Shown here: one piece after another, positions 1-64,000 of the stretch
Numbering within the stretch: position 1 is the first letter of the stretch
Layout of the letters: every line of letters begins with the position of its first letter
Assembly (NCBI GenBank): GCA_000091205.1
Contig: AP006502.2
Reading direction: 5' to 3' (one strand)
Length of the DNA: 64,000 nucleotides
Origin: Cyanidioschyzon merolae
Taxonomy: Eukaryota
Position numbers and translations under genes: made by a program
The notes under the pieces: model-generated
The model's input: only the letters and a program-made list of their open reading frames with translations
Databases searched by the model: none
What the model was told of the DNA's origin: nothing

Positions 1-3000
1 CCAGAGCGAGACACCCGACGCGAACGATGCCCATAGAAGAAACGGCATCTGTTTGCACACCGGAAGCGAGCACAGATGAAGCTTCTCGTCTGATGAGCGG
101 TAACTGTGCTGTGAGGTCACTGAGCTGCACGAGCAGACAGCGCTGCGCTAGCTCGAGCGCCAAGGTTTCGGCTTCGAACACCAGACAAGCTCCGGGCGAG
201 GCCAATGCCAGCCGCTTTCGTACCTGCAACCGCATGCGAGAAGCTTTGAGAATGCACGCTCCGGCTGCTGCGGTACCGTCGAATCCTGCCCAGTCGATGA
301 CCAAGTGCAGACGCTGACACTGCACATCCGAACTGCCGTCCAACGATGTATCCACAGGTGGCTGCTCGGTACTCGCTGCGGACACCCAGGGGGTGCGCAT
401 GATGCGCAACAGGCTCTCTTGAGCTTGGTATACGTATCGGAGTATTGCAACCGGCACTAGACGCACCGACACCTGGGACAGGATGACCATAGGTATGCGG
501 GCGTGCGGATCGCGAGCACCATCAACAGCGACTAGTTGTGAACGCGAGTGCCCTGCCCAGTACCAAGCAGTCAGCAAAAATGGCTCTTCGGAAGCGAACA
601 GTGTCATTTCCGTGGGGGCGCTCGCGTCCAGCTGCTCGATCGGCAGCGTAGTGCAGCAAGCAGACCAGTGACCGGTGCCAGTATGCACTTGTAGACCTGC
701 CAGACAGGGCGCTGCTTGCTCCTCTCGATGATGTGACTTCAATGGAGCGGCTGCTTGCGGTCGCTCCTGCTCTCGATAAACCCGACAGGCAACCGCGATG
801 GCATCCTGGCCGGTTGCAGTTGCGTTGGCGATGCTAGCGCTGTCGAGTGCAAGCGCGTCAACGGGATCGACCCAGGGCACCCGGATTCCGTGCAACTCGA
901 GTGAGAGCCTCCCAGACGTCTCATGGATCAGCTCAACGTGCAGTCTATCTACCTCGACAACCGCGACTATGCGAGTTCGTTTCGGGAACGCCGCGTGCTC
1001 GCCTCGCGTTGCAGCGGCTGCGGCTGCAGGTTGCGTATCCGACACAGAGAAGCGTTGAACTGAGGCGCTTAGCTGGGGTTCCATCACCACGTTTCCCGCG
1101 TTGCTGTTGCTAACGTTTCTGTCGTTCGTGTTGCCTTGATGGCGATGCAGAAGCAGCGCATCACTTAGCTGCAGGTCTATAGCGGCAATCGCAGCGCTCA
1201 GCTGCTGGCAAACGAAAGCGTCAGCCGTATTTTCCGCTAGTATTGCGCGTGTTCTCGCTGTCTCGGGAGCCGAGAGCACCCAGGACCCCGCTGTAGTCAA
1301 CGTCGACGGCTCGGGAGCGTCCTCCTGGGTACCGGAGAGCATGCCCGAAAGCCAGTGCAAACGCAATGCTACCAGCTGTGTGCTGGTCGGGCGAAGCGTC
1401 AACCGGAGGGATGCCAGCGGAGTGCTCGTTTTGCTACTCGAGGCGGTTGCCACTTGCAGATCGTTCACTGCTGGCCTTGTGCTGGGATGCAGCTCGAGCG
1501 TCAACGATGCAAGTGTCAGGCATGCTGTGGTCAGTTTGTTTCTCCAAAATTGCAGCTCAACATTCCACGTTTCCGTACGCAAACCAATAGAAAGCGGTGG
1601 CCAATCGTTCAGCAGCGAGACGTACTCGGTAAGCCACTTCGTGTCGATCTGGAGTGCTTCCAGCTGTCCAGCACAGGCGACTTGGAGCGCTCTGTGTTCG
1701 AATGCTCGCCAGAAAGGCACCCAAGGCACGGAGAGATTCGCTTTCGCTTCCGTTGTTTCAGGGCTGATGCAGTAGTTACCATGCAATGCTGCTTCTCCTG
1801 CTTCTGCTTCCGCTGATGGCGTTGCGGTGCCTTGGCGTTGGGGTTGTGCAGCGAGCAGCGCCGCTAGCGGCCGCAGACCACCAGGGATACGGATCTGCAA
1901 CGGTGATATCTGGAACCATATTCGGATGATGTTGCCAGCATAGGCGTTCATTAAGAGCATAACTCGGAGGTAGAGAGGTTTCACTACGATCTGATCTTTC
2001 CAGCGCAATGCCAAGGCGTCCAGATGGAGGCACTTGCATATCGTACCATCGAGGCGGAGCCAGTGAAGAAACTGTTCGGGTGATGGCGCCTTATCTTCCA
2101 GTTTCATGGCGTCGAGAAACCGAATGGCCTCGCTCTCGTTCGCGGGACTAAAGAGCATCAAGCGTTCCCATGTGATCCAAAAGGCACCAGCATCCAATGT
2201 TGGATCTGTTTTCGCTCTCTGTTCACCGGACGTGTCAAGCAACCCCGGCAAGTGGATAGATACGGTGCAATGCGTTACGTCGATTCGAAAGCTGCAAGCG
2301 TAGACACCTAGCCGCTCCAGCAAGTACCAGGCAATGGAGGCAGCTGCCCGCTGAGAGGAACGTCCCGTGGCACGCTGCTGAGCCGCTCTCAACGCAGACG
2401 AAGCCGTTTCAGCGTCTGGGTGCCTTGGCGTGCTTTCCCCAGTTTGCTCGGAGTTTGGAGCGTATCCAGCATTCGATGCAGTGCAGTGCGTTGTGCCCGT
2501 TTCACTGCTTGAGGCAGTCTCGACAGATGTGCGTTCGTACCGGAGCTCCAGGAATACCTCATCCAGCACCAACGCAAAGCTCTTTCGCCAAGAATGAAGC
2601 CACGGAAGCGACAGCGTGATCTGACCTATCTGGCCACCGCTTAGTTCCAGACGTCCCGTAGTGACACCCGTGTTCGCCGGGTACAGGGTTTGCGGCAGCA
2701 GCGTCGCTCGGTGCAAGTTGAGGAAGCCGCGTCTCAGACTCCACGCAACTTGCTCCGGTGCCAACTGTTCAAGGTACTGGTTCAGCCATTTTTGCAAGGT
2801 GCGCACGATGAAGCCTTCTCGCATAGCCAAGCAGCGTTACTGGGCCAACTGATGCCTCAACTGCACACCAAGCAGCCCAGTGGTGTGGCACCAGGGTTGA
2901 GCGCAGGGGCTCGAATCTCGTGCTCTGTTCAGTGTTCCGTTTTTTGAATCGCAGAGCGCCGCAGCAGGTACGGCAGTGGAACGTTCTGCCCTGTTGCTGG

Positions 3001-3867
3001 GTGCATACCAGGAGCAAGCGTTTGGTAGTGACAGCACTTCCTGTTGCTGTCGTTCGTGGTGGTCAGTGGAGGTGTCTCAGTACCCGGATGAAGAAGCGTG
3101 GATACCTGGAGGTCATGGTTGTTTCGGGCCGGTTTCGGTGTGTTATCGAGGCTTGTTGACGTTAGGTGCTGGTGACGATGTGGCGCGTCGGCAACGATCC
3201 ACACGAACACGCGTCAGAACAGAACGGGAAGCGTCCGCTTCTGTAACTCGAGCGTAAACGCTAGAGTTTGGGACAATGCCCAATATCACTCGTACAGCGT
3301 TTGGGGGTTCTATCTGTAAAGGATTCCTTTTTATCCACCTAATCGATGACTTGAAACACGCAGGTCTGTCTCGTCTGTCCATTTTCATTGTCAGCAGTTG
3401 AAGCATATCGATGACGGTGTTCATGATCCGATTGTGCTGCTCCTGGATATTGTCGACGCATTTGATGCACAGGCAAATGTTGCGGTCGACGCTTCGCTTG
3501 TTCGTTGCATCTTTTTCGTGGACAGCTCCAATGCATCATTCATTCGCATGGGTGACTCTTGACCGTGGTCGAGTGCTCCCAGATATCTGCCATACCTCTG
3601 CCTCCGAGTGCTGCTGTATAATGCATGCACGCTAGCTTTATCACTCATTTCATGTCCTGGATAGGTAAACAAGTCTTCACGCTATCGCATCCTCCGTTTT
3701 CGCGCGCGGTTCAGTACCTAATGTCGACATGCTTCTTCCGAGCGATAACGATTGGGGATTACGCTGTCCATTGCACACCTAAGTGCAAGGGATTCCATCC
3801 GATATTGGATTTGCACCGTGCAATGTAGTCCATGATGAAACAAGTACTGAAAGCAAAATCCAGACTG

Positions 3868-3896
3868 AACAACAACAACAACAACAACAACAACAA
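3868..3896. repeat. (AAC)n microsatellite
   Basis: aacaacaacaacaacaacaacaacaa. Confidence 0.95.
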
Positions 3897-6529
3897 GTCG
3901 AGGATTTTCGCTCCATCTACGTGCCATTCGTACAACGCGGTGATGTAGGCTGCATTGGAGGCAATCACTGCGATACTTCAAGTTCGAGTCCGAAACCCCT
4001 TTCGATGCAGGTAGAAGTGTCGGGCGCCGCTGCGAACAAATCCCCCGGAAGGTATCAAGCCGCTGACGAGTGACGTTTCATCGATGGCTACAAAAACAGG
4101 ATGATTTCGTTTTCGAAACGAGGTTGATTATTCGGCGTCATAGATGATACGAGCTTTGGACTTGAGCTTCAGGAGAAATCGTCAAGGCCTGATGTCGAGT
4201 AGTTTTTGCATCATATATCCATCGGTACGAATTCATGTACACACGACTTGTTTTGAAGCATAAAGATCGAAATCTCGAAGATTGCGAGATTCAAGCACCC
4301 GACATGTAAGTAATGAGGAAGCGTGGGGACCCCCACGAATGCATGGGATAATGATATCGGTTATGTTCAGGAACACGTGTTCGTGGGCATCGCGCTGGAT
4401 CTCGATCCCTGGAACGAAACAAATTCCAGCTGCGGAGAATCGGCGGAACCTCGTTGGAAAAGACACTCGAATATCCGGAATACAACGTATACATTCCCAA
4501 GCCCATGTTGCCGCGCTTTACCTGTCGTGAATGTTCTTCTGAAGTTCGTTCGGAATCACGTGGAACGACAGGAAGAGAGTGAGTGGCAGAAAACGCTGGT
4601 TACGCTGACTAGGGTACAGCAGGCGTCTTGGTAAGCGCGTTTGAGCACGTTGTGTCGAGTGCATACCGGTTCTTTTAAAGTTTGCGAAATATCGACTGTG
4701 TTTTTCTGAAGTTCTGGCGTCACTCGACACTGGCGGTGCGATGTGTAGGACGAGCAACGCGCTCTCACGCAGAAATCGACATGCTTTACATGTTTCCGGT
4801 AGGGGGCTTATGACCAAGCAGAGACGTATTACCGAACTGTGTTTTCGTTGCAGAAATCGATACAACGATAGATCTGGCAAGCTGGGCTGTTCGCGAAACG
4901 TGCTATCGGTTACATGTAAACGGTAGCCACGAGCAACTTTCTGCAAGTGCCGGAGATTCTCGTAAGCTTGCAACGGCTACCGCACCCTAGATCGTACACG
5001 AAAACTGCGTGACGTGGAGTGCGTTCACGTTCACGGAAGTTATTGTTCGCGATGGAGGGGTGCTTTGGAGGCACGTTTCCGAACGTGGCTCGTATCTGTG
5101 AAGGTGTCTGCTATGCGTTTACAAAATGACGCTGCAATGGGCATTGGCTCACGCGGTTTGCGATAGAATGGGGCGGGGACTCGTCACCGTGCCCCGCCTT
5201 TGGCGTGCAGCACGTCTTGCCTCACAGAACGGACGCCCCCGGGGGCGCGGCGGGTCGCAACCCGCTAGACCGTACACTGCTCTGGGATATCATGAAGCCG
5301 TGCTTTCTGCCGAACGTTTCTACACACGCTGCGCTGCGCTGCGCCGCACCGCGCCACCGAAAACGTCTTCCTCAGACTCGAAGTCGACAAGGCCACAACG
5401 AAGCCGTTTAGCTCTGAGCCTTGCTCGAAGAAAGCCTGACCCGTTCCGTACAATACTAAAGTCGCTTGCCCATGCACACTCCGGGGAACGCAAGGCAAGT
5501 CTGGACGCACCTCCTCGAGCCGCGATCTCTGCCCACAGTGGTCCATGCGGCAGACTCGCGAAAACTGCGCGAGGCATCTCGGGAAGAATCGCTCAAACTT
5601 GTTGTTGCTTGGAGTGCTCAGGATGCGCGCAGCTGCATTTCGGATCCCCACTCCTGAGCGGAAACGGCACATGTGTCTTCGAGCATGTTGAAGGCGACTT
5701 GCTCGCATCTCAGCGCAAAAGTGTGGAGTCCGGTGTTCCACCAATGTATGCAGGCACTAATTGAGGCAGGCGAGTGCTCGGAAACGCTACGTCGATTGCA
5801 AACACTGCAAGCAGAGCGTGATCGGAGCACCTCGATATGCATCACGAGCACAAGGCCTTGCGGCGATGAGCGGCATTTCTCGCGGCAGCATCAACTTGAC
5901 CGCCACGGTGCAGGGATGCCCTTCATGGACGCACGGCTGTGTACAAGCAGCGTGTTGGCTCTGAATGAGAGCCACTAGAACGCAGGTGCACCCCGAATCA
6001 CTGAGTGCGCAACGGCAAGCACAGTTCGTCTCCAGCAAGTACGCTGATGCAATGTGCGAGAGCGCGCAGCCTGGTCTTCACAGCGCTGTGAGAACTGTAG
6101 ATGTGGCTTTCCAGGTTTCGCTGCTGGTCGAAAGACGCGCTCATGTGGGCTCGTTCACAGGGGTCAAGGCTCGTTCACGAGGCGATGAGTCGGACTTGGA
6201 CGATTCGGCACCGGGTTTTCCGTCCCGTAGCCTTGAAATCGTGCTTTCCATGACGCTTTTGATCGCAGCTGTTGATTTGTAAAGCCAGGTCGCTTGTGTA
6301 CTAGCGATCAAGAGCATAGTCATGCATATGGACGTCGTTGCCGCGGCTCCATCGCACCGCAAGCGCAAGCACTATGGTGCAATACGCGGCACGTACTGCT
6401 GCCTGCTATCCAGTAGATAATCAAAGCACGGGGTAGAGTGAGATCAGCGTTATGGACTGTGGAGCGGAGCAACCGGATCCGCGTAGGGTAGATCAGCGAA
6501 CGTACACACTTGGAAGTAGTCGTGTGCGA

Positions 6530-6800
6530 TCGAGCTATTCAGCATCAAACTGACCCTGCACGCCTAAAGGATGTGTGCAGTGCCTTGTTGCAGCAACAGA
6601 CAGTATTCAGCACCAAAGATTCTCAGGGGGTTCCAATCAGAGTTCACTACCGCACGCTCAGATCCGAAGGCACGTAGCACCCGAAAACCCCTTGAGACGT
6701 AGACTGGAGGTAGAGTGCCTTGTTCCTAAAACAGACAGCATTCAGCACCCTCCAAGTTCTAAGGGTTTCATTCTGATATTCAGTACCTCGTTACCACATC
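6530..6800. repeat. degenerate ~65-130-bp tandem repeats upstream of the hisC-like gene (recurring 'YATTCAGCAYC' blocks)
   Basis: Related blocks at ~6537, 6604, 6738 and 6776, each containing '..ACAGACAGYATTCAGCACC..'. Confidence 0.5.
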
Positions 6801-7166
6801 AGTCCGCTTTCCGTACCAGTCGATTCAGGAATGAAAGACCACAAGTTTCGTATCTCAATCCCGCTTCAGAATGCACCCTGCACTGCTTGCAGGCAAGAAG
6901 CAGCGACACCGCCGCGCATCTTCGCTTCAGACGTGGCAGCAGCGTTGGCGTTCTCGTGAACGGCGCATAGGATAGACGTTTCGTCTGCTTCATTTCGGAC
7001 CTAGACCATGTTTCTGTGGTTTAGTGCTCCCTTATTTACAAGAAGCAATACGGGCACGCGGTGGATACCTGTAGGCAAACACCCGCTCGCCTGGGAACAG
7101 GCACGAGTGTGGCGTTGTCTTCACGAGCCGGCTGTGTTGGCGCTCCGCGGCCAGGACGCTGCCGCA

Positions 7167-8471
7167 ATGTCGAAGAAACGAGTCAGCAGCGCTTCGATGG
7201 AGCCGTTCAACGTTGAATCGCTCGTCCGGGACGAACTTCAGCGTATGGAACCCTACGCGCCGATCCTACCGTACGAAGTACTCGCGCGACAGCTCGGACG
7301 CGATCCGAGTGAAATCATCAAACTGGACGCGAACGAGAATCCTTATGGCGTTTGTCCCGCCGTGCGAAACGCAGTGGCGGCTGCACCTTTCCCGCATATT
7401 TACCCGGATCCCGAGTCACGAGAGCTGCGCGAGGCGCTGGCGGCGTTCACGGGCGTACCTGCCTCGCGACTCCTTGTGGGCCACGGTGCCGACGAGCTCA
7501 TTGACCTTATTTTTCGACTCGTGATCCGAGCGAATCATCAGGATACTGTAGTGAACGCTCCACCTACGTTCGGTATGTACCAGTTCGATGCGGACTTGAA
7601 CGCAGCCAAAGTGGTTTCGGTATGGCGAAAAGCTGACGATGGCTTTCGCTTCCCAACCGAGCAGGTGGAGGCGTACTTTGCAGAAATCGCTGCTGCACGA
7701 GAGCGAGGCGTAGACCAGTCCTACCCCAGGATTGTCTTCGTGACTTGCCCCAACAACCCCGATGGCTCCCGAATATCGGATAGCGATCTGCGACGACTTT
7801 TACGCCTACCAACCCTGGTGGTGCTCGACGAAGCCTATATTGAGTTTGCGGATAGCGAGGAGGAGCGTTACCCAGATGCATCGGGCGGCAGCGAGACGCG
7901 TGCAACGGTTACAGAGCCACCCACACGGATTCGCTGGGTTCTTGAATACCAGAATCTCATCGTTTTACGAACGTTTTCCAAATGGGCCGCCCTAGCCGGC
8001 CTGCGGGTAGGTTATGGTGCTTTCCCGGAAGCGCTTCTGCCGCATCTCTGGAAAATCAAACAGCCCTACAACGTCAATGTGGCTGGGCAGGTTGCCGCCC
8101 TGGAAGCGCTATGTCAACGAGATCTCCTGTTCCAGCAAGTTTCATGGATGAAAGCGGAACGCCAACGCCTTTACCAAATCCTTCAGGCACCGCAGTTCGC
8201 GTGGTTGCATCCATACCCATCACAGAGCAACTTTGTGCTCTGTCGAGTGCGTTCTGATGATGCGCTCTGTAATGGATCCCGAAGAAAGGTTGCCTCTGCC
8301 CGGGCCCTGCGTGATTTTCTGCGAGATCGCGGTATTCTCATTCGTTACTATGATTCGAAAGGTCTGACAGACTGTATACGAATTTCCATGGGGACACCCG
8401 CCCAGATGGATCGCCTCTACGAGGTGTTGGAAGCGTACGCTCGTGTTCTCGGATATGGAAATGAAAGATAA
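7167..8471 (+). CDS. histidinol-phosphate aminotransferase (class II PLP-dependent aminotransferase, HisC/HIS5 family)
   Basis: ORF 7008..8471; the first ATG in that frame is at 7167 (MSKKRVSS...). Motifs: LDANENPYG, GHGADELIDL, PLP-lysine context RTFSKWAALAGLRVGYG, C-terminal GILIRYY. An acidic ~50-aa insert sits between the large and small domains. Confidence 0.85.
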   Translation: MSKKRVSSASMEPFNVESLVRDELQRMEPYAPILPYEVLARQLGRDPSEIIKLDANENPYGVCPAVRNAVAAAPFPHIYPDPESRELREALAAFTGVPASRLLVGHGADELIDLIFRLVIRANHQDTVVNAPPTFGMYQFDADLNAAKVVSVWRKADDGFRFPTEQVEAYFAEIAAARERGVDQSYPRIVFVTCPNNPDGSRISDSDLRRLLRLPTLVVLDEAYIEFADSEEERYPDASGGSETRATVTEPPTRIRWVLEYQNLIVLRTFSKWAALAGLRVGYGAFPEALLPHLWKIKQPYNVNVAGQVAALEALCQRDLLFQQVSWMKAERQRLYQILQAPQFAWLHPYPSQSNFVLCRVRSDDALCNGSRRKVASARALRDFLRDRGILIRYYDSKGLTDCIRISMGTPAQMDRLYEVLEAYARVLGYGNER

Positions 8472-10265
8472 TCGGAAAAGCGACCTGGTTGCTTTTGCTT
8501 CGTGCTCACCGAGAATGCCAGTAAGGCGTTCGCGGAGCCTTTGCCAGCGAGTCATTCCGCGAATTCCAGCAGTAAACCTGTTGCTTGAGGCAAGAGCTTG
8601 TGAGCCGTACCCATGTTGCATGCATATGTGAAGGGTGTGGTGCTTGCTTGTAGGTATCTGGTACTTCCAACCGAAATGGACTCGAGGTTGAAGCATCGTC
8701 GACATGTACACGCAACGCTGCATGGAGCACTTGTTCAGTGTCCAGCAGAGACTCGGACAAGAACATTGTCGGGACTCGAGGGCGTCGCACGAGCAAAGCT
8801 CAACATGGCCCTGTACTCGATATCGGGGCATTTCCGGTTCTCTGAAGCATGCCCGGGTCTACTGGGCGTCGTCTTGAACAAAATGAAAATATGTTGCAGG
8901 CCCAGCTGATCAGAATGATTCCCAGTGAGCACGGTTGCCTTCACCCGCAGTGGCGATCTTCCCAGAATGGGAGCAGGAACCGTTTCTCGTTTGGCGCCCA
9001 GCTCAGCGTCTGCGTCGATCCGACAACCACATCATTGTCGAGTAAATCAGAGAAATCTGTAGCGATGTTCGCATTCCAAGTTTAGCGAGTTTGCAAGGCA
9101 CAGCGCTCCGAAACGGGCACGAACACAATCGAGAGGTTGTTCGAATATGCCAGGTAACTTTTCTGATACACTGTATTTCCGCGAACGGATGAGCTTCCTC
9201 GTATTTCCTCATACTTGATTCATAACTTGACGCGAGCGCGTATTGCAAATAAACGTCTATTCGCTCAAGTCGGAAGGTCGGGGCATTGCGAAAGCATTAG
9301 AAAACTGTCAGCACTGGAATCAAAGTGTGCCTCAACGCTGCTTCATGCGTAATCGACATCACCAAGAGTTTCTCGCTCATTTTCAGCACGCGACAGCGTT
9401 AGGCAATGTTGCGCATACGCCACCAAACCACGAGTTTTCTACTTTGCTCCAGCGTATGCGAATGGCTTCTGAAGCAGCATTCATTGCCGGTCGCAAAGCG
9501 TGGTCTTCACTTTCATGGTCTGAATGCCCGCTGATGTAGACACAGGTACGGTTTCGACCACGCTCCAGCGCATTGAGTACCGTCGGAAACAGGCAACATG
9601 CGGGCCCTCGAGTCGAAACACGCGCTTGCTGAACGCAGATGCACGAGTCGAAGCGCAGTTACTTCTGCGATACTGCTTTCATCGCTGCAGAGTTCGTGAT
9701 CGTAACAGACGCGGCTGTAACTCGTCATGTTCATAAAAAGTTCGTGTTATGCTAAAGAGTTCTTCATCAAGAGATCGATCTCAAATGAAATTACTCAGGT
9801 GTGGAGACGTGTTTCGGACAGAGTAGCGAATCCTGCGGAATGTTCACGGGGTTGGATCCCAACGCCATGCTCGACTGCGTATATGGGTCACGAAACGTGT
9901 GTTCCATGGAGCGTCGAATACAACAGCACTACCAACGATATGGACTCGATTGCTCTTTTGAAACAATGGACTTTACAGAATCCACGTCTGCTCCTTTGCA
10001 GATCATTTCGATATAACCACAACCGCGATTCATCCAACAAGTATTATTATGCGCGATATGGACTCGAATGCTCTCTTGAAACACTGAACACGATGGACCG
10101 CAGCGTATGCTAAGCGCTTGACCACGTGATCCACAGCGCAACACTTATTCGTTGACCCAGCGTTCTTGCGTCCGTTGTTGTGCTGCGGGACGCTTCTGCT
10201 CAGAAAACAACGAAACACATCATAGTTGTTTTTTGTTTTAAAAGAGTCGGGTTATAGTGAAGCAA

Positions 10266-10736
10266 ATGGCCACAGGCACGACAGGCGCAAGAGTGCTCTC
10301 CATGGCCTCCATTCTGCGTCACAGAGCGTCGTTACCAACGCGAGCGATCGCTCGGGTGCTGCTCGAAGCCGACGGAGGTCCGATCGAGCACAACGCGCTG
10401 TGGAAGCTCGCCCGACGAGTGAAGCGTCTGGAAACGAAGGGTAACCCGGTTCACGCTACCCAAGACTCAGCGGCAACTGTCGAGGCGTCACCGGCACTCG
10501 CGGACAACGTGCGCACGACGACTCCTGCAACGCCGGTGCTCCGCAGTAAGACGCACTTTAAGAAAGTACTTTATCAGATGAAGCGCATGCAGACTGTGGA
10601 AGTGCGTGCCGAACCTTTGACGGAAGCAAGGGAGTCAACAACTCGTCGTCAATTTCTTGTTCGGCTGACTGACAAGGGCCTTCGAAAGTACACGCAAGAA
10701 CTCGATACCTTATACAAGAACCAAATCCTAGAGTAA
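10266..10736 (+). CDS. hypothetical protein (basic, ~156 aa)
   Basis: 159-aa ORF 10257..10736 that starts at GTG in the track; the first in-frame ATG is 10266. No motif I can name; codon usage is consistent with neighbouring genes. Confidence 0.3.
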   Translation: MATGTTGARVLSMASILRHRASLPTRAIARVLLEADGGPIEHNALWKLARRVKRLETKGNPVHATQDSAATVEASPALADNVRTTTPATPVLRSKTHFKKVLYQMKRMQTVEVRAEPLTEARESTTRRQFLVRLTDKGLRKYTQELDTLYKNQILE

Positions 10737-11088
10737 GCTACGTCGCTGGAATACCACTCGAGCCTGGTGATACAGCGGTTTTGTAGATTCGGTGCGCCCT
10801 ATGAACCCTGGGCGGCAGATCAGTTGACAGCCTCGTATCTATGCTGCATTTCGAGCGCAAGAAAAACAATGCCCTGGGGTATCGCGGGCAAGCACCAATT
10901 CAGCAACCGAGCGAAGGGTTTCCTAACAAGCTCCACAATCGATGAAACGAAAGCGTTTGAGAAACAACCGGTCAGATGGGATGCAGTGGCAGTGGCAGCA
11001 GGGCGAATGCCTGGCATTATGATCGCAAGTCTCGCATCGAAGCCTCTCGATGTAAGCCAGCCAATCAACTATCATGATCATCTCCAAC

Positions 11089-12528
11089 CTATTTACCAAC
11101 GGTTGCTGTGGATGCTGCACCCGTATGGCGTTGATGGAAAAGCAGGCGAAGGAGTGCTCTGGTTAGCAGATGTGGGTCGTGACCTGGAGGTTTGCTGGTG
11201 GAAAGCATCGCACCCGAGGCCGCAGACTCCTCGCTCGGCGCCCGTAAGCGATCCACTTGAAAGGATACACCTGAGTGCGCTTCTATGATTAGTGATTCAG
11301 TCGCTGCTGCTGCTGCTGCTGATGATGATGATGATGACGAAGACGACGACGGCAACAACGAGACGAGTACAGGGTGCGTCTGTGATGATTTTGTTGCAAC
11401 GGAAACCTCTCGATGCTGGGGCTCAACGAGCGACGCCTCTACGGCATGCGACTGAACCTGGGAGACGTCGATGAGCACCTGCAGGGGTATCCTTGACGCG
11501 GGTTGTTCAAACTCGGATTCCTCAGCATCCAGGATGGCTCGCAGCGCATCCACATGAGCCCAAACATCCATCCCGTCCGTCTCTCCTGGTTCTGTCCACA
11601 AATTACAGACATAGATTGGACGTTTGGGTGATCTGGGATCTACGCTACTCCACTTTCGAATAGCGTCTCGAATTGGCGTGATCGCCGCAACGGCTGCAAT
11701 GCTGGTAAATAACGAGCCAGGTCCCAGAATGATCGCATCCGCAGTACGAATGGCCTCGAGGGCCTCTGGGCAGGCGCTTGGCTCGCCTCGGGTGTCGTCA
11801 TTCGTCGATGCAGTGGTACCATTGGCGGCTGCAGTGCGCTCCACGTGCACTTGGAACAAACGCCCTGGAGAGCGCGCAAAGTTGCTTTCTCCGCGAATGG
11901 TTTCGCAAACAGGCTTGGATCCGCTGTGTCTAGGATTAGAGCCCGGCGAAGACGCTTTGGATCCCACCAGCTCAAGCAGATCATCGGATGCAGGCCATAT
12001 GCGACAGCGCTCGACGGGAATCCCCAGCAGGTGGCAGAAAGCCTGCACAGCACGCGAGCAACGCCGTCCGCAACTTTCGTAGAGCGCAGCCAACACCAAG
12101 TTCCCGAGTGCATGGCCAGTCAAGGCCTGCTCGCCGTTTGTTTCGACCCTGATGGAACCGGTGCCCAGGCGATGGCCCAGCAAACGCCACCAGGCGATAT
12201 CCTCCGCAGTCGACGATGCGTTTGCATCAGCCGCAGAATCGTAACGCTCGCTACCACTTACCTCAGCGTTACATCGTGCGCTGAGCGCTAGTGCCGAGCA
12301 GACTCCTTCCAATGCATTGCGAATATCACCCATAGCAGGCATACCGAGCTCAGCGCGAATGCGACCAGTGCTACCGCCGTCATCCGAGGTGCAGATCACC
12401 GCTGTAATATCCAACGGCATATGGACTTGCGACCAGTACACGAGACCATGGAGAAGGCGATGCATTCCTGTACCGCCGCCCAGGAGGACCAGACGTGGTG
12501 GTTTTCGTGTCGCTCCTGCATGATCCAT
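11089..12528 (-). CDS. CofD/YvcK (UPF0052) family protein (2-phospho-L-lactate transferase / gluconeogenesis-factor-like)
   Basis: 644-aa stop-to-stop ORF 11089..13023. Family hallmarks begin after Met166 (ATG = rc of 12526..12528): 'PRLVLLGGGTGMHRLLHGL' (N-terminal GGGTG loop) and 'AIILGPGSLFTSIAAV' (GPGSLFTS), then 'PIYVCNLWTEPGETDGM'. The C-terminal tail carries an S10-A6 homopolymer run encoded by (GCT)n(GAT)n at 11303-11350. The upstream 165 codons have no motif and are probably read-through. Confidence 0.7.
   Translation of the reverse strand: MDHAGATRKPPRLVLLGGGTGMHRLLHGLVYWSQVHMPLDITAVICTSDDGGSTGRIRAELGMPAMGDIRNALEGVCSALALSARCNAEVSGSERYDSAADANASSTAEDIAWWRLLGHRLGTGSIRVETNGEQALTGHALGNLVLAALYESCGRRCSRAVQAFCHLLGIPVERCRIWPASDDLLELVGSKASSPGSNPRHSGSKPVCETIRGESNFARSPGRLFQVHVERTAAANGTTASTNDDTRGEPSACPEALEAIRTADAIILGPGSLFTSIAAVAAITPIRDAIRKWSSVDPRSPKRPIYVCNLWTEPGETDGMDVWAHVDALRAILDAEESEFEQPASRIPLQVLIDVSQVQSHAVEASLVEPQHREVSVATKSSQTHPVLVSLLPSSSSSSSSSSAAAAAATESLIIEAHSGVSFQVDRLRAPSEESAASGAMLSTSKPPGHDPHLLTRALLRLLFHQRHTGAASTATVGK
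11303..11350. repeat. (GCT)n(GAT)n(GAC)n compound microsatellite encoding the Ser/Ala run in the CofD-like C-terminus
   Basis: gctgctgctgctgctgctgatgatgatgatgatgacgaagacgacgac. Confidence 0.95.
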
Positions 12529-13084
12529 TTGACATAGCAGAGCGCTGCCTATGCTGCGACGATATCGAGCTTTCCGCGGAGAACGCAGTGACGTATGCGT
12601 CCGCGTAGATAGCCTCCCCCTTGCGCCTAGTCGCGGCTCGCAGGCAACAGAAGCTCCACTGATGGTCCCATGCTTGAGCATCAGCATGGCTGGAGCGTTT
12701 CTTCTCCAAACTGTCCATTCCGATACGAAGCAGGGGTTGCAGTGCCGGCGCCTGTGCGGCACTCGCGGAGACTCCAGACGTGGCGAGCGACTCGCGTCAC
12801 TACCGAACACCGAAACAAGAGCTGTCTGGAAGACGTACGCGCGACCCGTCGCCTCACTGCTTGGTTTCAGGTTCATTTTATGCACAGCAAACTCGTGGAA
12901 GCAAACATACCGGTGAGGTTGCGCTGCGTCAACCTGCAACGATCCGGGCGGTGCAAGTGCACCGCGTGCTCTGCTGACCCCGTTGGCACCTTTCTCTCGC
13001 CCTGTTCGCACTGATGCGAGCATCTTCGGGTATATGCCTGATCAGGCACACGATATCAGGTACAGCACGGAGATTGCTTCACAT

Positions 13085-13100
13085 GCACACACACACACAC
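13085..13100. repeat. (CA)n microsatellite in the CofD/hydrolase divergent intergenic region
   Basis: cacacacacacacaca; (ACC)n follows at 13531-13548. Confidence 0.9.
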
Positions 13101-13651
13101 AAACTGGAGCCTGCGCACCCGAGGCAAAGCCGACGAACCCACCAGCTAACGCTCCTCGGATAACAACACGTGCTGAAGCGGGCTCGCTCGCTGAGTCTTG
13201 CCAACCAATGCGCACGCGATTCTGTTGGAACACCACTCCGCACGGACCAGTCTGGTACGGAATAGTGGACGCTCCCGCGGGTGCCGCTGACAAGCGCCCA
13301 GGCGAGGTTCACTGGTTCGCGTAAAAGCGATTCTGCGTCCCGCAAAACAAACCGAAAAGAAAGGACAGAACACCACACTGCTTCAGAAAGAGCCTTCAGT
13401 GACGAACCATGCTGGAAGCACGCTCTTCATAATAACTGATGAATCATAAAAAGCGCCTTAAAGCTAACGATACACGGAGACAAACAGGTATGGGGGTCGG
13501 ACGCTCAGCCGGCGCCCTCGACGGGGGGCCACCACCACCACCACCACCCCCAAAGCCTCCGGTGGTGTGCTCAAAACGCACTCTCTTTCGTGCCAGAGCG
13601 CATAACCGGTAGCACCTAAGCGCGTACCCTCCAAGAGATGGTCAAGTTTTC

Positions 13652-14941
13652 ATGAATATTTTGGCTGGGGTACTCTGGGTTCTGGGTTCTGGCTTCAAAG
13701 CTCTTCTTTTGTGCAGCGTCTTGGCACTGAGCCTCGCTTTCTGCAGCGCTGCGCTCTATGTTAGCCATCGGATAGCGTTCCCCCCGTGGCACGATCCTCG
13801 CCCTGGATCGTCAAGTTTAACCCAAAAGCGGATGCCAGAGGCCTGGGCTGGTTTCACACTTGATCCCTATACCTCGCTGGGTCTCCAGTTTGAGTCGGTC
13901 GCGTTCCGGAGTCGCTCTGGCAGATGGCTCCGAGGCTGGTGGGTACCCGCTCCCGTTGAGCCGCCAGCACCCATAGGCGTCGTCTGCGTCCACGGTGGTG
14001 GCAGGGACCGACGTGCATTCATGCGGCAGAGCGTACTCTTTCATCGGAGAGGGTGGTCAGTCTTACTTTTTGATTGCACGGGACACGGTACTTCTGATGC
14101 ACGTCACCGATTTCCTTTGGGTGCTTGGCCAGGAGCGGCTATCACCTACGGAACGCTGGAGTGGAGTGACGTCATTGATGCGCTACGCTACACGTATGAG
14201 CGTATACGAGAGCAGGCTCAAAGAAGCGCTGCTGCTTCCTCTGTGCGTATTCGCGTGGCACTCGTGGGCACCAGTCAAGGTGCCGTGAGTGCTGCATACG
14301 CCGCTGCCTACCTGACGAGGCGCTTCGAGCAGGGTGACGGCGCAGCTTGTCCACCTGTGGATGTGCTGGTTCTCGAGAATCCGTTCACGAGTCCATTAGC
14401 ACTGTTTGCCCATCTGGCCAGTCACGTGGCGATGCCAGTGGCTCGCTACGGATCTCGTTGGTGCTTCCTTCGCCATGTGGTCCGTTTTTGGGTCATGACC
14501 TGCACCACATTAGCGCTCTTCCGAACGGGAAATGTAGCCTTGACGTGTCGTATGCTGGCAAAAGCATGCGAGCGAGAAGGTCAACCTTACAGGTGTGCGT
14601 GGTGGCAAGGCATCGCTACCCTCGGGCAGCTGTTATCGGTATCGTTGTCGTTGTCGTCGTCGTCGTCGTCGTCGTCTCGAGAGACGCCTCCAGCTGGCGG
14701 TTTCGATTCTGTGGCGGAGGCAGTTCAGGCGTTGAAGTGCCCAGTTTTCTTTATGCATGGAATGAAAGATTGGATCGTACCGTACAAGCATTCAGTACAG
14801 CTCTATAAGGCAGCTAATGAGCCGAAAGAGCTCTGGCTGAGTGCTGAAGCGGGTCACACGATGATGTATCACTGTGAGCCGGATACCTTTGAAACGCGAG
14901 TTTGTGGTTTTATGGAGAGGTACTTGAGGGGATCGATGTGA
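13652..14941 (+). CDS. alpha/beta-hydrolase fold protein with N-terminal TM segment
   Basis: 429-aa ORF with ATG at 13652. Hydrophobic N-terminus; 'VCVHGGGRDRRAF...GWSVLLFDCTGHGTSD'; nucleophile elbow G-T-S-Q-G ('VGTSQGAVSAAYAAA'); 'FFMHGMKDWIVPY'; C-terminal catalytic His context ('AGHTMMY'). Ser8 run encoded by (GTC)n at 14641-14677. Confidence 0.75.
   Translation: MNILAGVLWVLGSGFKALLLCSVLALSLAFCSAALYVSHRIAFPPWHDPRPGSSSLTQKRMPEAWAGFTLDPYTSLGLQFESVAFRSRSGRWLRGWWVPAPVEPPAPIGVVCVHGGGRDRRAFMRQSVLFHRRGWSVLLFDCTGHGTSDARHRFPLGAWPGAAITYGTLEWSDVIDALRYTYERIREQAQRSAAASSVRIRVALVGTSQGAVSAAYAAAYLTRRFEQGDGAACPPVDVLVLENPFTSPLALFAHLASHVAMPVARYGSRWCFLRHVVRFWVMTCTTLALFRTGNVALTCRMLAKACEREGQPYRCAWWQGIATLGQLLSVSLSLSSSSSSSSRETPPAGGFDSVAEAVQALKCPVFFMHGMKDWIVPYKHSVQLYKAANEPKELWLSAEAGHTMMYHCEPDTFETRVCGFMERYLRGSM
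14641..14677. repeat. (GTC)n coding microsatellite (poly-Ser in the hydrolase)
   Basis: atcgttgtcgttgtcgtcgtcgtcgtcgtcgtcgtc. Confidence 0.95.
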
Positions 14942-16354
14942 GCGATGCTATCTCTCCAACACCGGTAGGATCACGAGCATCGTACTCTATTTTGTTTTTG
15001 ACGAGACCACGTCAGCGCTCTTGTGCTGCCAACAGGAGACATATCGCTGCGGATCCTTTGCGAACTCGCTGTCTACAGTAAGGCTGAGGTGTTCAATGCA
15101 CTGGAGCGTAGCGAAAAGGAGGCGCTATCATTGGATTGTCGCTGGAGCTTGTCGGAAAGAATAATGTGCTTTTCCTGGATCCAGACGAGATTTAGTTGCG
15201 CACTTTGCAAGCGACCATTTCGAGTTTGCACTTTTGCCGATGTTCTGAGTCTTCTACGTCCAGCAGCAAAGTTCGAGCAGAGCGCGGGTCGGGTCGGAAC
15301 GCTAACAGCCCGCACCCTGCCGCACTCGACGAACGAAACTGCGCAGCTGAGGTGCTTTTATGAAAGCACGTCTCCCATAAATAGTTGATGTTGTCGGACG
15401 ATTGGTAGTCAGCGTTTCTACTCCGATAAAGTGTTGACGTGACACGCGGGGCGCCATAGTACGCGGGGCGCTCGCAAAGACCTCTGTCTTGGCTGGTGCT
15501 CGCATGCGATGTTGAGCATCGTGTATGCTTGTTATCCGGAAATTGCCCTTATTACTTGGATCGCCTCGCTTGCACAAAACATAGCGTCAGTCTCCGCACC
15601 AACCGATTTCAGGAGACGTGTCTGCACAGCAGCAGGCTCTGGCCGCAGCACGTCGGACACCGTCCCTTGCAAACTGGAAGGCACGCCTTCCGGACTTCGA
15701 ATGCTAGCCCAGCAACGTCCATTCTGTGTCACTGGAGTTTGGAATAAGCTATATCGCTCCGTTTGGCATCCTTGAACGTGAGAGTAGCCTTGGGACGCTC
15801 GGCTTCGTGAGCAATGTCCGCCTCGAGCCTTTGGCACGTGACAAGAAGAAAGCCACTGCAATCAGAGTGCCAACGAAGACAGGTTTACTCTGGAATAGGG
15901 CATACCGCTTCCTGTAGTCTCTGAATACAGCCGGTTGCACTTCCTGGTATCGAGTATAAGACTAGTCTGTGCTGAAAACGAGGAATACAAAGCAGCGGGG
16001 TACTCGGTTGCAAGGAAACGTTTCTCGCCCAAACGATTCTGCACGTTACATGAGGCTTCGGGTCGAGCACAACGCTGCGCTTCAACGCAACGCGTTGACT
16101 CTTTTTCCAGACTTTTGTTGCCGTTCTTGTTGCTGTTGCTGTGCGGCACTTGGGTGTAGGAAAAGTGGACAGTACCCTTCATAGGTACACGCAAGTTCAT
16201 TTTTCAAACTTCTGACGAGAAGACTCGTAACAAGTTTGGAGTGCGCTGGACTTGTGTGCTGCTGCGGACGGAACGCTACGAGTCGCGCGTAACGCGTTGC
16301 CTGCACCGTCGTGTGCTGGAAGTGTTGAACGTGTTGGACGTGTTTGCACCCACA

Positions 16355-17542
16355 ATGACGGATAGACAACTGTACTGGGGGCCAGGGCAAAGTCCCGCGG
16401 ATGTATCCGTGCAAGTCGTAGCGGTTCGGGAGAACGGCGGAGCCATTAGCGACGATTCCGATGTCGAGTTTGTGGGAGAGTGGCAAACAGAGCCCACGAC
16501 CGCTGCTGCCTGCTCGCTCATAGAACCCGACACTATGGTGCTAAGCGAGCGACCGAGCACCAGTGGTCCCGATGCGAGGCTGGCGTCAACACAGCTGCAA
16601 CCTGGCCGACGAAGACGGCGCTCAACAGCGCAGGCTACTGCCATTCGAACGGTGCCTCCAGAACATGGGCCTGGCATGGCACCGGGTGGCAACCGACGAC
16701 AACGCACCGTATACCAGCGAATCTATCGACGTCTGCGTGAGCTTGCAGGGAATCGTCGCGAAGTGAGCAGCAGCCGACGGAACGATTCTGTGATTGCGCT
16801 ACCGAGTAGCGCGACATTCCTGGAATCGCTAGAGCCGTTTTTCTCCGGCGAGGGATGGACCTTAGAGACACTCACATCTATACCGCTATCCACTGATGCA
16901 CTGGATGCGACAGTGGAGCCCACCTGGAGTCCAGCATCAGCGGCTCTCGATGAGCACAACCGCAGCAGCAGCACCAACAACAACAACAACAACAATAACG
17001 CAATAGCGCCCTGGAACGCAACCTCGACGCGACGAGTAGTTCGATCGGGTCGAAGCTCTCGGCGAACGTCACGTCAACAGCACTGGGCAGTCGCCATGTT
17101 GAACTCATTCCTACAACCGAGCTTCGATTCATTGCCTTCACCACGACCGAACCCGTGCCCCCGAGCGCTGGTAGAATTGCTCCCTCTCCAGACGGCTACT
17201 GAGCGTGAAGAGTCGGATGCTTGCCCGATTTGCCTCAGTAATTATGAGCGAGGCGAGCGTTTACGACGTCTACCCTGCCTGCATTTGTTTCACAGAACTT
17301 GTATTGACCGTTGGTTTTCCAAACAGAATTCGTGCCCGGTCGACAAAATGAGCGTCGCGGATGGGTTTACGGATGAATGCGCTCAGAGCAAGCTGCAGGC
17401 CCTTGGCGTATCCAACGACGAGGCAACTGCCTGCAGCTCGGGTGTGTTTCATCCGGGCGTTGAGGCTCCATCTGACACAGTCGAGGCATTGATGTCACCG
17501 CCGAGACGTCGTCAACGAGTTCGACAACGTCGCCTGTCGTGA
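16355..17542 (+). CDS. RING-H2 finger protein (putative E3 ubiquitin ligase)
   Basis: 433-aa ORF 16241..17542 that starts at GTG in the track; the first ATG is 16355 (MTDRQLYW). C-terminal 'CPICLSNYERGERLRRLPCLHLFHRTCIDRWFSKQNSCPVD' has C3H2C3-type spacing. Poly-Asn run encoded by (CAA)n at 16975-17000. Confidence 0.75.
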   Translation: MTDRQLYWGPGQSPADVSVQVVAVRENGGAISDDSDVEFVGEWQTEPTTAAACSLIEPDTMVLSERPSTSGPDARLASTQLQPGRRRRRSTAQATAIRTVPPEHGPGMAPGGNRRQRTVYQRIYRRLRELAGNRREVSSSRRNDSVIALPSSATFLESLEPFFSGEGWTLETLTSIPLSTDALDATVEPTWSPASAALDEHNRSSSTNNNNNNNNAIAPWNATSTRRVVRSGRSSRRTSRQQHWAVAMLNSFLQPSFDSLPSPRPNPCPRALVELLPLQTATEREESDACPICLSNYERGERLRRLPCLHLFHRTCIDRWFSKQNSCPVDKMSVADGFTDECAQSKLQALGVSNDEATACSSGVFHPGVEAPSDTVEALMSPPRRRQRVRQRRLS

Positions 17543-18535
17543 GCGGATTCGCGACCAGTGCCTTTCGAGCTCTGTGACGCGACCTCAGTATCTAGTTAGT
17601 CGATGTGGTTGCCGGGGCGGAATGAAGCGCCCGAGGAGGACCAATCATTCCGCGTTCAGAGCGGGGGCGAAGGAGAAGGATAGGCTGCATACACAGGAGG
17701 GATGTTCGAAAGCGGAATTGCAGATCCTTTAGATTGCTCCCGTCTTTTCGTTGACATGAAGGCTCGGGCGGTATGCAGTTGTCAGGGCGTGCACGCTCTT
17801 CGCAGCAGCACAGAGGATCTTGGAAACATACGACACCGATGTCACGATGAATTGTGACAGGTCCCCGAACTCGGACGTGCACGCTAGGGTTTTGGTTTCT
17901 TCGCACTGTCATCGACACAAGTTATTGCAGAGTTTCTCGAATACTGCTGTATGTTTCTCCCTCTGGTCTTCAGCGACCGATACGCTGGTTTCAGCTGTTC
18001 CTCCCGCTCTGTTGTCATTAGTCTGCGGAGGTTGGTGGTAGCGTTAAAGCGGCACTTTCGGAGCTTCCGGCTGCAGTCGACGCATCTCATCTGTAGGTAG
18101 TCGTTGCGATCTACGCTTCAATTACCGTTGTCATCTTGTTTCCGGATACGCTCGGTGCGCCCTTGGCAGCGGTCGCACTAGACCGTGTCCAGGTATTCCA
18201 ATCCGTTCATGACAGCACCGCTGCCGCCGAGACCCGCCGTTTGCCTCATGAACGCTCGCTTTGTCGCACGGGATACATACGTTTTATGAGTACAGATTGC
18301 CACCGTCGATAAGCGCCTGCATTTCTGCGCCCGATAGCGTACCCTACGCTCACGGACTTGTACAGGAAGATCCCATCAGAGCGAACTCTGTCCGCTTCGC
18401 GTGCAAGCGGATGTTTTTCCATTTGATGTAGGAGCCGTGGAATGCGATGTTGTCCAGGATGGTCCAGGCACCGGAAGCACAATCCAGATCGGAGGCCAAG
18501 TCGAAAACTGCGCATCTGTACACGCTCTCTATGCC

Positions 18536-19051
18536 TCAAGTGGTGTTGCAGTCTCCATGGGAGGCGATCGCCGCGATGACTACAATCTGGGTCCAAGCCT
18601 GCTTTCCATCCAAGCCGAAGAGACACGAGCCTTCTGGAGACAGATCTCGTGCAAGGTATGATGCCAGTGTCGACACTCTGATGTGCTCAATGGGCCGAGG
18701 ATGTCCCACGACCATGGAGGCTACATAACTATCCGCCCGCAGGTGCCTTCCAGCCATTTCGGACCGGACCGCTGTTATCGGTTTCAGTTTATTCAGGCAC
18801 ATTTCAAGTCTGAAAGGCTGTACATCCAAGTTGGATCGCGTCAGCTCCTCGGGTCTCGTCTTCAGGAACGCACCTTGTCTGGTATGGATGGTGGCGTTGA
18901 AGACTCGCTGCGCGAACGCCATGCATTTCCTGCCTCTGGTTGAACTCGTGAATGCAAGGAGTCGTAGAACTGGTCCGCTGTGTTCCATTTGGTGCTGTGC
19001 CAGCTCCCCGTGATTCTCTATTGCCTGAGCGCCCAGCTGGCTTCTCACCAT
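18536..19051 (-). CDS. hypothetical protein (171-aa ORF)
   Basis: ORF only; the surrounding 18.2-19.1 kb has open frames on both strands. No recognisable motif. Confidence 0.15.
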   Translation of the reverse strand: MVRSQLGAQAIENHGELAQHQMEHSGPVLRLLAFTSSTRGRKCMAFAQRVFNATIHTRQGAFLKTRPEELTRSNLDVQPFRLEMCLNKLKPITAVRSEMAGRHLRADSYVASMVVGHPRPIEHIRVSTLASYLARDLSPEGSCLFGLDGKQAWTQIVVIAAIASHGDCNTT

Positions 19052-20617
19052 CTGGACCTTCTCAAGTGAAGGCCCAAGCTCACCCCATAGATTTTCTGAA
19101 ATGAAAGCACTTGTTTATGCCCTTAGGTGGAGATCGCCCAGGAAGGAGGCGGACTTGCGGAAGAAAGACAACATGTGTCCCGGTGGGTCATCGTGTGCTG
19201 GACGCTTCAGCGATTCGCTCAATGGAGCGATCATAATGCTTTACGATAGAAAACGTCCCTTCGATAGGTTCTCATCAAGGTGAGAATGGTGGAACGAAAA
19301 GCAGCTCTACCCACATAGAAGCGGAAAAGCTCGAGGGCAAGGAGAATGGAGAAATGCCACATCATCGAATAGAAGGACGTCATCAGACGTCAGCGGAAAA
19401 GTCGTCGATGATTCGACAATGTGGGTGCTGTTGTATGAGGCTTCTCTATAAGCCAAACTCGGGCTGCCAAATAAATCCACTGCAGCTAGAACAGATGATG
19501 ATGTCATCATTATCTTTGATTTCGATCAAACATGCAACGGGTTCCCTGCTCCACGAATACCCATATACGCTCCGACTGTTTCATCCGAGGCAAGTCTCAT
19601 CGACTGGAAAACAAACCGACGCTCCTGTGGTTCATACCAATGGTGACGCTCCAGGTAGGCTCTAGTTGCGGTTTCGGTGGAAGATGGCCGTGGCTGAACT
19701 AGGACTCTTTTTTGCGACTGTATTCCGGTCTTTCGAGGAGCATACGAACAAGCTGGTGAGAAACAGAGACGCCCTTGGCGGCTGCTATCGTCGCCTCTGC
19801 TTTCGGTAAAGTCATCAAAAGGCCGTTTTTCTACCGTTGACCGCAAGTGCTTCCTGGAAATATCCTTTTTTAATGCGAAGCGCATACGCCGCATTCTTTC
19901 TGCGTTCCTCAGCCATCTGCGTACGTTGGTATGCCTGCACTTAAGGAGGAATGCAGTTCTCCATGCACCGTTCAGTTAAGCGCATATCCTACATGAAATT
20001 TGTCTACGATCTAAAGCGTCCACGGCGTGGCGGTATCGATCGCCACCCAGACATCGCGGATCGGGTGGAACCCCGTTGATTTCAAAGATTAAAAAGACAG
20101 CGTAGTTTGTCTTTCAAGCCACATCACTTCCTTCAATCCGAAACTTAAGTGAGCTCGGAAAATGAACCTGTGAACAAGCCTTCGTCGGACAATATCGAGT
20201 TTGTTTCGTCGTCATTCAAGCGGCGAGCTTCGGTGCGCTTACCACTTGCCTTGAAACAAAACAGACGACGGAAGATCCTGAAACCACGTAAGCATCCGTG
20301 AGCTCTTATGACTTTATTTCAAAATTAAAAACTGTACATCTCATAAACTGTTCAAAATTGAACTGATGAACGGGAGCAGAGCGATCAGTTCCGTCTTCGA
20401 TACTCATCGAACACAAGTGCAGAAGCCAAGGCAGGCGCCAGAGTCGCCAATACTGAACGCCTTGCGTCAACTGTCGCCGCCGACACCGAAGCTAAGCGTT
20501 GGGTGCTCACGAATGCTCACCAGTGCTAGCAAAGTTCGGGCTTCTTTTTTGTCTCTATTTTAGTCCCAGCCGACGACTTGTGCGTTGCGTACTGGCTAGA
20601 CACGCTGGAAGAAAGAC

Positions 20618-23600
20618 ATGGTCCAGGAGTACCCCGCTTGGGCGAGTTTCGGAACTGGTTGGCAGGGAGCCGGAGCGCTGGCCCCCACGGCAGCTGCCTT
20701 CATCTCGCAAGGACGACTTGTTTTGGTACCTCAAGGTCGCTCTCTAAACGTGTACCGCCACGGCTTAACTAGTTGGCCGGGATCGTCACCTTCAGAGACG
20801 ACCGGCACGGCACTGATCCTGCAGCGACGTCTTCAGGCGCACGAGGGGCGCGTCACCGGCGTCGACGTGCTCGCTCCAGTCAACGTCTTTCAAGCCGTGT
20901 CCGCCTCGTTGGATGGAACTTTGCGGGTATGGGACCTGGAAGAGGGTACGCTGCTGCGCACCATTGATTTGGGCGTGCCTTTATGGAGGTGTCTTGTGGA
21001 CTCCCAGCAAGGGCGCACTTGCTATGTGCTCGCGAGTGCCTCGGACGGCACTGCAGCTGCGCTTGCGATGAACTGGTCTGAGCGAGCTACCGTGTCACGA
21101 GCTCCTATTCAAACACAAGCCATAGGCCCGGAAGTTGACAGGCCGGTTCATATGGCAACTGCTGCCTCGTCGGATGCCGGTCCGGCGTCATCTGCCCAGC
21201 CTAGTGGTAGCAATGAGCGGAAACACCTCTCACGAGCAGCAGCTCGGGCCTGCTTTGTCGCTCGCGTTGACCTGCGTACGGGACGCTGGAAAACGTTGTT
21301 CCAACTGCCTTTTGGCGAGGCTTGTATGGATCTGAGCGCCGATGGACAACTGTTGGTGGCATCTAGCGGCAATCAGCTCTATGTTTGGCGCAGCGGGGCA
21401 CCAGGCGATGTGCGTCGCTGGGAGCACACCGGTGCTCCTGTGACTACACTGAGCATAGATGCCAAGCGGGAGCGTGTTGCAGTTGGCGATAGCAGTGGCG
21501 TCATCAGCGTGTACCAGTTGCAGTCTCTTTTCCAGTCCGTAGACTCCGAGCAAAAGCAGCATTCCCAGGGTGCACCGTTGCGACAGCGTTGGCACTGGCA
21601 CGCTCGTCCCGTGCGAGCGCTCTGCTTCGGTCCAGGTAGTAGTAGTACGACGCTCTTCTCCGGGGGTCACGAAGGCGTTCTGGTGGAGTGGCACCTGCAT
21701 CAAATCGGCAACCTGCAACCGACCAAGCGCTTCTATCCGCGACTGGGTGGCCCGATTCAAGGCATCGCTGTGGAGCCGCAGACCCAAACCGCAGCGCTAA
21801 CGCTCTATCCAGGAAGTCTGATCGTCGTACATCTGCCATCCTATTCGAGCCGGACTCTTTTAAGAACGGTGATCGCTCCGTTTCCCGGCAGTGACAGACA
21901 GGAGGCGGTGGCAAGCGAACTCCGCTCCGACGCCAAGACTCGGCCTGGGTCAGCGACACGTCAGGTTGGTGCCTCTCTAGATCCCATATTGAATGTCCAC
22001 TGTAGGATGCAGACCGTTTCCTTGATGCCGGCAGTTTGTCTGGCATCGAAGCCTGGCACAGTGGAACCTATGCTTGTGTACTCCAGTCCCGACGGAGCGC
22101 TTTGTGTGTACGACATCATTCGCGATAGCGTGACTGACGTATTGCGAGTAACGACAGCGCCTCCTGTCGCTATCGCTAGGAATCCGCGAGCGTACCCATT
22201 TGCCTTCCATCTGGACGAAAGCGGCTGTTTTCTCGTGACAAGCGAAGAGAAGACGCCTCTCGGGGAGCGATGGCTCAATATGGCATCCCTCGAAGCGCGG
22301 ACAAGTCGGCAAGTATGCCTCCGATTCTGGTGCATTCCCCCAGCAGCCGCAAAAGCATCGGTAACCGACACAAACGAAGCCGAGCTGCAACTGCGACCGT
22401 GCGAAAGCGTGACGCTCCTGCATCGCGACCCGCTGGTGCTTCTAGCGGTGCGGCACTCGCAGGCATTTTCTTTGGACTGTTCGGGAACCTGGGCGGTTTG
22501 GCAATGGACCCTTGGCAACGTCGCAGGAACGCCTGTGCAGGATACCTCGCAGGCGATCTGGTCTGTTCACGCATTCAGTACTACCAAACTGCGCTGTCCG
22601 GTGCGTTTGGTTGCGGCGCTGCTCACGAGAGACGCCTCCTTGTTGGTTACGCTCCGTGCAGATGGTGTCCTGCAGATCTTTGCGGTGCAGGAAACGCTCC
22701 AGCTTGTGCACCAGGAAGCTGTCTCGGAACTCGTGCATCATTTCTTGAGCTCGGGCGACGTCATCGGGGCCTCGCAAGCACCCCTGATGCAGCTCGATGC
22801 GTTGGAAGTCGTCGCATCCGGTCAACTGCTGATCAGTGTTCGAGGTGAACGAATGCCGCCCCAGCTGGTGGTATACGATATGGCTCGTGCACAAGTGCGA
22901 TGGCGCCTTGTCCTAGCCGCCGACGCTGTCGCCGCGCTGACACCAACAGCAGCACTGGCAACGCTCACGAACGAAGCCTCTATACCGATGGATGTGTTTG
23001 CCGTGGCGCTTGCGTCGATACCAGCGGTACTCCTGTTTCGAGCGCTCGGGGAACCGACCCCGATGGCAATATGGCGGTTGCCCAGCGGCACGAGACCCCG
23101 CATCCTGTTGACCCATCCGCTGGTGCCGTTGGCGGTGCTTGACGACGATGCGCATTTGCATCTTCCCGAAGGCCCGTTGGATCCGTTCGCCGAGGAGGAT
23201 ATGGCGGTGCTTCGGATGGCCTTGCTGACGCGTTCCCAGGAAGAGGCGTGGCGGGAATCGCAAGCGCCCAGCTGGTTTGAGCACCTGCCTACCGAGGACC
23301 CGCTGGAGCCTCCAAGAGTGCAAGTCTCGCCGCAAGTTCCCGTGGAATCGTTGTTAAGCGACACTGTGCCCGCGTTTATGTCGTTGGAAACGTGCCTGGA
23401 TGCACTGCTTGGGCATCCAGGGACGCAGATGCCGGCGTCACAGACAGCTGCTACGGTAGAGGAACCTGCGCAACTTTCTGTATCGTCTAGCGGAGCGCAG
23501 CGTTCGCTCCATAGTCCGCAAGAACCTCCAGAGTCTACGTTACATATTCCACTGGGACCTGAAGCGGTGGCGAACATCCTGGGAGGGCATGGAGCGCGCT

Positions 23601-23635
23601 TTCGACAACTTCGGCTGCAGCGACTCAGCGGTTAG
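20618..23635 (+). CDS. WD40-repeat protein (1005 aa), N-terminal beta-propeller plus long C-terminal region
   Basis: ATG at 20618. WD-type repeats such as 'HEGRVTGVDVL...SASLDGTLRVWDLEEG' and 'VAVGDSSGVISVYQLQS'. I cannot assign a specific family; a nucleolar UTP-type WD protein is possible. Confidence 0.7.
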   Translation: MVQEYPAWASFGTGWQGAGALAPTAAAFISQGRLVLVPQGRSLNVYRHGLTSWPGSSPSETTGTALILQRRLQAHEGRVTGVDVLAPVNVFQAVSASLDGTLRVWDLEEGTLLRTIDLGVPLWRCLVDSQQGRTCYVLASASDGTAAALAMNWSERATVSRAPIQTQAIGPEVDRPVHMATAASSDAGPASSAQPSGSNERKHLSRAAARACFVARVDLRTGRWKTLFQLPFGEACMDLSADGQLLVASSGNQLYVWRSGAPGDVRRWEHTGAPVTTLSIDAKRERVAVGDSSGVISVYQLQSLFQSVDSEQKQHSQGAPLRQRWHWHARPVRALCFGPGSSSTTLFSGGHEGVLVEWHLHQIGNLQPTKRFYPRLGGPIQGIAVEPQTQTAALTLYPGSLIVVHLPSYSSRTLLRTVIAPFPGSDRQEAVASELRSDAKTRPGSATRQVGASLDPILNVHCRMQTVSLMPAVCLASKPGTVEPMLVYSSPDGALCVYDIIRDSVTDVLRVTTAPPVAIARNPRAYPFAFHLDESGCFLVTSEEKTPLGERWLNMASLEARTSRQVCLRFWCIPPAAAKASVTDTNEAELQLRPCESVTLLHRDPLVLLAVRHSQAFSLDCSGTWAVWQWTLGNVAGTPVQDTSQAIWSVHAFSTTKLRCPVRLVAALLTRDASLLVTLRADGVLQIFAVQETLQLVHQEAVSELVHHFLSSGDVIGASQAPLMQLDALEVVASGQLLISVRGERMPPQLVVYDMARAQVRWRLVLAADAVAALTPTAALATLTNEASIPMDVFAVALASIPAVLLFRALGEPTPMAIWRLPSGTRPRILLTHPLVPLAVLDDDAHLHLPEGPLDPFAEEDMAVLRMALLTRSQEEAWRESQAPSWFEHLPTEDPLEPPRVQVSPQVPVESLLSDTVPAFMSLETCLDALLGHPGTQMPASQTAATVEEPAQLSVSSSGAQRSLHSPQEPPESTLHIPLGPEAVANILGGHGARFRQLRLQRLSG

Positions 23636-24820
23636 ACTGCGAGCATCGAAGTTTGGAACATCTCTACCAATACGTGTTTTTTGGTCTGGATTGTCTCTGG
23701 TATTCAGGTTCAGCAGTAGGAATGTTTCCGATAGATTGGGGCATGGTGGTGGAATGACTTTATGATATCGCTGCGGGCCTGCGGGGGAAACGCCCTTGCC
23801 TCAACTTCTGGTTCATACTGCGGTGTTCCGGTGGTTGAACCACCGATTCAGAAGTACTTGCCTTGAACGCCAACACCCGAAATTGAAGATGTCAAACGCA
23901 ATCTATATTGCCACGTCTTTGTCAATCGATTCTACTCCATAGATCCCCTCAGAATGACCATCAAAGAGGCAACAGTTTGTGAAGTTTCCATGATACTCGC
24001 ACGAACATTGATGAAGAGACATGGATCGACACGGAATGAAGCAGGCTTCCATGGCAGACAGTCCACGTTGAATCGTACCTTGCCGATTTCGTACTGACAT
24101 GCGAATACTTAATCCATTTGGGACGTGTGCTCGTCTCGCTTCGTGAGGCTTCATTCGGCGTGCGCGGTAAACGCTTATATGGGTAGTCAAAGACACGCGA
24201 ACCGCTGGTTGTAAAGAAGAGCGAAGCGAGCATTCCAACAACATTGCGATTAGCGGCGATGCTGTCGTGTGTTCGCCTGCGACTCGCCGAGCGAACTGGA
24301 TTGTTCTCCAGTGCATCATTCATCAAAAGCGTTCCTCCTGGTTTTTCGTAATCATATGCCTGTATCCTGCTACGACATAACGTCGCTTTAGATCGCTCAA
24401 GAACGGTTATGGAGTTCTTTGCTGAGATCGGCGGTGAGCTGCTCTTCGCACCAGCCTATGCTCGCTGGTGAATCCACTCGATGGCGTCTTCGACGTGGGT
24501 ACCTGCCAATCTACATATCCACGGATCAATAAAAAGCATTCCTTCGCATCGATGAAATCGTTTTCCGAAAAGCTGTTCGGTACATGCACCAGCCCTGAGC
24601 TGTTGTGTTGCCGCTCTGCACATGCGCGAGATGCAGATCGTGACGTAAAAGATTGAAGGAATAGTGGATGTATACAAGGGAAAGGCGAGTTTCAATGGCT
24701 CTGTGCGTCCATAACGTCTTAATGCTGGAGGCGAAACCCGACACAGAGCGTAGGGACTACAGCTCTATTACCTTGGTGCATAACGGAAAAGGCGGTGAAA
24801 GATTCGGTCCCTGCAAGCAA

Positions 24821-26092
24821 GCAAGTTTAGAGCATTCGGGGAACTCCGAGCAGAGCACTGGCGGGGCTCGTTCACGATTTCTGGCGTCCTTGAAGGGTAC
24901 CGAAGAAAGTCTCTGGGGACAACGGAGACGGACGGAGTACCCATGTGCGTGCGTTCTGTGATACCAAGGCTTTAGTCGACAAACAAGACTCTTTTTCACC
25001 CGCTCAACACGCGTGACCAGAGGCAGTTTGTGGTGGACATCCAAATCGAGTTGAACGACACCATGACCGTCGCCGCAACTCCTATTCTAGAGAACGACAC
25101 GAAAGGCAGGAGCAGGAAGCAGATGCTGCTGCTGCTGCTGCTGCTGCTCAGCATTTCCAGCGCTCTACATGATCGAGAGCAGGGCTTCATCGACGGCAGG
25201 AAGCGCCCTAACAAATGAAAGGTCGGCGTCGCGACTTGGAGTTCGACTTCGACGCCCTGAGCACCTTTTCGAGCAAAGCGACACGCGCGGCACGCTTCAT
25301 GAAGGGAGCGTACGTCATCGTCCAAATGGCTTGTGCAGACGGCCTGTGGCAGTTCCTCGGATCGCACAAGCATCGTCTACCGCTTCGGTTGTGCGGAGGC
25401 AGGAAGCGTCCATTCGACTGCTCGATCCAAGAGCTGGGAACGCAAATGACCGATGAGTAACGTCGCTTGGTGGTAGCCAATGGCGCTGGACGTGCTGTGG
25501 CGCAGAAAGGCTGCACGCCTGCTTCTTGAACGACAGCATATGATAAACCATGAATCGATTCTGAAACCACACCCATGGATATGTTCAGGACGACGTGAAC
25601 GCATCACGAGCTCGGGCGCAAACAAAAACTGTTAGAGAAGAAGAGCGTGAGGCGGAGTCAGATGCACGGGATTGTGTACGGTAAGCTGACTTCACGACCG
25701 ATGGCGAGCTAATCGAAAATGAGAAGCATACTCTGGTGTGATTCTACTGCCAACAATGGGCGCAGGCAGTTTGTAGACCGCGACTCGATCGCCTCGATGA
25801 CCATTCGGGTATGTCCCATGCTTCCGGAGCGTTCAGCGGTATTGGCTCGAGCGAACGAACGGACGAACGAACATCCCGATGAGTCGTTGAGTGCTCCATA
25901 TGGATCATTTCCTGAAACGCTGCAGACTTTTGATGAAAATAACCAGCGTCCGGTCGACAGAGGATTCGATTCGCGCCTGCAGCTAGCCATGGTACCGCGC
26001 GTTTCACCAGTACTCCAGAGCTAAAGCGCGATCTCCATGTTTCCACTGGGAGCTGTTTTTCATGGGAGTTGTTGAACGAAAGCGATGGTGCA
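24821..26092. repeat. left arm of a 1.26-kb inverted repeat pair (reverse-complement of 38214..39474, ~98-99% identical)
   Basis: ORF-track proteins on opposite strands are near-identical (24996..25373- vs 38925..39299+; 25744..26106- vs 38201..38554+). Nucleotide homology stops sharply at 'GCAAGTTTAGAGCATTC' on the outer side and at '...GTTGAACGAAAGCG' on the inner side. Contains a (GCT)n microsatellite at 25125-25148. Confidence 0.9.
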
Positions 26093-27039
26093 TTACTCGA
26101 TATCACAGATTATAGACGTCCATGTCTATCAGGTTTATGCATGGGCCACATGCAGCAAGCAAGTCATCGAGGTTTCTGTTGTGCAAAGAGGTGATGGCTC
26201 CCAAGCAAACCGATTTGCGTATGTGTTGGTTTCTTCCGCGTGTGTGTGTGTGTGTGCCAGTCCATGGCTATGGCTGCTATTTATCCAGATGTCATGGTGT
26301 ATACCCCGTGGTACACAAGGATGAGCGCGACAATGTAAAATCTCTTACGTGCGAGACAAATGTCGTCCAAATGCGACCCAGAGAGTTCTCCATGACACCG
26401 TTATAGAATTGGATGGCTGGTGAACGGTTAAGGCCTTGCGGTCCGCCTGTGTACCTTTCAGATATTGTCTTTGCTGTCCGATACTGAAGCAGAATAGTTT
26501 CGGACGTAACCTCTAGACTTGAACGATAGCACTTCACGCGAACCTGTAGATAGTGTTTGATTCGTCGGCAAGTTCCTTGGTCCAGAGGAGTGGTCGAAAC
26601 CAAGCGAACATCGCCGGTCGCTAATGAAAGTACCGGTGATGATTTCCAGTTTCAACCTGTATCAAGCAGTGCCACCAGAATCTAGGCGATGCATCAGACA
26701 ACCGTTTCGAGCCTGACACGTGAGAGATAATGCTTTTGAACCTATCTTGTTCAGTGAAAATCGCACAACTTGGCTTGGGTGTGTTCTACTTTGAAACTTT
26801 CAAGCGCTTCCCTATTCCATGCCTCAGATATCCCTTGTGCCTTTGGTGCACTATGTATATGGCCCCAAGCGCATCTCTTGCATTCTTTTTACTTGGAAAC
26901 CCAGTAAGCGTTTCACGCTTCCCAGGGGTCATCGGCGACCCGGCTTTTGACGTTCCGTAAGACCTCTCCAGCATCACCTCCATAGAATCTTCCTTGGAAA
27001 CCTTCAGGGAATTTCCATACACTTGATTTGGCGATCCTT

Positions 27040-27190
27040 TTCGTCTTCCTTGGGGTATTTGACCTCCAGCGCATTGCCAGGATGAACTTTCCCGTGAAAA
27101 CCTTGACGTAACTCCCTCGCTTTGATTGATCCTGTTCGCCGATAAAGCGGTATTCGACCTCTAGCGCATCGGTTGGATGAACTTTACATA
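27040..27190. repeat. two-copy ~90-bp direct repeat 3' of AACS
   Basis: 'GGTATTTGACCTCCAGCGCATTGCCAGGATGAACTTTCC' vs 'GGTATTCGACCTCTAGCGCATCGGTTGGATGAACTTTAC'. Confidence 0.6.
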
Positions 27191-27212
27191 AACATCTCCA
27201 AGAAATTCCCTT

Positions 27213-29561
27213 TTACCCGCGTGCCAAATATTTCCTTTTGAGCTCCCGGTACGTTTCCAGGAGCTCCGGATCCATACAGGCATGTGTATTGTCCAGTGGT
27301 TCATCGTCGAGGATGCGTTTCACAGCGACTTCCATTTTCTTCATGTTCCTCGTATAGGGAATACCTGGAACAACGATGACCGTATGAGGAACATGCCGCG
27401 GAGATAACGACTGCCGCAGACGATTCACGATACGGGATCGAAGCTCCGAGTCTTCCAGTGGGCCCAGAGGAGCTTCGTGCGCCAGTTTCACAAAGAGAAT
27501 GATACGCACATCGTCGTGCCAACGTTGACCAGCTACCAGCGAGTCGCTAACCTCCGGCATGCGTTCGAGGACTGTGTAGAAATCAGCGGACCCAAGACGC
27601 ACACCACCGGGTTTCAGAGTGGCATCGCTCCGTCCCCGAATGATCAACGAACGTTCATGACCTGGTTCGCGAACCACGACGCGTGCATAGTCACCGTGGT
27701 GCCACACAGTCTCCCCAAAAGTTCTGAAGTAGGCCGAGCGATACATGGATGCATCAGTGGTGTCGTTCCAAAAAAAGAGCGGCATCGAAGGACAGGCGTT
27801 CGTGCACACCAACTCACCGTCCTGATTCTCGACCGGATGGCCGTGTGCGTCAAAGACCTGTACCCCAAGACCCAGCGCGCATGACTGTAACTCACCAGCG
27901 TACACTGCCCGACGCTGGAGTCCCAGTGCAAAGCACCCGTTGATATCCGTACCACCGGACATGCTCCAGTAACGGACGTGGCGACCAACGCGCGCCCAGA
28001 CGTATCGAAAGTTTGCAACCGTCGACGGTGAACCGGTCACCAGCACTGCCTGCAATCGCCCTAGAGACCATCGAGCTGGATGAACACCTAGCTGTTCTTG
28101 GATCTGCAGAAACTTGGCACCACATCCAAAATGGGTGACTTGCTCCTCTGCGACAATGCGCCAGAGGGCATCCTGCGGTGCATAGCCTGTCGACAATGAC
28201 GGATCGGTGTCGCGAGGTGTACTTTGTGTGTTCTCAGGGGCACCCGCTTCAACGCTTGCCGGGTGCTCCAGGGATGACCAAACCGCAGCGCCGTCGTAGA
28301 GAATCAGTCGACAGCCACGCGCTAGAGCTGCAACACTCCAGTTCCACATCATCCAACCACAGGTCGTGTAGAAAAAAAGCGTATGCTCTGGACCCATTGC
28401 GTAGTGCAGCAACTGCTCCTTCTCCTGGGTGAGCAGGATACCAGCACCCTGCGCCATGCACTTGGGTCTACCAGTGGTGCCCGAACTGAACATGGTCACC
28501 ACTGGATCTCGATCGAAACGAATACGTCGAAACGGGATCGCTGGCAATGCCTCATCGACAGCGGGCTCAGGTGATGCGGACGGAAAGCACTGCCAGTTGG
28601 GAGCGTCCAGGTGCTCGACTAGCGCGTCTCGCGGGCATCCGTACGGCACGATCCATACCGGAATGCCGGTGACAGCGTTCTCCTCATTGTTTTCGTTTCG
28701 TTTTTCTGTTCCCAGACGAGATGCAATTTTCTGTGCCTTTTTTAAACAGTCGTGGCGCTTACCTTTGAAGACAACAGCGTCCGCTGTAATCAGCAGCCGT
28801 GGTTGAAGTTGTCCGAATCGATCGACAGCGGCATCTTCACCAAAGTCAGGAGAGCAGGATGCCCAGATACCTCCCAGACTCGTCACTGCGAGCATCGCTA
28901 TGATCGTCTCGGGGATATTGGGGAGAAACCCCACCACGTGTTCGCCGCAACTGAGATGCAGTTGTTGTTCGAGCGCTTCAGCGACACGCGCAACCCATGC
29001 ATACAACTGGCGGTAAGAGAGCTCGCGGCGGGGAATGCCAGAGCCCGGCTCGCTGCGGAACACAATACTTGCCTGGGGATTACGCAGAATGTTCTCAGCG
29101 TAGTTCACTCGAATGTTCGGTAACCACCGGAGGCCGGTTATCGGCATGGTTCCCACAGTTGTGCGAGTGTGGGAATGTACAGGACTGCTGCTTTCGTTGT
29201 CGTTCTGGTTGGCGCCAGTGCCTATGCGCGTGCCTCTGCAAGCGGTCTCCAGCTGAAGTGTAGCTTCTCGGTTCGTGATAGGGACGTTGGCGTCCGTCAC
29301 CGGGGCACCAGTATCATCATAGAGACGAATACCCGCAAAATCGATGAATGTTCGGTAAAAGTCAGCGTCATGTTCAACTGAGAGCCGGTGCAGCCGCTCA
29401 AAGTCAAAGCTTTCGTGGTGCTGCACGGCCTCTTTGCCATAGAGTCGGCGCTCGAAAGCAGCTGCAAACCGCACCACAGGGTCGTCTGGTTGCCAAGGCG
29501 TGCTGTCTAATACCTGGTGGCCTTCGCACCAGACGTCCACAGCGTCCGCGTCATCGTCCAT
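27213..29561 (-). CDS. AACS: acetoacetyl-CoA synthetase (acetoacetate-CoA ligase, AMP-forming)
   Basis: 782-aa ORF with ATG = rc of 29559..29561. N-terminal 'WQPDDPVVRFAAAFERRLYGKE...ANVPITNRE' region as in acetoacetyl-CoA synthetases. AMP-binding signature 'MFSSGTTGRPKCMAQGAG', 'GWMMWNW', C-terminal 'GRSDATLKPGGVRLGSADFY'. Carries a low-complexity insert (EKRNENNEENA). Confidence 0.9.
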   Translation of the reverse strand: MDDDADAVDVWCEGHQVLDSTPWQPDDPVVRFAAAFERRLYGKEAVQHHESFDFERLHRLSVEHDADFYRTFIDFAGIRLYDDTGAPVTDANVPITNREATLQLETACRGTRIGTGANQNDNESSSPVHSHTRTTVGTMPITGLRWLPNIRVNYAENILRNPQASIVFRSEPGSGIPRRELSYRQLYAWVARVAEALEQQLHLSCGEHVVGFLPNIPETIIAMLAVTSLGGIWASCSPDFGEDAAVDRFGQLQPRLLITADAVVFKGKRHDCLKKAQKIASRLGTEKRNENNEENAVTGIPVWIVPYGCPRDALVEHLDAPNWQCFPSASPEPAVDEALPAIPFRRIRFDRDPVVTMFSSGTTGRPKCMAQGAGILLTQEKEQLLHYAMGPEHTLFFYTTCGWMMWNWSVAALARGCRLILYDGAAVWSSLEHPASVEAGAPENTQSTPRDTDPSLSTGYAPQDALWRIVAEEQVTHFGCGAKFLQIQEQLGVHPARWSLGRLQAVLVTGSPSTVANFRYVWARVGRHVRYWSMSGGTDINGCFALGLQRRAVYAGELQSCALGLGVQVFDAHGHPVENQDGELVCTNACPSMPLFFWNDTTDASMYRSAYFRTFGETVWHHGDYARVVVREPGHERSLIIRGRSDATLKPGGVRLGSADFYTVLERMPEVSDSLVAGQRWHDDVRIILFVKLAHEAPLGPLEDSELRSRIVNRLRQSLSPRHVPHTVIVVPGIPYTRNMKKMEVAVKRILDDEPLDNTHACMDPELLETYRELKRKYLARG

Positions 29562-31655
29562 GAGACGCGGCCTTCTCGTGACTAGGTCTGTTCCACGTGA
29601 GCGGACTAGACGGGTACCACGGTGAACGCCAGGGATCGCTCACCGATCCCGATGCAAAGACACACAGTCAGGTACAGACACGCACCCTAGTTTATTCCAA
29701 AGCCCAAGTGGCGCTTCGAGGAGCAACGCTATTTTCCCCAGCGCTTTGGTGGGTAATCTGCAGATGTTGTCCTTCACAAAAATTGGTATCTGATTTGAGC
29801 AGCGCCGAGCGCGCTCACGCGTTTTCGATTTCGATCGATGCTATCGCTTCTGGTACCGGGAAAATCTGCGCAACTCGATGAATGCTGAAGGCTGTTTCAC
29901 TTGGAAGGGCAAGCTTCGGTTGGCAGGCTCTGTGAACGTTGTCGCGTCGTCGCTATAGCCGCGTCAGATTACGATAGGCCATGGGGCTGCTCGTCCTGTT
30001 CGTGCCTTGAGATTTTCTGGACTTTATTTTGTAGATATACTGCCACGTCATTCACAGTGCAACAAGAAGCGCACACGGATGCATACACTGTTAAAAGATG
30101 CTCTATCGTCTTCTCTGAGTTGGTTAGTCGAATGTTCCGGGCTGGAATTCATGGCGTCAGCGCAATCAACACGATTTACGACGCCCTCGAATCAGCGTTC
30201 GAAACATACCCGATATCATCATCCAGTTCATACGTACAGGACTCCACTATTCTGCTTTCCCAATGTCTAGTATGCTCAGATCATGCACGCTTCAAGTTTT
30301 TGATGTTCCTGTCTCAAGGAATTAGGTGCGCGGGGCACTGCTCGCTGCTTGATGAACGAGGAAACAAATTCGACGTCGTTCCTTGACGACTTGTTTACAA
30401 GCTCATGCCAAACGTTCGCTCAACTTATCGCGTCAAATAATTGGTTTCGTTCTAAAGATAAAGCCTATTCTTTTTGTGGCCATCGACGAAACGGCATTCG
30501 ACCCCAGCAATGGTATCTCGGGAGGAATATGCCTCAAGACGATCCTGTCTCTTCTGTTTGCTTGATAACAAGTCTTGGACTCGGACTTGAGTCGTCGCAA
30601 CAATCGCACAAAGCGGAGCGTGCGTCACCATTTTGCATAACGGGAGCGTAGACGGATCAAATCTCTGGAACTCCTTCTCAGATTGGATTCTCCGTCCACT
30701 GCCTGATCCGTCAAGAACAATACTGTGTTGCACAAATCCTCTGTCGAATAGAGCAGCTCGTCGTTGCGCGTGCTGCGGACAGAGAACTACCCTGAGGCAT
30801 TACCACAAAGACGCCTGCGATCGCCGGTTGCAGCTTCGGGATCGAAAAACAGTGGTCGGCATGCGGGGTGCCTTCCGTATCCTCCCCGGGGATGTACTGG
30901 TCGGTGAGGCAAGCTTTCATGTGCCGCAGGCCGCCTTGGAGAAGGGAATATGGTGGGCGTATGGAAAAGCCTGGATCTACTCAAGCGGTATCGCTGTGCA
31001 AGTCGTACCGAGGCCGAATACAAAAAACATTCGCAGATGGCTGCTTTTGCATATGCATGAAATGCGCCGACAGCAACCACAACCTGCGAAATCGGGACGC
31101 TATGGCTGCCTTGAACATCAAACGATGTGTGCGGTAATGACGACGAGACACGCGAGGCTGGCGCGAGCGACCCTCATGGGGCATCCTCTCAGGCTAGAGG
31201 TGAACAAGGAGAAGCTGAAGCAGATGGCAAGCGGCCGATCGAAAAAGGCCAGGAGTGGTCTGTGAGTGAGTATTCCCTTGCCCTGCATGGCCGTGGGACA
31301 TTTTCGTTCCATGGAGCATGCTGGTCTGCAACCATTTTTTAGCTGGCAAATCGATTAAACAGGCCAGGGATCGCCGACTGTGCCCTTGGTATCAGCGCGT
31401 GGTGAAGCAAGCATCATTCCACGCCCTACTTGCAAATTCCATAACCCATACCTCTTCTCGGATATACTGGTCACTTTATTCGTTCTATCGTGCGCCGAGT
31501 ACCTGCCCTGATCATCCGCGATAGCGCCTATTCCGCCTGTGCAGTCGCTGCACGGAGAGAGAACGGCGTCGCCGTACCACTGAGGACGTCGGGTCGAGGA
31601 ACGCTACCCCTGATGGGGAGTTAGAGTACATAATCTTTCTGGGAGCCTGGAAGCT

Positions 31656-31684
31656 CTGCATACAGACCTATAGTCTGTATGCAG
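31656..31684. other. perfect 12-bp-stem palindrome (CTGCATACAGAC-ctata-GTCTGTATGCAG) near the inferred left end of Fanzor copy 1
   Basis: Read directly from the sequence. It could be a sub-terminal hairpin of an IS200/IS605-like end, or an unrelated terminator-like hairpin. Confidence 0.4.
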
Positions 31685-32211
31685 CGCGAAGCGATACGCA
31701 AGGAGATGATTGCGACCAGGGTGGTGCCCAAACGCAGCATACCCGCTCCTTGTACCAGAATAAACTGCGTTTCGAACGAGTTGCTCAGATCTCAATTAAG
31801 TAGCTACCGCTGGGGGAGCATGAAGCACTGCTGTGGCAGACACGTCCGGCTCGCGGGACATTTCGCCTAAAGAATAAACTTTCGGCAATCTGGACGCCGT
31901 TTTCCCCTTTTAATGTTTACCATAGAGGGGAGAGAAATTGTCATATCGTTGCTAGTTAGTCGTGAGTCTCTGTTCTTTGTTCTACATAGTGCGCTCGAGA
32001 CGCGCACCGGAGAGATCAGGCAGGCATGAGTTATGACGCGCTTGTCGCTGTTGAATGGAAACGCGATCCAAATCTTTATGATCTACCTGTAAAGTACACG
32101 TTGTATTTGCATTGAAGTCGTAGCAAACTGTAGTTTCAGTTGAATCGTGTTTCAGCGCTCAAGTAAGAATATTCAAGTGCTTTTTCGCGGTTTATAGCAG
32201 AAGCGTTCAAA

Positions 32212-34477
32212 TTGTGTTCTTTCTCGAAAGAAACTAAAAAAAGAAAGTTATGGAAAAGCAAGTGGAAGATCCTCGAGGGCCGGTACCGCCGGCTGCCAGA
32301 AGAAAAACAAAAAACAATATGGAGTCCAGAGGAACAGGAGAGGACGAAGAAGCAAAGGCAGAAGGCTCTACTTCAAAGGCTGCAAGAAAGACGACTGTAC
32401 GACGAGATGGTGGTGAAAGCCTTTCTTCTTGGACATATCAGGTATCCGTACATACAAAAATTGCGAGAGGCCATCAGAAACCGTGTCGATTCATGCTCCA
32501 AGAGTGTTCGCAAGGCTTCTTTAGGACTGATGCGTATGGCCGGGGATATATTCCGCGACGTGACGCACATGGAAACGGTCGAGATTCCGGACGAGTTTTT
32601 CGATAAGACGTGTATAGGTCAGCTGATACTTGGTACAGAGGAATCGCGGAAGGAAAATGGGCTAGTCCATGGCCTCCACGAAAAAAACATCCCTTTTACA
32701 GCTTCAACGGCGCTCGGTACAAGGGTGACCGGGATATTTACAGCTATGGGGCGATGAAGTACCTCACGAACCTGAAGAACCATTTGACAACGAACCTCGA
32801 ACGTTTCATGATACGCGCCGTGTTTGCACTCTACCCGGGCATCTCGCGCAATGGGAAAGGGGCGATGATCAACGGCATCACGAAAGATCGCAGGCATGAA
32901 GATGAGGTCGAATTCGTCGACAAGAAGGCATCAAACGCGTGCACGAATTAAGCTTCTGTAATCCGTGCGGCTGTACAAGAGCACCGTGCGGTACTGGGGT
33001 TGGCGTATCCAACAGACAAGATATCAGAGTTGAAAGAAGATAAGGAAAGATACTATCGCCTCATCCTGCGATATTTCGTGTTTCTGGACTGTGAACTCGA
33101 ACGCAAGGCGGAAATGAAGCTGAGTGAGGAAAAAATGAAGAGTGGGAGAGACGGAAGGCTGTCCTGTTGGGGAAGCGCTTCAAGGTCGGTGCGTTATGCA
33201 ACATCAAGTCACATTTTGTGAGTATCGATTCCGGCGTCCTCTACGGCATCATGAGGGAGATCTGTTCGGAGTTCGATGTTAGCAGGGAGGAATTCTCCCG
33301 GGAAAACCGGGAGACGTACTGGAAGAACATCTTCGATTTCAAACGTCTCAAAATGAGCGAGCAAAAGTTATTCACTGGGGTGATTGAAACCGATGGAGTA
33401 GCCATGTGTGTACGCTATCGGCGGTTGAAGAAAGATCGGCCAGTTCCGCCCTCGGCTGCGCCCGTCACGAAGGATGAAGAAAAGGAGGAGGCTGGTCCTG
33501 TGGCGCAGGAGGTGCAGGATGACGATCTTGTCGTTGGCGCGGCGAAGCATGAAGATGAGAAGGAGGCGGATCCTGTGATGCAGGAGGTGCAGGATAACGC
33601 CTTTATGGTTGGCGCGGCGAAGCATGAAGAAACGAAGAAGGCGGGTCCTGCGGTGCAGAAAGTGCAGGAGAACGACTTTGTCGTTGGCGCGGACCCCGGA
33701 AACACAAAAAGCATAACTATCGCAGCACCGAAGCGTGCAGAAGATGGTACTGATGGTAACTTGCGTCAGAAGGACATGCGCCTTTTGAGGTGCTCGAGAG
33801 CAAGATACTATCGAGAATCAGGTGTAATGAATGCAAGGAAGAAAATTGAGGCTTGGAACGAAGGAATGAAGGATCACCTGGAAGCTTTAAGCGAGGTGAC
33901 TAGACGAGGAGCGGACTTTGAGGCTTTTCGGAAATTCATGGAAGTTCGTGTTGCCCATTGGGATGCGCTGTGGGAGGAGTATACCAAGCCCCGCTGGGCT
34001 CGTTTGCGAATGAATCTATACTGTGGGAAGCAGCAGGCGTTCGCGAATTTTTTTAATGAGTTGAGCGCCCTGAAGGAGGATGAAAGTCAGAGGCTCGTCG
34101 TAGCGTACGGAGCAGGGCGCTGGAAGATCCGAAAAGGGTGTACACCAGCTCCAACAACGAGAACGTACAAGGAGTGTGCACGGCGTTTTGTTACAGTATC
34201 GATAGTTGAGTTTCGAGCATCGTATACACACCATGAGCTGGGCTGTATACTTCAGAGAGTGGAGATGGAAAAGTGCCAACGGAGCCCTGAGGATATAGCA
34301 AAGTACGGACCACTGACGGAGGAGCAAATGGAAAGGAGGGCAAAAATTCGTGGACTACTTGCATTAGTAAGTGCAACTCCCAACGGCACGAAACGTATGG
34401 AATTTGTGAACCGTGACTTTAACGCCGCTATCAATATACGGAGATGTGCGGTACTGGAGAAGAGACCTCCATCATAG
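32212..34477 (+). pseudogene. TnpB-like / Fanzor-type RuvC nuclease gene, interrupted (two frame changes plus one in-frame TAA)
   Basis: Frame A 32212..~32686 (MCSFSKETKKRKLWKSKWK..., Lys/Arg/Glu-rich and NLS-like) runs to an A7 homopolymer at 32681-32687. Frame B continues (KKHPFYSFNGARYKGDRDIYSYG...KKASNACTN) to TAA 32949-32951, after which the same frame stays open (ASVIRAAVQEH...). Frame C 33128..34477 carries RuvC-I '[16 protein letters not shown]', the Fanzor1-like RuvC-II region 'VVAYGAGRW...IVEFRASYTHHELGC' and RuvC-III 'EFVNRDFNAAINIRRCAV'. Copies 2 and 3 conserve all three parts at the amino-acid level. Confidence 0.6.
33482..33705 (+). repeat. 3 x ~76-bp in-frame tandem duplication inside the Fanzor ORF, immediately preceding/including RuvC-I
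   Basis: Units start at 33482, 33560 and 33635 and encode [26 protein letters not shown] / [25 protein letters not shown] / [24 protein letters not shown]. Only the third unit keeps the catalytic Asp. Copy 3 has a single unit. Confidence 0.85.
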
Positions 34478-34762
34478 ACAAGAGAGCACTTTATTGAACA
34501 ATCTGTCCAAGTCGAACTATATGAGAGAAAGTTGGAAGCAGTAGGAGGTGGCCGATCCAAGAAGGCGCGGAGGCATCTGCACAACTGTCGGAGATGATTT
34601 GTCCAAGGCGCGGTTGCCGCCACGACTGTCCACGCCCGACATCGTTCGAGTTTGAACAGCGTTTTGGAGGCGCGTAATCGATTCATTCGGTTCGCGTTGG
34701 AGCTTTTCGCGGCGTTTTCGTTTCGTGACTGCCGGACACGGGTTTTTGTGAGAAACAGCGAC

Positions 34763-34990
34763 ATGGCGTCACCAAAGAAGACTGCGACGAAAGCTGCTTC
34801 AGCACCGAAAAAGGCTGCGGCGAAAACGAAGGGCGAACGGAAACCAAACGCTTACCAAGAGTTTATGAAGGCAGAGAGTGCCAAGATTCGGGAGTACAAC
34901 AAAGCAAAAGGAATCGAAATGAGGCCACCTGATATTTTCAAGGAGTGTGCGAAGAGATGGAACGAGAAAAAGTCCAAGACAAAGGCGTAA
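34763..34990 (+). CDS. small Lys/Ala-rich DNA-binding-like protein (possible HMG-box-like, 75 aa)
   Basis: ATG at 34763 within ORF 34652..34990: MASPKKTATKAASAPKKAAAKTKGERKPNAYQEFMKAESAKIREYNKAKGIEMRPPDIFKECAKRWNEKKSKTKA. It has a histone-H1-like basic N-terminus and weak resemblance to an HMG-box helix pattern. It lies 180 bp downstream of the copy-1 right end. Confidence 0.35.
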   Translation: MASPKKTATKAASAPKKAAAKTKGERKPNAYQEFMKAESAKIREYNKAKGIEMRPPDIFKECAKRWNEKKSKTKA

Positions 34991-35340
34991 AGGCTCTGGA
35001 CTTGCGCGGTGGTGACGGTACTGGTGCTGGCGGCAGCGGGTCGTGCAGCTTGTAGTTCATAGTCGGTGACCTGGACGTTGACGGAGCGGTGGTTATGGTG
35101 GCAGTGCTCGTGGTTGAGCTCGGCCCGTTACCCGCCAACGCGCTGAGGGGTCAAAAAGCAATCGGGGCTGTCGGCGTGTCACCGTTACAAAGCTCTGCTG
35201 TTGCAGGATGCGTTTTCCCTCGCCAGTTTGGACAAGAAGCTGCCCTCATTTCGGGGCGCTGGAACCAGTGCGAGGCAGCGCCGAGGCCAGGAGCATATGT
35301 CGGGGACGTTCACAGAGCTGGTTTCGATTGAGGTTGTGAC

Positions 35341-35385
35341 GGTTGTGGTGGTTATGGTGCTGGTGCTGGTGCTGGTCGTGGTGGA
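35341..35385. repeat. (GGT/GCT)n compound microsatellite
   Basis: ggttgtggtggttatggtgctggtgctggtgctggtcgtggtgg. Confidence 0.9.
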
Positions 35386-36686
35386 ACTGTCAGGTTCGTG
35401 GAGGAATTTACTGGAAAATAAAAAATGGCAACATAAGATCCCGTATGTGTCTTTCAAGTCTTTCGATTCGGCTCTAACAGTGCTGTGTCTCCTCGGTGCA
35501 GTTTTCGCTGATGACGTAGATCCCTGAAACGCGCTGCAGAGGCCGTGGCGTTGCAGGCCTGCGACCCACTAGGTAGCATCTGTGTGTCGTCCATCGTGAT
35601 GCTTCCCTCGCTGCCAGAGACCATACCTTCCAGAGTGGACGCGATGAAGAGAGCGACGTGTGAGCGTGCGCAACTCTTGGGCTGTCAGCATTTTTGGTGT
35701 GTGAAAGTGTCAACCAGGCTCCCGGGTGAGGAAAATCTCTAAAATTGGTATTTCTTCCAGCAGAGGACACCCCAATCTGAGCTCCCTCACTGAACAGGAG
35801 ATTGACAGTGGCACGTGTGATACGGCTTTGCGGCCCTGGGTATCGGAGCACAAAATAGCTGCAACTCCTCGGCGTGCTTTTCCAGTGTGGGATTGATGCA
35901 TCGAAACTGGGTCCATCGGATGCGCGACGGCAACTCGTAACCAGGAGGCGATCTCAGTACCTCTTTAGACGAGTCAACATTCCGATGATCCCAGACCGGA
36001 CTTGCCGTCGAGAGTAGGCGCTTGATCGTTCCCGTGGCTCGCCAGGTGCCAAGCATACCGCGAGCGCTTCGCAGCGCTTGGCGCTCGCGGACCCGGTCGT
36101 CAACCGGATATGCCATGCGCCGGGGCATTTTTCCGCCGCGTGTCTGTTAACCACGGATAAGAGAGCGATATTTCGCCAATCGGAATGCATTGATTCATGG
36201 GCAAAGTAGATCGTTGCGTTTCTATGGATGATAGTGGTCGAGATCGGTCAGAGCTCCGCACGGACCGCGATCGATCGCTCCGATCAGCAAAGCGTGTTTG
36301 GAAGCCGGATCGTTGCCTCGGATCAAGCAATGCCCGATTCGATGATGTTTATTTCCGTCTTTAGACCAGAAAAGTGATGCTTGGAGAACCGCGGGGCTCC
36401 TGCGAAACATCGCGCGCTCGTTGTATAGGTAACCGCATAGGCACAGTGCTCTCAACCAAAGCTACGTGAAAATCATTCCGAAGCTCATGATGCCGCGCCC
36501 GGGGTTGCCGAGCTGCTGCGAAGTATGCCCTCTGCGGCAGACAATGGACAGTACAGCGTGACGACTCACCTGTAGTACGCCCAGCCGTATGGCGTCGTCT
36601 AAACTGGACTCTAGGATAACCAAAATTGGCCGCGTATAAGGAGAGCCTTACATCCGTGTCGTCATGCTCAGCTAGATGAAAACATT

Positions 36687-37544
36687 CTAGCCGTCAGGCC
36701 TGCGATGCAGCTCTGGATCAGCATCCGATACCGCTTGAAGGGATGATGGCGTCAAAGATTCCAGTTTCCGCAGTCGTCTTTGATGACCATTCGAAATCCT
36801 CTCTAGGATAGAATCGATCTGGTCAACTTCTTGGTCGCTTTCAGAACAAGCGTCCGCATCGCAAGCACGCATGATATGTCGACGACGACTCGATGCTGCG
36901 GATGCCAGGTCCCGGGCAGAGGCTCTTGATGACTCGCTGCTACTGCTTACGCTGGTGCTGACGCTGCAGACCTCACGGGCATGCCGCAGTCTCTGGCGTG
37001 TCCCCGCTGCACTTGAAGCGGAGATAGGACACGTCATGTGTGCTTCGTCTCGCGTGCTCGGCGTTGAAGCACAACTTGCGACAGACCTCGTCTCGAGAGC
37101 GTCTTCTTCGGCGAGTGCGGGTACTTCATGCTGCAGCTCGACACTTGTCGGGTCTCCAAAGCGCCCGTCCGGACAAGCGGTACCCACGTCCACGGCTTCA
37201 ACGTATTGCAGTACCGTACGCACTGGCAGCGATTCGATCTCAGCGATAAACTCTGCAAGCGACAGGCCAGGTGCGAAGCTCCTTTGCCAGTCTCGGAGCA
37301 ACCACAACAGCTCAAATAAGAAATATTCCACCTGCTCGTCGTTTTCAACGTTCAGTGCGCTGTCTTGGTGCAGCTGGTGCGTTGTGGCGAACCGAGCGGC
37401 CCGATGAAACAGAGCCGGAAGTCCGTCAGGGCCAGCAAGCAGCTCTGTCAGTTTCGCACGCGAGACAGCCAATGCGTTGCTTGGTCTCCCTGCCACACTG
37501 TTTGTTTTACGTTCTGAAAGTGTCTTCGCGGCACTCTGCACCAT
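36687..37544 (-). CDS. hypothetical protein with acidic Ser-rich C-terminus (~285 aa)
   Basis: ORF 36687..37673; I took Met44 (rc of 37542..37544, MVQSAAKTL...) as the start. No named motif. Confidence 0.3.
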   Translation of the reverse strand: MVQSAAKTLSERKTNSVAGRPSNALAVSRAKLTELLAGPDGLPALFHRAARFATTHQLHQDSALNVENDEQVEYFLFELLWLLRDWQRSFAPGLSLAEFIAEIESLPVRTVLQYVEAVDVGTACPDGRFGDPTSVELQHEVPALAEEDALETRSVASCASTPSTRDEAHMTCPISASSAAGTRQRLRHAREVCSVSTSVSSSSESSRASARDLASAASSRRRHIMRACDADACSESDQEVDQIDSILERISNGHQRRLRKLESLTPSSLQAVSDADPELHRRPDG

Positions 37545-38213
37545 ATTGCAAGGTAGCAGCGCCGAGCAACGTTTGCGCTTGAGCGGCAGCTCCCAGAAGT
37601 GACACTCAGGTTTACAGAAACAGAGGGCGCTTTGCACGCACACGCACGGATAAATACGCACGCAGACACGCACGAAATAAACTCAGACACGCAAACAGAA
37701 ACTTGGCGCCACGAAACGAATGCATCAGCGCCACGATCGCTTCGGCGCAATCGGCGATGGGCGCGCTGGTGCACTCGCTGGCATCTGTGCAGCGCGATCC
37801 GTCGCTTACCGGGTTCGTTAAAGGTAACGCGCAGCTGGTGGATGTAGTTCAGTTCATGGGTCTGAATGCTGACGAAAATTGTGCATTTCCAGGTCACTGG
37901 ATTTGTGTCGTGAGACCGCTGCATGTAGAAGCGGGTTGTTCATTCACGGCATCAAAAGCTCGTTGTGTGGTGAGTCGTTTTGCGCATTCAGCCTCGAAGT
38001 GTACGCTCGAATCGGCAACGGTCTGAGAAACATTTTGAGCTATGGGTGGACTCCAAAATCAGGCCAAGCAAAGTGTTTCTCTTCAAACGGGCATGCTGAG
38101 GCGCCATCACGAGCCTTCATAGGAGAGCCTCAAGTCGGGTACCGCGAGTAGAAGCCATGGAGATTTAGCGCGTTATTTTGGCTCTAGTCAGTGACGTGGA
38201 TTGAATGAAACAG

Positions 38214-39474
38214 CGCTTTCGTTCAACAATTCCCATGAAAAACAGCTCCCAGTGGAAACATATAGATCGCGCTTTAGCTCTGGAGTACTGGTGAAACGCG
38301 CGGTACCATGGCTAGCTGCAGGCGCGAATCGAATCCTCTGTCGACCGGACGCTGGTTATTTTCATCAAAAGTCTGCAGCGTTTCAGGAAATGATCCATAT
38401 GGAGCACTCAACGACTCATCGGGATGTTCGTTCGTCCGTTCGTTCGCTCGAGCCAATACCGCTGAACGCTCCGGAAGCATGGGACATACCCGAATGGTCA
38501 TCGAGGCGATCGAGTCGCGGTCTACAAACTGCCTGCGCCCATTGTTGGCAGTAGAATCACACCAGAGTATGCTTCTCATTTTCGATTACCTCGCCATCGG
38601 TCGTGAAGTCAGCTTACCGTACACAATCCCGTGCATCTGACTCCGCCTCACGCTCTTCTTCTCTAACAGTTTTTGTTTGCGCCCGAGCTCGTGATGCGTT
38701 CACGTCGTCCTGAACATATCCATGGGTGTGGTTTCAGAATCGATTCATGGTTTATCATATGCTGTCGTTCAAGAAGCAGGCGTGCAGCCTTTTTGCGCCA
38801 CAGCACGTCCAGCGCCATTGGCTACCATCAAGCGACGTTACGCATCGGTCATTTGCGTTCCCAGCTCTTGGATCGAGCAGTCGAATGGACGCTTCCTGCC
38901 TCCGCACAACCGAAGCGGTAGACGATGCTTGTGCGATCCGAGGAACTGCCACAGGTCGTCTGCACAAGCCATTTGGACGATGACGTACGCTCCCTTCATG
39001 AAGCGTGCCGCGCGTGTCGCTTTGCTCGAAAAGGTGCTCAGGGCGTCGAAGTCGAACTCCAAGTCGCGACGCCGACCTTTCATTTGTTAGGGCGCTTCCT
39101 GCCGTCGATGAAGCCCTGCTCTCGATCATGTAGAGCGCTGGAAATGCTGAGCAGCAGCAGCAGCAGCAGCATCTGCTTCCTGTTCCTGCCTTTCGTGTCG
39201 TTCTCTAGAATAGGAGTTGCGGCGACGGTCATGGTGTCGTTCAACTCGATTTGGATGTCCACCACAAACTCCCTCTGGTCACGCATGTTGAGCGGGTGAA
39301 AAAGAGTCTTGTTTGTCGACTAAAGCCTTGGTATCACAGAACGCACGCACATGGGTACTCCGTCCGTCTCCGTTGTCCCCAGAGACTTTCTTCGGTACCC
39401 TTCAAGAACTCCAGAAATCGTGAACGAGCCCCGCCAGTGCTCTGCTCGGAGTTCCCCGAATGCTCTAAACTTGC
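38214..39474. repeat. right arm of the 1.26-kb inverted repeat pair (partner of 24821..26092)
   Basis: See the left-arm entry; (CAG)n at 39150-39170 mirrors the left-arm (GCT)n. Confidence 0.9.
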
Positions 39475-39543
39475 GCGGAGCAACTAGCGGGAGCTAAATG
39501 AGCAGGCCATACAGTACAGCACACAAGCGTCTACGTTAGTGTG

Positions 39544-39879
39544 ATGAGCCTTTATCTAAAATGTGCGAGCAGCATCGAACACATGCTCGGGGAGGCTAAG
39601 GTGCTCGGTTTCGTAAACGGAGTCAGCCTTTCTCTGGAGGGCGCTTCACTGGAATACGAAGTAGCGCAAGATGGAAGCAAGGCGGGCATCACGTTCCAAT
39701 CATCCCTCGGATACAGTGTCCATTTGGCCGAGCCCGAGTTGAACGAGCTGAGCTTGCAGCATCTGAAACGACTCTCGCTCTCGTTGCGACATCTCTTCCG
39801 AACTCGCGAAAATCTCGAGCTCGTCGGTCACCAGCAACGCATTTGTCTCCATCGGCAGCCCAGTGATGTTTTCCATTAG
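39544..39879 (+). CDS. hypothetical small protein (111 aa)
   Basis: ORF 39541..39879 (GTG, then ATG at 39544). No motif recognised. Confidence 0.2.
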   Translation: MSLYLKCASSIEHMLGEAKVLGFVNGVSLSLEGASLEYEVAQDGSKAGITFQSSLGYSVHLAEPELNELSLQHLKRLSLSLRHLFRTRENLELVGHQQRICLHRQPSDVFH

Positions 39880-41485
39880 GATCCACTTTATTGGGCTAGA
39901 ATGGTGAGGCTAAAACGCGCACATGGTGCTCTTTTTGGAGTGTTTGAGATTGGCCTTCATATGATGTTTGAGGTCGGATCGACTTTTTCCTGGTACCTGG
40001 AGAGCGTTTCTTCCAGTCTCTGATCCCACTATCAGGCTGCACTGCATCTTCTGTGCCGAGCATCAGAGGTGCTGTTGCACGACGGTTTGGTCGACGCGTT
40101 CCAGAAGAATGTGAGCAGCTGTCAGCCCTGCATCGGAAACGAGTTTGAACCTACGCTTGACGAGGTGCAGCCAGGCGACTGAGGCTAGACGAGACATGCT
40201 CGAATCAGTAGCCACGAACATCTCTGTGGCATTCTACATCTTTCAGCCTCACGGATGCGAACGAATCGTCTATTGATCCGTAAGCGTAAAAATGACGGTA
40301 GATTGTAAAGAAGACGCTTTGGAGCAGACTGAACCGGGAAGAAGAAGTTCACACGAGGAGCAACACAGCGTAAATCTCAGCTGGGTACGTCTTGATAATA
40401 CTCGAGCGATGGAAAGTGGCATTCTCCAGGAGCAGAGCAAAACAGTTTGGCACGGGAAAGCCAAGAATTGTGCTTCGACGAAGGATATACTTTGAACAAT
40501 CCTGCTTTTTTTGCGATTTGTGATCGACCGCACGATTGCGTTGCTACAGCGGCTGATGTTGTCGTCGTTCTCGCTTGTCTCTTATGTACGCATACCGATT
40601 TTTCTTCTTTGAATACCCATATATAGACCCACCATTTATCCCAAATAGGGGGTCTTGTCAAGTGAGATGAACGCCAGCCACTCCTGCGATAAATGTACTC
40701 TTTTTCGTACGAAATCGACAATGCGTTGTTGAACACACAGGATTCTGGAATGGATGCGCAGTTTTTTGTCCATGCCCGTCCATAGCTCTTCATACCTGTT
40801 CGTGTCGACGCTATAAAAAGCTCATTTGCTGCTGCCTCATCTTGAGTATTTCGTAAAGAAACCTATGGAATAAGATCGATTGACATGTACAGTCGAGTCC
40901 ATAGAATTTGAAATGTTCTATTTCTGGGTGCGCTGTGTTCAGGTAAAGCACGACCCCGAGCGTGACTCATCCACCTGCAGGCCGTAGAATGACGAACTCG
41001 TAGAAGCACAACTGTTTTCCTGCAGCTGTCAGCGACAGCATCCAGTCTTTCAACGATGTTTCCCCACTTTCCAGGAAATACTTCTTTTGTTGAATACGTG
41101 CAAGAAAATCGAGTAAAAACGAAACATGGCATGCTTTAACAGGTATTTCAGAATCTACCGCTCCGCGTACCATGCTCTTCATCGACGACACCCGAGACTT
41201 ACTCGCGAAACGAACCCACCACCGAAAGGCCTATGCAGAAACGCCACACATGGATCAAACCGCACGCTCCGGGGAACGTCGGGCAGTTGCATTGGCGGAA
41301 CGCACACGAGCGTCGATAGAAGGACTCGAGTGTCTTCTCGCTGGTTACTGGGAGCGTGCTGTCGTTCGTCGGACTCGGGCCGTTCCTATTAATTCTTCTT
41401 CAGGAACAGTCCATTCATAAGTGATCCGAGCAACTCAATCGCTGCGTCGACCTCTTGAGTGTCGTTGAAACTTGCGCACTGTGCG

Positions 41486-41881
41486 ATGGCGAACAAGCCT
41501 CAATGGGAGCTGCTCGCCGAGGCGTTTGTCAACCACTACTACTCCGTGTTCGATACGGATCGTACTCAACTAGCAGCGCTTTACCGCGAAGTTTCGATGT
41601 TGACGTTTGAAGGCAACGCGTGCATGGGCGCGAGCGCGATCACCGAGAAGCTGGTGTCGCTCCCGTTTCAAAAAGTGCGCCACCAGGTTGTCACGTGCGA
41701 TGCGCAACCAGTTTTGCCGGAAAGTTTAAACGGGGTGCTGGTGTTCGTCAACGGCGACCTGACAGTGGATGACAGTAACCAGCCGATCAAGTTCGCCCAG
41801 GTATTTCATTTGTTACCGGATCAGGGCAACCCTGGAATGTTCTGGGTATACAACGACTTGTTTCGATTAAACTATGGATAG
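41486..41881 (+). CDS. NTF2: nuclear transport factor 2
   Basis: ATG at 41486 (MANKPQWELLAEAFVNHYYSVFDTDRTQLAALYRE...). Near colinear match to the NTF2 family: 'FDTDRTQL', 'SLPFQKVRHQVVTCDAQP', 'FHLLPDQGNPGMFWVYNDLFRLNYG'. Confidence 0.9.
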   Translation: MANKPQWELLAEAFVNHYYSVFDTDRTQLAALYREVSMLTFEGNACMGASAITEKLVSLPFQKVRHQVVTCDAQPVLPESLNGVLVFVNGDLTVDDSNQPIKFAQVFHLLPDQGNPGMFWVYNDLFRLNYG

Positions 41882-42928
41882 GTTCTGAGTGAGATTTCCC
41901 CATGGCTTACCATGATGCGCATTCCTGCGTGGAACGAACGGCTCTCAGCTGTGCGCATACGCCCGGGAGGAGTTGCCAAGTCCGGGTATTGCGATACGCA
42001 CAAGGCACACCAGACGGTATCTGGAGAGCGCTGGCGCACCTGCTGAAACTTTCCACCCGGACTCACCTATACAGACGACGCTGGGTGTGAATGTATGCAT
42101 GCCATATAACCAGGGTGGATGGGAGCTGCCCTGTGCAACCTGCAACGCTTTCGGACGCCTCAGGCTCTGTGTGCCGCCACCTAGATGTCACGCCCTCGCG
42201 TTGCTCGTCCGAATCGAGAAGGGCTTGCGTCGAACAATGCAAACGCGTCTGGGGTGACTCGGGTCCCTGCACATGCGCATGTTTTCGCACAGCATCCAGT
42301 ATTCGTTGCACCGACGAGTCTCGTCAATGGGACCTGCGGGGTGCCACGCACGCATCTATACGAAGGTCAACGCCTATTTGGAGATACAGGCCGTAGACTG
42401 CTCTTTGACGCCTCTTTAACCGAACTTCTTAGTGTGCGTTCCTTGGCCAGGCGTTGCCGGCAGCAAAGCACAGCTGGTGTTGGTGTTATTTTCGGAAGGA
42501 ACACTCTAGGACGACCTTTCTTATTGCTATGCATGCCCATGCGCCCTTGGGCAAAACAATTCAATACATCGTTCCGTTCAACTGCAACGGCGCGAGCGTG
42601 GGGCATCATCAGCGTTCGTGTATACCACGGCACTGGGCTTGGGCCTGCTCAGATACATAGCTATACGGTGAGACTCGAGCGAAACGGAAAGCGTCAGCGG
42701 CGTGGCGTCCCCGGTGTCTATTTCGGAACCGCGTCACAAGCAGTCATCATCTGTTTCTATGAGCAAATTCATGCACGAGGAAACGCACGGGAGACCACAT
42801 GCATGAGCGAGCGCATTGGCAAGCACACTCATGAGCGAGTTCCACGGCAAGTAAACTAGGTTGTCACCATCCGACTGCTACATATTTCGAACATGTATCC
42901 AAGGAAGCCGAGATGGAACGTGCAGCTG

Positions 42929-43399
42929 TTATACTCTTCGGAGTAACAAATAGACACGATTATCCAAGCGCAAGTCCGCGAGGTCAATGACATTTCGACT
43001 ACCCTGAAGACGCATCAGCAGACCGCCAAAGCTTATACAAACCGCAGATTGATGCGCACCTTCCGATTCCTGGTGGAAAACCTTGCCGCACATCACGTAA
43101 TCATATCGGTTGATAACTGTCGGTGCACCAGACTGATCATAGGTGCCGTCGCAGGGTGCACCGTCCAGCCTTACACTTGACATGAGAACCAGCAGAAAAC
43201 GGTCGCCCGCTCGAACCGGAAACAACTGGCTATGCACATCGAGCGTAAGTCGCATACGCTGCTGCAGTGACTCTGCTACCAGACGACTGACCCGGTCGAA
43301 CTTTTTCTCACGCACTTTCCCCAAAGCCGGATTCCGCGGATCCTTGTACACCATATCCACCTCTTGGCAGATAAAGGTGTCTTCGAGTATGGTCGTCAT
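42929..43399 (-). CDS. RPB8: DNA-directed RNA polymerases I/II/III common subunit RPABC3 (Rpb8)
   Basis: 156-aa ORF with ATG = rc of 43397..43399: 'MTTILEDTFICQEVD', 'LTLDVHSQLFPV', 'YDYVMCGKVF', 'ISFGGLLMRLQG', 'VYLLLRRV'. Colinear with the Rpb8 OB-fold subunit. Confidence 0.85.
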   Translation of the reverse strand: MTTILEDTFICQEVDMVYKDPRNPALGKVREKKFDRVSRLVAESLQQRMRLTLDVHSQLFPVRAGDRFLLVLMSSVRLDGAPCDGTYDQSGAPTVINRYDYVMCGKVFHQESEGAHQSAVCISFGGLLMRLQGSRNVIDLADLRLDNRVYLLLRRV

Positions 43400-45357
43400 T
43401 TTGGCGTAGTGTCCTGTGCAGAGCTCTTCTATAACAGCGCCGCTTCTCGAACACAGTCCCAGTTGCAGAATAGGCAGCTAAATATGAGCACAAGGTACCT
43501 CGGAGAACTCCGGGTTTGAAGGGAGCGCTTGAAACACCTGGCCCGTCCTCGATTCCTGTCAAGCTTTCAAAAGCCCCAGATAGAGGTTCAAGTCCGATCC
43601 TGATTGGCGCTCGTTGCAAGCAGTGTTAAGCACCACCTGATCGTCGTCCGTTGTGGTGGTAACGCTACGTGCGACTCGGCGAGTTTCTATTCCCGGTGCG
43701 CGGCTTCTTCACAGGTCTCTGGACCTAAACGTAGTCTCCTGGGTCACAAGGAAAGATCTCAGAACAGATGGCGTTCTAAGTTGGTGACGATATGTGGTTT
43801 AGTTCCAAGGTGACCCAGATCCTCCTTCCGCAAAAGACAATCCCAATGAAGCCTCAGCAGCGAGCCAACCAGACGTTGTCCTTGCAACAGCCAGTCGTCG
43901 CTAGGCAGCGGTCATGCGCTGCAGCGCCGAGTCGTGGAACGCTCGACGTTCTATTGACTCGACGGATGACGAACGCTGTCTTGTCGTTGTGTTCTCTGGT
44001 GACTGATCGTTGACGCTAACCAGAGGTTTTCTGGTTGCAGGACTGTTACGGGCTTCCATAAAAGCAAATATCCAACTATTCCAGACGCTCTTCCTTCATG
44101 TCGCCTAGCGTTCTCGTACTCACTGGACGTCGACGAAAGGCATCGATCTTGCGCCTCAGAGAATAGGATGTGTACTGCAGGGCCGAAGGGAACCCACCGC
44201 ATCGTCTGGAGACAAGATCAAGGCTCGAACTTGGAAACGCAATACGTTTGAGTACGTGCCGGAGCCTGTGTAGACACGGTGATCTTGAGCTCTCGGAAGA
44301 AAATTAGAGTTCTTGCGGACGTGGAACGCGCTTCTTCGCGGCGCCTGCTCTCTTCCTCACATCGAACGCAAGTCGAGCCAATGTTTTTGGTGCAGTAACC
44401 GATCCTGACGAGTTGAAAGTCGACGAGCGCCTCAAAACAGAGTTGTGTACAAGCACACTGGGCATTCTCTACAACGTCACTATCGGAGTACGGACAACAA
44501 ACCCATGATGAAAAAGCGCTCGCTCATAAGCGCCTAGGCGAAAGTCACTGGAATTTCACCATCCGCTCTCTCACCGAATGAGTGGAAGCACCTCTGGAGC
44601 CTGGGTCTTTTCACCGCACGCCGCCATGTCCGCACAGAGCCATGCAATGCTGCACGAGTCCTGCGATCCATCCTAGGTTCATGATCCCGATACGTAAAGG
44701 AACCTAATGCTTGTGGCGCTGCGGTTCTAGAGGTCAGCTCGATTAGCCGCCAGCCCCATACGCGGTTCAGATGACCGCAAAGCCCCCAGGACTGAGCAGT
44801 ACCGCTCACGTCCACGAGCACCCGTGCTGCCCGTCAGTGGACCCGTCGACCATAGACAGGCCATTCGCTGAGCATGCCGCGCACTGTTCACGCAAGAGAC
44901 GTGTACCCCAGGGGGATTGCAAAAGTTTACATGCTCGTCAGTTGCTCCAAATAGGGTATCTGCGGAAGCGCATCGAGCGCCCATTGCACATTGAGCATCA
45001 GTCGCAACGCCAGTCCTTGAAAGCGAGCTCCACCGTCGAGCGTCTCGTGCTCTGTAAATCACCACTGCCTCCGACAGAGCGCATCACGCGAATATCGACC
45101 GAGCAGCTCCGAGTCCCGGACCAAAGACCCGTTTCCATGTGAGGCCCTGCGTGAATCATGATATCAGGCGCTACTGTGGTCGCCGTCCCTGCTTCGTGCC
45201 AGCAGTTGGTGCAGGTGGCACCACGCCCATCCAGTCAACGCCACAGGTCCCGGAGAATCTGGAATATCCAACGGCACTAGCATCCACCTGGCGCCGTGCG
45301 AAGACACATTGTTTTCACTGTTTCTGGGTCGCAATATTCGCATCCCTCTGGACTGGT

Positions 45358-47826
45358 TTACGAGCATACTCGGTAGCCGTCCTCGAGCTGCTGAATTTCG
45401 TCCGGAAGCAGTTCCCGAATCCGGCGCGTTACTGGATCGAAACGATACGGAATGTTACCCAGTTCGCCATCGAAGCGATTCTTCCGCACATCCAGGTACT
45501 TGTAATGACGTCCGTTCTGAATGATGATCACATTATCGGCTTCCTGGGTTGCTTTCGCGCTTCCAAAAACGCTGGCTGTTTTGAGAAGTTGATCTTCGTC
45601 TTCTTTGCGCGGATGGATCACGACTGAGACGTGTACGTTATGTTCCGTCGCAAAAGCGCGAAACTTTTCAATGGCGCGATCCATGATCTCAAAGCGCTCG
45701 TATCCACGCCCCTGTCCACTCGTCATGAATTGCAAATTATCTAGTACCACATGAGCGACATCGTAAACATATGCTGCGTATTCCATAGCGTGAATGACCT
45801 GATCCACATCGCTGGACCCGAAGAATCGCAGAAAATAAAGAGGAAGTTGTTCAAACTGGTCAGCGACTTGATCGAACCGTTCCCCCATGGCATCCAGACC
45901 GATGCCGGCGAACTGACTGAGCATCACTTTCGCCATCCGAACATTGTTCAGTTCGAACGAACCCCAGAGTGTATTCGCACCTTGCATGCAATAATCAAGC
46001 GAGAGTTGCGATAGCACTGTGGTTTTCCCAACGCCGGTCGGTCCAGAAAAGATGGTGAGCTCGCCGCGACGGTGACCCTTCAGCAGACGATTAAGTCCGG
46101 GCAAGGTCTGACTCTGGAGGCCACGAACCTGCACAGGATTCGCCAACTCTCGCTGGACATCGGCCCGCAGGTCAGCAAACGTTACGATTCGCTCGTGCGG
46201 CACTGGACGTGCTCGCTCGATCATGGCGAAGAGGTCGCGCTGCTGCAAAAGCGCCTCGTTTGCGTCCTTCGGGCCGCTTCCATTGCCGCTTCCAACAAGA
46301 AAGCAGCGTTGCAACCCGAGCTTGTGTGCGAACTGCCTCGCTCCATCGTGTCCAGGGATATCGTCATCGAGCCAGAGATAAATCCGCTTGAAACGCTCCA
46401 ACCAGGTGAGAAGCGCAGGAGGCAGGGATCGAGCGCCGTTCGGAAGCGACACCGCACTGAGGCCCGTTGACTGGTGCACCGCCATCGCGTCAAACTCGCC
46501 CTCAGTCACCACGAGACACTCTGCATCCGCAGGGACAAGATGCATACCGAAAAGACCCCAGTAGCCACCACGCGGCTCCAGTCGCATTGCCGACTTGCGC
46601 AGCACAGAACGGATCTTCAGCCGCAACACGCGTGATGGCGGTGGAACACTGGAGTCCTGGCAGGCGCTCTCTTCGCTGCCGAGATTGGACCCTGCAGGGT
46701 TCGGGTCACGTCGGTGGTCTAGCTCCACCAGCGTTGATGGAGCACGCGTGGTAAGCCATTCCGGCTCTATCCACGGGAAGGTGATGCAGTCGTGCTCGGA
46801 CCAGATGTCTGCGGTGCTGCCGCTATCACGAAAACGAAAGCGGCCGGCTCCGACGCGGAACTTGCGTGCAGTTGCGAGTTGCAAGCCACGGGATTTCAGG
46901 AACTGTTTGACTGCGTCACTGCTCTCTAGGCGTGCTTCGCACTGAGCTGCAAGAGCCGCATCAACCACAGGCAACTGCTCCGTTGCCACTGAGTCTATTT
47001 GTGACGTATTAGCGCTCACTGACGCCGCTCCTGAATCCGCGGGGCGAGCACTTGTTGGATGCGCGCCTGGAGCAAGGTGCGCGTTTTCAGGAAACTGACC
47101 TCTCCAGCTAAGTGGTTCCAGGATATCACCAAAACTTCGTTTCAAGTCCCAGTGGTTGCCTTTCGCGCCACAGCGATGGCAGAAAAACACGCCACTAGAC
47201 GTATGGACGTAAAGTTTGAACATGTTGTCCGCCTTGCCGCGCACGGGCGGGCAAAAGGGACAGATGCGGACCACTGCGTGCTGGTCCATCATACGGACCT
47301 CGAGGCCTTTGTCTTCGAGATAGCGTACCATATGACCCGGGGGCAGTTCGAAGAATTGGGAAACAAACGGTGTTCCCGTGGGCGTCTCTCGTATCGGGGG
47401 GCGCGTTCGACGCTGAGGCCAGCGAGCCACTGCGGGCCACAGCGCCGCAGCTCTCAGATCGCGGAGACTCCAAGCGTTGCTGACACCTCGTCGCAGGGCG
47501 TCATGGTCGCTGTTTGTGTAGTTCAAGGGCTCACCATAAATTTCCGGCGGAAACAGGTCTGCTGGTGGTGCGCCAGCGTCCGCTGGCGTTGGATCGTTCG
47601 ACGCCTCTCGTCGGGCAGCATTATCTGTTGTCGGTCCGGGAGAGCCTTGGTTCGCTTTGTCCGAGCGCAGTGTACGCTTCAAACGCACCGGTGTGCTGCC
47701 CGCTCTCTTCAGTGAAAAACTATGGGCTAGAAACGAACGAACAGGTCCCAGGGACGGAAACAGCTGTCGCGACAGCGAAACCCACTTCCACTGCACAAGT
47801 CGCGCTCCATCTTTCCAGTATGTCAT
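45358..47826 (-). CDS. Twinkle-type mitochondrial/organellar DNA primase-helicase (T7 gp4-like)
   Basis: 822 aa. Arg/Ser-rich N-terminal presequence. Primase zinc-binding domain 'CPFCPPVRGKADNMFKLYVHTSSGVFFCHRCGAKG'. TOPRIM 'LVVTEGEFDAMAV...IYLWLDDDIPGHDGARQFAHKLG'. DnaB-like helicase Walker A 'IFSGPTGVGKTTVLSQLSL' and Walker B 'HVVLDNLQFM'. Confidence 0.9.
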   Translation of the reverse strand: MTYWKDGARLVQWKWVSLSRQLFPSLGPVRSFLAHSFSLKRAGSTPVRLKRTLRSDKANQGSPGPTTDNAARREASNDPTPADAGAPPADLFPPEIYGEPLNYTNSDHDALRRGVSNAWSLRDLRAAALWPAVARWPQRRTRPPIRETPTGTPFVSQFFELPPGHMVRYLEDKGLEVRMMDQHAVVRICPFCPPVRGKADNMFKLYVHTSSGVFFCHRCGAKGNHWDLKRSFGDILEPLSWRGQFPENAHLAPGAHPTSARPADSGAASVSANTSQIDSVATEQLPVVDAALAAQCEARLESSDAVKQFLKSRGLQLATARKFRVGAGRFRFRDSGSTADIWSEHDCITFPWIEPEWLTTRAPSTLVELDHRRDPNPAGSNLGSEESACQDSSVPPPSRVLRLKIRSVLRKSAMRLEPRGGYWGLFGMHLVPADAECLVVTEGEFDAMAVHQSTGLSAVSLPNGARSLPPALLTWLERFKRIYLWLDDDIPGHDGARQFAHKLGLQRCFLVGSGNGSGPKDANEALLQQRDLFAMIERARPVPHERIVTFADLRADVQRELANPVQVRGLQSQTLPGLNRLLKGHRRGELTIFSGPTGVGKTTVLSQLSLDYCMQGANTLWGSFELNNVRMAKVMLSQFAGIGLDAMGERFDQVADQFEQLPLYFLRFFGSSDVDQVIHAMEYAAYVYDVAHVVLDNLQFMTSGQGRGYERFEIMDRAIEKFRAFATEHNVHVSVVIHPRKEDEDQLLKTASVFGSAKATQEADNVIIIQNGRHYKYLDVRKNRFDGELGNIPYRFDPVTRRIRELLPDEIQQLEDGYRVCS

Positions 47827-48559
47827 TAGCTCCTTGGCATGGCGAAGGTCGTGTCTGCCGCACTCACAGCCACCGAAGTACAGTTAATCAAGTTAACGTT
47901 GCGTACTTGGTCGTGTCGATTCGTACAGGCCGCTAGGAGTCGTTCGCGTTACCGCCTCGTGCAGAAAGTCGACCTGGGCGGGCACCCAAGTTGCGTACTG
48001 CGATGCTGCATCTGAAGCTGTATATAATTGTAGGTTTCTGGACAGAAAGACTTTGCTGCTGGATTGTGTGGAAGATGTATCATTTAATGGATATTTGGCA
48101 GACAATTGTCCATGATATACACATCTGGAATTAGGTTCTTTTCTGTACAAAATGGTTCAACGAGTGCCTGGCTCAGCGCGCAGTCGCTGCATCGATTGAT
48201 TCCAGTTTTATTCGGCAACGCTACTGTTGAAGCCGCCGCTGTCCCTGCAGAGCAACGGAGTCGCGTGGGTTTGTGTATGGGATATGCGCTGGAGCGTGCG
48301 CTGTGAAACGCAACCATAGACGATCCTCTCGTAAAGCTTGCATACCAGGTCTGTAAGCGGCACGCACGGCGTACAGGTCACTGAGCCCACGCAGCAGCGC
48401 GGGCGACGGCCACCGTGGTCTACCTGCGTACTCCCGCAGACCAGCCGCTTCGTATAGAACGCTCGTGCCTGGTGATAGCCGTGCTCATCACAACGCATAT
48501 TCAACGCGTTTGAACAGTCCGTTCGTTCCGAGTTCATACAGCAACCTTGCTCGGGGAAG
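47827..48559. promoter_or_regulatory. divergent intergenic region between Twinkle (-) and the Nrap-like gene (+); putative bidirectional promoter
   Basis: 733-bp gap between two divergently oriented start codons. This is inferred from gene arrangement only. Confidence 0.3.
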
Positions 48560-51500
48560 ATGCACGTTGCACTGAACGCCTTCGAGGGGCTCACGTGGGA
48601 GTCGCGCGCTCGAGTGCTTCTCGCAGCCGCTCAGGTGTCGTTACCAGCGGACACCGGTGCCTTTCTGCAGCAGATCCGTGCAGCTTTGGAGGCGCTGGAT
48701 CCTCGGCGACTAGAATCTCCGGACGAGATCGCGGGTCTTTTGAAGAGTCAGAAATTGTTTTCTGGTGATCTGGAGCCGGTTCACCTCGACCAAATGCGTC
48801 TCCATTCTGTCGCATATCTGGCACCGTCGCGGGTTGAGCTGGTCGGCAGCTACGCGCTGGGTACGGTGGTTGCGCTGCCTGAGCCGCCGCTGGTTGACGT
48901 TGCCTTCGAAGTTCCGCGGAAATTCTTGCTCGAAAAGGATTACCTCGATGGACGGTACCACGTCAGGCGGCTTGTGTATCTCGCAGAGGTTGTTCGACAA
49001 CTTCGCGACCGTGTTCCCGATCTTGAAGCGACTTGGGTACCATCGAATTCTTTCACGAGATCCGAGAATCCGCTCCTGCATGCCGCGTTACAGAAACCAG
49101 TAGTCGTGCTCTCATCTCCGAAGGTATCTGGTAGGATTCGCTTGTTGCCTGCCCTAACTCCTGATAAGTTTCCGAAGCTGATGCAGCGCCCTGAGCTATA
49201 CTGCTTTCGAGCATTTCAAGATTTGCCGCAGGAGAATGAGCGCATTGCTCTGAACACGCATTATGTCAACAGCATCCGCAGCGACTGGAGCATCTGGGCG
49301 GATTTTGACTTGCTTGTGGCGACAACCAAGCGCTACGCAATTGTGTCGGATTGTGTGCGTCTCCTCAAACTCTGGTCAGCGAACCGACAACTGACGCTGA
49401 TAGAACCCGTGGAGGCGGCTCGCAGGCTCGTATCGGGCCACGAACTCGCTCTGCAGACTGCTCAGCTGGTGGAACAGGGCGAATTCCCTGCTCACGCCGC
49501 CTCCCTGAGTCGACTGGTGTTGGCAGTGTTCCGAGCGATACGAGCTCGCCTGCCTGTCGAACCCAGTATCGTGCGGGTTGAAGTGGAAGCAGCGCTGCGC
49601 TCGTTTGCGAGTCGATTGCGTGAGCTGGACCAAGTTGGCGGCATTTACTACACGCTTGCTGGCTGCTGCATGGAGCCGCTCGCGTACTTCGATAGCATCT
49701 TGCAGGTAACGCAGCGACGATCGGCGAAACGAAACCCACGCGATGCTACTCTCGACACCCTTCGAGGAGAATGGTTACAGCGAGTGTTTCGAACGCTGCG
49801 CCGAGCGCTCGGTGATCGTGTGGCGTATCTGGGGGTGCTCCCACGAAGACAGCACGCGAATACCAACTTCGTACAGGTCGGCATCAAATGGCAGCCACAA
49901 AATATGTTGCGAACGATTGATCGTGACCCCGATGAGCAGTTTTGGGGCAGCGGGCGTCTCGAATGGCGTCGCTTCCGATCCGGGGAGATTTTGCATTGCC
50001 TCGTGTGGGCCGAGTCCAGTATTGAACGCTTCCAGATACCCCAGCGAATTGTGGATGCAGCGCTGAAGAAGGAGCCAGATGCACAGGCCAAAGGGAACAC
50101 GCTCTGGTTGCTCGAGGAGCGACACACGCCCGGGCTTTGGACCCGCGAACACCTGGACCTCCGCCGTTGGCGCTACGTGAAGGATCCCCGCTCGCTCGCA
50201 TTGTATCAGGCCCGTTGTGTACTTTTGGGAAAGATGTATCAAGCGCTTTGCCAGCTTCTCATGGACGCAGACGGTGCGATTGGTATCAGCAAGGTCTTGC
50301 CGCTGCGGGTACAGGCCGTGCACGTTGCGGTGAACGACGGTGAATGGCTCCGCCATACCGCAGTGGAATGGCCGGAGCTCCAGGAGAACCTCCAGGGACG
50401 ATGGGCGAGTCGATACCGTCTCACCGCACACGTCGAGCTGGAGAGCACCCATTTATGGCCCGATGCAACCGAGTCAGCGGATGCCGCTCAGGCAGTTCGA
50501 GTTGCTTTCACGATTGCGCTGTATCGCGCACTGAAACGAGGTCTGCGGAAGCACGCAGAACGCTTACCGGTGCCAGTGCGTTTCATACAGGCCACCAGAC
50601 ATGGCGACCTGCTGCTGCTGCTGGGCTGCTTCCCCATCCGTCTTCGAGTCTGTTCGGCCGCTGAGGCTGTTTCGATGTCCGCTGCGTTTCGCCTTCACGC
50701 TCAGCTATCATCGATCTCGAGTCGATTCCCGGCTTTTGGGCCAACAGCACGGCTCGCGAAGCGCTTTCTCGCTGCGCATGGTCTTGTGGATCTGGCGGGT
50801 ATCGACGGCTTGTCTCCTGCCGCAGTGGAATTGCTCTTATCGCGTCTTTTTACCGATCCGCTCCCCTGGGGAGACTGTCCGGCGACTGCCTGGGGCGGCC
50901 TCGTTCGCTTCCTGCACCTGATCGCCAAAACTGAGACGGCGTTAACAGAGCCGCTGGTGATCCCCATTTTGAACCTGTCCGAGGATGAGCCACCCTGGTA
51001 TCCAGAAACCGGTGGACTCGAGTCGTCTGTCGCTTCCAAGCATTGTTGGCTCCGTTTGTGTACTGCAAGCGATCCTTGTGGCACGTTGCTCACGAAGCAA
51101 GTCGCTGCGGAAGTTGTTCGTCGTATGAGATTGGTGTGCAGGGCGGCCTTGCAACATCTGGGTGACGCCCTGCACCAGGACGGCGGCCTAGAGCCAGACC
51201 ATCTCGGGGTCATCTTCCGTCCGCCTCCGCTAGCTTCATTCTGTGATCTGGTGCTGGAGCTCGAACACGCTCTGGTGCCCGAACAAGTCATCGTAGACTC
51301 CGGCCTGGGTGTAGCGGACCGTGAGGTGCACGCTCCTGACGAGTTGCGGCAGCGTTTCGGTATCGCGGACGCAACCACAGAGCAATGGCTTGTTGGTTTC
51401 GATCCGATCGGTATGTATCTCCGTTGGTTGCGAGAGATGTTCGGAGACCTCTGGGTGTTTCTGTACGACGCCTATGGAGGCCGCTGGATTGGGGGTATCT

Positions 51501-51712
51501 GGCGCAGCGCAGCGTCGCAACCAGCCCTGTCCCTAGATGTTAGCCGCACAAGCTATCGTCGCGTGGTCAAGTCTGGCGCGCGCATACCAGCCGACTCGCG
51601 ACTAGAATGGAACTTGCCTGAAATACTACATGACATGCATGCTGTTGGCGCCGGACTTGTGCGGGAAATTCGTCTTTGTGGACAACTCACTGGTGCGTGC
51701 AGCGGATACTGA
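48560..51712 (+). CDS. Nrap/NOL6 (UTP22)-like nucleolar protein, nucleotidyltransferase-fold (1050 aa)
   Basis: ATG at 48560. N-terminal NTase-like 'LVGSYALGTVV...LVDVAFEVP' followed by long helical regions. Size and layout are consistent with Nrap; family assignment is tentative. Confidence 0.45.
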   Translation: MHVALNAFEGLTWESRARVLLAAAQVSLPADTGAFLQQIRAALEALDPRRLESPDEIAGLLKSQKLFSGDLEPVHLDQMRLHSVAYLAPSRVELVGSYALGTVVALPEPPLVDVAFEVPRKFLLEKDYLDGRYHVRRLVYLAEVVRQLRDRVPDLEATWVPSNSFTRSENPLLHAALQKPVVVLSSPKVSGRIRLLPALTPDKFPKLMQRPELYCFRAFQDLPQENERIALNTHYVNSIRSDWSIWADFDLLVATTKRYAIVSDCVRLLKLWSANRQLTLIEPVEAARRLVSGHELALQTAQLVEQGEFPAHAASLSRLVLAVFRAIRARLPVEPSIVRVEVEAALRSFASRLRELDQVGGIYYTLAGCCMEPLAYFDSILQVTQRRSAKRNPRDATLDTLRGEWLQRVFRTLRRALGDRVAYLGVLPRRQHANTNFVQVGIKWQPQNMLRTIDRDPDEQFWGSGRLEWRRFRSGEILHCLVWAESSIERFQIPQRIVDAALKKEPDAQAKGNTLWLLEERHTPGLWTREHLDLRRWRYVKDPRSLALYQARCVLLGKMYQALCQLLMDADGAIGISKVLPLRVQAVHVAVNDGEWLRHTAVEWPELQENLQGRWASRYRLTAHVELESTHLWPDATESADAAQAVRVAFTIALYRALKRGLRKHAERLPVPVRFIQATRHGDLLLLLGCFPIRLRVCSAAEAVSMSAAFRLHAQLSSISSRFPAFGPTARLAKRFLAAHGLVDLAGIDGLSPAAVELLLSRLFTDPLPWGDCPATAWGGLVRFLHLIAKTETALTEPLVIPILNLSEDEPPWYPETGGLESSVASKHCWLRLCTASDPCGTLLTKQVAAEVVRRMRLVCRAALQHLGDALHQDGGLEPDHLGVIFRPPPLASFCDLVLELEHALVPEQVIVDSGLGVADREVHAPDELRQRFGIADATTEQWLVGFDPIGMYLRWLREMFGDLWVFLYDAYGGRWIGGIWRSAASQPALSLDVSRTSYRRVVKSGARIPADSRLEWNLPEILHDMHAVGAGLVREIRLCGQLTGACSGY

Positions 51713-52232
51713 GCAACCTCGGGTAGGCGACGCCCTCAAGAGAGGTGGTCTACGCTCCCAAGCCTGGCCGCACAGCCGCGCATAATGCCCGAAGCATCCC
51801 ATGCGGTCGAAAAGTGAGGCATCGTGGTAGATGATGCACCGACTGGCGACACCCCTGGACTTGTTTCGAGCCGCATTCCTCACCATTAAAGCACGGAAAC
51901 TGCTGAACGCATTTCCGTATATCGCTGCGCTTGTGGTAATAGAGCGGTGCTGTTTCTCAGAGAAGCCTTTGGGCGGCGCGTCGTTGCGTACGCTTTCCGG
52001 GATACAGTGGATCCAGCTATCATTTGGGTCAACCGAGCTCTGGTCGCGTCGGAAGTACCCGCGCTGGACGATTTGCTTGAAGCCCGACCAAGAGCCTCGC
52101 CTCGAATATTGATCGTTTTTTAGCAACGCGCTCGCCCGTTCGCACACACTCTAGAGAACAGACGAACTTGGGTGGCAGTTTCAGGAGTGCAACGCTGCCA
52201 GTATATGGAACAGTGCCGCCGGGTCCAATGCC

Positions 52233-53243
52233 TCACAAAGTCGCGGACGCCTTGCGGTAATAAGGCGGCCACAGATCATAACCGAATCGCTCGTAATCCT
52301 CGGCGTACAATTTTCTAACCCTTTGCGCCAGACGTTCGTTCACGTGCTTGTGCAAGAGGCTTGCTGCGCTCTGGGAGTGCAGGGTATTCCGGCCGCTCGC
52401 TTGTGCTCGCTTCCGCATGGATTCGTGCCACTCGAGACCGGCCTGACCAAACATATCCACGTAAAACTTTCGAAGTGACTCGGGTTCATCTACTTTTCCG
52501 ATACAGTCGAAGAATGTCCGAGGCAGCATGCGAAAAAGGCAGAAGCCCGACTGTGGGCGCCAATGTTCGTCGAACGGTGTCAGATCTGGGGTCATGGTCT
52601 TTGCAGCCTCTTCCAGGTAGTCCACAAAACGTTCAAACGAGTGAGGGTATCGATTTTTCAATGGATATCGTTCCAGTTCGCGTCCAGCTTTGACTTTATC
52701 AAGGTAAGCCGACAGCAAGCGTGTAAGCGGATGGCGCACCAGGGCACCAAACTTCCACGATGGATCCGAGAGCACTCGAAGAAGCTCCTCGTCCTGCAAA
52801 TGAAGGAGCTGCGTCAAGTTTGCGCGGCCTTGCGGATGAATCAAGTGGATTTCATCGGCATCCAGGGGGTCCAGAACCACCCCCAGCGTTTCCCGCAAAG
52901 CAAATGCACGTGCGGCAGTACAACCGGCTTTCGGTATCGAGCAGAGCAGGCGCTGTTGTTTCGCGAATACGATAACGCCAACAAACGATTGCTCCTGTTC
53001 CCGACGCCAAAGATCAGAAATATTCTGAAAATACTCTGCAAGCGGTTTTTCATTGAAGAGACTTGCAAGCACTGGGGCTTGCCAGGAAAAGTTTACTGTG
53101 TGAGAACGATACTCACTCGGAGAAGATGTTTCGAGTCCGGGCGACGGAACCATGAGGGTTTGCAGCACGCGGTGCGAGGCCAGGATCAGAAGCAACACCC
53201 AGAAAACGGTGAACCAGAAAAACCACCGAAACCATAAATGCAT
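52233..53243 (-). CDS. carbohydrate sulfotransferase-like protein 1 (Sulfotransfer_2 family, type II membrane topology)
   Basis: ORF 52233..53369 that starts at GTG in the track; ATG = rc of 53241..53243 (MHLWFRWFFWFTVFWVLLLILA is a TM segment). 5'-PSB-like 'CSIPKAGCTAARAF', 3'-PB-like 'LVRHPLTRLLSAYLDK', 'DEHWRPQSGFCLFR'. Paralog of 58163..59236. Confidence 0.7.
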   Translation of the reverse strand: MHLWFRWFFWFTVFWVLLLILASHRVLQTLMVPSPGLETSSPSEYRSHTVNFSWQAPVLASLFNEKPLAEYFQNISDLWRREQEQSFVGVIVFAKQQRLLCSIPKAGCTAARAFALRETLGVVLDPLDADEIHLIHPQGRANLTQLLHLQDEELLRVLSDPSWKFGALVRHPLTRLLSAYLDKVKAGRELERYPLKNRYPHSFERFVDYLEEAAKTMTPDLTPFDEHWRPQSGFCLFRMLPRTFFDCIGKVDEPESLRKFYVDMFGQAGLEWHESMRKRAQASGRNTLHSQSAASLLHKHVNERLAQRVRKLYAEDYERFGYDLWPPYYRKASATL

Positions 53244-53456
53244 ATCTATTTCCTCTACACCGACACGTTGCTTTCCAGGGAAACGAGTGGGAAGATCGTG
53301 TTCCCTCACTCGCCTAATACAAAGCGCCAATGGCTGCAGAAGCGCTGGTGCGGAGTACGCCGCACGCACGCACCAAACGCCGTTCGAACTTGAACGACGT
53401 CGGGCGTGTACAGTAGTGGCGGGAAAACCGTCTTAGATTAGAAGTCTCCAACTGAC

Positions 53457-56450
53457 GTGCAGATGCCTCCGCGCCTTTTTGGATCGGCCACCTCCTACTG
53501 CTTCCAACTTTCTCTCATATAGTTCGACTTGGACAGATTGTTCAATAAAGTGCTCTCTTGTCTATGATGGAGGTCTCTTCTCCAGTACCGCACATCTCCG
53601 TATATTGATAGCGGCGTTAAAGTCACGGTTCACAAATTCCATACGTTTCGTGCCGTTGGGAGTTGCACTTACTAATGCAAGTAGTCCACGAATTTTTGCC
53701 CTCCTTTCCATTTGCTCCTCCGTCAGTGGTCCGTACTTTGCTATATCCTCAGGGCTCCGCTGGCACTTTTCCATCTCCACCTTCTGAAGTATACACCCCA
53801 GCTCATGGTGTGTATACGATGCTCGAAACTCAACTATCGATACTGCAACAAAACGCCGTGCACACTCTTTGTACGTTCTCGTTGTTGGAGCTGGTGTACA
53901 CCCTTTTCGGATCTTCCAGCGCCCTGCTCCGTACGCTACGACGAGCCTCTGACTTTCATCCTCCTTCAGGGCGCTCAACTCATTACAAAAATTCGCGAAC
54001 ACCCGCTGCTTCCCACAGTATAGATTCATTCGCAAACGAGCCCAGCGGGGCTTGGTATACTCCTCTCCCAGCGCATCCCAGTGGGCAACACGAACTTCCA
54101 TGAATTTCCGAAAAGCCTCAAAGTCCGCTCCTCGCCTAGTCACCTCGCTCAAAGCTTCCAGGTGATCCTTCATTCCTTCATTCCAAGCCTCAATTTTCTT
54201 CCTTGCATTCATTGTACCGGATTCTCGATAGTATCTTGCTCTCGAGCACCTCAAAAGGCGCATGTCCTTCTGACGCAAGTTACCATCAGTACCATCTTCT
54301 GCACGCTTCGGTGCTGCGATGGTTATGATATGTGTGTTTCCGGGGTCCGCGCCAACGACAAAGTCGTTCCCCTGCACTTTCTGCACCGCAGGACCCGCCT
54401 TCTTCGTTTCCTCATGCTTCGCCGCGCCAACCATAAAGGCGTTATCCTGCACCTCCTGCATCACAGGATCCGCCTCCTTCTCATCTTCATGCTTCGCCGC
54501 GCCAACGACAAGATCGTCATCCTGCACCTCCTGCGCCACAGGACCAGCCTCCTCCTTTTCTTCATCCTTCGTGACGGGCGCAGCCGAGGGCGGAACTGGC
54601 CGATCTTTCTTCAACCACCGATAGTGTACATACAATGCTACTCCATCGGTTTCAATCACCCCAGTGAACAACTTTTGCTTGCTCGTTTTGAGACGTTTGA
54701 AATTGAAGGTGTTCTTCCAGTAGGTTTCCCGGTTTTCACCGGTGAAGTCCTCCCTGCTAACATCGAACTCCGGACTGTTCTCCCTCATGATGCCGTAGAG
54801 GACGCCGGAATCGATACTCACAAAGTGTGACTTGATGTTGCATAACGGAACGACGTTGAAGCGCTTCCCCATTCGGACAGCCTTCCGTCTCTCCTACTCT
54901 TCATTTGTCTCTTCACTCAGCTTCATTTCCGCCTTGCGTTCGAGTTCACAGTCCAGAAACACGAAATATCGCAGGATGAAGCGATAGTATCTTTCCTTAT
55001 CTTTTTTCAACTCTGATATCTTGTCTGTTGGATACGCCAACCCCAGTACCGCACGGTGCTCTTGTACAGCCGCACGGATTACAGAAGCTTAATTCGTGCA
55101 CGCGTTTGATGCCTTCTTGTCGACAAATTCGACCTCATCTTCATGCCTGCGATCGTTCGTGATGCCGTTGATCATCGCCCCTTTCCCATTGCGCGAGATG
55201 CCCGGGTAGAGTGCAAACACGGCGCGTATCATGAAACGTTCGAGGTTCGTTGTCAAATGGTTCTTCAGGTTCGTGAGGTACTTCATCGCCCCATAGCTGT
55301 AAATATCCCGGTCACCCTTGTACCGAGTACCGTTGAAGCTGTAAAAGGGATGTTTTTTCGTGGAGGCCATGGACTAGCCCATTTTCCTTCCGCGATTCCT
55401 CTGTACCAAGTATCAGCTGACCTATACACGTCTTATCGAAAAACTCGTCCGGAATCTCGACCGTTTCCATGTGCATCACATCACGATACATCTCCCTCAC
55501 CAAATGCATCAGTCCTGACGACGCCTTGACAATACTCTTGGTGTACGAGTCGACACGTTTTACGATAGCGTCTCGCAACAATTCCCTGTGGGGATCCTTG
55601 ATATGTCCAAGAAGGAAGGTTTTCACCACCTTCTCGTTGTACAGTCGTCTTTCTTGCCGCCTTCGACGTAGGGCCTCTCCCTTTCGGTTCTTCTTCTATT
55701 CCTTTTCTCCTGGACTCGGCACTGTTTTTTGTTTTTTCTGGCAGCCTGCGACCCTGGGCCTCCAGGATCGTGGACATGCTTTTCCATAGCTTTCCTTTTT
55801 GTTTTTTTTTTGAAGAAGAACGCTCTTTGAACCCTTCTGTTATATACTGCAAAAAAACACTAGACTAGAGTTGTTTGAAGTTTGAAACAAAAACGAACTG
55901 AAAGGCTGTACTTTGCAATGACCTCAACGAAAATACAACTTTTAGAACAGAGCTACACGAATGAGATCGAGATCGCGTCTCTCTTCAACGACGGCACGCA
56001 CATCGTGTCAGTTAACTGCGCGATCTCCCAAGCGCGCTCGCTATGCGCAATGCGTGCACCGCGCGAGACGCTACTCGGATCGATGAAGGACACGTGTTCG
56101 ACGCCGCATTGGCACATGCGCGTTAGCATCGCACTGGAGCTGAAATAAAGTATCATAGACCGGAAACTCACGTGGAACGATCTCTTGCTATAAGCTATGT
56201 CGCTCGTGCACATCGCAGTACGGACCTGACATACATGGAGATGTAGGGGCCTGGCACGATACCCCTCGACGCTTCTATCAAAAGCGTAGTCGCGGTAGCA
56301 TCTTACGCTTGTGCGGGTAAGGTATGCATCACACCAGCTTGGAAGGGTTTCGTTCGGTTTATTGATCGTAAATAAAGTAGGCACAGTCGTATAACCAAGT
56401 ATGAATATACGTTTATTCTCTATCCTTGTTATGCATGCAGCGCAGACGCT
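53457..56450 (-). mobile_element. Fanzor/TnpB-like element, copy 2 (inverted relative to copy 1)
   Basis: The rc of 53457.. matches the copy-1 right end exactly up to 'GCGGAGGCATCTGCAC' and then diverges. The internal 3x tandem repeat lies at ~54340-54570. The 5' region is weakly homologous to copy 1 as far as ~56450. Confidence 0.6.
53562..55852 (-). pseudogene. TnpB-like / Fanzor-type RuvC nuclease gene (copy 2), same interruptions as copy 1 plus an extra N-terminal frameshift
   Basis: 436-aa ORF 53562..54872 is ~93% identical to the copy-1 C-terminal ORF (RuvC-I GADPGNT, RuvC-III NRDFNAAINI). ORFs 55089..55370, 55312..55629 and 55481..55852 match copy-1 frames B and A. The homopolymer is A6 here (T6 at 55353-55358 on the + strand). 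Confidence 0.6.
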
Positions 56451-57864
56451 GGAATAAGGAACTGACCTGAATTTTGCTTCTATCCTGCGTTATGTTCCGG
56501 AACTGATGGCACTTCAAGTCATTTCCATGCTACCGTCATTGTCCAAGTTATGGTGCCCGCTACTCTCCCGGATCCGGTGATCTCCGCAGAGGTAAAGCAC
56601 ACACATGTACCGTCCATACCTGCCATGACGTTTGAGCCTTGCGTCTCGCCTGGCACCATGGAGGCACCAGCACCACAGCGCCCCGTACGCGCTAGATCGC
56701 AACGAGTCTCTCGCGAAGCGCATTTTGCTGACACACCGGGGTTTCGATGGATCACGGATCCAAGTGCAGATCCCTCATGTGGCATGGAGGCATGGTCCAT
56801 GCATGCAGAGGAGTTATCCGTATGTCGTTGCGATTTGTGCGCTTCCACACAGGTGGCCCCAAGTATCGAACAGAAGCGTATGCAGAACGCTGCAGCACTG
56901 TCGTTGACAAGTATCGCTACAATATGGGGCCTTTAAAACCGTCAGGTACGCTGGCTTGTTTGCGTTTCTGTCGGACGAAGGTTGGTGACTTGGTTGTTAA
57001 AGAGGCAGCATGGCGTGAGCAGAGGCCGCGGTACTCGCGCAGGCACCATGACCTTCGGTTGGAGCCATAGGTGTGGGTCAGCGTCCCGAAAAGCGATCTG
57101 AAGAACAACGTCTGTGTTATGGGTCGAAAGCGGCTGCTTTTGTACACCACTGGGCGCAGCAAATAACGACACTTTAAGAACGATGCTCGCATCTCTGCAA
57201 CGGACCCGGTTTGAGGCGACTGCCCCTGCAGGCACACGATTCGCCACGCGGTTGCGCTTCTGATCGATGTTGTGCTCGATGAGCGTGGTCACGCATTGCG
57301 ACCGGTAAATAAGAGTATCTTTCCTTACGTTCAAGACTGGCATGCAACCGCGTTTGTGCTCACTAAATGTCTTATTCCAGAACCTAGTTGCACCTGTCGG
57401 AACAAGCATTTCGTTCAGTTGCTGGGGTGCGGCTGGTGCATCATTGTGGTTTGCAACGCGCTCTAGAAAGACGCGCTTCCGGTGCGCACTGCCGAGTGCC
57501 CGGCGGGTAGCGAACGAACGCAGCGTCTCTTATGAGTGACGAGAATCCGTGCGTAGCGCTGCTCGTTCCTCTCCGGACTGGAACGCTGGTGTCAAAGGCG
57601 GTGACTCGCAGACGGGAATCTAGTGCTCGTCGCAGGAACCGTTGTGGCACTAGACCGCACAGCTCCCATGACGCTGCTATACGCAAACACGCTGAAGGAG
57701 TCAGACGACGTTCCCTATGTCAAATTTTGCACCAGGACGCGTCCAGATGTTGCCACTACCGCATGTAGATTTCGAGCTCGTTAAAAAAAGAACCTTCTGG
57801 CCCTGCCAGCTTGGCGGATAGATCCCATTGCCAGATGCGTTCACCCGAATCCAAGCGAATGGAC

Positions 57865-58040
57865 GCGGCCATCGAAAAATGCATCACGTGATCGCACATC
57901 TCGACAGGTGAGCCACCTACCTATGCAGGCATTAGAAAATGCATCAAATAACGGTACTGATCGACAGGTGAGCAACCCACCCGCGCCTGCATCAGTATAC
58001 GCATCACGTCATCACACACGGTACCGGAGGTGAACCTTCG
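57865..58040. repeat. ~65-bp tandem repeat (about 2.5 units) 3' of sulfotransferase 2
   Basis: Repeated 'GAAAATGCATCA...ATCGACAGGTGAGCMACCYACC...GCMTSCATCAG' units. Confidence 0.6.
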
Positions 58041-58162
58041 GCGCGGTTAAGATTCCGCTCAGGTATTCCAGGCGAGACAGACGGGTACTCTAGCGAGATC
58101 GCTGTCAAAATCCTCAAGAACCGGACAGGGGGCATTATCATCCGAGCGCGGGTATCAGCGAC

Positions 58163-59236
58163 TCACGAGAGCGCGCCATCTGCATCCACCTCATCCGGCC
58201 ACAAGTCATAGCCGAAATTGATATAGTCTTCCGCGTATAGTCGCTGGATGCGCTTTGCTAGGTCCTCACTAACGTACGCCCGCAGCTTGGCATTCGCGGA
58301 TCGCGCATGTGCGGCCTGCTGACGATGCGCTGCGGCTCGTGCGTCTTGATCCTGGACCCAGCGGCGTCCGTCCTCGTCGAACATATCGATAAAAAGTTGT
58401 CTCAACGCGCTGCGATTCTCAACTTTCACGACGTAATCATACAATTGACGGGGTATAAAACGAAAAAGACAAAACCCCGACTGAGGTCGCCAGTGCTCAT
58501 CGACCCAGTCCCAGTTTTTCCGATACCGACGTGCAACGTCTTCCAAGATGCTTACAAAATGCTCAAACGATGTTACAGGTTGCCGCTGCAGTGGACGACG
58601 CCAAAGTTCCCTCTGGCCAACAATTTTATCCAAGTACGCTGATAGGAGGCGTGATAGAGGGTGTCGCACCACAGCAGCGTACCTCCAGTCCGGGTGCGTC
58701 AGAGCATAATGAACCTGGTCGTCTGAGAGTGACCCCAGCTGCAGCAGGAAGCGTTTGCTGACGGGATGAATATACGAGAAATTCTGCGCATCCGTCGGAT
58801 TGAGCTCAACGTTCAGCTGCTTGCGCAGGGCGAACGCCCGCAGGTTCGTGCACGCAGCCTTCGGAATACTACAGAGCAAGCGTTTCTCTTTCGGAAAAAC
58901 AATGACCCCAACGTAGCTGAGTTTCTGCTCCACTCGCCACTCTGGCTTCAGTTTGAGGCTGATGTTGTGCTTTCCGTTCACAAGACGTTCCGCTGCCGAC
59001 GGAGTTGCGGGCCCTATCGATCCCTGTCCGATAGTTGTGTCCGTTCTCTTTGGGAGCTGCTCAGATGAGAGTGGGCCCCACAGCGCGGAGCGTGAAGCAA
59101 TGTTGAACGCCGTTGACGCCACAGCCAGGCACCACAAAATGAAAAGCACTGTCAGCACCTGTCGCCAGCTCAGCCTCGAAGACATAAACAAACGTATACC
59201 CATTCGGCGACTGCGTACTAGCGAAACCCAGCTCAT
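58163..59236 (-). CDS. carbohydrate sulfotransferase-like protein 2 (Sulfotransfer_2 family)
   Basis: 357 aa, ATG = rc of 59234..59236. N-terminal TM 'VLTVLFILWCLAVAS'. 'CSIPKAACTNLRAF', 'AVVRHPLSRLLSAYLDK', 'DEHWRPQSGFCLFR'. About 50% identical to 52233..53243. Confidence 0.7.
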   Translation of the reverse strand: MSWVSLVRSRRMGIRLFMSSRLSWRQVLTVLFILWCLAVASTAFNIASRSALWGPLSSEQLPKRTDTTIGQGSIGPATPSAAERLVNGKHNISLKLKPEWRVEQKLSYVGVIVFPKEKRLLCSIPKAACTNLRAFALRKQLNVELNPTDAQNFSYIHPVSKRFLLQLGSLSDDQVHYALTHPDWRYAAVVRHPLSRLLSAYLDKIVGQRELWRRPLQRQPVTSFEHFVSILEDVARRYRKNWDWVDEHWRPQSGFCLFRFIPRQLYDYVVKVENRSALRQLFIDMFDEDGRRWVQDQDARAAAHRQQAAHARSANAKLRAYVSEDLAKRIQRLYAEDYINFGYDLWPDEVDADGALS

Positions 59237-61303
59237 ACTATAGTCGCTGGTCCCAGCTAGCGAGGTTTCCCTTCCAACCGTTCAACGCCGACGGAGCGTT
59301 TCAAAGGAGAAATAGACAATTTTGGTGGCGCTGCTGACAACTGCGCGCTGGCTCCGTGCCCTCAGTCGGTGGCCTGCGCAGCAGCGGGTGCTGTTCGATC
59401 GCGCTGCGATGGTGGCGGCGAGGCGGCGTCTGCCGCAGGCTGCAACGTTTGCCGTGGATGCATCCGGCTAACGTGCCAGAGCGGGTGACTGACGAGGTTT
59501 TTGTTGCTCACCAAGGAATATCGGTAAAAGTGACAGGGATCCGCTTTGTGTGTGACAGATGACAGTGATTCGTGGAGAAGCTGGGTTGCTTCCTCAAGTG
59601 CTTCGATAGGCCGGATCAGCCGCACCGCTTTTCGGATCGGGGTACAGAACTGCACTCCGTAAATTGGTCGTGTGGGTGTCAAGTCAGTCTGGGGTACGTT
59701 TCGTTGTAAGATCAATGGGCTTAAGCAGGTTGTCTTTGGGTGTGGACATACGATTGGAAACAAGGGAAAGCGTTTCAATCTACACGCAGACGCTTCTGTG
59801 TGCTTCTCAGTAGTCAGAGCCGTGTTTCGCTGAGGTGTAGCAGCTAGATCGATCGAGCGTTGCTTCGGATACCGAGCGTGCGTCCAGATGCTTGCCGGAG
59901 TCCTGGATACGACGCCGCTGCTGCCGATGCCGCGGTTGCTCCCTACACTCGTATCAGATAGAAAAAATGGAACACGGAGCTAGACGCTCTTTTCCCGCAT
60001 TTCGATTTCGTTTCGGGACTTTTTTTAGGCTTACCCTCCCGGAATTCGAATTGCCGCACTAAAGATTGTAGAGTCGTAGATGGTTTCGGGATTCTCGGTC
60101 GTGGCGATTGAGAGGATCGCTGAACGCTGTACTGCTGGTATTTGTGACGTCACCGGAATCAAGATGATTCGCTATGCACTCGAAGACGGATTCGTAAAAT
60201 AACCGACATCATTATCCAGTGCTTACGGACGAGCCCCCGCTCTTCTATTCTTCTTACGTATCGCATGGTAAAACCTCTTATTCTTCAAGTTGTCGATATT
60301 TCGTTTTCAAGGCAACCCATGGGTGCAGCAACTCGTGCCACGGGATTGAGGCGGACATGCACTCCAACTCGTCCCTTGAAGACGTCTTCTCCACATGACC
60401 ATGCCGGCATTTCACTGAACTTTTCTCGCTAAATGATCGATTTCGTTCAAACCAGAAATGCATCTCCGGTTCAGGCCACCGACGAAGCGGCATGCAACAG
60501 CAGCATGGTACCTCTGAGATAATACGCTGCCGAGACACCGCCATCACTTTTGTAAACATGGAAGAGACTTCTAGAATCGAAATTTAGCCATCGCATCGAT
60601 CGCTTCCAGTTCAGATTGCTTCTGCTTCTTGCATAAGAGCGGCGTCGACAGATAGAAATTTCTCGACATGATCTCCAGCTTGGATTGCCCTTTTGGTAAT
60701 TGTTTCACCATGGAAAACGCTGCGTTTCAAGAATGGTCTATCGAACAGAGCAGTGTGCGCTTGTGCATGTAGTGAACAGCGTACTCGCCGCGAGATCGCC
60801 CAGAAGAAGCACATGATCCGAAGGGCATCATACCGTGCTCAAAAGTGAGATGCGCATCGAGGCGGGCCTTCTGTATGCGTCAAGGGCAGGTATCGAGCGA
60901 TGATGCAAGCGTTCACGCCCCACATGTTGGTTCTCGGAGTTCGGCATACAGCGGATACATAGGAGCATGTGACCATATTCAAGTATCGCTGCCGCGAAAC
61001 GCGCACCGAAGCTGTATACAAAGAAAATTCGTAGACCGCAACTTCCACCTGGGCATGATATGTGTCGGCAACCGCCGCAAGCAGCGAAACGGCCGGGACA
61101 GGAAAGATCAGCTTACGTAAAGCCGGAGATAACAGAGAGGCAAAGAAAATAGTCACAAAACCTGTCCAGAAAGGCTGGCGTTGATGGCAATGAGAACAGC
61201 GTCCCAAAACTGTATTGTGTACGCCCGTAATCGTGGACTCGTTCCATGGTAGTCTTCTGGGGATGTAGCGACGACAGCAGCGTCAAAGAAATGTCGCACC
61301 GCT

Positions 61304-63309
61304 TCACGCGCAATGTCCGACGATCATGAGAGGTAAATGAATATCCACTCGCAGACGCCTCCCAGTCTTTCTCGACCGGCCTGCTTCTGTCGGTTTCAGC
61401 ATCTCCCTATACATTTCGACGCTGAAAGGCTGTCCAGCAAAGTTGGCTCGCGTCTGCTCCGCGGGTCTCTTCTTCAGCACCGCGCATCTTCGGATACTGA
61501 TAGCAGCGATAAGGTCTCGGCTCACAGACTCCATGCGTTTCTTGCCGCCGCCTGTACACGGCAATGCGAATAGGCCTCGAACTTTCGCCCTCCTTCCCAT
61601 TTGCTCTTCCGTCAACGCTCCGTACTTTCTTACATCCTCGGGGATCCGCTGACGCTTTTCCATCTCGACCCTCTGAAGTGTACACATCAGCTCGTGGTAC
61701 ACGTAGGACGTTCGGAACTCATCTGTAGGTATCGTGACGAAACGCCGTGCGCTCTCCTTGTACGCTCGTGTCGACGGAGCTGGCGTAGTCCCTTTTTTCG
61801 ACGCCCAGCGCTCTGCCCCGTATGCAACACGAGCCTTTGACTCTCGTCCTCTTTGAGGGCGTTCAGCTCGTTGGAAAAGTTGGCGAATGCACGCTGCTTC
61901 CCACAAAAGAAGCTGATACGCAGACGAGCCCAACGGGGCTTTGTGTACTCTTTCCACAGCGCCTCGTACTGAGAAACGCGAACTTTCACGAATTCCCGAA
62001 AAGCTCGAACGTCCGCCCGACGGCTCGTCACCTGGCTGATCGCTGCTAGGTGTTCTTTGACTCCTGAGTTCCACTTCTCACTCTGTATCCTTGGATTCCT
62101 TACCCAGACTCTCGGTAGCACCCAGCGCTTGAGAACCTCAAAAGACACATGCCTTTCTGACGTAAGTTACCTTCAATGCCGTTTCCCCCGCGTTCGAGTG
62201 CTGCGATGGTCACGGTATCCGTGTTCTCGGGGTCCGCGCCAACGACAAAATCGTTGCTCTGCACCTGCTGTGCCGCAGGGCCCGCCTCCTTTTCTCCACG
62301 CTTCGTCAAAATCGACAACAAAAACGGAATAGGACGATCCGCCTTCAACTGCCGATCGTGCACATACATGGCTACTCCATCGGTTTCGATGACGCCTGTG
62401 AATACCTTTTGCTTGCTCGCATGGAAACGTTTGAAATCGAAGATATTCATCCAGTATGTCTCCCGATTTTCGGCGTTGAACTCTATGTTCCTTACATCGG
62501 ACTCTGGACAGACCTCCTTCATGATGCCGTCAACGGCTGTGGAGTCGATAGTCACGAAATGTGATCTGATGTTGCACATTGGAACCACGTTGAAGCGCGT
62601 CCCCAGAAGCGCCGCCTTCCCTCTCTCTTACTCTTCATTTCTCCCTCACCCAGCTCCTTTTCGGCCTTGCGTTCGAGTTCTCAGTCCAAAAACACGAAAT
62701 AGCGCAGGATGAGGTGATAGTATCTTTCCTTATCTTTTTTCGTATGTGCAACCTTTTTGCTGGGTTGACAAGCCCCAAGACTGCACGGTGCTCTTGTAGA
62801 GCAGCACGGATTCCAGAAGCTTCGTTGTTTCTCCTGCGTGATGTCTTCTTGTCGACGAATTCGATCTCATCTTCACGCTGGCGATGGTTCGTGACGTCAT
62901 TGATGAAGGCCCGTATCCATCTACTAGACAGGTCCGGGTAGAGTGCAAACACGGCGCGTATCATGGAGCGTTCGATGCTCATGGTCAAGTGGTTCTTCAG
63001 GTTCGTGAAGGACTTTTTCGCATCGTAGGTGTAAATATCCGCCTCAGCCTCGTACCGTCTACAGCTGAAGCGATATTCGGCGTAATTCTAGTGGAGAACG
63101 TGCACTCGCTCGTCTCTCCTCGTCGTTCTCCCTGTTCCAAGCATCAGGTTGCTGATATATATCATATGGAAAAATTCCTCCGGAATCTCGACTATTTCCA
63201 TGTGCGTCAGGTCGTCGTGCATCTCGTTCACCAAATGGATTCGTTCTGACGAGGCCTTTATATTACTCATGGAGCACGAGTCGACACGGTTTCTGATGGC
63301 CTCTCGCAA
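61304..63309 (-). pseudogene. degenerate TnpB-like / Fanzor-type nuclease gene (copy 3), frameshifted; RuvC-III Asp/Asn replaced
   Basis: See above. The frame A to frame B junction is in frame here, separated only by one TAG, which shows the ancestral ORF was continuous across that point. Confidence 0.5.
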
Positions 63310-64000
63310 CTTTTCCTTTTACGGATCCATGACATGTTTAAGAAGGTAGGCTTTCGCCACCGTCCAGTCGTACTGTTGTCTTTCCCGCAGCCTTTTCTGC
63401 GTGGGGCCTCCTGCCTTTGCTTCCTTGTCCTCTACTGTTCCTCTAGACTCGGCACTGCTTTTTGTCTTTTCCGGCAGCTGGCAACAGCGGTCCTTAAGGA
63501 TCCTCTATTTGCATCCCCATAACTTTTTTTATTTTTGAAAACGAACGCACTTTGAACGGATCTGATATGAACCGCGAAAAATCACTTGAATAAACTGAAC
63601 TGAGGCTTGAAACACGATTGGATTGAAAGCGCACACTTTGCTATGACTTCAATGCAAATACAACTTGTACTTTAGAGCAACAAGCTAATGATCAGAATTG
63701 CATTTCTCTTCAACTGCGAGATACGAATCGTGTCTCATTCCTGCCAGATTTAGAGGTGCGCGGATCGACCGGGCTTTAGAAAAAAGAACAGATACGAACC
63801 ACTAGCTAGGAAACACAAGTTCTTTGGCAATCTACGGTAAACGTTTCAAGGGGAAAAGGTGTCCACATTGTCGGAAGTTTACCTTCTACGCGGAAAGTGC
63901 CGCAAGCCGGACGAGTCTGCACGTCTTGCGCTTCATGCTCCCTCCAGTGTTGGGTGGTGTTGTAAGATATGAGCTGCTCTTGTGCAATCCGGTTTATTCT
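61400..64000 (-). mobile_element. Fanzor/TnpB-like element, copy 3 (diverged; 5' part runs off the window)
   Basis: ORFs 61304..62074 (…RMESVSRDLIAAISIRRCAVLKKRP, degenerate RuvC-III), 61687..62148, 62100..588 (…FVVGADPENT, RuvC-I, single repeat unit), 62635..62988 and 63088..63309 are homologous to copy-1 frames C, B and A. The 5' non-coding region 63530-64000 is ~80-85% similar to copy 1 31748-32210. Confidence 0.55.

Follow-up and report, generated by a model that had tools for sequence, protein, structure and literature searches.

Gene content and synteny of the locus

Two near-identical inverted arms, each about 1.27 kb long (1271-1274 nt), lie in the 64-kb stretch of Cyanidioschyzon merolae DNA analysed here (the window) and enclose 12.1 kb between a WDR75-like gene and the gene for NTF2 (Table 1). 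The enclosed segment carries the acetoacetyl-CoA synthetase gene AACS, one copy of a dispersed 2.4-kb repeat with a 436-aa ORF, a small K/A-rich gene and the hypothetical gene hyp328. In the following, flank A denotes the sequence outside the left arm (WDR75 side), B1 the inside of the left arm, B2 the inside of the right arm and C the outside of the right arm (NTF2 side).

Table 1. Features of the arm-bracketed locus, with the contigs in which each arm/flank junction was found.
Feature	Position in window, or contigs	Strand	Evidence and remarks
WDR75-like gene, left outer neighbour (flank A)	20618-23635	+	profile match and synteny
Short direct repeat TGGTGCATAAC (TGGTGCATWAC)	24774-24784	+	mate at 26086-26096; left arm only
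Short direct repeat AGCAAGCAAGT	24816-24826	+	mate at 26154-26164; left arm only
Left arm (R)	24821-26094	+	high-identity core to 26084; WDR75/AACS spacer, between the 3' ends of both genes
(TGC/GCT)n microsatellite in left arm	25124-25148	+	8.3 units
Enclosed segment	26095-38203	.	12.1 kb of host DNA in ancestral synteny, with one lineage-specific insert (the 2.4-kb repeat); tblastx synteny
AACS, acetoacetyl-CoA synthetase, 782 aa	27213-29561	-	AMP-binding Pfam; homologues so named
Dispersed 2.4-kb repeat, copy 1, 436-aa ORF ('Fanzor-like')	32303-34675	+	repeat search; tblastx synteny
K/A-rich gene, 76 aa	34760-34990	+	orthologue of 75-aa gene in sister lineages
Hypothetical gene, 328 aa (hyp328)	36687-37673	-	orthologue of 280/321-aa gene adjoining NTF2 in sister lineages
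Right arm (R')	38204-39474	-	reverse complement of left arm; divergent hyp328/NTF2 spacer
(TGC/GCT)n microsatellite in right arm	39150-39171		7.3 units
NTF2, right outer neighbour (flank C)	41486-41881	+	profile match
A/R junction	L008-L012, L024
R/B1 junction	L001, L018, L020, L022, L037-L044		L036 is the L020 contig, L042 the L002 contig
B2/R junction	L013-L017, L019, L021, L023, L047-L052
R/C junction	L014, L015, L025-L030, L032, L047-L052

AACS is a host gene with an orthologue in Cyanidiococcus (CCYA01G0156, 68% identity), and hyp328 shares 51% identity across 99 aa with its counterpart in a second sister lineage (L004). The interior content given in the original prediction holds for AACS, the small K/A-rich ORF and the hypothetical gene. 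The HMG-like character ascribed to the 76-aa product amounts to a weak, sub-threshold match to the HMG box (Pfam, E = 0.009), and the Fanzor label of the 436-aa ORF, which is based solely on a C-terminal NRDFNAAINI motif, found no support in Pfam, NCBIfam or PDB sequence searches.

Comparison with related species, which had been suggested along with the prediction, was performed with gene tables and tblastx against Cyanidiococcus (L003) and the second sister lineage (L004-L007). The order WDR75-AACS-75-aa gene-hypothetical gene-NTF2-Rpb8-Twinkle is the same and collinear in the window and in both lineages, and from CofD to Nrap gene order and orientation are identical in all three. The window therefore carries the ancestral orientation of the segment, being collinear with both outgroups. 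Neither of the two orthologous spacers contains arm-like sequence in the sister lineages, where they measure 476 and 619 bp compared to 3578 and 3786 bp in the window; copy 1 of the 2.4-kb repeat is likewise missing from its orthologous spacer. Because the sister lineages are collinear and lack the arms, the enclosed 12.1 kb represents ancestral host DNA with one inserted repeat.

Extent, junctions and copy number of the arms

The inverted pair was recovered by a repeat search and MAFFT alignment of the 64-kb window, which confirm the near-identity of the arms. They differ by 14-16 substitutions (16 in a global alignment) and one 3-nt indel in a (GCT)n run; within the core (24821-26084) we count 14 substitutions at 1261 compared sites, i.e. 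1.1%. The terminal 10 nt of the left arm (26085-26094) match the right arm at only 7 of 10 positions, which is why the right-arm start originally given, 38214, corresponds to the end of the high-identity core; we extend the right arm to 38204. The (TGC/GCT)n microsatellite varies in length between strains, and several wild contigs end at it (L013, L016, L017, L022, L039, L045). Past both arm ends the flanks show no significant similarity, either in local alignments compared with shuffles or in the ungapped register, and the arm boundaries are thus as sharp as first described. The window holds no further copy of the arm.

The arm termini read GCAAGTTTAG...GAAAGCG(ATGGTGCATT). They show neither TG..CA ends nor a terminal inverted repeat (TIR), and do not match Helitron-like termini (5'-TC...CTRR-3' with a hairpin). 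No direct repeat adjoins either arm or the whole 14.65-kb unit, whose flanks, ending in CTGCAAGCAA on the left and beginning with GCGGAGCAAC on the right, share none. The absence of TG..CA termini and of target-site duplications (TSDs) is therefore upheld, with one nuance: the left arm is accompanied by short direct repeats of 10-11 nt (Table 1), in a number reached by 3 of 2000 shuffles. These are offset from the arm ends rather than abutting them, and the right arm has no counterpart of them and no TSD. At the outer junction of the left arm they may represent junction microhomology or a target duplication.

As anticipated, the arms contain no recognisable coding motif, since no arm ORF has a Pfam match. 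The arm itself has no match in Rfam and gives no unusual RNA fold or RNA-structure signal, and a search of 5.8 billion protein clusters returned no homologues of its ORFs outside this species. Pfam transposase or recombinase domains are absent from every ORF of the arms and the interior, NCBIfam likewise gives none for the 436-aa ORF, and no domain of a dedicated invertase or recombinase was found near the segment. A site-specific invertible DNA switch was considered and rejected, as the repeats are 1.27 kb long rather than short sites and a recombinase domain is missing.

Each of the four arm/flank junctions turns up again, at 97.4-99.6% identity, in numerous independent assemblies from metagenomes, JGI, ENA and Logan (Table 1), which shows the duplication to be real. 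Each junction is found at a constant position wherever it was sampled, including strains up to 2.6% diverged from the window (junctions pooled across strains). Many contigs stop about one k-mer past the final SNP that tells the arms apart, the behaviour expected of a two-copy repeat. The unitig-type contigs L016, L017 and L038 extend 940-1190 nt into the arm without this break, a hint of heterogeneity in copy number or haplotype. B1- and B2-linked contigs are the only ones to match a 29-nt pattern from the inner end of the arm, and look-ups of the arm ORFs returned A/C and B1/B2 contexts only. About 45 wild contigs yielded no third context or third copy, and the population assemblies no empty site. 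The arm is a low-copy sequence and not a dispersed repeat family, as seen directly in these contigs and the window and indirectly for the remainder of the source genome.

Exchange between the arms and orientation of the segment

Sequence exchange was assessed with haplotypes located within read length of the junctions. At the inner end, the six-site haplotypes GGATGA and CAACCG (<=80 nt from the junction) are each linked to B1 and to B2, and at the outer end both CC and AT occur in linkage with A as well as with C. Across strains the arms do not group by position, and their divergence within a genome (1.1-2.35%) is not above that between strains; the two arms of the window have common alleles unlike those of most wild arms. 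The presence of junction-near haplotypes on both arms together with the lack of clustering by position demonstrates that the arms exchange sequence continually, by gene conversion and/or crossover. Efficient homologous recombination and gene targeting have been reported for C. merolae (PMC3764038, PMC5348525).

Crossovers between the arms would invert the enclosed segment and disrupt no gene. Contigs whose junction pairs correspond to the inverted isomer exist: the combination A-R-B2 occurs in five samples (L008-L012) and the reciprocal C-R-B1 in one 19-kb contig (L035), next to the window-type C-R-B2 in seven samples (L014, L015, L047-L050, L052; short-read contigs through the repeat). These contigs raise the possibility, which we hold tentatively, that the 12-kb AACS-to-hyp328 block is present in both orientations in wild hot-spring populations and that recurrent crossovers between the arms, whose similarity gene conversion maintains, re-invert it. 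The arms may then be the fill-in of an original staggered-break inversion, and the locus would be an algal counterpart of the yeast chromosome XIV flip/flop. The haplotypes common to both arms at both ends fit such a scenario, for which precedents are found in yeast (PMC9731477) and in recurrent human inversions via inverted repeats (PMC3961182). However, all contigs concerned are short-read assemblies through a 1.27-kb repeat, where path ambiguity is possible; their arm SNP mosaics vary from contig to contig, and the A-R-B2 contig L009 is chimeric at its other end. Moreover, 12 of the 13 contigs that fully cross an arm (14 with L051, which ends just before the inner end) leave via B2 whatever their entry side, much as under a path bias; contigs of the A-R-B1 type did not turn up, and the window itself is ancestral in orientation. 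The predicted capacity of the arms to mediate inversion is thus supported by suggestive contigs that fall short of proof, and flip-flop inversion is plausible but unproven.

Origin of the arm pair and related systems

We consider it likely that the arms constitute an inverted segmental duplication confined to this species, in which 1.27 kb of DNA, apparently non-coding, is present in two copies, and that they are neither a transposon nor its ends. Structures of this sort are already known, and the locus reveals no new type of mobile element or mechanism. One of the copies, probably that on the right, would be native spacer DNA, while a repair or replication event, rather than transposition, probably gave rise to the other. 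Candidate routes include microhomology-primed templated copying or the fill-in of a staggered break, as suggested by weak junction features, i.e. the 6-11 nt repeats at the left arm only. Gene conversion via homologous recombination would then homogenise the arms and hold them at about 99% identity. A recent inverted segmental duplication was among the possibilities put forward originally. Its two copies, the lack of transposon hallmarks and the absence of homologues agree with our data, but its recency is doubtful because the junction positions are constant even among the diverged strains. Exchange between the arms accounts better for their high identity than a recent origin does.

Two other origins had been proposed with the original prediction. 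The insertion, on two separate occasions, of an unknown mobile element that is non-autonomous, lacks TIRs and TSDs and is perhaps mobilised in trans as suggested for CMe-1A/TE-N2_CMe would account for two sharp-ended intergenic copies that are missing from the sister lineages, and C. merolae has documented TIR-less repeats without clear TSDs (PMC3627910). The 11-nt direct repeat near the ends of the left copy points in the same direction, but 6 nt of it are shared with the right copy, and with a mate 60 nt past the arm end it is no clean TSD. Given that all population data contain two contexts only and no empty site, that the arm resembles neither the three Fanzor-like copies nor anything else in the window, and that its ORFs have no relatives, we judge this origin unlikely. 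A composite element, a 14.65-kb transposon whose long TIRs would be the arms and whose cargo would include AACS and Fanzor, has in its favour only the geometry of inverted arms around genes, one of them within a transposon-like repeat. It is refuted by gene order: the genes inside the arms and both outer neighbours have the order and orientation of two armless sister lineages, and the enclosed 12.1 kb, being ancestral, is therefore not cargo. As there is also no TSD around the unit and no transposase or recombinase domain in its ORFs, we regard a composite element as highly improbable.

The arm could also be the duplicate of a small gene restricted to this species, such as the 101-aa ORF (25719-26024) together with its promoter. 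Both arms and 23 wild contigs carry this ORF intact and without differences, although conservation between contigs is biased by the exact-match look-up, and it falls where the arm varies least (low diversity at 25500-26014). Its codon score of 0.058 is the best among the arm ORFs and near that of hyp328 and of weak real genes, but far below the 0.14-0.24 of conserved genes. It has neither homologues nor a domain, older gene callers choose a 68-aa version, and SNPs in the neighbouring 81-aa ORF affect the third codon position in only 2 of 12 cases; an orphan gene is thus a slim prospect. The false duplication of one arm in the source assembly, for which only the general risk of repeats in assemblies can be put forward, is refuted, considering that all four junctions occur in many independent assemblies from differing samples and pipelines and that the arms differ by 14-16 substitutions.

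Among the closest known counterparts of the segmental duplication that we favour is the flip/flop region of yeast chromosome XIV, in which 24 kb with 15 genes lie between the homogenised copies of a 4-kb inverted repeat (Salzberg et al. 2022, PMC9731477). Two functional sporulation genes make up that repeat, and PCR and assemblies established both orientations (PMC9731477). Common to both loci are a gene block between near-identical inverted repeats, homogenisation within strains and an inversion that would break no gene; in contrast, the algal arm is shorter, at 1.27 kb, has no recognisable gene, and its second orientation is suggested by short-read contigs only. In humans, inverted low-copy repeats of 1.6-24 kb flank segments of 5-226 kb (2014, PMC3961182). 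SNPs common to orientations or arms, which indicate recurrent recombination and gene conversion, are found there as here, whereas the human cases stem from a diploid, sexual, repeat-rich genome and the alga is unicellular with a very compact genome and few repeats. The Xq28 FLNA-EMD inversion is a further human case of inversion via inverted low-copy repeats.

Inverted duplicates at inversion breakpoints, explained by a staggered-break model, include the Anopheles 2Rj segmental duplications (PMC1952172). Similar breakpoint duplications occur in Drosophila. Our locus resembles these in having inverted, non-mobile duplicates on either side of a segment and in lacking TIRs and TSDs. The model implies a segment inverted relative to the ancestor, whereas the window is collinear with both outgroups and a second re-inversion would be needed. 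With composite or long-TIR cargo transposons the locus shares geometry only, since TSD, transposase and mobility are missing and the interior is syntenic host DNA. The C. merolae repeats CMe-1A, a Fanzor1 element, and TE-N2_CMe are TIR-less and number about 70-150 copies, which are roughly 80% identical to a consensus (Bao & Jurka 2013, PMC3627910). The arm belongs to the same algal group and also has no TIRs or clear TSDs, but it differs in having two copies at 99% identity and no sequence in common with the Fanzor-like copies of the window.

Few eukaryotic genomes are as compact and as poor in repeats as those of the Cyanidioschyzon type, which also recombine efficiently by homology. A clean two-copy inverted repeat in a compact red-algal genome constitutes a small natural experiment on repeat exchange, and those using Cyanidiales as a chassis should know the locus. 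If the inversion is real, it would offer a simple marker with which recombination in wild Cyanidiales, and possibly their clonal structure or cryptic sex, could be followed.

Extent and content of the inverted arms

A repeat scan of the window, MAFFT alignment with 100-nt flanks and global alignment all confirm the predicted pair of near-identical inverted arms. The repeat scan yields two adjoining matches, I6 and I2, separated by a 3-nt indel. Identity is near-perfect with an abrupt onset at 24821/39474 and decays across the last 10 nt (26085-26094/38204-38213). Arm against arm, 16 substitutions and one (GCT)n indel are counted, and the arm core (24821-26084) carries 14 substitutions in 1261 sites. 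The sharp boundaries claimed for both sides hold as well, as the flanks past both ends are unrelated. In local and ungapped tests flank-to-flank similarity does not exceed that of shuffles, and an older, larger duplication reaching past the arms is therefore rejected. A 25-nt tail at the inner end, with an apparent identity of 65%, requires a gap and is not significant. The arms terminate in GCAAGTTTAG...GAAAGCG; as predicted, TG..CA was not found at the arm ends, nor was a terminal inverted repeat, and no direct repeat abuts either arm or the 14.65-kb unit.

Coordinates of the arms, repeats, spacers and a doubtful ORF in the window
Feature	Position	Strand or orientation	Remark
Arm pair match I6	24821-25145 / 39150-39474	inverted	repeat scan of window
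Arm pair match I2	25127-26094 / 38204-39171	inverted	repeat scan of window
(GCT)n microsatellite in arm	25124-25148 and 39150-39171		one-unit difference between arms
2.4-kb dispersed repeat, copy 1	32303-34675	+	
2.4-kb dispersed repeat, copy 2	53364-55736	-	
2.4-kb dispersed repeat, further copy	61829-63749 and beyond	-	
WDR75/AACS spacer	23636-27212		3578 bp here, 476 bp in Cyanidiococcus (L003)
AACS/75-aa spacer	29562-34759		about 5.2 kb here, 1.2 kb in L003
hyp/NTF2 spacer	37674-41485		3786 bp here, 619 bp in L003
224-aa ORF	42185-42859	+	between NTF2 and Rpb8

None of the ten arm ORFs has a Pfam match, in line with the original prediction that the arms hold no recognisable coding motif. 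Their codon-usage scores are near zero except for a 101-aa ORF (0.058), compared with 0.14-0.24 for conserved genes and 0.05-0.07 for two weak real genes, the 328-aa hypothetical gene hyp328 and a 76-aa gene. No relatives of the 101-aa and 81-aa arm ORFs outside the species occur among 5.8 billion clusters, and an exhaustive HMMER scan of 1.84 billion representatives returned only the species' own fragment and one spurious match, to a protein with nine tandem repeats that inflate the score. The arm contains no Rfam family at gathering scores (sub-threshold chance matches only at E <= 1) and no tRNAs, and its predicted RNA folding is not unusual on either strand (z-scores -1.2 to +1.5). It has no exact match in IMG/VR that would indicate a viral origin, and no similarity to the three Fanzor-like copies or the rest of the window (blastn, word size 7). 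Diversity among wild contigs peaks around the microsatellite (25000-25300) and is low in 25500-26000, without exceeding what is seen in the unique spacers nearby. A 306-nt stretch of the arm (25709-26015) is free of SNPs. The microsatellite itself varies among these contigs by up to four or more units and is a frequent break point of assemblies.

The enclosed block in sister lineages

The neighbours of the arms are long, intron-less eukaryotic housekeeping genes encoding a WDR75-like beta-propeller, NTF2 and an AMP-binding acetoacetyl-CoA synthetase (AACS). The window AACS is 68% identical to Cyanidiococcus yangmingshanensis CCYA01G0156, 67% to P0003 of a second sister lineage and 51% to that of Cyanidium caldarium. 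Since the sister-lineage proteins P0002 and P0003 are 78% identical to each other, the window derives from a Cyanidioschyzon-like red alga that forms an outgroup to both. We compared the orthologous loci of Cyanidiococcus (L003, GCA_026122185.1) and of the second lineage (L004-L007), which contain Twinkle, Rpb8, NTF2(-), a hypothetical gene of 280/321 aa(+), a 75-aa gene(-), AACS(+), WDR75(-), RING, hydrolase and CofD. By tblastx the window is collinear with both lineages from CofD (11.5 kb) to Nrap (48.6 kb), with the relative orientation of every gene kept. Thus, the 12.1 kb between the arms is an ancestral host block and is not inverted in the window. The gene block is present and the arms are absent in both lineages, where tblastx gave spurious matches of ~22 bits only; the spacer comparison identifies the arms as additions to two spacers. 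This synteny rules out a composite transposon with cargo and refutes the proposal of a large composite element. Spacers are 3-8 times longer here than at the Cyanidiococcus loci, of which the arms and the Fanzor-like repeat explain only part.

The AACS/75-aa spacer separately acquired copy 1 of the 2.4-kb dispersed repeat, a copy that the sister lineages lack in their orthologous spacer. The repeat, present three times in the window, has a 436-aa ORF with a 25-aa unit (75 nt) repeated three times in tandem and, towards the C terminus, the motif NRDFNAAINI. The label 'Fanzor', originally given to copy 1, found no support in Pfam, NCBIfam and PDB sequence searches; for C. merolae, the TIR-less Fanzor1 element CMe-1A has been reported at about 150 copies (PMC3627910). 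A second inverted pair, made up of copies 1 and 2 (95-98% identical, 18.7 kb apart), is interleaved with the arms, copy 1 lying inside them and copy 2 outside, and recombination at both pairs could produce overlapping inversions. The 224-aa ORF, annotated as a gene in all metagenome contigs, lacks a recorded Pfam match and a counterpart in the sister lineages' gene tables, scores ~0 for codon usage and is probably not a real gene.

Junctions and sequence exchange in wild strains

Exact-protein look-ups and one metagenome pattern scan retrieved ~45 same-species contigs that match the window at 97.4-99.6% identity; they stem from JGI metagenomes and from ENA MEGAHIT and Logan assemblies. The window's own AACS, WDR75 and left-arm 81-aa ORF have no exact match in these collections, from which its strain or assembly is thus absent. 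Mapped onto the window, these contigs reproduce each of the four arm/flank junctions several times at exactly the window positions, which provides assembly support for the junctions. We designate the flanks A (WDR75 side), B1 (AACS side), B2 (hyp328 side) and C (NTF2 side). Many contigs end about one k-mer past the last SNP distinguishing the arms; ends lie at ~25892 (L001, L018, L020) and ~38405 (L019, L021), C-side contigs stop 64 nt inside the arm and Logan B1 contigs at 26050-26086. This break pattern is the behaviour of a two-copy repeat. Neither a third context of the arm nor an empty site was found among the ~45 contigs. Together with the reproduced junctions and the lack of ORF relatives, this marks the arm as a genuine sequence particular to the species and, in these contigs, of low copy number, whose four junctions keep their positions in all samples that cover them.

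Three unitig-type contigs, L016 and L017 (Logan) and L038 (ENA MEGAHIT), run 940-1190 nt from unique flank into the arm (38204-39171 and 24902-26094) past the expected two-copy break, which does occur at the edge of the arm in Logan contigs L040-L045. The longer runs may reflect heterogeneity in copy number or haplotype, coverage, or the cleaning of assembly graphs. Nine contigs ending at 37768-37828 raised the possibility of a repeat ~400 nt longer in some strains, which we rejected because A-linked and C-linked contigs share one B2 haplotype; a strain-level SNP cluster at 37802-37852, just upstream of hyp328, explains these breaks.

Single reads or k-mers phase the sites that lie no more than 80 nt from a unique flank, so that these can be trusted even when the assembly is built from short reads. 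Six such sites at the inner end (26015, 26023, 26035, 26036, 26055, 26068) form two haplotypes, each present on both arms: GGATGA with B1 (L035, L038, L039) and B2 (L008-L012, L016, L017, L023, L047-L050, L052), and CAACCG with B1 (L037) and B2 (L013, L014, L019, L021). Likewise, at the outer sites 24885/24888 both CC and AT occur with either flank, A or C. Five alleles common to the two window arms (25108 A, 25346 G, 25402 G, 26015 C, 26023 A) are not those of most wild arms, irrespective of the flank to which the latter are joined. The two arms of a single genome or series of samples diverge by 1.1% (window), 2.1% (samples 3300009503 and 3300005573) and 2.35% (L024 against L025, from the adjacent samples 3300050747/748); the 'same' arm differs by 0.9-2.0% between strains, and divergence within genomes is no greater. 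Arms do not group by position, as the C-linked L014 resembles the left arm of the window more closely than the right one. The arms thus seem to be kept similar through crossovers and/or gene conversion in patches; C. merolae is well known to carry out homologous recombination efficiently (PMC3764038, PMC5348525). Since the junctions are unchanged in strains differing by up to 2.6% in unique DNA (L037), the duplication seems to predate that divergence. Of the proposed recent inverted segmental duplication, the duplication stands; recency is not needed for 99% identity.

Orientation, origin and known counterparts

Thirteen contigs traverse the whole arm (R). Seven follow the window-type path C-R-B2 (L014, L015, L047-L050, L052; L051 nearly), five the path A-R-B2 of the inverted isomer (L008/L046, L009-L012) and one, the 19-kb L035 running from Twinkle and NTF2 through the arm into AACS, the reciprocal inverted junction C-R-B1; the window-type A-R-B1 was not recovered. 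At face value this suggests that both isomers exist in nature, but four points call for caution. That such arms can mediate inversion, as predicted, agrees with these inverted-isomer junction pairs and with the exchange between arms, but short-read paths are ambiguous. The arm core exceeds any insert size, SNP mosaics vary between contigs of the same type, and 12 of the 13 crossing contigs (13 of 14 with L051) exit through B2 whatever the entry side. Part of the B2 excess stems from the query, because older pipelines call the ORF as 68 aa and the 101-aa look-up missed B1-linked contigs. Moreover, in L009 the sequence passes at window position 34739 into the interior of an M18 aminopeptidase-like ORF that does not belong to the locus. 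We therefore regard recurrent inversion, with the block present in both orientations, as a tentative reading that is somewhat doubtful. The join in L009 (8949-9505, JGI 3300050364) lies 21 nt upstream of the ATG of the 76-aa gene, and its fusion to the M18 aspartyl-aminopeptidase-like ORF is either an assembly chimera or a population rearrangement.

With regard to origin, clean target-site duplications were not found at the arms. Short direct repeats near the junctions are confined to the left arm: AGCAAGCAAGT spans the outer junction (24816-24826) and is found again 60 nt past the inner end (26154-26164), and TGGTGCATAAC (24774) recurs as TGGTGCATTAC across the inner junction (26086); such direct repeats were reached by only 3 of 2000 shuffles. 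GCAAGT, six of the 11 bases of AGCAAGCAAGT, is also the sequence with which the right arm begins. As an alternative to the templated repair outlined next, a staggered-break inversion with later re-inversion might have created the arms. One reading of these repeats is templated repair, in which the right copy would be native spacer and the left copy would have been synthesised from it during break repair, primed on the GCAAGT microhomology and bringing ~60 nt of filler.

Measured against composite and TIR transposons, MITE-like and Helitron-like elements and recombinase-driven switches, the arm pair falls short on every defining test, and it differs in copy number from the TIR-less CMe-1A/TE-N2_CMe repeats of C. 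merolae (PMC3627910). It resembles inverted low-copy repeats that drive recurrent inversions with concerted evolution. The closest case is the flip/flop region of yeast chrXIV, 24 kb with a homogenised 4-kb inverted repeat, for which both orientations were demonstrated by PCR and assemblies (PMC9731477). Another near counterpart is the class of human inversions that inverted repeats mediate (PMC3961182). The pair is thus a real but ordinary feature of an already known type. What is gained is the exclusion of the 'cargo' idea, population evidence of sequence exchange between the arms and a testable hint of inversion polymorphism.

Follow-up and report, generated by a model that had tools for sequence, protein, structure and literature searches.

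Background

The closest described system is CMe-1A of the red alga Cyanidioschyzon merolae. It was published in 2013 (Bao & Jurka, Mobile DNA 4:12; Repbase; PMC3627910) as a Fanzor1 element present about 150 times in the genome of this species. Identity to the consensus is about 80% for each genomic copy, the encoded Fanzor1 protein has 734 amino acids, and no TIRs or TSDs are reported (PMC3627910). The 5' 635 bp of CMe-1A are 95% identical to a separate repeat, TE-N2_CMe (PMC3627910). A C4 zinc finger between RuvC-II and RuvC-III was part of the motif described in 2013, and it is found in SpuFz1 and in TnpB. In Fanzors, the canonical RuvC-II Glu is replaced by Gly or Pro, and an alternative Glu is located a few dozen residues downstream (PMC10530073). 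The catalytic residues of SpuFz1 are D383, E541, and D606 (PMC11423790).

In the present study, we analysed a stretch of 64,000 nucleotides of C. merolae DNA (the window), in which an initial annotation had recognized a repeated element encoding a TnpB-like or Fanzor-type RuvC nuclease. We found that this element (copy 1) is very probably a CMe-1A copy, full-length but inactivated, from a transposase-less Fanzor1 element family of C. merolae. The initial annotation could not place the family in any known Fanzor clade; it is CMe-1A with its Fanzor1 protein, CMe-1, already known since the 2013 publication from the same genome (PMC3627910).

Identity and extent of the element

Copy 1 sits in nuclear DNA of C. 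merolae beside a host gene of strain 10D (27213-29561, minus strand), the product of which is identical at 782/782 residues to XP_005539418.1. The CMe-1A consensus (3169 bp) was taken from supplement 2 of PMC3627910. By blastn, positions 84-3137 of this consensus corresponded to window positions 31425-34633 with 84-87% identity, and the end alignments reached about 31342 and about 34663, where the consensus positions are 1 and about 3169, respectively. The element and its relatives in the window are as follows.

31342..34666, plus strand: CMe-1A copy 1, entire element (consensus blastn and end alignments)
31342..31990, plus strand: 5' module of copy 1, matching consensus positions 1 to about 650 (consensus alignment)
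53376..56009, minus strand: CMe-1A copy 2, from consensus position 687 up to its end, carrying another 5' module (identity to copy 1, 93%)
61351..64000, minus strand: CMe-1A copy 3, consensus positions 413-3084 (identity to copies 1 and 2, about 75%)

The 5' limit of copy 1 is somewhere within about 31342-31425, and the 3' limit is directly past a terminal hairpin. This span, from about 31342/31425 to about 34663, is longer than the 31650-34582 originally assigned to the element. No obvious TSD was seen at the approximate ends of copy 1, the 5' end being placed only within about 80 nt. CMe-1A has no transposase.

The consensus also matched copies 2 and 3. The TE-N2_CMe-type 5' module is missing from copy 2, which has another 5' module in its place, and the copies from metagenomes have alternative 5' modules, joined at about consensus position 660. 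Copy 3 is heavily decayed and continues beyond the end of the window. Solo 3' fragments were found at 18740-19081 and 31039-31271, and also in a further locus (L052:1133-1340).

The 3' end and the mode of mobilisation

34642..34663, plus strand: 3'-terminal hairpin (TCGTTCGA GTT TGAACAGCG TT; copy alignments)

A sharp, copy-conserved 3' end had been proposed at 34582. The sharpness stands, as similarity among unrelated copies ends within about 3 nt past the terminal hairpin, but the position does not: copies 1 and 2 are alignable beyond 34582, as far as the hairpin, and the end is at about 34663. Most related copies have a hairpin at the same spot. Its stem comes in at least two sequence versions, which show compensatory changes (CGTTCGA/TCGAACG versus ACGTTTTTC/GAAAGACGT). 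Conservation of the 3' region (0.85) is only slightly higher than that at neutral sites (about 0.81). For the 3' region, RNAalifold gave almost no consensus structure beyond short stems, and an Rfam search gave no match. The literature on the family reports no omega-RNA, activity, or target motif for the CMe-1 clade.

The element might be a non-autonomous, 3'-anchored transposon of the rolling-circle/HUH type (Helitron-like), in which the hairpin would be the transposition signal and Fanzor1 the cargo. We consider this rather unlikely, although several observations agree with it. The hairpin is at the extreme 3' end and has been kept via compensatory changes, and the 3' ends are conserved whereas the 5' ends are truncated or have one of several alternative modules. 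In addition, the solo 3' fragments exist, neither TIRs nor TSDs are known from the publication (PMC3627910), and Helitron2 carries Chlamydomonas Fanzor1 elements. However, the termini are not of the 5'-TC...CTRR-3' form; the consensus begins with CGATGAC..., and the element ends with ...GCGTT. The hairpin could equally belong to an omega-RNA or a terminator, and recombination between copies also gives 5' heterogeneity. The Helitron-like reading bears on how the element moves and does not conflict with the identification of copy 1 as an inactivated CMe-1A element.

Decay of the coding region

By tblastn, CMe-1 showed 50-75% amino-acid identity to copy 1, spread over three frames. Frameshifts and the in-frame TAA were located by alignment to the consensus ORF.

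32250..34605, plus strand: degenerate Fanzor1 (CMe-1) coding region, consensus codons 1-734 (codon-aware alignment, 87% nucleotide identity)
32302..32302, plus strand: frameshift 1, +1 nt, consensus codon 18
32689..32690, plus strand: frameshift 2, +2 nt, consensus codon 147
32949..32951, plus strand: in-frame TAA, consensus codon 233, also in copy 2
33130..33130, plus strand: frameshift 3, -1 nt within an A-run, consensus codon 293
33167..34477, plus strand: residual 436-aa ORF with a TTG start, WED-RuvC-TNB part, ending at the premature TAG
33468..33692, plus strand: 3 x 75-nt in-frame tandem repeat (TRF)
34475..34477, plus strand: premature TAG, consensus codon 692, also in copy 2, 42 codons before the consensus end

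Because of the three frameshifts and the two premature stops, copy 1 is unable to make the 734-aa protein and is a pseudogene. The initial annotation had read a protein of about 750 aa across three frames. A protein of about 730-750 aa is indeed readable between 32250 and 34605, but the changes of frame are true frameshifts relative to the family consensus, and stops are present as well. Copy 1, which had been put forward for direct testing, is therefore not a suitable candidate for it. Codon-aware comparison with the consensus ORF showed copies 2 and 3 to be pseudogenes too.

The real start of the coding region of copy 1 is the ATG at 32250 (MEKQVEDP...). The NLS-like N-terminus quoted earlier (KKRKLWKSKWK...RRLPEEKQK) comes from reading the leader and the first 17 codons out of frame. 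The N-terminus of the consensus CMe-1 is still basic (GKKRKT...KTKKQKREARRQR). The 'long middle region' described between the N-terminus and the nuclease is present, but it is partly made up of the tandem repeat. This repeat, which is shared with copy 2 and is absent from copy 3 and the consensus, duplicates the peptide directly before RuvC-I, and the extra units have GAAKHE where GADPGN is expected.

All the RuvC motifs quoted in the initial annotation were found in the residual 436-aa C-terminal ORF. Retention and use of this ORF, for example as a truncated nuclease or a regulator, seems very improbable to us. It is open over 1311 nt in copies 1 and 2 alike despite 48 differences. Between these copies, dN/dS is 0.46, with 18 synonymous changes versus about 10.5 expected if neutral, but these are low counts, and synonymous differences are inflated by NG86 when transitions and transversions are not corrected for. 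The likeness of the two copies could equally be maintained by gene conversion. Furthermore, the ORF starts with TTG in copy 1, and in copy 2 its Met corresponds to an internal codon of the consensus. It is without the REC lobe, which holds the guide-target duplex in solved Fanzors, and the repeat insertion adjoins RuvC-I in both copies.

We give hardly any credence to a functional copy 1 gene, in which introns, programmed frameshifts, or sequencing errors would account for the frame changes and a full-length Fanzor would be made. Stitching the frames together gives a protein with 75% identity to CMe-1, and the last ORF retains the catalytic residues. However, intact relatives use one unbroken ORF (722/752 aa in locus L004 and 747 aa in L020), and therefore neither an intron nor recoding is required. 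The frameshift sites are not the same in copies 1, 2, and 3, in-frame stops are found on top of the frameshifts, and the host gene in the window is an exact match to the finished reference genome.

Past selection on the protein has left its mark on the CMe-1 family sequences. Compared with the consensus, copies 1 and 2 have a dN/dS of 0.20, and conservation at the three codon positions is 0.877, 0.897, and 0.813, versus about 0.80-0.82 in the non-coding 5' parts. An ORF of more than 650 aa is kept in only 3/81 related metagenome loci.

Relationship to Fanzor1 nucleases

The coding region of copy 1 did not arise by chance: its stitched protein had 53 homologues (E=0 to 1e-46, except for the weakest at 2.7e-4), and the family profile search gave 4,738 clusters (50% identity). 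In Pfam, the sole label of the CMe-1 lineage is DUF8286. The profile search recommended in the initial annotation had a divided outcome. With the window protein, a Pfam-A search gave no TnpB/OrfB_IS605 or Cas12f1-like_TNB (OrfB_Zn_ribbon) match; with PF07282 (OrfB_Zn_ribbon), the best value among nine relatives was E=0.23, from one relative only. In the PDB, no match was obtained with a single sequence (phmmer) or a 9-sequence profile. In contrast, a 116-member family profile matched PpFz1 (9cf0, E=8.7e-26), SpuFz1 (8gkh, 6.9e-22), and GtFz1 (9cer, 4.3e-16), and the match to SpuFz1 was nearly end to end.

The structural prediction likewise gave a Fanzor fold with a RuvC core. The AlphaFold model of a family member, P0049 (pLDDT 92.2, pTM 0.90), superposes on SpuFz1 over the full length (TM 0.66-0.72, E about 1e-20). 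The best seven Foldseek matches of the model were all Fanzor1 structures (E 4e-20 to 4e-14, TM 0.58-0.72), and Cas12 variants followed. The window protein shares only about 30% identity with P0049, and its fold is deduced from this model. By sequence profile and predicted fold, the CMe-1 family protein is a Fanzor1 nuclease homologue, in agreement with the initial annotation. Only the deep family profile and the structure model exposed this relationship; therefore, the lack of a TnpB/Fanzor profile match, proposed earlier as grounds for abandoning the Fanzor call, is a misleading test that leads to a wrong rejection.

A non-Fanzor protein with an RNase-H fold (DDE transposase or integrase), sharing the motifs by chance and agreeing with the blank Pfam-A, single-sequence, and 9-sequence searches, was rejected as having a negligible probability, because the deep profile matches three Fanzor1 structures along nearly the entire length, the fold search gives Fanzor1 only and then Cas12 proteins, and the sequence is that of the CMe-1 protein of the original Fanzor1 set.

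The catalytic positions in copy 1 are as follows.

33692..33694, plus strand: RuvC-I Asp codon (GADPGNT), aligned to SpuFz1 D383
34097..34123, plus strand: VVAYGAGRW at the canonical RuvC-II position, with Gly for the catalytic Glu of TnpB, aligned to SpuFz1 'VVMGDWSD'
34208..34210, plus strand: relocated RuvC-II Glu codon (IVEFRAS), aligned to SpuFz1 E541
34415..34417, plus strand: RuvC-III Asp codon (NRDFNAAINI), aligned to SpuFz1 D606

The motifs thus map to the D/E/D triad, as had been predicted. The triad is invariant across the CMe-1 family and aligns to residues 777/935/1000 of the 8gkh chain, which are D383/E541/D606 of native SpuFz1. The suggested relocation of the RuvC-II Glu was borne out, with Gly at the canonical site and an alternative Glu (VDEFRT) 33 residues downstream. 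The zinc finger, described earlier as degenerate, has lost its CCCC pattern: in the alignment to SpuFz1, CMe-1 and copy 1 have 0/4 of the aligned cysteines, and most CMe-1 relatives keep only one ('LLWC'). Because the four cysteines common to SpuFz1 and TnpB are missing, the TNB domain of CMe-1 is unlike that of every characterised Fanzor. The CMe-1 protein was in the founding Fanzor1 set; therefore, we read the loss of the zinc finger as clade-specific and not as a ground for exclusion.

Possible activity of intact members

Copy 1 is a relic, and no activity is expected from it. For intact family members, we infer RNA-guided cleavage by homology to characterised Fanzor1 and TnpB. The protein, with its basic NLS-like N-terminus, would bind an omega-RNA transcribed at the element's 3' end. 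This RNA would overlap the end of the ORF and extend into the flanking DNA, which would provide the guide. Indirect signs of such an RNA are the extension of the ORF up to the 3' end and the terminal hairpin with its compensatory variants. The protein-RNA complex would then cut matching DNA beside a short target-adjacent motif, and the cutting may favour retention or copying of the element.

We tentatively propose, as a conceivable but doubtful extension, that the CMe-1 clade forms a large Fanzor1 lineage devoid of the zinc finger (4,738 clusters), the few intact members of which may be active RNA-guided nucleases in an alga living in hot, acidic conditions, with an omega-RNA ending in the compensatory 3' hairpin and a 3'-anchored, hairpin-dependent spread. 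If true, the clade would represent a structurally distinct, possibly thermotolerant type of Fanzor; the dead copy in the window is excluded from such a reading.

Comparison with known systems

The published CMe-1A element and copy 1 are alike in the genome, the layout of the 734-codon ORF, and the whole-length identity (84-87%). In both, the ORF layout reaches to about 60 nt or less from the 3' end, and TE-N2_CMe makes up the 5' part. Unlike the consensus, copy 1 has three frameshifts, two premature stops, and a 150-nt tandem duplication.

SpuFz1 (PDB 8GKH/9CEU-9CEZ), PpFz1, and GtFz1 have a bilobed fold in common with the CMe-1 family model, whereas the sequence identity is only 13-15%. SpuFz1 also resembles CMe-1 in having Gly at the canonical RuvC-II position, but its TNB/NUC sequence is 'VCPRC...GCTNPNC', and that of CMe-1 is 'YTHHE...LALVSTT'.

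The mariner/Tc1-associated Fanzor1 elements (e.g. PUl-1) are resembled by P0049, a more distant member of the same family (about 30% identical), which is directly 3' of a DDE_3 transposase ORF (loci L001-L003). This association of Fanzor1 was reportedly termed 'Fanzor1c' by Jiang et al. in 2023. CMe-1A differs from these elements in being without a transposase.

Bacterial TnpB (IS200/IS605 and IS607; e.g. ISDra2) is like CMe-1A in its RuvC core, in an ORF that extends up to the right end, and in a subterminal or terminal hairpin at that end. Unlike bacterial TnpB, CMe-1A has no Pfam OrfB match, no TnpA partner, and no zinc finger, and it has a relocated Glu and a far larger REC region at the N-terminus and resides in the nucleus of a eukaryote.

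Identity and extent of the element

The names Fanzor1 and Fanzor2 were coined by Bao and Jurka in 2013, and a single Fanzor1 family, CMe-1A, was given for C. merolae (PMC3627910). CMe-1A has a consensus of 3169 bp, a protein (CMe-1) of 734 aa, and about 150 copies whose identity to the consensus is about 80%; it was originally listed without TIRs, with TSDs not determined and classification unknown, and its first 635 bp at the 5' end match a separate repeat, TE-N2_CMe, at 95% identity (PMC3627910). We took the consensus from the supplement of that paper (PMC3627910) and compared it with the window.

Copies of CMe-1A in the window
31425-34633 (+), copy 1; consensus 84-3137, 84-87% identity
~53376-56009 (-), copy 2; consensus 687-3137, 93% identical to copy 1
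~61351 to window end (-), copy 3; consensus 413-3084 at 81.5%, ~75% identical to copy 1

By its sequence, the flagged locus (copy 1) is a decayed member of CMe-1A, which carries no transposase. The initial annotation, which had proposed a Fanzor-type element that it could not place in any known clade and regarded as worth direct testing, was right about its kind (Fanzor1) but not about its novelty, as the family was published from the same genome in 2013, nor about its testability, as the copy is decayed. Alignments of the ends place its limits at ~31342 and ~34663-34666; the extent first proposed, 31650-34582, lies inside these and is too short.

Homology to Fanzor1 proteins

Pfam-A scans of the window ORFs, the stitched copy 1 protein, and nine relatives found no TnpB or Fanzor family, and phmmer and a 9-sequence profile gave zero matches in PDB. 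For the stitched protein, 53 homologues were found, some of them intact at 616-752 aa, and a family profile searched against 1.84 billion representatives matched 4,738 clusters of 50% identity at E ≤ 1e-3, of which 673 reached E ≤ 1e-30. The sole Pfam label on the family was DUF8286 (PF26935), with weak matches. Whereas the profile search suggested by the initial annotation failed with these standard tools, it succeeded with a profile from a deep family alignment (A3, 116 sequences), which matched three solved Fanzor1 proteins: PpFz1 of Parasitella (E = 8.7e-26), SpuFz1 of Spizellomyces (E = 6.9e-22, profile positions 23-599 of 628), and GtFz1 of Guillardia (E = 4.3e-16).

For the structure prediction we modelled a family member, P0049, a relative of CMe-1. 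AlphaFold with a 15-sequence alignment gave an unusable model (pLDDT 60.6); the 116 sequences were used instead and gave a confident one (pLDDT 92.2, pTM 0.90). In a Foldseek search of PDB, the first seven entries matching this model were Fanzor1 structures, at full length (E 4e-20 to 4e-14, TM 0.58-0.72), and Cas12 families ranked after them.

Catalytic residues and zinc finger

The motifs read in the initial annotation all lie in the ORF at 33167-34477.

Motifs of copy 1
33692-33694 (+), Asp codon of GADPGNT
34097-34123 (+), VVAYGAGRW
34208-34210 (+), Glu codon of IVEFRAS
34415-34417 (+), Asp codon of NRDFNAAINI

In the HMM alignment, the family DPG Asp, DEFRT Glu, and RD Asp, which are invariant across the family alignment, align to residues 777, 935, and 1000 of the SpuFz1 chain in PDB 8GKH. 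Subtraction of the 394-residue MBP offset gives D383, E541, and D606, the SpuFz1 residues that bind metal for catalysis (PMC11423790). The canonical RuvC-II site is occupied by Gly ('VVAYGAG', against 'VVMGDW' in SpuFz1), and the same rearrangement was reported for Fanzors by Jiang et al. (PMC10530073). The CCCC finger of SpuFz1 and TnpB ('VCPRC ... GCTNPNC') aligns to 'YTHHE ... LALVSTT'; CMe-1 has none of the four cysteines at the aligned positions, and most relatives retain just one. The motif assignments, the relocated RuvC-II glutamate, and the suspected degeneration of the zinc finger were therefore correct, given the alignment to SpuFz1, the Gly at RuvC-II, and the missing cysteines.

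Decay of the copies and past selection

The protein of copy 1 (~730-750 aa; 32250-34605, +) is readable only via three frame changes. Its defects were read from a codon-aware alignment to the consensus ORF.

Reading frame and defects of copy 1
33167-34477 (+), longest clean ORF, 436 aa, TTG start
32302 (+), frameshift of +1 nt, consensus codon 18
32689 (+), frameshift of +2 nt, consensus codon 147
32949 (+), in-frame TAA, consensus codon 233
33130 (+), frameshift of -1 nt, consensus codon 293
33468-33692 (+), two in-frame 75-nt insertions, making a 3 x 75-nt tandem repeat
34475 (+), premature TAG, consensus codon 692 of 734

The true start is the ATG at 32250, and the 'NLS-like' KKRKLWKSKWK... 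of the first reading turned out to be the leader and first 17 codons read out of frame; the N-terminus of the CMe-1 consensus is basic nonetheless. Introns or programmed frameshifting in copy 1 were excluded because two relatives, L004 and L020, have one ORF and the defects differ between copies: copy 2 has frameshifts of its own, and six frameshifts and six stops were counted in copy 3. No activity is expected of copy 1 itself.

Copy 2 has in common with copy 1 both premature stops (codons 233 and 692) and the 75-nt repeats (a tandem duplication of 150 nt); the flanks of the two are unrelated. Origin of the pair from a segmental duplication was rejected, as similarity ends at the element ends and the 5' modules differ. 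The common stops and repeats therefore point to an ancestor that was already defective, or to exchange between copies; in the first case a defective copy would have been mobilised in trans, in the second recombination or gene conversion would have taken place between copies.

Comparison of copies 1 and 2 with the consensus gave a dN/dS of ~0.20. Hot-spring metagenomes supplied 81 related loci (L004 and 80 others), in which the match to the consensus was 0.877, 0.897, and 0.813 at codon positions 1, 2, and 3, respectively, and ~0.80-0.82 in the non-coding 5' parts; an ORF of >650 aa was retained in just three. The dN/dS and the codon-position pattern are signs of past selection on the protein. 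These figures agree with the remark made in 2013 that the family is old and few copies remain intact (PMC3627910).

The 3' end

Most copies end in a hairpin at the 3' terminus, and similarity between unrelated copies ends within ~3 nt beyond it.

Terminal hairpins
34642-34663 (+), copy 1
53376-53398, copy 2

The stems are mainly CGTTCGA/TCGAACG and ACGTTTTTC/GAAAGACGT. As at least two or three stem sequences occur at this one spot (L004-L084, last ~45 nt, and the window copies), pairing was kept via changes on both sides. Across the last 200 nt of 44 copies, RNAalifold recovered just two short, near-invariant stems (covariation term -0.02), and conservation of these 200 nt outside the hairpin is slightly above that of neutral sites. 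A long stem in the consensus MFE structure (CAGTAGT/ACTACTG) shows wobble-compatible changes only and is broken in copy 1, and nothing in Rfam matched the 3' region at E ≤ 1. The hairpin could serve in DNA, as the signal of a hairpin-dependent transposition route, in RNA, as an omega-RNA 3' scaffold, or in both ways.

One of the related loci, L052, has a second match at 1133-1340 that covers just the last ~100 nt of the element (GGAAGCGTCTGCAC to the hairpin), possibly a solo 3' end or a different element with the same terminus.

Leaders, fragments, and other lineages

The 5' part of the copies consists of TE-N2_CMe-like or other recurrent modules, all joined at consensus ~660. At least three or four unrelated recurrent leaders precede the same core (L005-L084, ~140 nt upstream of consensus 700), and the published form bearing TE-N2_CMe is one among several. 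Fragments with only the 3' part of CMe-1-like elements also occur, and a second, far more diverged Fanzor1-like family (~36-39% amino-acid identity to CMe-1/P0046) is present.

Other Fanzor1-like sequences in the window
31039-31271 (+), 3'-terminal fragment of a diverged CMe-1-like lineage, amino acids ~612-729
18740-19081 (-), 3'-terminal fragment of the same lineage, amino acids ~612-729
24814-26094 (+), second family, 5'-truncated, degenerate
38204 to ~40000 (-), second family, degenerate

The two fragments have in common a palindromic tail of their own (CCATGG.CGTGGGACAT...CCATGG). The one at 31.0-31.3 kb stops ~70 nt before copy 1, so that copy 1 sits practically at the 3' terminus of an older element. 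The second-family copies are inverted around 12 kb with an intact host gene and are 98-99% identical over 1.27 kb; this near-identity suggests that they were recently duplicated, inserted, or homogenised by gene conversion. We rejected the 99% inverted repeats (24.8-26.1 and 38.2-39.5 kb) as TIRs of a 14.6-kb composite element surrounding copy 1, since they are these second-family copies with an intact acetoacetyl-CoA synthetase (AACS) gene between them.

In three assemblies (L001-L003; GCA_013573075.1, GCA_013572825.1, and GCA_013572995.1), a 301-aa DDE_3 ORF is followed after 38 nt, on the same strand, by the intact P0049 (652 aa, ~30% identical). The DDE_3 ORF is of the Tc1/mariner transposase type, which makes the two a transposase-plus-Fanzor1 pair.

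Genomic surroundings

The window has a G+C content of ~54%, and its host ORFs are long and intron-less.

Host genes and a short ORF
27213-29561 (-), AACS, 782 aa, 782/782 identical to XP_005539418.1 of C. merolae 10D
52233-53369 (-), Sulfotransfer_2 paralogue, ORF start within ~10 nt of the 3' end of copy 2
58163-59236 (-), second Sulfotransfer_2 paralogue
34763-34990 (+), 75-aa lysine-rich ORF (MASPKKTATKAASAPKK...), starting ~100 nt 3' of the end of copy 1

The AACS ORF was found in the same 90% cluster as XP_005539418.1. Further neighbours are ordinary nuclear genes (WDR75-like, Twinkle-like primase-helicase, Nrap, and the two sulfotransferases). The 75-aa ORF had no Pfam match.

Discussion

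Fanzor function has been known since 2023. For annotation, copy 1 is a repeat to mask: a relic, in a finished model genome, from a family on record since 2013. The remaining interest is not in this locus but in the CMe-1 clade, which is large, invisible to Pfam, hairpin-ended, and without a zinc finger; intact consensus-like members, not copy 1, are therefore reasonable subjects for biochemistry. As Pfam-A and single-sequence PDB searches miss the clade entirely, a scan built on those would throw out true Fanzors.

By homology to SpuFz1, GtFz1, PpFz1, and TnpB, an intact CMe-1 protein would most likely move into the nucleus and associate with an omega-RNA made from the 3' end of its element; the complex would then cut guide-matching DNA beside a short motif with the putative RuvC site D431/E603/D672. 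To our knowledge, a zinc finger is a feature of every characterised Fanzor and TnpB. In this respect, the CMe-1 clade, without the finger, differs from the tested Fanzor1 and TnpB enzymes, and the difference is real.

Follow-up and report, generated by a model that had tools for sequence, protein, structure and literature searches.

A premature stop codon common to two interrupted CMe-1A (Fanzor1) copies in Cyanidioschyzon merolae

Fanzor1 proteins are eukaryotic, TnpB-like RuvC nucleases guided by omega RNA. One family of transposons carrying a Fanzor1 gene, CMe-1A, has been described in Cyanidioschyzon merolae, with about 150 copies that are each ~80% identical to the consensus, lack terminal inverted repeats (TIRs) and are in some cases intact; it was treated as non-autonomous, and the entry "734 (1)" in Additional file 1 of that report denotes a single-exon family gene (Bao & Jurka 2013, Mob DNA 4:12, PMC3627910). 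The published 3169-bp consensus has an uninterrupted ORF of 734 amino acids for the Fanzor1 protein. Here we compare with it a stretch of 64,000 nucleotides from contig AP006502.2 of C. merolae (assembly GCA_000091205.1; hereafter the window), in which a preliminary description, made from the letters and their ORFs, had noticed an in-frame TAA and frame changes in repeated elements.

Three CMe-1A copies in the window

A blastn search of the window with the consensus returned three copies, at 81–87% identity. Copy 1 (31425–34633) corresponds to consensus positions 84–3137 with 84–87% identity, copy 2 (56009–53406) to positions 687–3137 with 85–87%, and copy 3 (64000–61351) to positions 413–3084 with 81%. 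The ORF remnants of all three align codon by codon with the consensus ORF, and each is interrupted. Judged by sequence, the elements belong to CMe-1A, a ~3.2-kb transposon family without TIRs and with a single gene, already described in this organism; no inverted repeat was found pairing the ends of 31250–34800. The window copies resemble the described family in having a single ORF, no TIRs and a divergence from the consensus of the reported order (~80% identity). They differ from the consensus in being disrupted and in carrying two extra in-frame 75-nt units, and its 5' 686 bp are absent from copy 2. Copy 3 has at least six stops and at least seven frameshifts. Very probably, this is the ordinary decay of pseudogenes from a known family, and all three window copies are pseudogenes. 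The features are collected in Table 1.

A block duplication of an element together with a sulfotransferase gene, considered as the origin of copies 2 and 3, was unsupported, the sulfotransferase paralogues being just 51% identical. Also in the window are fragments of a further Fanzor1 family, a more divergent one.

Table 1. Features of the CMe-1A copies in the window (codon numbers are those of the consensus ORF)
Feature	Position	Strand	Basis
Copy 1, CMe-1A (Fanzor1) element of nearly full length, ORF pseudogenised	31425..34660	+	blastn; homology to other copies stops at ~34660
Poly-A-rich stretch, +1 nt frameshift at codon 17	32290..32315	+	lesion table against consensus; three-frame translation
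Core tract, copies 1 and 2 96.9% identical (98.9% in 32571–33100), ~2.0 kb	32571..34586	+	carries the TAA; putative gene-conversion/recombination tract
A7 homopolymer, +2 nt frameshift at codon 144, frame A to frame B (first junction)	32681..32687	+	run-length comparison
Nonsense GAA>TAA at codon 233 (Glu)	32949..32951	+	comparison of consensus, copies and loci
Coding remnant from TAA to second junction, in the helical N-terminal half of Fanzor1	32952..33127	+	homology, dN/dS
A6 homopolymer, -1 nt frameshift at codon 294, frame B to frame C (second junction)	33130..33135	+	run-length comparison
Tandem array of three in-frame 75-nt units, with its end in the RuvC-I strand	33468..33692	+	TRF: period 75, 3.0 copies
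RuvC-I motif VVGADPGNT, Asp codon 33692–33694	33680..33706	+	translation, alignments
RuvC-II motif IVEFRASYT, Glu kept (consensus VDEFRTSYT)	34202..34228	+	translation, alignment
RuvC-III motif NRDFNAAINI	34409..34438	+	translation, alignment
Late premature TAG at codon 692, ~40 codons ahead of the consensus stop	34475..34477	+	lesion comparison
Copy 2, 5'-truncated CMe-1A element (consensus 687–3137)	53406..56009	-	blastn to consensus
Copy 2 lesions: TAA; A6 run; private TAG; TAG	55091–55089; 55358–55353; 54896–54894; 53564–53562	-	lesion comparison
Copy 3, older CMe-1A element, continuing past the end of the window	61351..64000	-	81% identical to consensus

Relationship to Fanzor1 nucleases

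The Fanzor1 clade containing CMe-1A comprises 2325 clusters at 50% identity, and in a look-up of the clusters of the family protein the only name returned was "hypothetical protein". A profile of the family (alignment A4) searched against the PDB matched SpuFz (8gkh, E=2e-12), PpFz (9cf0, E=3e-12) and GtFz (9cer, E=0.012), and nothing else. These matches came once the divergent clade of protein P0049 had been added to the alignment; the profile of the shallow alignment A3 had no match in the PDB. The AF2 model of P0049, which is a 34%-identical relative and not a window protein, had a pLDDT of 86.5; a model of the family protein P0001 made with A3 was unusable (pLDDT 36.6). In Foldseek, the seven top matches of the P0049 model were all Fanzor1 (SpuFz, PpFz and GtFz; E=5e-18 to 4e-14, TM 0.53–0.71), with Cas12f and TnpB ranking below them (E=1e-6 to 1e-3), in agreement with the Fanzor1 fold of REC/WED plus a split RuvC.

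The catalytic triad (D in RuvC-I, E in RuvC-II and RD in RuvC-III) is present in the window copies. The D-P-G of RuvC-I is invariant in alignment A5 (7 sequences) and near-invariant (at least 90%) in A4 (56 sequences), and the adjoining 75-nt repeat ranges from one to ~6 units across relatives. Pfam gave nothing significant for the ORF pieces or for the proteins P0001, P0049, P0048 and P0008; a weak match to Cas12f1-like_TNB (E=0.23) fell on P0001 residues homologous to the RuvC-III motif. The C4 zinc finger motif placed between RuvC-II and RuvC-III by Bao & Jurka (2013) is absent from the window copies and from the CMe-1 consensus, which have two Cys and two His only ("...TSYTHHELGC...EKC..."), and none in the P0049 clade. 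Because the published family does not follow the C4 motif either, the filing under Fanzor1 rests on identity to the consensus, the profile and the fold.

Compared with the solved Fanzor1 structures (SpuFz1 8GKH/9CEU, PpFz1 9CF0 and GtFz1 9CER), the family agrees in profile, best fold match and RuvC motifs, but has only 11–16% sequence identity to them and does not conserve the zinc-ribbon cysteines. Bacterial TnpB (IS200/IS605) and Cas12f share the RuvC fold at lower scores, with the weak Cas12f1-like_TNB match falling on the RD-NAA-NI motif; unlike them, the family has a much larger helical N-terminal half, a eukaryotic host and no TnpA partner in the element. The ~270 nt of the 3' part, where a Fanzor1 element would encode its cognate omega RNA, are conserved in six loci with weak covariation support for a structure (7/67 pairs, covariation term +3.31), and an Rfam scan of 31500–35200 returned no match. 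Homology suggests a nuclease and omega-RNA function for the CMe-1A family.

Coding sequence across the TAA codon

In line with the preliminary description, the TAA of copy 1 ends an ORF (32610–32951) whose frame stays open on to 33221, and open homologous coding sequence flanks this codon; in copy 3 the homologous codon is not a stop (GAA, E; "...NNEASGIRAALQEHRAVLG"), and the TGA at 33125–33127 is the final stop before the long frame-C ORF that carries the nuclease part. The codon is GAA in the consensus, in copy 3 and in the related loci L001, L002 and L003, and TAA in copy 1, in copy 2 and in L004, a metagenome contig whose locus is orthologous to copy 2 (98.2% identical over 4980 bp). All 195 family proteins spanning the site have a sense codon there, 71 of them Glu.

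Copies 1 and 2 had also been said to have the same stop and the same frame offsets. The stop is indeed found in both, but the offsets differ at both junctions. At the first, the run is A7 in copy 1 (+2 nt), A6 in copy 2 (+1 nt) and A5, in frame, in L001, L002, L003 and L004, and in the consensus an A4 run precedes a different sequence; copy 2 and L004 differ here in run length only. At the second, the consensus reads GAGGAAAAAAATG (A7), copy 1 GAGGAAAAAATG, and copy 2 and L001 GAAGAGACAAATG, in frame. The 1-nt loss of copy 1 (A7>A6, 33130–33135) is found in L004 and not in copy 2, in which a private TGG>TAG takes its place (54896–54894) and the middle and nuclease parts share one frame: the translation of 55370–53562 reads "...KAEMKLSEETNEE" up to the stop and "ERRKAVRMGKRFNVVPLCNIK..." beyond it. 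Only the TAA and the late TAG (34475 in copy 1, 53564 in copy 2), which replaces TTG (Leu) of the consensus, are lesions common to the two copies. The A-rich stretch in which the earliest frameshift of copy 1 falls sits between an ATG (32250) and the frame A of the preliminary description, and all three single-site frameshifts of this copy lie in an A-run or A-rich stretch.

A search for uninterrupted relatives without the TAA or either offset, as suggested in the preliminary description, yielded the CMe-1A consensus, which has GAA at the site and no frame change, and P0001 (752 aa, from L001), which reads through all three sites and, as the best "intact" relative, is itself shifted by -1 at consensus codon 17 and terminates earlier, at codon 700. 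Since such relatives exist, the window copies appear to be simply dead.

The TAA site and the second junction are crossed in one ORF by 193 of the 318 retrieved family proteins. The remnant between them in copy 1 has 74–83% amino-acid identity to family ORFs, and its HRxVLG and LRY columns are invariant among the seven divergent members of A5. Between family lineages, dN/dS is 0.27–0.48 in this segment (~180 nt) and 0.36–0.41 in the whole gene. The family gene evolves under purifying selection, and the stretch is coding and not an intron, because its dN/dS between lineages is ~0.3–0.5. The earlier suggestion that ~200 nt are removed or recoded is contradicted by this conserved coding sequence in the consensus and the 193 ORFs, and by a stop and shifts that are missing in relatives and differ between copies.

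Splicing out of a spliceosomal intron, to join the middle and nuclease parts, is exceedingly improbable: all 37 formal GT...AG pairs that would leave the frame open lack both a strong donor and a pyrimidine tract, and their number is what chance gives in purine-rich sequence. Splicing would lose at least 60 codons conserved in the consensus and the 193 ORFs, invariant residues included, from a stretch with dN/dS below 0.5; moreover, copy 2 needs no frame correction there, and the family gene is listed as single-exon (PMC3627910).

Recoding, with read-through of the TAA and either programmed ribosomal frameshifting or slippage of transcription at the A-runs, would produce a full-length protein, and both frame changes do lie in A6/A7 runs, slippery for polymerases, with an open homologous frame continuing after both shared stops. 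We consider it very improbable. Neither the stop nor the run lengths are conserved, relatives having GAA and in-frame A5/A7 or interrupted runs, and run lengths differ even among copy 1, copy 2 and the orthologous L004. Copy 1 would require four events (+1, +2, TAA and -1) besides the late TAG; the host genes of the window are long standard-code ORFs, and the Rfam scan offered no element. An alternative code with TAA and TAG as Glu, raised because the TAA replaces a Glu codon, was rejected on account of the same host genes, and also because the TAG of copy 2 and the TAA of copy 3 replace Trp/Ser codons.

Errors of sequencing or assembly in the homopolymers are an unlikely source of the frame changes, as opposed to the TAA; if they were the source, copy 1 would have fewer real lesions. 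The placement of its single-site frameshifts in A-rich sequence would fit such errors, as would the A6 of copy 2 against the A5 of L004. However, the same kind of variation is seen in independent metagenome assemblies, L004 has the second-junction A6 of copy 1, and the TAA and TAG substitutions disable the ORF regardless. In the favoured reading, ordinary decay, the TAA is a plain GAA>TAA nonsense substitution, the frame changes of copy 1 are changes in homopolymer length (A5>A7 and A7>A6) with decayed coding sequence between them, and the lesions other than the shared ones arose independently in each copy.

For copy 1 against copy 2, and likewise for copy 2 against L004, dN/dS is 0.54, a value below 1 that is unexpected under strictly neutral decay. 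It could reflect variation imported by conversion from selected copies, a bias of the Nei-Gojobori method or residual constraint.

Mosaic identity of copies 1 and 2

Along their shared length, copies 1 and 2 are 76.2%, 96.9% and 74.3% identical in three segments, the low-identity ends spanning 375 bp on the 5' side and 75 bp on the 3' side, with sharp boundaries at ~32570 and ~34586. There are also patches in which L004, the orthologue of copy 2, agrees with copy 1 and not with copy 2; they show an apparent patchwork exchange of the L004 locus with copy 1 after the strains split. RIP-like mutation was considered and rejected, the transition/transversion ratio being only ~1.2–1.6.

The ~2-kb core probably owes its near-identity to ectopic gene conversion or recombination, or else to a single recombinant source, and the TAA would be common to copies 1 and 2 for this reason. 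A substitution shared within a 98.9%-identical tract is expected by descent or conversion, so it is no coincidence requiring a functional explanation. Both the sharp tract of near-identity in diverged paralogues and the patchwork with the orthologous locus resemble concerted evolution of dispersed repeats by ectopic gene conversion; from the comparison of copies 1 and 2 and L004, conversion is the presumed mechanism of sharing, with a recombinant master element as the alternative.

Fanzor and TnpB are not the transposase, as established for TnpB, so loss of the protein alone does not block copying or conversion of the element. A nuclease-dead element can thus still move, and copies 1 and 2 might be sister insertions of one defective, TAA-bearing master transposed in trans, which would account for their two common stops, the TAA and the codon-692 TAG, as well as the 97–99% identity of their 2-kb core. 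We regard this as doubtful. Sister insertions would be similar throughout, but the ends of the two copies are only 74–76% identical; copy 2 begins at consensus position 687, copy 1 reaches position 84, and the patches exchanged between L004 and copy 1 came after the strain split. A conversion or recombination tract of ~2 kb therefore seems to explain the sharing of the TAA better than the transposition of a dead copy does. The earlier view, in which the sequence was defective before it spread, broadly holds for the TAA but does not extend to the frame defects, which the two copies do not have in common.

The tract and the patchwork might also have been left by frequent homology-directed repair among dispersed elements, possibly triggered by omega-RNA-guided cleavage from Fanzor1 copies that are still active. 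This is quite improbable; if true, it would parallel in a eukaryote the retention or homing of transposons driven by TnpB, and such repair would spread even inactivating mutations like the TAA among copies.

Beyond annotation these results have little import: none of the Fanzor1 copies and fragments in the window warrants annotation as an intron-containing or recoded gene. More generally, a nonsense mutation common to dispersed repeats can stem from a conversion tract and need not imply mobilisation of a dead element. Mining for Fanzor nucleases may profit from this Fanzor1 clade, which is large, lacks the cysteines of the canonical zinc ribbon and has, next to the RuvC-I strand, an in-frame 75-nt repeat of variable unit number.

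Copies of a published Fanzor1 transposon

The window is intron-poor eukaryotic DNA of ~54% G+C, with long unbroken host ORFs (WDR75, Nrap, a Twinkle-like helicase and sulfotransferases), and one element of ~2.6-3.2 kb is present in it three times (copies 1-3). The transposon family of these copies was already published in 2013: CMe-1A of Cyanidioschyzon merolae has ~150 copies, each ~80% identical to a ~3-kb consensus, with no TIRs and no determinable TSDs, and some copies still encode an intact Fanzor1 (Bao & Jurka 2013, PMC3627910). The Additional files of that paper provide a 3169-bp CMe-1A consensus and the 734-aa CMe-1 protein (PMC3627910). We found no terminal inverted repeats flanking copy 1. 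Given the match of the three copies to this consensus, the window very probably derives from C. merolae or from another cyanidialean close to it. A strong coding-strand purine skew marks the elements (GC skew ~+0.2 and AT skew ~+0.15 in the 2-kb bins that cover them, 32001-36000, 54001-56000 and 62001-64000). The Sulfotransfer_2 paralogs next to copies 2 and 3 are too diverged (51% identity over 248 aa) to show a joint block duplication.

Overall, the window contains at least seven Fanzor1-derived segments. A second pseudogene has its best match in the family protein P0177 (residues 72-680), spread across three frames; its 3' 1.3 kb has an inverted duplicate 12 kb away (98-99% identity), and the two arms of this duplication bracket copy 1.

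Features of the window; codon numbers are those of the consensus ORF
Feature	Position	Strand	Match or context	Changes relative to the consensus
Copy 1	~31425-34660	+	blastn, consensus 84-3137, 84-87% identity	+1 nt codon 17; +2 nt codon 144; TAA codon 233; -1 nt codon 294; in-frame +150 nt; TAG codon 692
Copy 2	~56009-53406	-	blastn, consensus 687-3137, 85-87% identity	-1 nt codon 17; TAG codon 31; +1 nt codon 144; TAA codon 233; TAG codon 298; same +150 nt as copy 1; TAG codon 692
Copy 3	64000-61351	-	blastn, consensus 413-3084, 81% identity	at least 6 stops, at least 7 frameshifts
Sulfotransfer_2 paralog	52233-53369	-	downstream of copy 2	
Sulfotransfer_2 paralog	58163-59236	-	downstream of copy 3	
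In-frame 75-nt tandem repeat, copy 1	33468-33692		directly upstream of and including the RuvC-I strand	
In-frame 75-nt tandem repeat, copy 2	54347-54571		directly upstream of and including the RuvC-I strand	
Second, far more divergent Fanzor1-like pseudogene	38442-40239	-	~35% amino-acid identity to CMe-1	
Second, far more divergent Fanzor1-like pseudogene	24820-26094	+	~35% amino-acid identity to CMe-1	
Fragment like the family C-terminal (RuvC) part	18668-19105	-	~35-45% amino-acid identity	
Fragment like the family C-terminal (RuvC) part	30991-31490	+	~35-45% amino-acid identity	

Relationship to Fanzor1 nucleases

Pfam and PDB searches with a shallow family alignment gave no matches. Once a divergent clade (found with the family protein P0049) was included, the profile matched only Fanzor1 structures in PDB: SpuFz (8gkh, E=2e-12), PpFz (9cf0, E=3e-12) and GtFz (9cer, E=0.012). 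The window protein aligns end to end with P0049 at 34% identity. In Foldseek, the best seven PDB matches of the P0049 AF2 model (pLDDT 86.5, pTM 0.82) were all Fanzor1 (E=5e-18 to 4e-14, TM 0.53-0.71), followed by Cas12f, TnpB and Fanzor2. The window copies have the D of RuvC-I, the E of RuvC-II and the RD of RuvC-III. A C4 zinc ribbon would be expected between RuvC-II and RuvC-III (34229-34408 in copy 1), and its cysteines are not conserved in the family alignment: the CMe-1 clade has only H-H-x3-C...C in this region, and they are missing altogether from the P0049 clade. The fold prediction still matches Fanzor1. Fanzor1 proteins cut DNA under the guidance of an omega RNA (PMC11423790; structures 8GKH, 9CEU-9CF3), and by homology the family would act by the same mechanism. 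Conservation among six loci covers the 3' ~270 nt of the element, with weak support for any specific RNA fold. At the 3' end of copy 1, conservation reaches past the conserved core of the protein, and there is a small terminal hairpin (GTTCGAG-TTTGAAC); 34480-34660 is a candidate omega-RNA scaffold, for which covariation from six loci is weak. The family is large: a profile search of 1.84 billion representatives returned 2325 clusters at E<=1e-3, of which 389 reach E<=1e-30. Among the clusters, proteins of 600-700 aa that match over their full length are numerous and sit mostly on 2-4 kb contigs.

Lesions of the copies and coding capacity of the interrupted interval

The consensus ORF is uninterrupted and reads '...STNEASVIRAAIQEHRAVLG...' and '...AEMELSEEKNEESERRKAALMGKRFNVVPLCNIK...', and therefore has GAA at the site of the copy 1 TAA and a single frame across both frame junctions. 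The reconstructed protein has 49 close metagenome homologs; P0001 (752 aa; 100% query coverage, 73% identity) is a single ORF at 6001-8259 of L001, a locus on a 49-kb eukaryotic contig.

The TAA of copy 1 (32949-32951) is real; it is in frame with the ORF 32610-32951, whose frame is open to 33221, and the TGA at 33125-33127 is the final stop ahead of the 436-codon frame-C ORF. Copy 2 carries the same TAA (55091-55089), and the corresponding codon of copy 3 is GAA. The preliminary description was thus correct that copies 1 and 2, and not copy 3, have this stop, but mistaken in calling their frame offsets identical, since the middle and nuclease parts of copy 2 are contiguous in one frame. Translated in a single frame from 55370 to 53562, copy 2 is interrupted by a stop at two places: the TAA that it shares with copy 1, and a TAG of its own in place of the Trp codon in 'NEEWERRKA'. 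Among the window copies, only copy 1 lost one A from the poly-A run of the second junction (GAGGAAAAAAATG in the consensus vs GAGGAAAAAATG at 33126-33137). The run at the first junction is A7 in copy 1 (32681-32687, +2 nt), A6 in copy 2 (+1 nt) and A5 in the relatives that read through. The A7 run at consensus codon 17 (32290-32315 in copy 1, with counterparts in copies 2 and 3 and metagenome loci L001, L003 and L004) is a frameshift hot spot, shifted by +1 or -1 vs the consensus in 6 of 7 sequences, including the otherwise open L001/P0001. Units of the 75-nt repeat number one in the consensus and copy 3, two in L002/L003, three in copies 1 and 2 and L004, four in L001 and ~6 in the family protein P0009.

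That the ~200-nt stretch with the TAA is spliced out or recoded was also proposed, and we reject it. The interval 32952-33127 encodes conserved protein, with HRxVLG and LRY columns that do not vary among seven aligned, divergent members, and its Nei-Gojobori dN/dS between family lineages is 0.27-0.48 (0.36-0.41 for the gene). Among the 318 family proteins gathered for this analysis, 195 extend across the TAA site and have a sense codon there (Glu in 71); in 193 a single ORF covers this site and the second junction, and in 163 it covers all three sites. A frame could be restored by 37 formal GT..AG pairs, but each would remove at least 60 conserved codons, and neither a plausible donor nor a pyrimidine tract accompanies any of them. 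Nor is programmed recoding supported, as the stop and the A-run lengths vary among relatives, even within the orthologous pair formed by copy 2 and L004 of another strain; an Rfam scan of the region gave no matches. The observation named beforehand as refuting was a copy elsewhere that is uninterrupted and has neither the TAA nor the offsets, and such a copy exists.

Origin of the shared stop codon

Similarity between copies 1 and 2 is uneven along the element: 76.2% identity in 32195-32570 (89 of 374 sites differ), 96.9% in 32571-34586 (98.9% in the TAA-bearing 32571-33100) and 74.3% in 34587-34660, with sharp edges between segments. Over 4980 bp, window 50920-55901 shares 98.2% identity with metagenome contig L004, which therefore represents the locus orthologous to copy 2 in a different strain. 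L004 carries the TAA, has an in-frame A5 at the first junction, and at the second has the A6 deletion of copy 1. Within 33081-33480, 19 of its sites agree with copy 1 and not with copy 2, while its flanks agree with copy 2. Judged from these sequences, such a mosaic is what ectopic gene conversion or recombination between dispersed copies leaves behind, and either process would account for the common TAA without transposition of a dead element; possibly, the mosaic came instead from a recombinant master element. We saw no RIP-like bias (transition/transversion ratio ~1.2-1.6). The dN/dS of copy 1 vs copy 2 is 0.54, below the expectation for neutral decay; a bias of the method, or variation brought in from copies under selection, may be the cause. 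The proposal that the defects predate the separation of copies 1 and 2 and were propagated thus stands for the TAA only, most likely through a conversion tract, and not for the frame offsets, which are not shared. Another defect found in more than one locus or sample is GAG>TAG at consensus codon 137, common to metagenome loci L002 (3995-3997) and L003 (1757-1759), from different samples.

The TAA and the frame changes are ordinary mutational decay of transposon copies, by one nonsense substitution and homopolymer slippage. Since the Fanzor1 nuclease is not the transposase, its inactivation does not keep an element from being copied, converted or mobilised in trans.

Follow-up and report, generated by a model that had tools for sequence, protein, structure and literature searches.

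Fanzor1 proteins are RNA-guided nucleases of eukaryotic hosts, and structures have been solved for SpuFz1 (8gkh, 9ceu-9cez), PpFz1 (9cf0-9cf3) and GtFz1 (9cer-9cet). [quoted passage not shown] Fanzor1 may also carry the FRI insertion, which lies inside the RuvC domain, is folded into helices and strands, and binds cyclophilin (2024, PMC11423790). In the open-access full-text literature, no paper on tandem repeats in Fanzor proteins was found, and a link between Fanzor and Cyanidiophyceae was absent except for a general mention of rhodophytes. Among other mobile elements, the hobo transposase of Drosophila reportedly shows a Thr-Pro-Glu repeat polymorphism. The stretch of DNA analyzed here (the window, 64,000 nt in all) harbors copies of a Fanzor1 transposon family of about 3.3 kb, which is abundant in a Cyanidiophyceae-like red alga, at least 359 loci being found in a metagenome scan. 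In two of the window copies, a tandem array of three 25-residue units directly precedes the RuvC-I aspartate.

Identification of the array-bearing protein depended on alignment depth. Pfam scans of the window ORFs and their close homologs revealed no significant family; a weak Cas12f1-like_TNB match in one relative was the only Pfam hit, and the only precomputed domain label, PF26935/DUF8286, was also weak. Searches of the PDB sequences with phmmer using a single ORF, or with hmmsearch using a shallow profile (A1), gave no match. The deep profile A2, built from 71 full-length relatives, alone succeeded, with E-values of 7.5e-21 for PpFz1 (9cf0), 1.4e-13 for SpuFz1 (8gkh) and 7.9e-6 for GtFz1 (9cer). 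The DPG, DEFRT and NRDxNAA motifs were aligned between the family profile and solved Fanzor1, and among the 71 relatives the catalytic residues D484 and E656 were invariant and D725 nearly so. The AlphaFold model of the window ORF, obtained from a shallow alignment, reached a pLDDT of 36 and was not used; the model used is that of P0003, a family member of 74% identity (pLDDT 81.4, pTM 0.81). The P0003 model contained the WED-REC-RuvC-TNB fold, and its seven best Foldseek matches in the PDB were all Fanzor1 (E 2.9e-18 to 2.8e-14; TM up to 0.73 normalized by target length), followed by Cas12 proteins. Neighboring ORFs in the window were eukaryotic (WDR75-like, Nrap, Twinkle-like and RING proteins), and the nearest named relatives of a HisC ORF were from Cyanidiococcus and Cyanidium. 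Profile and model together identify the array-bearing protein as a Fanzor1 RNA-guided nuclease; the host is a Cyanidiophyceae-like red alga. The family resembles the solved Fanzor1 proteins in fold, motifs, eukaryotic host, multi-copy elements and full-length protein size (about 620–750 aa), but it is only 12–14% identical to them. It also differs in its host, a Cyanidiophyceae-like red alga, in the decayed state of the window copies, and in the WED-RuvC loop, where 1–6 tandem acidic units of 25 residues are found instead of a unique linker of about 15–40 residues.

Copy 1 of the element was placed at 31390–34664 (+) from coverage by 80 related loci, pairwise BLAST and end sequences; its right end is sharp at about 34664, and its left end is approximate, placed to within about 40 nt only. 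The part from 32170 to 34664 is common with copy 2 (93% identity by pairwise BLAST), the homologous part of which lies at 53375–55867 (−; 92.9% identity). The ORF remnant of copy 1, of 436 codons (33167–34477, +), covers the C-terminal part of WED, the array and the RuvC/TNB region; its first codon is TTG, in a place occupied by ATG in relatives, and a premature TAG closes it. Its N-terminal half is truncated by an in-frame TAA at 32949–32951 (+; 'ACTN*'). The same TAA is present in copy 2 at 55091–55089, together with in-frame stops at 54896–54894 and 53564–53562 and a frameshift near 55340. With TAA and TAG stops common to both, extra frameshifts, and no ATG in copy 1, the two three-unit copies are, as judged from their sequence, pseudogenes; D176, E348 and D417 are retained in both. 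Since the window copies are dead, nothing in the window is likely to be active, and the caveat of the initial annotation, that the repeat would be functionally uninteresting in dead copies, applies here. The ORFs of the two copies differ by 3.7%. A segmental inverted duplication was ruled out as the origin of copies 1 and 2, as homology ends at the element ends; the copies are therefore separate insertions of a progenitor that was defective already. Copy 3 (about 61464–63857, −) is frameshifted and has ∼74% identity to copy 1. A sulfotransferase gene lies near copy 2 and another near copy 3, and an old tandem duplication giving polarity to the unit number was considered for these copies and rejected: the two sulfotransferases show just 51% identity, no DNA similarity was seen between the flanks, and no element in the tree diverges more than copy 3.

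Tandem Repeats Finder (TRF) detected in copy 1 a 75-bp period with 3.0 copies at 33468–33692 (82% matches, score 310) and a mirror array in copy 2 at 54347–54571 (period 75, 3.0 copies, 80% matches, score 296); these were the only long-period arrays within the 64 kb. Together with the codon register, this bore out the in-frame three-unit repeat that had been described upstream of the RuvC-I Asp of a TnpB-like nuclease. The coordinates proposed for it, 33482–33705, are shifted by about 14 nt because they take in the first four residues of the following unit; the register gives 33467–33691. The peptides quoted in the initial annotation were all found in the translation. In this register, units 1, 2 and 3 of copy 1, of 25 residues each, occupy 33467–33541, 33542–33616 and 33617–33691 (+). 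The consensus of the repeat unit is [T/A]K[H/D]E[E/D][K/E]KEA[D/G]PA[T/M]Q[E/K]V[E/Q]DND[F/L]VV[G/D][A/V], and three units together are strongly acidic (net charge −12). The codon that follows, GAC at 33692–33694 (+), lies outside the unit and encodes the RuvC-I catalytic Asp, D176 of the ORF, which falls in column D484 of alignment A2 and aligns with the DPG/DPN motif of PpFz1, SpuFz1 and GtFz1. The RuvC-II Glu (E348 in IVEFRAS, 34208–34210, +) and the RuvC-III Asp (D417 in NRDFNAAINI, 34415–34417, +) fall in columns E656 and D725, respectively. In copy 2, the array by register lies at 54348–54572 (−), differs from that of copy 1 by 2 nucleotides, and is followed by the Asp codon at 54347–54345 (−). 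Copy 3 has, as initially reported, a single unit; it is 24 residues long (TKRGEKEAGPAAQQVQSNDFVVGA; 62306–62235, −) and precedes the Asp codon at 62234–62232 (GADPEN).

The array is genuine and no assembly artifact, since copies 1 and 2 and the independently assembled ortholog of copy 2, L002 (97.9% identity over 4.5 kb, flanks included), agree on all three units. The units, with 80–83% mutual identity, are also too different for a three-unit array to have collapsed in assembly. An antisense ORF of 99 aa with a repetitive translation is present in the ORF list at 33415–33714 (−), with an equivalent in copy 2 at 54319–54624 (+). Its description as a by-product of the array held up, the reverse strand being free of stops because the sense codons of the array are purine-rich.

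The number of units was found to vary widely across the family. In 65 proteins and 43 loci, the interval from DRPVP to DPG measured 27/31, 52/56, 81, 102/106, 127–131 or 156 residues. This ladder runs from 1 to 6 units, none of these numbers being preferred, and unit number was scattered across a star-like element tree. Variation was also observed at the same locus, in comparisons that rest on short-read metagenome assemblies: over 7.45 kb, the orthologous loci L009 and L024 differ by 36 mismatches and by a single gap of 147 bp, located inside the array, and the orthologous loci L022 and L048 by 98 mismatches and a single gap of 75 bp, also within the array, with flanks that are 98.7–99.5% identical in these pairs. 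The L048 array begins with a hybrid of L022 units 1 and 2, and across units the variation falls mainly on a few dimorphic sites, the pattern of minisatellite variants that have been shuffled. The array is thus a coding minisatellite, with head-to-tail 75-bp units whose copy number varies between paralogs and at the same locus. It is similar to the hobo transposase repeat in being an in-frame tandem repeat within the ORF of a mobile element with a copy number variable between copies or strains, but differs in having a unit of 25 residues instead of 3, in belonging to an RNA-guided nuclease and not to a transposase, and in adjoining a catalytic residue. As to the assemblies themselves, collapse by the assembler is possible for L009/L024, where the units are near-identical, and harder to invoke for L022/L048, where distinct and hybrid units are present.

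The initial annotation regarded the triplication as recent and placed its origin in the lineage of copies 1 and 2. Such a reading, in which a lineage-specific structural mutation of the catalytic strand inactivated these two copies, would fit the single unit of copy 3 and of L043/L051, the nearest sister lineage in the tree. The age of the units argues otherwise: they are 17–20% diverged from one another, as against 3.7% between the copies, and show 88–95% DNA identity to units at equivalent positions in distant elements. The nearest units elsewhere to unit 1 of copy 1 are the first units of other elements (≤91% identity), those to unit 3 are mostly the last units of other arrays (88–89%), and unit 2 is 92–95% identical to units of L054, L080 and L026 as compared with only 80–83% to its siblings. 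Two or more units are carried by 51 of the 65 proteins and at 39 of the 43 loci. By these sequence comparisons, the array is not recent, and it is not confined to copies 1 and 2.

It had further been stated that only the last unit keeps the Asp and that the others have Ala in its place. The first part stands insofar as only the last unit precedes the Asp, here and across the family; the 'Ala' is the first residue of the next unit, a position at which T, A, V, M or E occurs in the family (Thr or Ala in the consensus). As the homology between units reaches just one base into the Asp codon, the Asp was never duplicated and then lost. In addition, the most intact members have 3–4 units and model as a complete Fanzor1 fold, and nonsense and frameshift changes elsewhere account for the inactivation of copies 1 and 2. 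The divergence of the units, their distant counterparts and the position of the Asp outside the unit refute the notion of a recent catalytic-strand mutation in its main points, and what is left of it is extremely improbable.

The structural-model check suggested in the initial annotation was carried out on P0003. The array spans residues 384–483 of this protein, and residues 392–470 are the only stretch of ≥3 residues with pLDDT <50; strand β1 of RuvC comprises residues 479–485 (FIVGADP). Five of the seven β1 residues (F/L-V-V-G-A) come from the last unit, just as the last five residues of unit 3 in copy 1 correspond to the N-terminal part of β1. The unit does contain most of the strand, but the claim of an unusual structural change by duplication of the β-strand was not supported: in the model, the additional units make up an unstructured loop of low confidence and leave the RuvC fold intact. 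The low pLDDT in the array may in part reflect missing aligned homologs in those columns rather than disorder. Differences in length are tolerated by this loop: in other Fanzor1 families, the interval from TDG to DPG is mostly 28–51 residues, with outliers of 69–117, and a single unit in the present family gives about 48 residues.

The array occupies the same inter-domain loop as the unwinding loop of Fanzor1. Measured from the conserved TDG hairpin, the expected place of the stacking residue is the KKDRPVPP motif, itself conserved, which precedes the array by about 10 residues. The array forms the descending limb of the loop, apart from the stacking residue, and any contact that it makes with DNA would be putative. 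An insertion about 10 residues downstream of a functional stacking residue need not be harmless. The array and FRI are both lineage-specific additions of about 100 residues tolerated near the nuclease core; unlike FRI, the array precedes RuvC β1, consists of repeats, varies in length, is predicted to lack structure and evolves as if neutral.

Selection on the array was evaluated from dN/dS, which was 0.92 for pairs of units within arrays and 0.96 for last units between loci, as against 0.20 in the 100 codons after the Asp at the same loci; these values pool non-independent pairs and post-insertion decay, and the RuvC control had undergone the same decay. In these alignments, non-synonymous and synonymous changes build up in the array at the same pace, and the repeat evolves as though its sequence did not matter. 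The acidic composition is kept in all units, and the copies that are best preserved, with the longest ORFs (the longest being those of L001, L011 and L005), have 3–4 units. Retained acidity and 3–4 units in the best-preserved copies would also fit selection on charge or length rather than on sequence.

We assign a probability of roughly 0.78 to the reading that the three-unit array is one length state of a coding minisatellite, an effectively neutral length polymorphism of a surface loop that has no function in the window; for the WED-RuvC loop of the family, the minisatellite is probably neutral. Unit number would change through unequal exchange or replication slippage between units; since 75 is divisible by 3, the reading frame is preserved whatever the number. 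The unit abutting the Asp alone is predicted to lend its hydrophobic tail to the β1 strand of RuvC, and the units upstream would be a tolerated acidic surface loop rather than a change of the active site.

Equal synonymous and non-synonymous rates would also be expected if the repeat acted at the DNA or RNA level, through binding sites, an internal promoter or enhancer, or small RNAs, the peptide being incidental. A long antisense ORF or transcript is possible, and internal tandem repeats with regulatory roles do occur in other transposons. On the other hand, the unit DNA is no better conserved than the rest of the element predicts, the variation at few dimorphic sites is that of shuffled minisatellite variants, and one-unit copies have spread as well as six-unit copies. 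No motif or structure was found in the array, which is also distant from the 3′ end, the site of the Fanzor guide RNA. A role of this kind is therefore highly improbable.

It is likewise unlikely that the acidic array serves the nuclease as a functional module tunable by its length, or that its β1-like tails compete for the strand to give an inactive conformer lacking the Asp, with unit number setting activity. The loop in which it lies is important in solved Fanzor1 (PMC11423790). Strong acidity and the hydrophobic tail are preserved in every unit, the longest ORFs have 3–4 units, and acidic stretches also occur in the WED-RuvC linkers of PpFz1 and of P0223, which belongs to another Fanzor1 family. 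Against such a module stand a dN/dS of about 1 next to a region at 0.20, the range of 1 to 6 units without a preferred value, and changes of unit number at orthologous loci that were already dead; internal units make no ordered contact in the model, and most family members are pseudogenes. The narrower proposal that the expandable array is a length-tunable attenuator of Fanzor1, a disordered nucleic-acid mimic or β1 decoy in competition with RNA or DNA close to the R-loop entry, is speculative and very unlikely. If true, gain and loss of units would let the element adjust its activity fast, e.g., limiting damage to a host genome that is small and streamlined.

Taken as a neutral coding minisatellite, the array would illustrate cleanly how a minisatellite behaves within the gene of a transposon. 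The family tolerates as many as about 125 additional residues before the catalytic strand, the best-preserved members still modeling as complete nucleases, and the permissive insertion site thus marked beside the DNA-unwinding loop is useful for engineering. The wider context may outweigh the triplication, namely, a large Fanzor1 family in a relative of thermoacidophilic red algae with very small genomes, in which a heat-tolerant eukaryotic RNA-guided nuclease might be sought among the few near-intact copies.

No terminal inverted repeat, target-site duplication or partner transposase was identified for the elements. The last ∼70 nt of the element, up to the right end at 34664, are conserved and contain a hairpin. 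Support by covariation for a putative omega-RNA in the last 150 nt was nearly absent: RNAalifold predicted a weak structure, in which only 1 of 16 predicted pairs was changed on both sides (covariation term 0.5).

Analysis with Tandem Repeats Finder revealed an array of period 75 at 33468-33692 (3.0 copies, 82% matches, score 310) and its mirror at 54347-54571 (period 75, 3.0 copies, 80% matches), and no further long-period arrays in the window. The arrays belong to two Fanzor1 elements, copy 1 (+) and copy 2 (-); the former lies in a 436-codon ORF at 33167-34477 (+), of which a second copy is present at 53562-54872 (-). In codon register, the 25-residue units of copy 1 occupy 33467-33541, 33542-33616 and 33617-33691, and the next codon is the Asp codon GAC of GADPGN (33692-33694). 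The in-frame triplication reported in the initial annotation was thus borne out, with its positions shifted by ~14 nt, and the antisense ORF at 33415-33714 is also present. Copy 3 (~61464-63857, -), frameshifted and ~74% identical, carries a single unit, as had been noted, of 24 residues (62306-62235). The three window units have a net charge of -12 versus +22 for the remaining ORF.

Single-sequence searches gave no informative match, and the 185 close relatives of the window ORF were all metagenome gene calls. Searching 1.84 billion cluster representatives with a profile recovered 1342 clusters, many with proteins of ~600-700 aa. Alignment of 71 full-length relatives (A2) showed D484 and E656 to be invariant and D725 nearly so, in the numbering of the family member P0003. 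The A2 profile matched the solved Fanzor1 proteins PpFz1 of Parasitella (E 7.5e-21), SpuFz1 of Spizellomyces (E 1.4e-13) and GtFz1 of Guillardia (E 7.9e-6), with the DPG, DEFRT and NRDxNAA motifs lined up in these matches. The AlphaFold model of P0003 (752 aa, with four units and 74% identity to the window ORF), built with A2, had a mean pLDDT of 81.4 and a pTM of 0.81. Its best seven Foldseek matches in the PDB were all Fanzor1 (E 2.9e-18 to 2.8e-14, TM reaching 0.73 by target length), followed by Cas12 proteins. The profile and structural matches together identify the gene family as Fanzor1 and the Asp following the array as its RuvC-I catalytic residue.

The Ala at the Asp position in the first two units had been read as a mutated catalytic residue. 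However, unit homology stops one base into the Asp codon (...GGCGCGG/ACCCC vs ...GGCGCGG/CGAAG), and in internal units VVGA is directly followed by the start of the next unit. Across 97 distinct units, that following residue is T in 51 and A in 34, with V, M or E in the others, and the residue before the first unit is Thr (ACG). As the post-VVGA residue opens the next unit, the Ala is not a mutated catalytic residue. In the P0003 model, RuvC β1 spans residues 479-485 (FIVGADP), the first five from the last unit. The proposed duplication of this β-strand therefore holds insofar as the unit contains most of β1, but the extra units leave the modelled fold undisturbed. The sole stretch of at least three residues with pLDDT below 50 (392-470) lies within the array (384-483), and the flanking WED hairpin and RuvC core are confident. 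With low pLDDT confined to the array, the extra units are predicted to form a loop, although aligned homologues are nearly absent from the array columns, which by itself lowers confidence.

The interval from the DRPVP motif to the Asp took only the values 27/31, 52/56, 81/82, 102-106, 127-131 and 156 residues, corresponding to one to six units. Among 65 proteins and 43 loci, one unit was found in 14 proteins and 4 loci, two in 14 and 7, three in 10 and 12, four in 17 and 8, five in 8 and 10, and six in 2 and 2, respectively. The orthologous loci L009 and L024 differ by 36 mismatches in 7.45 kb and by a sole 147-bp gap within the array (3 vs 5 units), and L022 and L048 by 98 mismatches and a 75-bp gap (3 vs 2 units); apart from mismatches, both pairs differ only in the array. 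The remaining first unit of L048 is a hybrid of L022 units 1 and 2, as expected of unequal exchange. Unit number is scattered over a star-like element tree. The array is a family-wide variable-number repeat, and the triplication is not private to copies 1 and 2.

Nor was the supposed recent origin in the copy-1/2 lineage supported. The copy 1 units are 80-83% identical among themselves, whereas each is 88-95% identical to some unit in distantly related elements. Unit 1 matched chiefly first units elsewhere, unit 3 mostly last units, and unit 2 those bearing the [12 protein letters not shown] signature, predominantly internal ones, although its best match was the first unit of locus L054. Given these closer counterparts in distant elements, the units had diverged before the elements separated. 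The deeper ancestral state was probably a single unit, judging from the TDG-to-DPG interval, mostly 28-51 residues in other Fanzor1 families and ~48 in the one-unit member here. Copy 3 diverges more than any other element in the tree.

Unit pairs from within arrays gave a dN/dS ratio of 0.92 and last units compared between loci one of 0.96, against 0.20 over the 100 codons that follow the Asp at these loci. Most variable positions of the unit are two-state sites whose states differ by one nucleotide, like shuffled minisatellite variants. The near-neutral ratio and the two-state sites point to little or no constraint on the array sequence. In solved Fanzor1 structures, the last TAM base pair is contacted by a stacking residue from the WED-RuvC loop (Y345 in SpuFz1, F392 in GtFz1, R448 in PpFz1; PMC11423790), and GtFz1 F392A shows less cleavage (Xu et al., 2024, PMC11423790). 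Y345 was placed on the profile alignment via a 394-residue MBP-fusion offset, checked with K312, R315 and R317. It lies 15 residues past the TDG hairpin, and its equivalent here is in the conserved KKDRPVPP motif, ~10 residues upstream of the array. The array thus makes up the descending limb of a functional Fanzor1 loop. Neutral dN/dS and free variation in number argue against an effect of array length or charge on nuclease activity. The repeat is genuine and constitutes a coding minisatellite within the WED-RuvC loop of a red-algal Fanzor1 family, represented here by two dead copies. No account of tandem repeats within Fanzor proteins came up in full-text searches of the open-access literature.

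Judged against full-length relatives, copies 1 and 2 are pseudogenes. Both contain an in-frame TAA ('ACTN*', 32949-32951 and 55091-55089) and a TAG ('RPPS*', 34475-34477 and 53564-53562) that cuts off the C-terminal tail. Copy 2 additionally carries a frameshift and a TAG at 54896-54894. Copy 1 contains frameshifts, and a Leu codon takes the place of the relatives' Met at the start of the 436-codon remnant. By the P0003 model, this remnant is missing the entire REC domain as well as the N-terminal strand of WED. The two ORFs differ at 48 of 1311 nt (dN/dS 0.46). Copies 1 and 2 have identical premature stops despite being separate insertions, and the 'RPPS*' end also occurs in the homologue P0001 and locus L002. 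A defective progenitor therefore went on spreading, presumably mobilised in trans. The longest family ORFs, at L001 (5799-8256, 819 codons, 4 units), L011 (2073-4407, 778 codons, 4 units) and L005 (830-3146, 772 codons, 3 units), offer the best candidates for a Fanzor1 that still functions and may tolerate heat.

The neighbouring genes are long, intron-free and eukaryotic (WDR75-like, Nrap, Twinkle-like helicase, RING protein). Among named relatives, the histidinol-phosphate aminotransferase (HisC-like ORF, 7008-8471) is closest to those of Cyanidiococcus yangmingshanensis (68%) and Cyanidium caldarium (61%), followed by other red algae, and an ENA metagenome contig carries a 99% match. The neighbours and HisC relatives identify the host as a Cyanidiophyceae-like red alga; known Fanzor hosts include rhodophytes (Jiang et al., 2023, PMC10530073). 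The element measures ~3.3 kb; its left end is near 31390, and every related locus shows the sharp right end at 34664. Between copies 1 and 2, identity is 92.9% across 32170-34664/55867-53375, and similarity ends at the element ends. The family comprises at least 359 loci in six JGI metagenomes, which is large for a transposon family in this red-algal lineage, known for very small genomes.

The right-end ~70 nt (34595-34664 in copy 1, 53375-53444 in copy 2) are conserved in all related loci and hold a terminal hairpin (consensus GTTCGA-CTT-TCGAAC); similarity breaks off after GGCGTT. If this end is the omega-RNA scaffold, the guide would start after GGCGTT; RNAalifold showed almost no covariation (1/16 pairs). 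A Lys-rich ORF of 112 aa (34652-34990, +), with a weak, sub-threshold HMG_box_2 match (E 0.009), begins at the right end of copy 1. Each of two Sulfotransfer_2 paralogues with 51% identity (52233-53369 and 58163-59236, both -) is located downstream of, and oriented like, a Fanzor copy; the first abuts the right end of copy 2 with its 5' end. Recent segmental duplication of these regions was rejected, as the flanks have no DNA similarity.

Copy 1 is bracketed by an inverted pair (24821-26094, + and 38204-39474, -; 98-99% identical) in which a second Fanzor-like family, far more diverged, survives as remnants. At 25248-25856 and 39050-38442 the pair has ~35% amino acid identity with the RuvC half of P0003, and no long ORF is left in it. 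Two short Fanzor-like fragments, one at 18827-19081 (-) with 42% identity to the RuvC-III region and one immediately left of copy 1 at 31128-31271 (+) with 40% identity to the C-terminal tail, bring the Fanzor-related pieces in the window to at least seven.

Follow-up and report, generated by a model that had tools for sequence, protein, structure and literature searches.

The 105 nucleotides at positions 34478–34582 of the window (the whole 64,000-nt stretch of Cyanidioschyzon merolae DNA analyzed here) are an ordinary C-terminal coding tail of a Fanzor1 gene, made conspicuous by a nonsense mutation and a gene conversion tract. The candidate omega-RNA scaffold of the element is a right-end module located further downstream, at about 34570–34676, and only the last ~13 nt of the 105-nt stretch overlap it. 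A decayed Fanzor1 tail, a premature stop, and recent conversion, with the downstream module as the likely omega RNA, probably account for the data as a whole. The original prediction was of a TnpB/Fanzor-type element with a guide-RNA scaffold at its right end. It was correct in the kind of element and in the neighborhood (a Fanzor1 family, with a conserved, structured, strand-specific module and variable flank beyond it), but not in its coordinates, boundary, guides, or reasoning.

Fanzor1 elements and their decay in the window

The window is eukaryotic nuclear DNA with long uninterrupted genes, including those for WDR75, Nrap, a Twinkle-like helicase, and RING proteins. The element copies and fragments that it contains are given below; at least 406 related loci were found in a few metagenome samples.

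31334–34676, + strand: copy 1, a ~3.3-kb Fanzor1-bearing repeat element without its own transposase gene, delimited by left-end and right-end homology
32317–34477, + strand: Fanzor1 pseudogene of copy 1, identified by tblastn of the 752-aa relative P0003, by profile, and by AF2 model
33468–33692, + strand: three 75-nt (25-aa) tandem repeats within the ORF; their copy number differs among relatives, and they are disordered in the model
34478–34582, + strand: in-frame codons of the family C-terminal tail, TREHFIEQSVQVELYERKLEAVGGGRSKKARRHLH, behind the premature TAG; identified by translation and by read-through in relatives
34583–34606, + strand: remnant of the ancestral ORF end, including the sequence earlier taken for a guide; copy 1 has an in-frame TGA at 34595–34597, and the family stop (TAG/TAA) aligns to 34604–34606
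53364–56040, − strand: copy 2 (left limit provisional), inverted and likewise a Fanzor1 pseudogene, carrying one frameshift and, at 53562–53564, the premature TAG of copy 1; its right-end module lies at ~53364–53469
61312–64000, − strand: copy 3, ~74% identical and continuing beyond the window edge, with at least four frameshifts, a tail that is read through, and a different, short right end (61312–61351)
31128–31302, + strand: piece of a copy-3-type 3' end; the copy 1 left end follows ~30 nt downstream
18701–18934, − strand: second fragment of a copy-3-type 3' end

The left end of copy 1 lies at ATTTTTTAGCTGGCAAATCG (position 31334), where homology with 16 to 18 other copies begins, and at the right end homology with copy 2 and with the family ceases near 34676. 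A weak (T/C)GA preference precedes the left-end T-run (10 to 16 independent ends). By eye, no target-site duplication was seen at the element ends, and the inverted-repeat character of the termini came down to an imperfect ACAAA(A)CGT..TTT similarity between them. Empty sites with the terminal 15-mers were sought in 566 kb and none were found; a 13/15 match inside a helicase ORF was discarded as probably fortuitous. No second gene was found in the element, including a Y1 HUH transposase (TnpA).

The encoded protein belongs to the Fanzor1 family, by profile and by fold. An exhaustive profile search recovered 1,449 relatives, 52 diverse members of which were used to build a profile. Compared with the PDB, this profile matched PpFz1 (9cf0; E 1.2e-21), SpuFz1 (8gkh; E 5.3e-13), and GtFz1 (9cer; E 2.2e-6), with alignments spanning REC/WED, GxDPG, DEFRT, NRDxNAAxNI, and RPxxLxR. 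Against the same database, phmmer with the single ORF and hmmsearch with a shallow 24-sequence profile returned nothing relevant. Pfam gave no match for the window ORFs, and two distant relatives had sub-threshold Cas12f1-like TNB matches. An AF2 model of relative P0003 based on the diverse alignment reached a pLDDT of 80.4 and a pTM of 0.79 (an earlier model on a shallow alignment, with a pLDDT of 34, was discarded). The P0003 model has the bilobed Fanzor/TnpB fold (WED-REC-RuvC-TNB), and its best seven Foldseek matches in the PDB were all Fanzor1 (SpuFz, PpFz, and GtFz; E 9e-17 to 3.5e-14, target TM 0.48–0.72), followed by Cas12 effectors. The RuvC residues D484, E656, and D725, located in GxDPG, DEFRT, and NRDxNAAxNI, respectively, are invariant in the diverse alignment; the corresponding copy 1 motifs are GADPGN, VEFRAS, and NRDFNAAINI.

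The family shares profile-level homology, fold, the RuvC D/E/D triad, and RPxxLxR with SpuFz1 of Spizellomyces punctatus, PpFz1 of Parasitella parasitica, and GtFz1 of Guillardia theta, and, as in those systems, the gene lies on the 3' side of a multicopy element. It differs from them in several respects. The consensus, inspected by eye, has no evident CxxC...CxxC zinc finger in the interval from RuvC-II to RuvC-III, there is an extra basic C-terminal tail of ~45 aa, and 25-aa repeats form an array that varies and that is disordered by prediction. In addition, the window protein is not recognized by Pfam, and every copy in the window is a pseudogene.

The coding segments of copy 1 lie in three frames (32317–32733, 32682–33131, and 33134–34477), with two frameshifts in addition to the premature TAG. 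Together with the lesions listed above for copies 2 and 3, this leaves no intact ORF in the window. The system is dead here, down to a copy 1 module that no longer folds.

Coding tail, premature stop, and gene conversion

The copy 1 ORF at 33167–34477 terminates with TAG at 34475–34477. The 105 nt that follow differ from the reverse complement of copy 2 (53457–53561) by one mismatch, A/G at 34561, exactly as had been noted originally. These 105 nt had been read as a noncoding omega-RNA scaffold filling the space between the stop codon and a right end at 34582, with the next 20 nt as guides. In addition to the near-identity of the two copies and the Fanzor1 nature of the element, such a reading could draw on the fact that canonical Fanzor1 proteins end near the RPxxFSR motif, the site of the TAG, and on the recurrence of TAG at that codon in 10 of 64 copies. 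We nevertheless give it almost no credence, given the reading frame, the conservation, the folding, and the extent of homology in this region.

The interval is an open continuation of the ORF frame. Read across the TAG, copy 1 encodes ...RPPS*TREHFIEQSVQVELYERKLEAVGGGRSKKARRHLH with no further stop in the stretch, and the tail peptide follows the pattern TRENFxGQPLKVELYEKKLEAVxGGRSKKxGRRLH.... In copy 3, no stop interrupts the equivalent codons (ORF 61304–62074). Read-through is also seen in P0002 (94% identity; ...RPPALTRENFIEQSVQVELYERKLEAVGGGRSKKARRHLHVSWRLLL), P0005, P0008, P0009, P0014, P0018, and P0020, all from public metagenomes. Among 61 distinct copies, the tail frame runs for 40 codons or more without a stop in 41, as against 1 of 61 for each of the other frames, and in 26 of the 61 a stop falls exactly after codon 42, at the common TAG or TAA (...SWRRFV* or ...SWRLLx*). 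Distant homologs (30–40% identity) likewise have a C-terminal tail past the RPxxLxR motif.

Constraint on the tail protein is weak, because codon positions 1 and 2 vary more than they do in the ORF. Mean column variability by codon position was 0.138/0.093/0.151 in the tail and 0.08/0.07/0.18 in the ORF; positions 1 and 2 were significantly freer (p 1e-5), and position 3 was no different (p 0.59). Frame conservation and read-through in copies and homologs therefore identify the tail as coding, though weakly constrained.

The TAG codon aligns with the conserved Leu of RPxxLxR, and the orthologous locus L001 has TTG at this position. The TAG of copies 1 and 2 is a premature stop, a TTG-to-TAG change common to both. 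Tail loss may have been tolerated, or may have happened more than once, since TAG is found at the codon in as many as the 10 copies mentioned above. As a separate observation, the TAG site is a hypervariable codon.

The stretch had also been considered better conserved than the coding sequence, a claim that the counts do not bear out. Copies 1 and 2 differ at 1 of 105 positions in the stretch and at 1 of 217 in the last 217 coding bases. They differ at 9 of 478 in the last 478 coding bases and at 61 of 1,879 over the whole high-identity core (32600–34477). By Fisher test, the 105 nt were indistinguishable from the core (p = 0.25) and from the last 478 coding bases (p = 1.0). When 66 family copies were compared, conservation of the stretch was slightly below that of the ORF.

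Folding, which had been proposed as a check on this 3' region, gave no sign of a structured RNA in the stretch. The predicted fold of 34478–34582 (−20 kcal/mol) had a z of +0.67, with 153 of 200 shuffles folding as well, and the copy 2 equivalent had a z of +0.38. RNAalifold predicted no pairs for the region across 64 copies, and an Rfam search of 31000–36000 at E<=1 returned no match.

Homology also runs past the supposed end of the element at 34582. Copy 2 and upward of 60 other copies retain it as far as ~34676, and copies 1 and 2 are 70% identical over 34583–34676. AACTGTCGGAGATGATTTGT and GTCAGTTGGAGACTTCTAAT, the two 20-nt sequences proposed as flank-derived guides, share homology with one another and with all other members of the family; column conservation is ~81%. 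When matches to them were sought, 10 other loci proved to have an exact copy of the first 13 nt of the copy 2 sequence at the corresponding place. Mean column variability over 34583–34602 is only ~0.19, so these positions lack the variability of a guide. Translated, they are the ancestral C terminus (...HVSWRxxx* in the family); copy 2 gives HVSWRLLI* here, and copy 1 gives HNCRR*FVQG.

The near-identity of the two copies had been ascribed to constraint on an RNA; a recent conversion tract accounts for it instead. Identity between copies 1 and 2 changes in steps, from 60–85% over 32000–32600 to ~97% over 32600–34582 and then 70% over 34583–34676 (28 mismatches in 94 positions), and it is random beyond ~34676 (18 of 24 mismatched just after that point). 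L001 is the ortholog of the copy 2 locus: the two have their flank in common, as well as the sulfotransferase gene downstream. Of 137 informative sites outside the core at which copy 2 sides with either L001 or copy 1, it sides with L001 at 135; five more fit neither. In the core itself, 33 sites place copy 2 with copy 1 and 30 place it with L001. Within 34361–34582, copies 1 and 2 have the single difference at 34561, and copy 2 and L001 are 96–97% identical.

These identity steps and the site mosaic are the mark of ectopic conversion that has occurred repeatedly between copies 1 and 2, which are inverted relative to each other. The most recent conversion or recombination tract spans ~34280–34582 (~300 nt) and carried the TAG, and it is nested in an older mosaic core of ~2 kb (32600–34582). 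It ends at 34582/34583, so the boundary read there is a conversion edge. A sharp-edged tract of high identity within homology of lower identity, and a mosaic of sites relative to an ortholog, are the features of ectopic gene conversion between dispersed or inverted repeats. Nothing about it is unusual here, and it is the ordinary reason for the near-identity that had been noted. The case is cautionary, in that a premature stop and a conversion tract can mimic a conserved noncoding spacer, and a conversion edge can mimic a transposon end.

Limits and structure of the right-end module

The features at the right end of copy 1 are as follows.

34570–34676, + strand: right-end module, candidate omega-RNA scaffold, based on a covariance model, the 5' edge of ghost modules, and conservation; degenerate in copy 1
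34572–34578 with 34592–34598, + strand: possible 7-bp SL1, within the module
34607–34621, + strand: GGCG/CGCC hairpin, within the module
34622–34633, + strand: conserved linker, within the module
34640–34661 and 34662–34676, + strand: long terminal hairpin, consisting of an inner stem-loop and a G/T-rich 15-nt 3' arm, respectively
34677–34696, + strand: first truly variable flank (column variability 0.6–0.7), the guide position if the module is an omega RNA

Alignment of 66 distinct 3' ends revealed high conservation through ~34661, followed by 15 nt of intermediate conservation. This 15-nt segment is 73% G+T, compared with 52% for the next 16 nt, and it pairs with the upstream arm better than the following flank does (−8.7 versus −5.2 kcal/mol, p 7e-7). 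Independent insertions also have identical 15–16-mers at this position. From its composition, pairing, and sharing, the right end of copy 1 was therefore placed near 34676, with 34662 as the alternative. The exact end lies somewhere between the two, and ~34676 is preferred; nearest-neighbor pairs offered too few cases to fix it. Beyond it, copies 1 and 2 are 25% identical over 34677–34696, and no second match to these 20 nt was found in the window with up to three mismatches.

The shared 15–16-mers raise another possibility, that the G/T-rich segment at 34662–34676 is derived from a guide or a target and is not element sequence. Identical 15–16-mers follow the hairpin in insertions that do not have closely related interiors, and the flanks diverge immediately beyond them; TTTGTTTCCAGGGGT was found in five contexts and GTGGTGGCTTGTCCAT in two. 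If true, the shared 15-mers would be a trace of RNA-guided homing into recurring guide-matching sites, and they could also be explained by a parental guide carried along during copying. On the same reading, the right-end modules or fragments seen just upstream of other left ends, namely, the fragment at 31128–31302 before copy 1 and the ghost modules of L048, L057, L058, and L071, would fit preferential insertion beside existing right ends. We regard such an origin as very unlikely and treat the segment as the 3' arm of the terminal hairpin.

The 5' limit of the module was set by two kinds of elements. Four loci (L048, L057, L058, and L071) have a module copy that precedes the Fanzor ORF by ~0.7 kb and is itself preceded by unrelated sequence, and the homology of these ghost modules to the canonical right end starts at GGAAGCGTCTGCAC, equivalent to ~34570 in the window. 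In copy-3-type elements, the shared sequence extends as far as ...GCGTCTGC, beyond which a different, short right end takes over. The ghost-module start and this switch point thus define a module of 107 nt at ~34570–34676, which takes in the natural stop and the final ~12 codons of the ancestral ORF. R1, a covariance model of the module, found 88 sense-strand copies. In the window, it matched 34583–34682 (59 bits, E 1e-16) and 53356–53456 (82 bits); it had no match in copy 3.

At the end of the module, the terminal ~45 nt of the element form a long, imperfect hairpin with many G.U pairs on the sense strand. Its inner stem occurs as two sequence types, CGTCGTTCGA/TCGAACGGCG and AACGTTTTTC/GAAAGACGTT, each forming 10 bp with a U-rich loop, and the whole hairpin reaches 24 bp in intact-looking copies (L051). 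Upstream of it are the conserved linker, CCACTACTGTACAC, and a GGCG(G)/CGCC hairpin with variable loops, and around the natural stop there is a 4-bp stem or a competing 7-bp one. The terminal hairpin is strand biased, with a mean MFE of −20.4 kcal/mol for the sense strand and −13.7 kcal/mol for the antisense strand (p 2e-7). On the sense strand, the modules of intact copies fold with z values of −1.8 to −4.8; when four copies were folded as antisense, three fell to about −0.9 to −1.0. The copy 2 module still folds (z −2.4 to −2.9), whereas that of copy 1 is no better than shuffles (z +0.09).

RNAalifold on MAFFT alignments of 64 and 24 sequences gave essentially no consensus structure, and hand-specified helices and the covariance model were tested after that result. 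In the alignment fitted to the model, 31 cells had double changes, compared with 14.2 +/- 3.3 in shuffles (0/500), mostly in the inner terminal helix; this count, significant as it is, comes from a model-fitted alignment and largely represents a single switch between type A and type B. In unfitted alignments, 81% of the cells of the 5' helices were paired, versus 34–61% when the helices were slid, and no covariation above shuffles was found for the two 5' helices. One of these is a 7-bp candidate at the 5' edge of the module, GGCGTCT/AGACGTC, with 81% of cells paired versus 43–61% when slid; it has few double changes, not above shuffles. Copy-specific coevolution of the outer stem was not detected when own and swapped 3' arms were compared, as 3' arms paired no better with their own 5' arm (p 0.61). 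Support for a structured RNA is thus real but moderate; it comes from thermodynamics, strand bias, and essentially one compensatory switch.

A longer omega-RNA precursor that starts inside 34478–34582, making part of the tail both scaffold and coding sequence, was also considered. The omega RNA of ISDra2 TnpB overlaps its ORF more than that of GtFz1 does, and 5' extensions raised SpuFz1 activity (PMC10432273). In the tail, third codon positions are not freer than in the ORF (0.152 versus 0.175), positions 1 and 2 are freer, and GAACTATATGAG is nearly invariant at all codon positions. By eye, CAGTAGT (34540–34546) is complementary to ACTACTG of the linker; a long-range helix between the two was rejected, as variant copies showed no compensating changes. 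The third-position difference is not significant (the p of 0.59 given above), and runs of conserved third positions are expected by chance, with 28% of ORF third positions varying by <=0.05. The stretch itself does not fold better than shuffles (z +0.67), and ghost modules occur without anything upstream of ~34570. We therefore consider a double role for the tail improbable and retain the 107-nt module as the candidate scaffold.

Proposed role of the module and comparison with known systems

By analogy with solved Fanzor1 systems, we infer that the module at 34570–34676 would be transcribed in sense with the ORF and act as an omega RNA; it is the most likely scaffold, and the flank from about 34677 onward would supply the guide. 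The SpuFz1 omega RNA has a 75-nt two-stem scaffold over the 3' inverted repeat followed by a variable extension of 14–15 nt, the GtFz1 omega RNA overlaps 17 C-terminal codons, and S. punctatus has ghost omega-RNA loci without a gene (PMC10432273). In the solved Fz1 omega RNAs, the first element is a 7-bp SL1, and between one and three more stem-loops come after it (PMC11423790). The module fits this pattern in position, size class, ORF overlap, and gene-less copies. As in Fanzor1, a conserved noncoding module lies across the right end with variable flank after it. As in GtFz1, there is a small overlap between the module and the ORF end, and, as with the ghost loci of S. punctatus, there are module copies without a gene. 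The GGCGTCT/AGACGTC candidate may correspond to SL1. The SL2 of SpuFz1 and PpFz1 is much shorter than the terminal hairpin here, which is up to ~24 bp in a module of ~107 nt.

Similarities extend to TnpB of IS200/IS605 elements such as ISDra2, an RNA-guided RuvC nuclease with a right-end guide RNA overlapping the 3' end of the ORF (a candidate here), subterminal hairpins at the element ends, and a guide taken from the flank (again a candidate here). The present family differs in its eukaryotic nuclear context and lack of TnpA, and its Cas12-family fold matches are remote, ranking behind Fanzor1.

At the 3' ends of IS200/IS605 elements and Helitrons, a subterminal hairpin is the end that the transposase reads. 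The main rival to an omega RNA is a module that serves only as a DNA-level transposon end, its hairpin read by a trans-acting transposase, with no guide-RNA role. The hairpin is at the extreme end of the element, covariation is weak, and there are hundreds of element copies, none with its own transposase. At the left end there are a small subterminal hairpin and a AAACGTTT palindrome that looks like the right end in reverse complement (judged by eye and unscored). Strand bias does not discriminate between an RNA and a DNA role, because G.T pairs are possible in single-stranded DNA too. Against a DNA-only role, characterized TnpB and Fanzor systems all encode the omega RNA in a conserved, end-proximal region by the nuclease gene, where the two roles overlap (PMC10432273). 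The module also overlaps the ORF end in the manner of GtFz1, and its copies persist apart from the Fanzor tail, like the ghost omega-RNA loci of S. punctatus. A DNA-only end is in our view unlikely, though less so than the other alternatives considered here, and function as a DNA end is compatible with an RNA role. The omega-RNA reading is preferred.

The elements appear to represent a high-copy Fanzor1 family, in an intron-poor eukaryote, that has been uncharacterized so far. A literature search found no paper linking Fanzor to red algae (Cyanidiophyceae). Its biological value is modest and lies in a family with a delimitable module of ~107 nt, tail-less module copies, two right-end types, a basic C-terminal extension, and a repeat array. 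The intact relatives at the P0003, P0005, and P0008 loci supply a defined candidate scaffold and guide position for testing as a new Fz1 editor, and they may also help to explain the spread of Fanzor elements that lack a transposase.

Terminal segments and right-end variants

Among insertions whose internal sequences were not nearest to each other (internal-sequence neighbour rank 8-46 of 58), the 15-16-nt G/T-rich terminal segments lying 3' of the hairpin in the right-end module, the candidate omega-RNA scaffold, were identical within each of two sets of loci, and the flanks diverged directly 3' of them. The copy 1 segment (TTTTGGAAGCGCGAA) also matched 13/15 positions within a Twinkle-like helicase ORF (~45554-45568, minus strand), with some further similarity upstream; this match is probably due to chance.

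Copy 3 and two other fragments in the window had the hairpin module replaced by a second right-end type, ...GCGTCTGC|GAGTGGATATTCATTTACC...CATGGTCGTGGGACATTTTCG. The end of one of these fragments, 31128-31302, lies ~30 nt upstream of the left end of copy 1. Right-end modules with no Fanzor tail (the C-terminal codons after RPxxLxR) upstream, here called ghost modules, were found ~0.7 kb upstream of the Fanzor ORF. They align with canonical right ends from GGAAGCGTCTGCAC onward, and the larger conserved unit enclosing them reaches >500 nt further upstream.

Right-end features in the window and in related metagenomic loci (L-numbers)
34662-34676: G/T-rich terminal segment
L013:1730, L041:3193, L046:4426, L048:464, L058:515: G/T-rich terminal segments, first identical set
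L024:4635, L081:1291: G/T-rich terminal segments, second identical set
61312-61351 (-): second right-end type, copy 3
18701-18934 (-): second right-end type
31128-31302 (+): second right-end type
L016:5490-5780 (-): second right-end type
L048:384-500, L058:435-550, L057:692-790, L071:1016-1116: ghost modules

Variation within the Fanzor ORF

The codon equivalent to the premature TAG of copies 1 and 2 (34475-34477), aligned to the conserved Leu of RPxxLxR, was hypervariable across 64 copies (TTG 13, TGG 11, TCG 11, TAG 10, and CTG 7), and TAG recurred among copies of differing right-end subtypes. Canonical Fanzor1 proteins end roughly at this codon. Acidic 25-aa tandem repeats, inserted N-terminal of RuvC-I and disordered in the AF2 model, numbered from 0 to at least 5 among relatives.

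Acidic tandem repeats (75 nt, 25 aa)
33468-33692
54347-54571
P0004, P0005, P0012: related proteins

5' region and genomic surroundings

The ~0.9 kb of element sequence that separates the left end from the start of the Fanzor coding sequence (31334-32300) has no obvious ORF. This region is present in one class of relatives and replaced in another, where homology begins at ~31990-32002.

The region with copy 1 is bracketed by a separate pair of ~1.3-kb inverted repeats with 98-99% identity (24821-26094 and 38204-39474). Copies 2 and 3 are arranged in tandem, 7.7 kb apart, each with a sulfotransferase paralogue downstream, and may thus be products of a segmental duplication, not of transposition.

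Sulfotransferase (Sulfotransfer_2) paralogues
52233-53369 (-): downstream of copy 2
58163-59236 (-): downstream of copy 3
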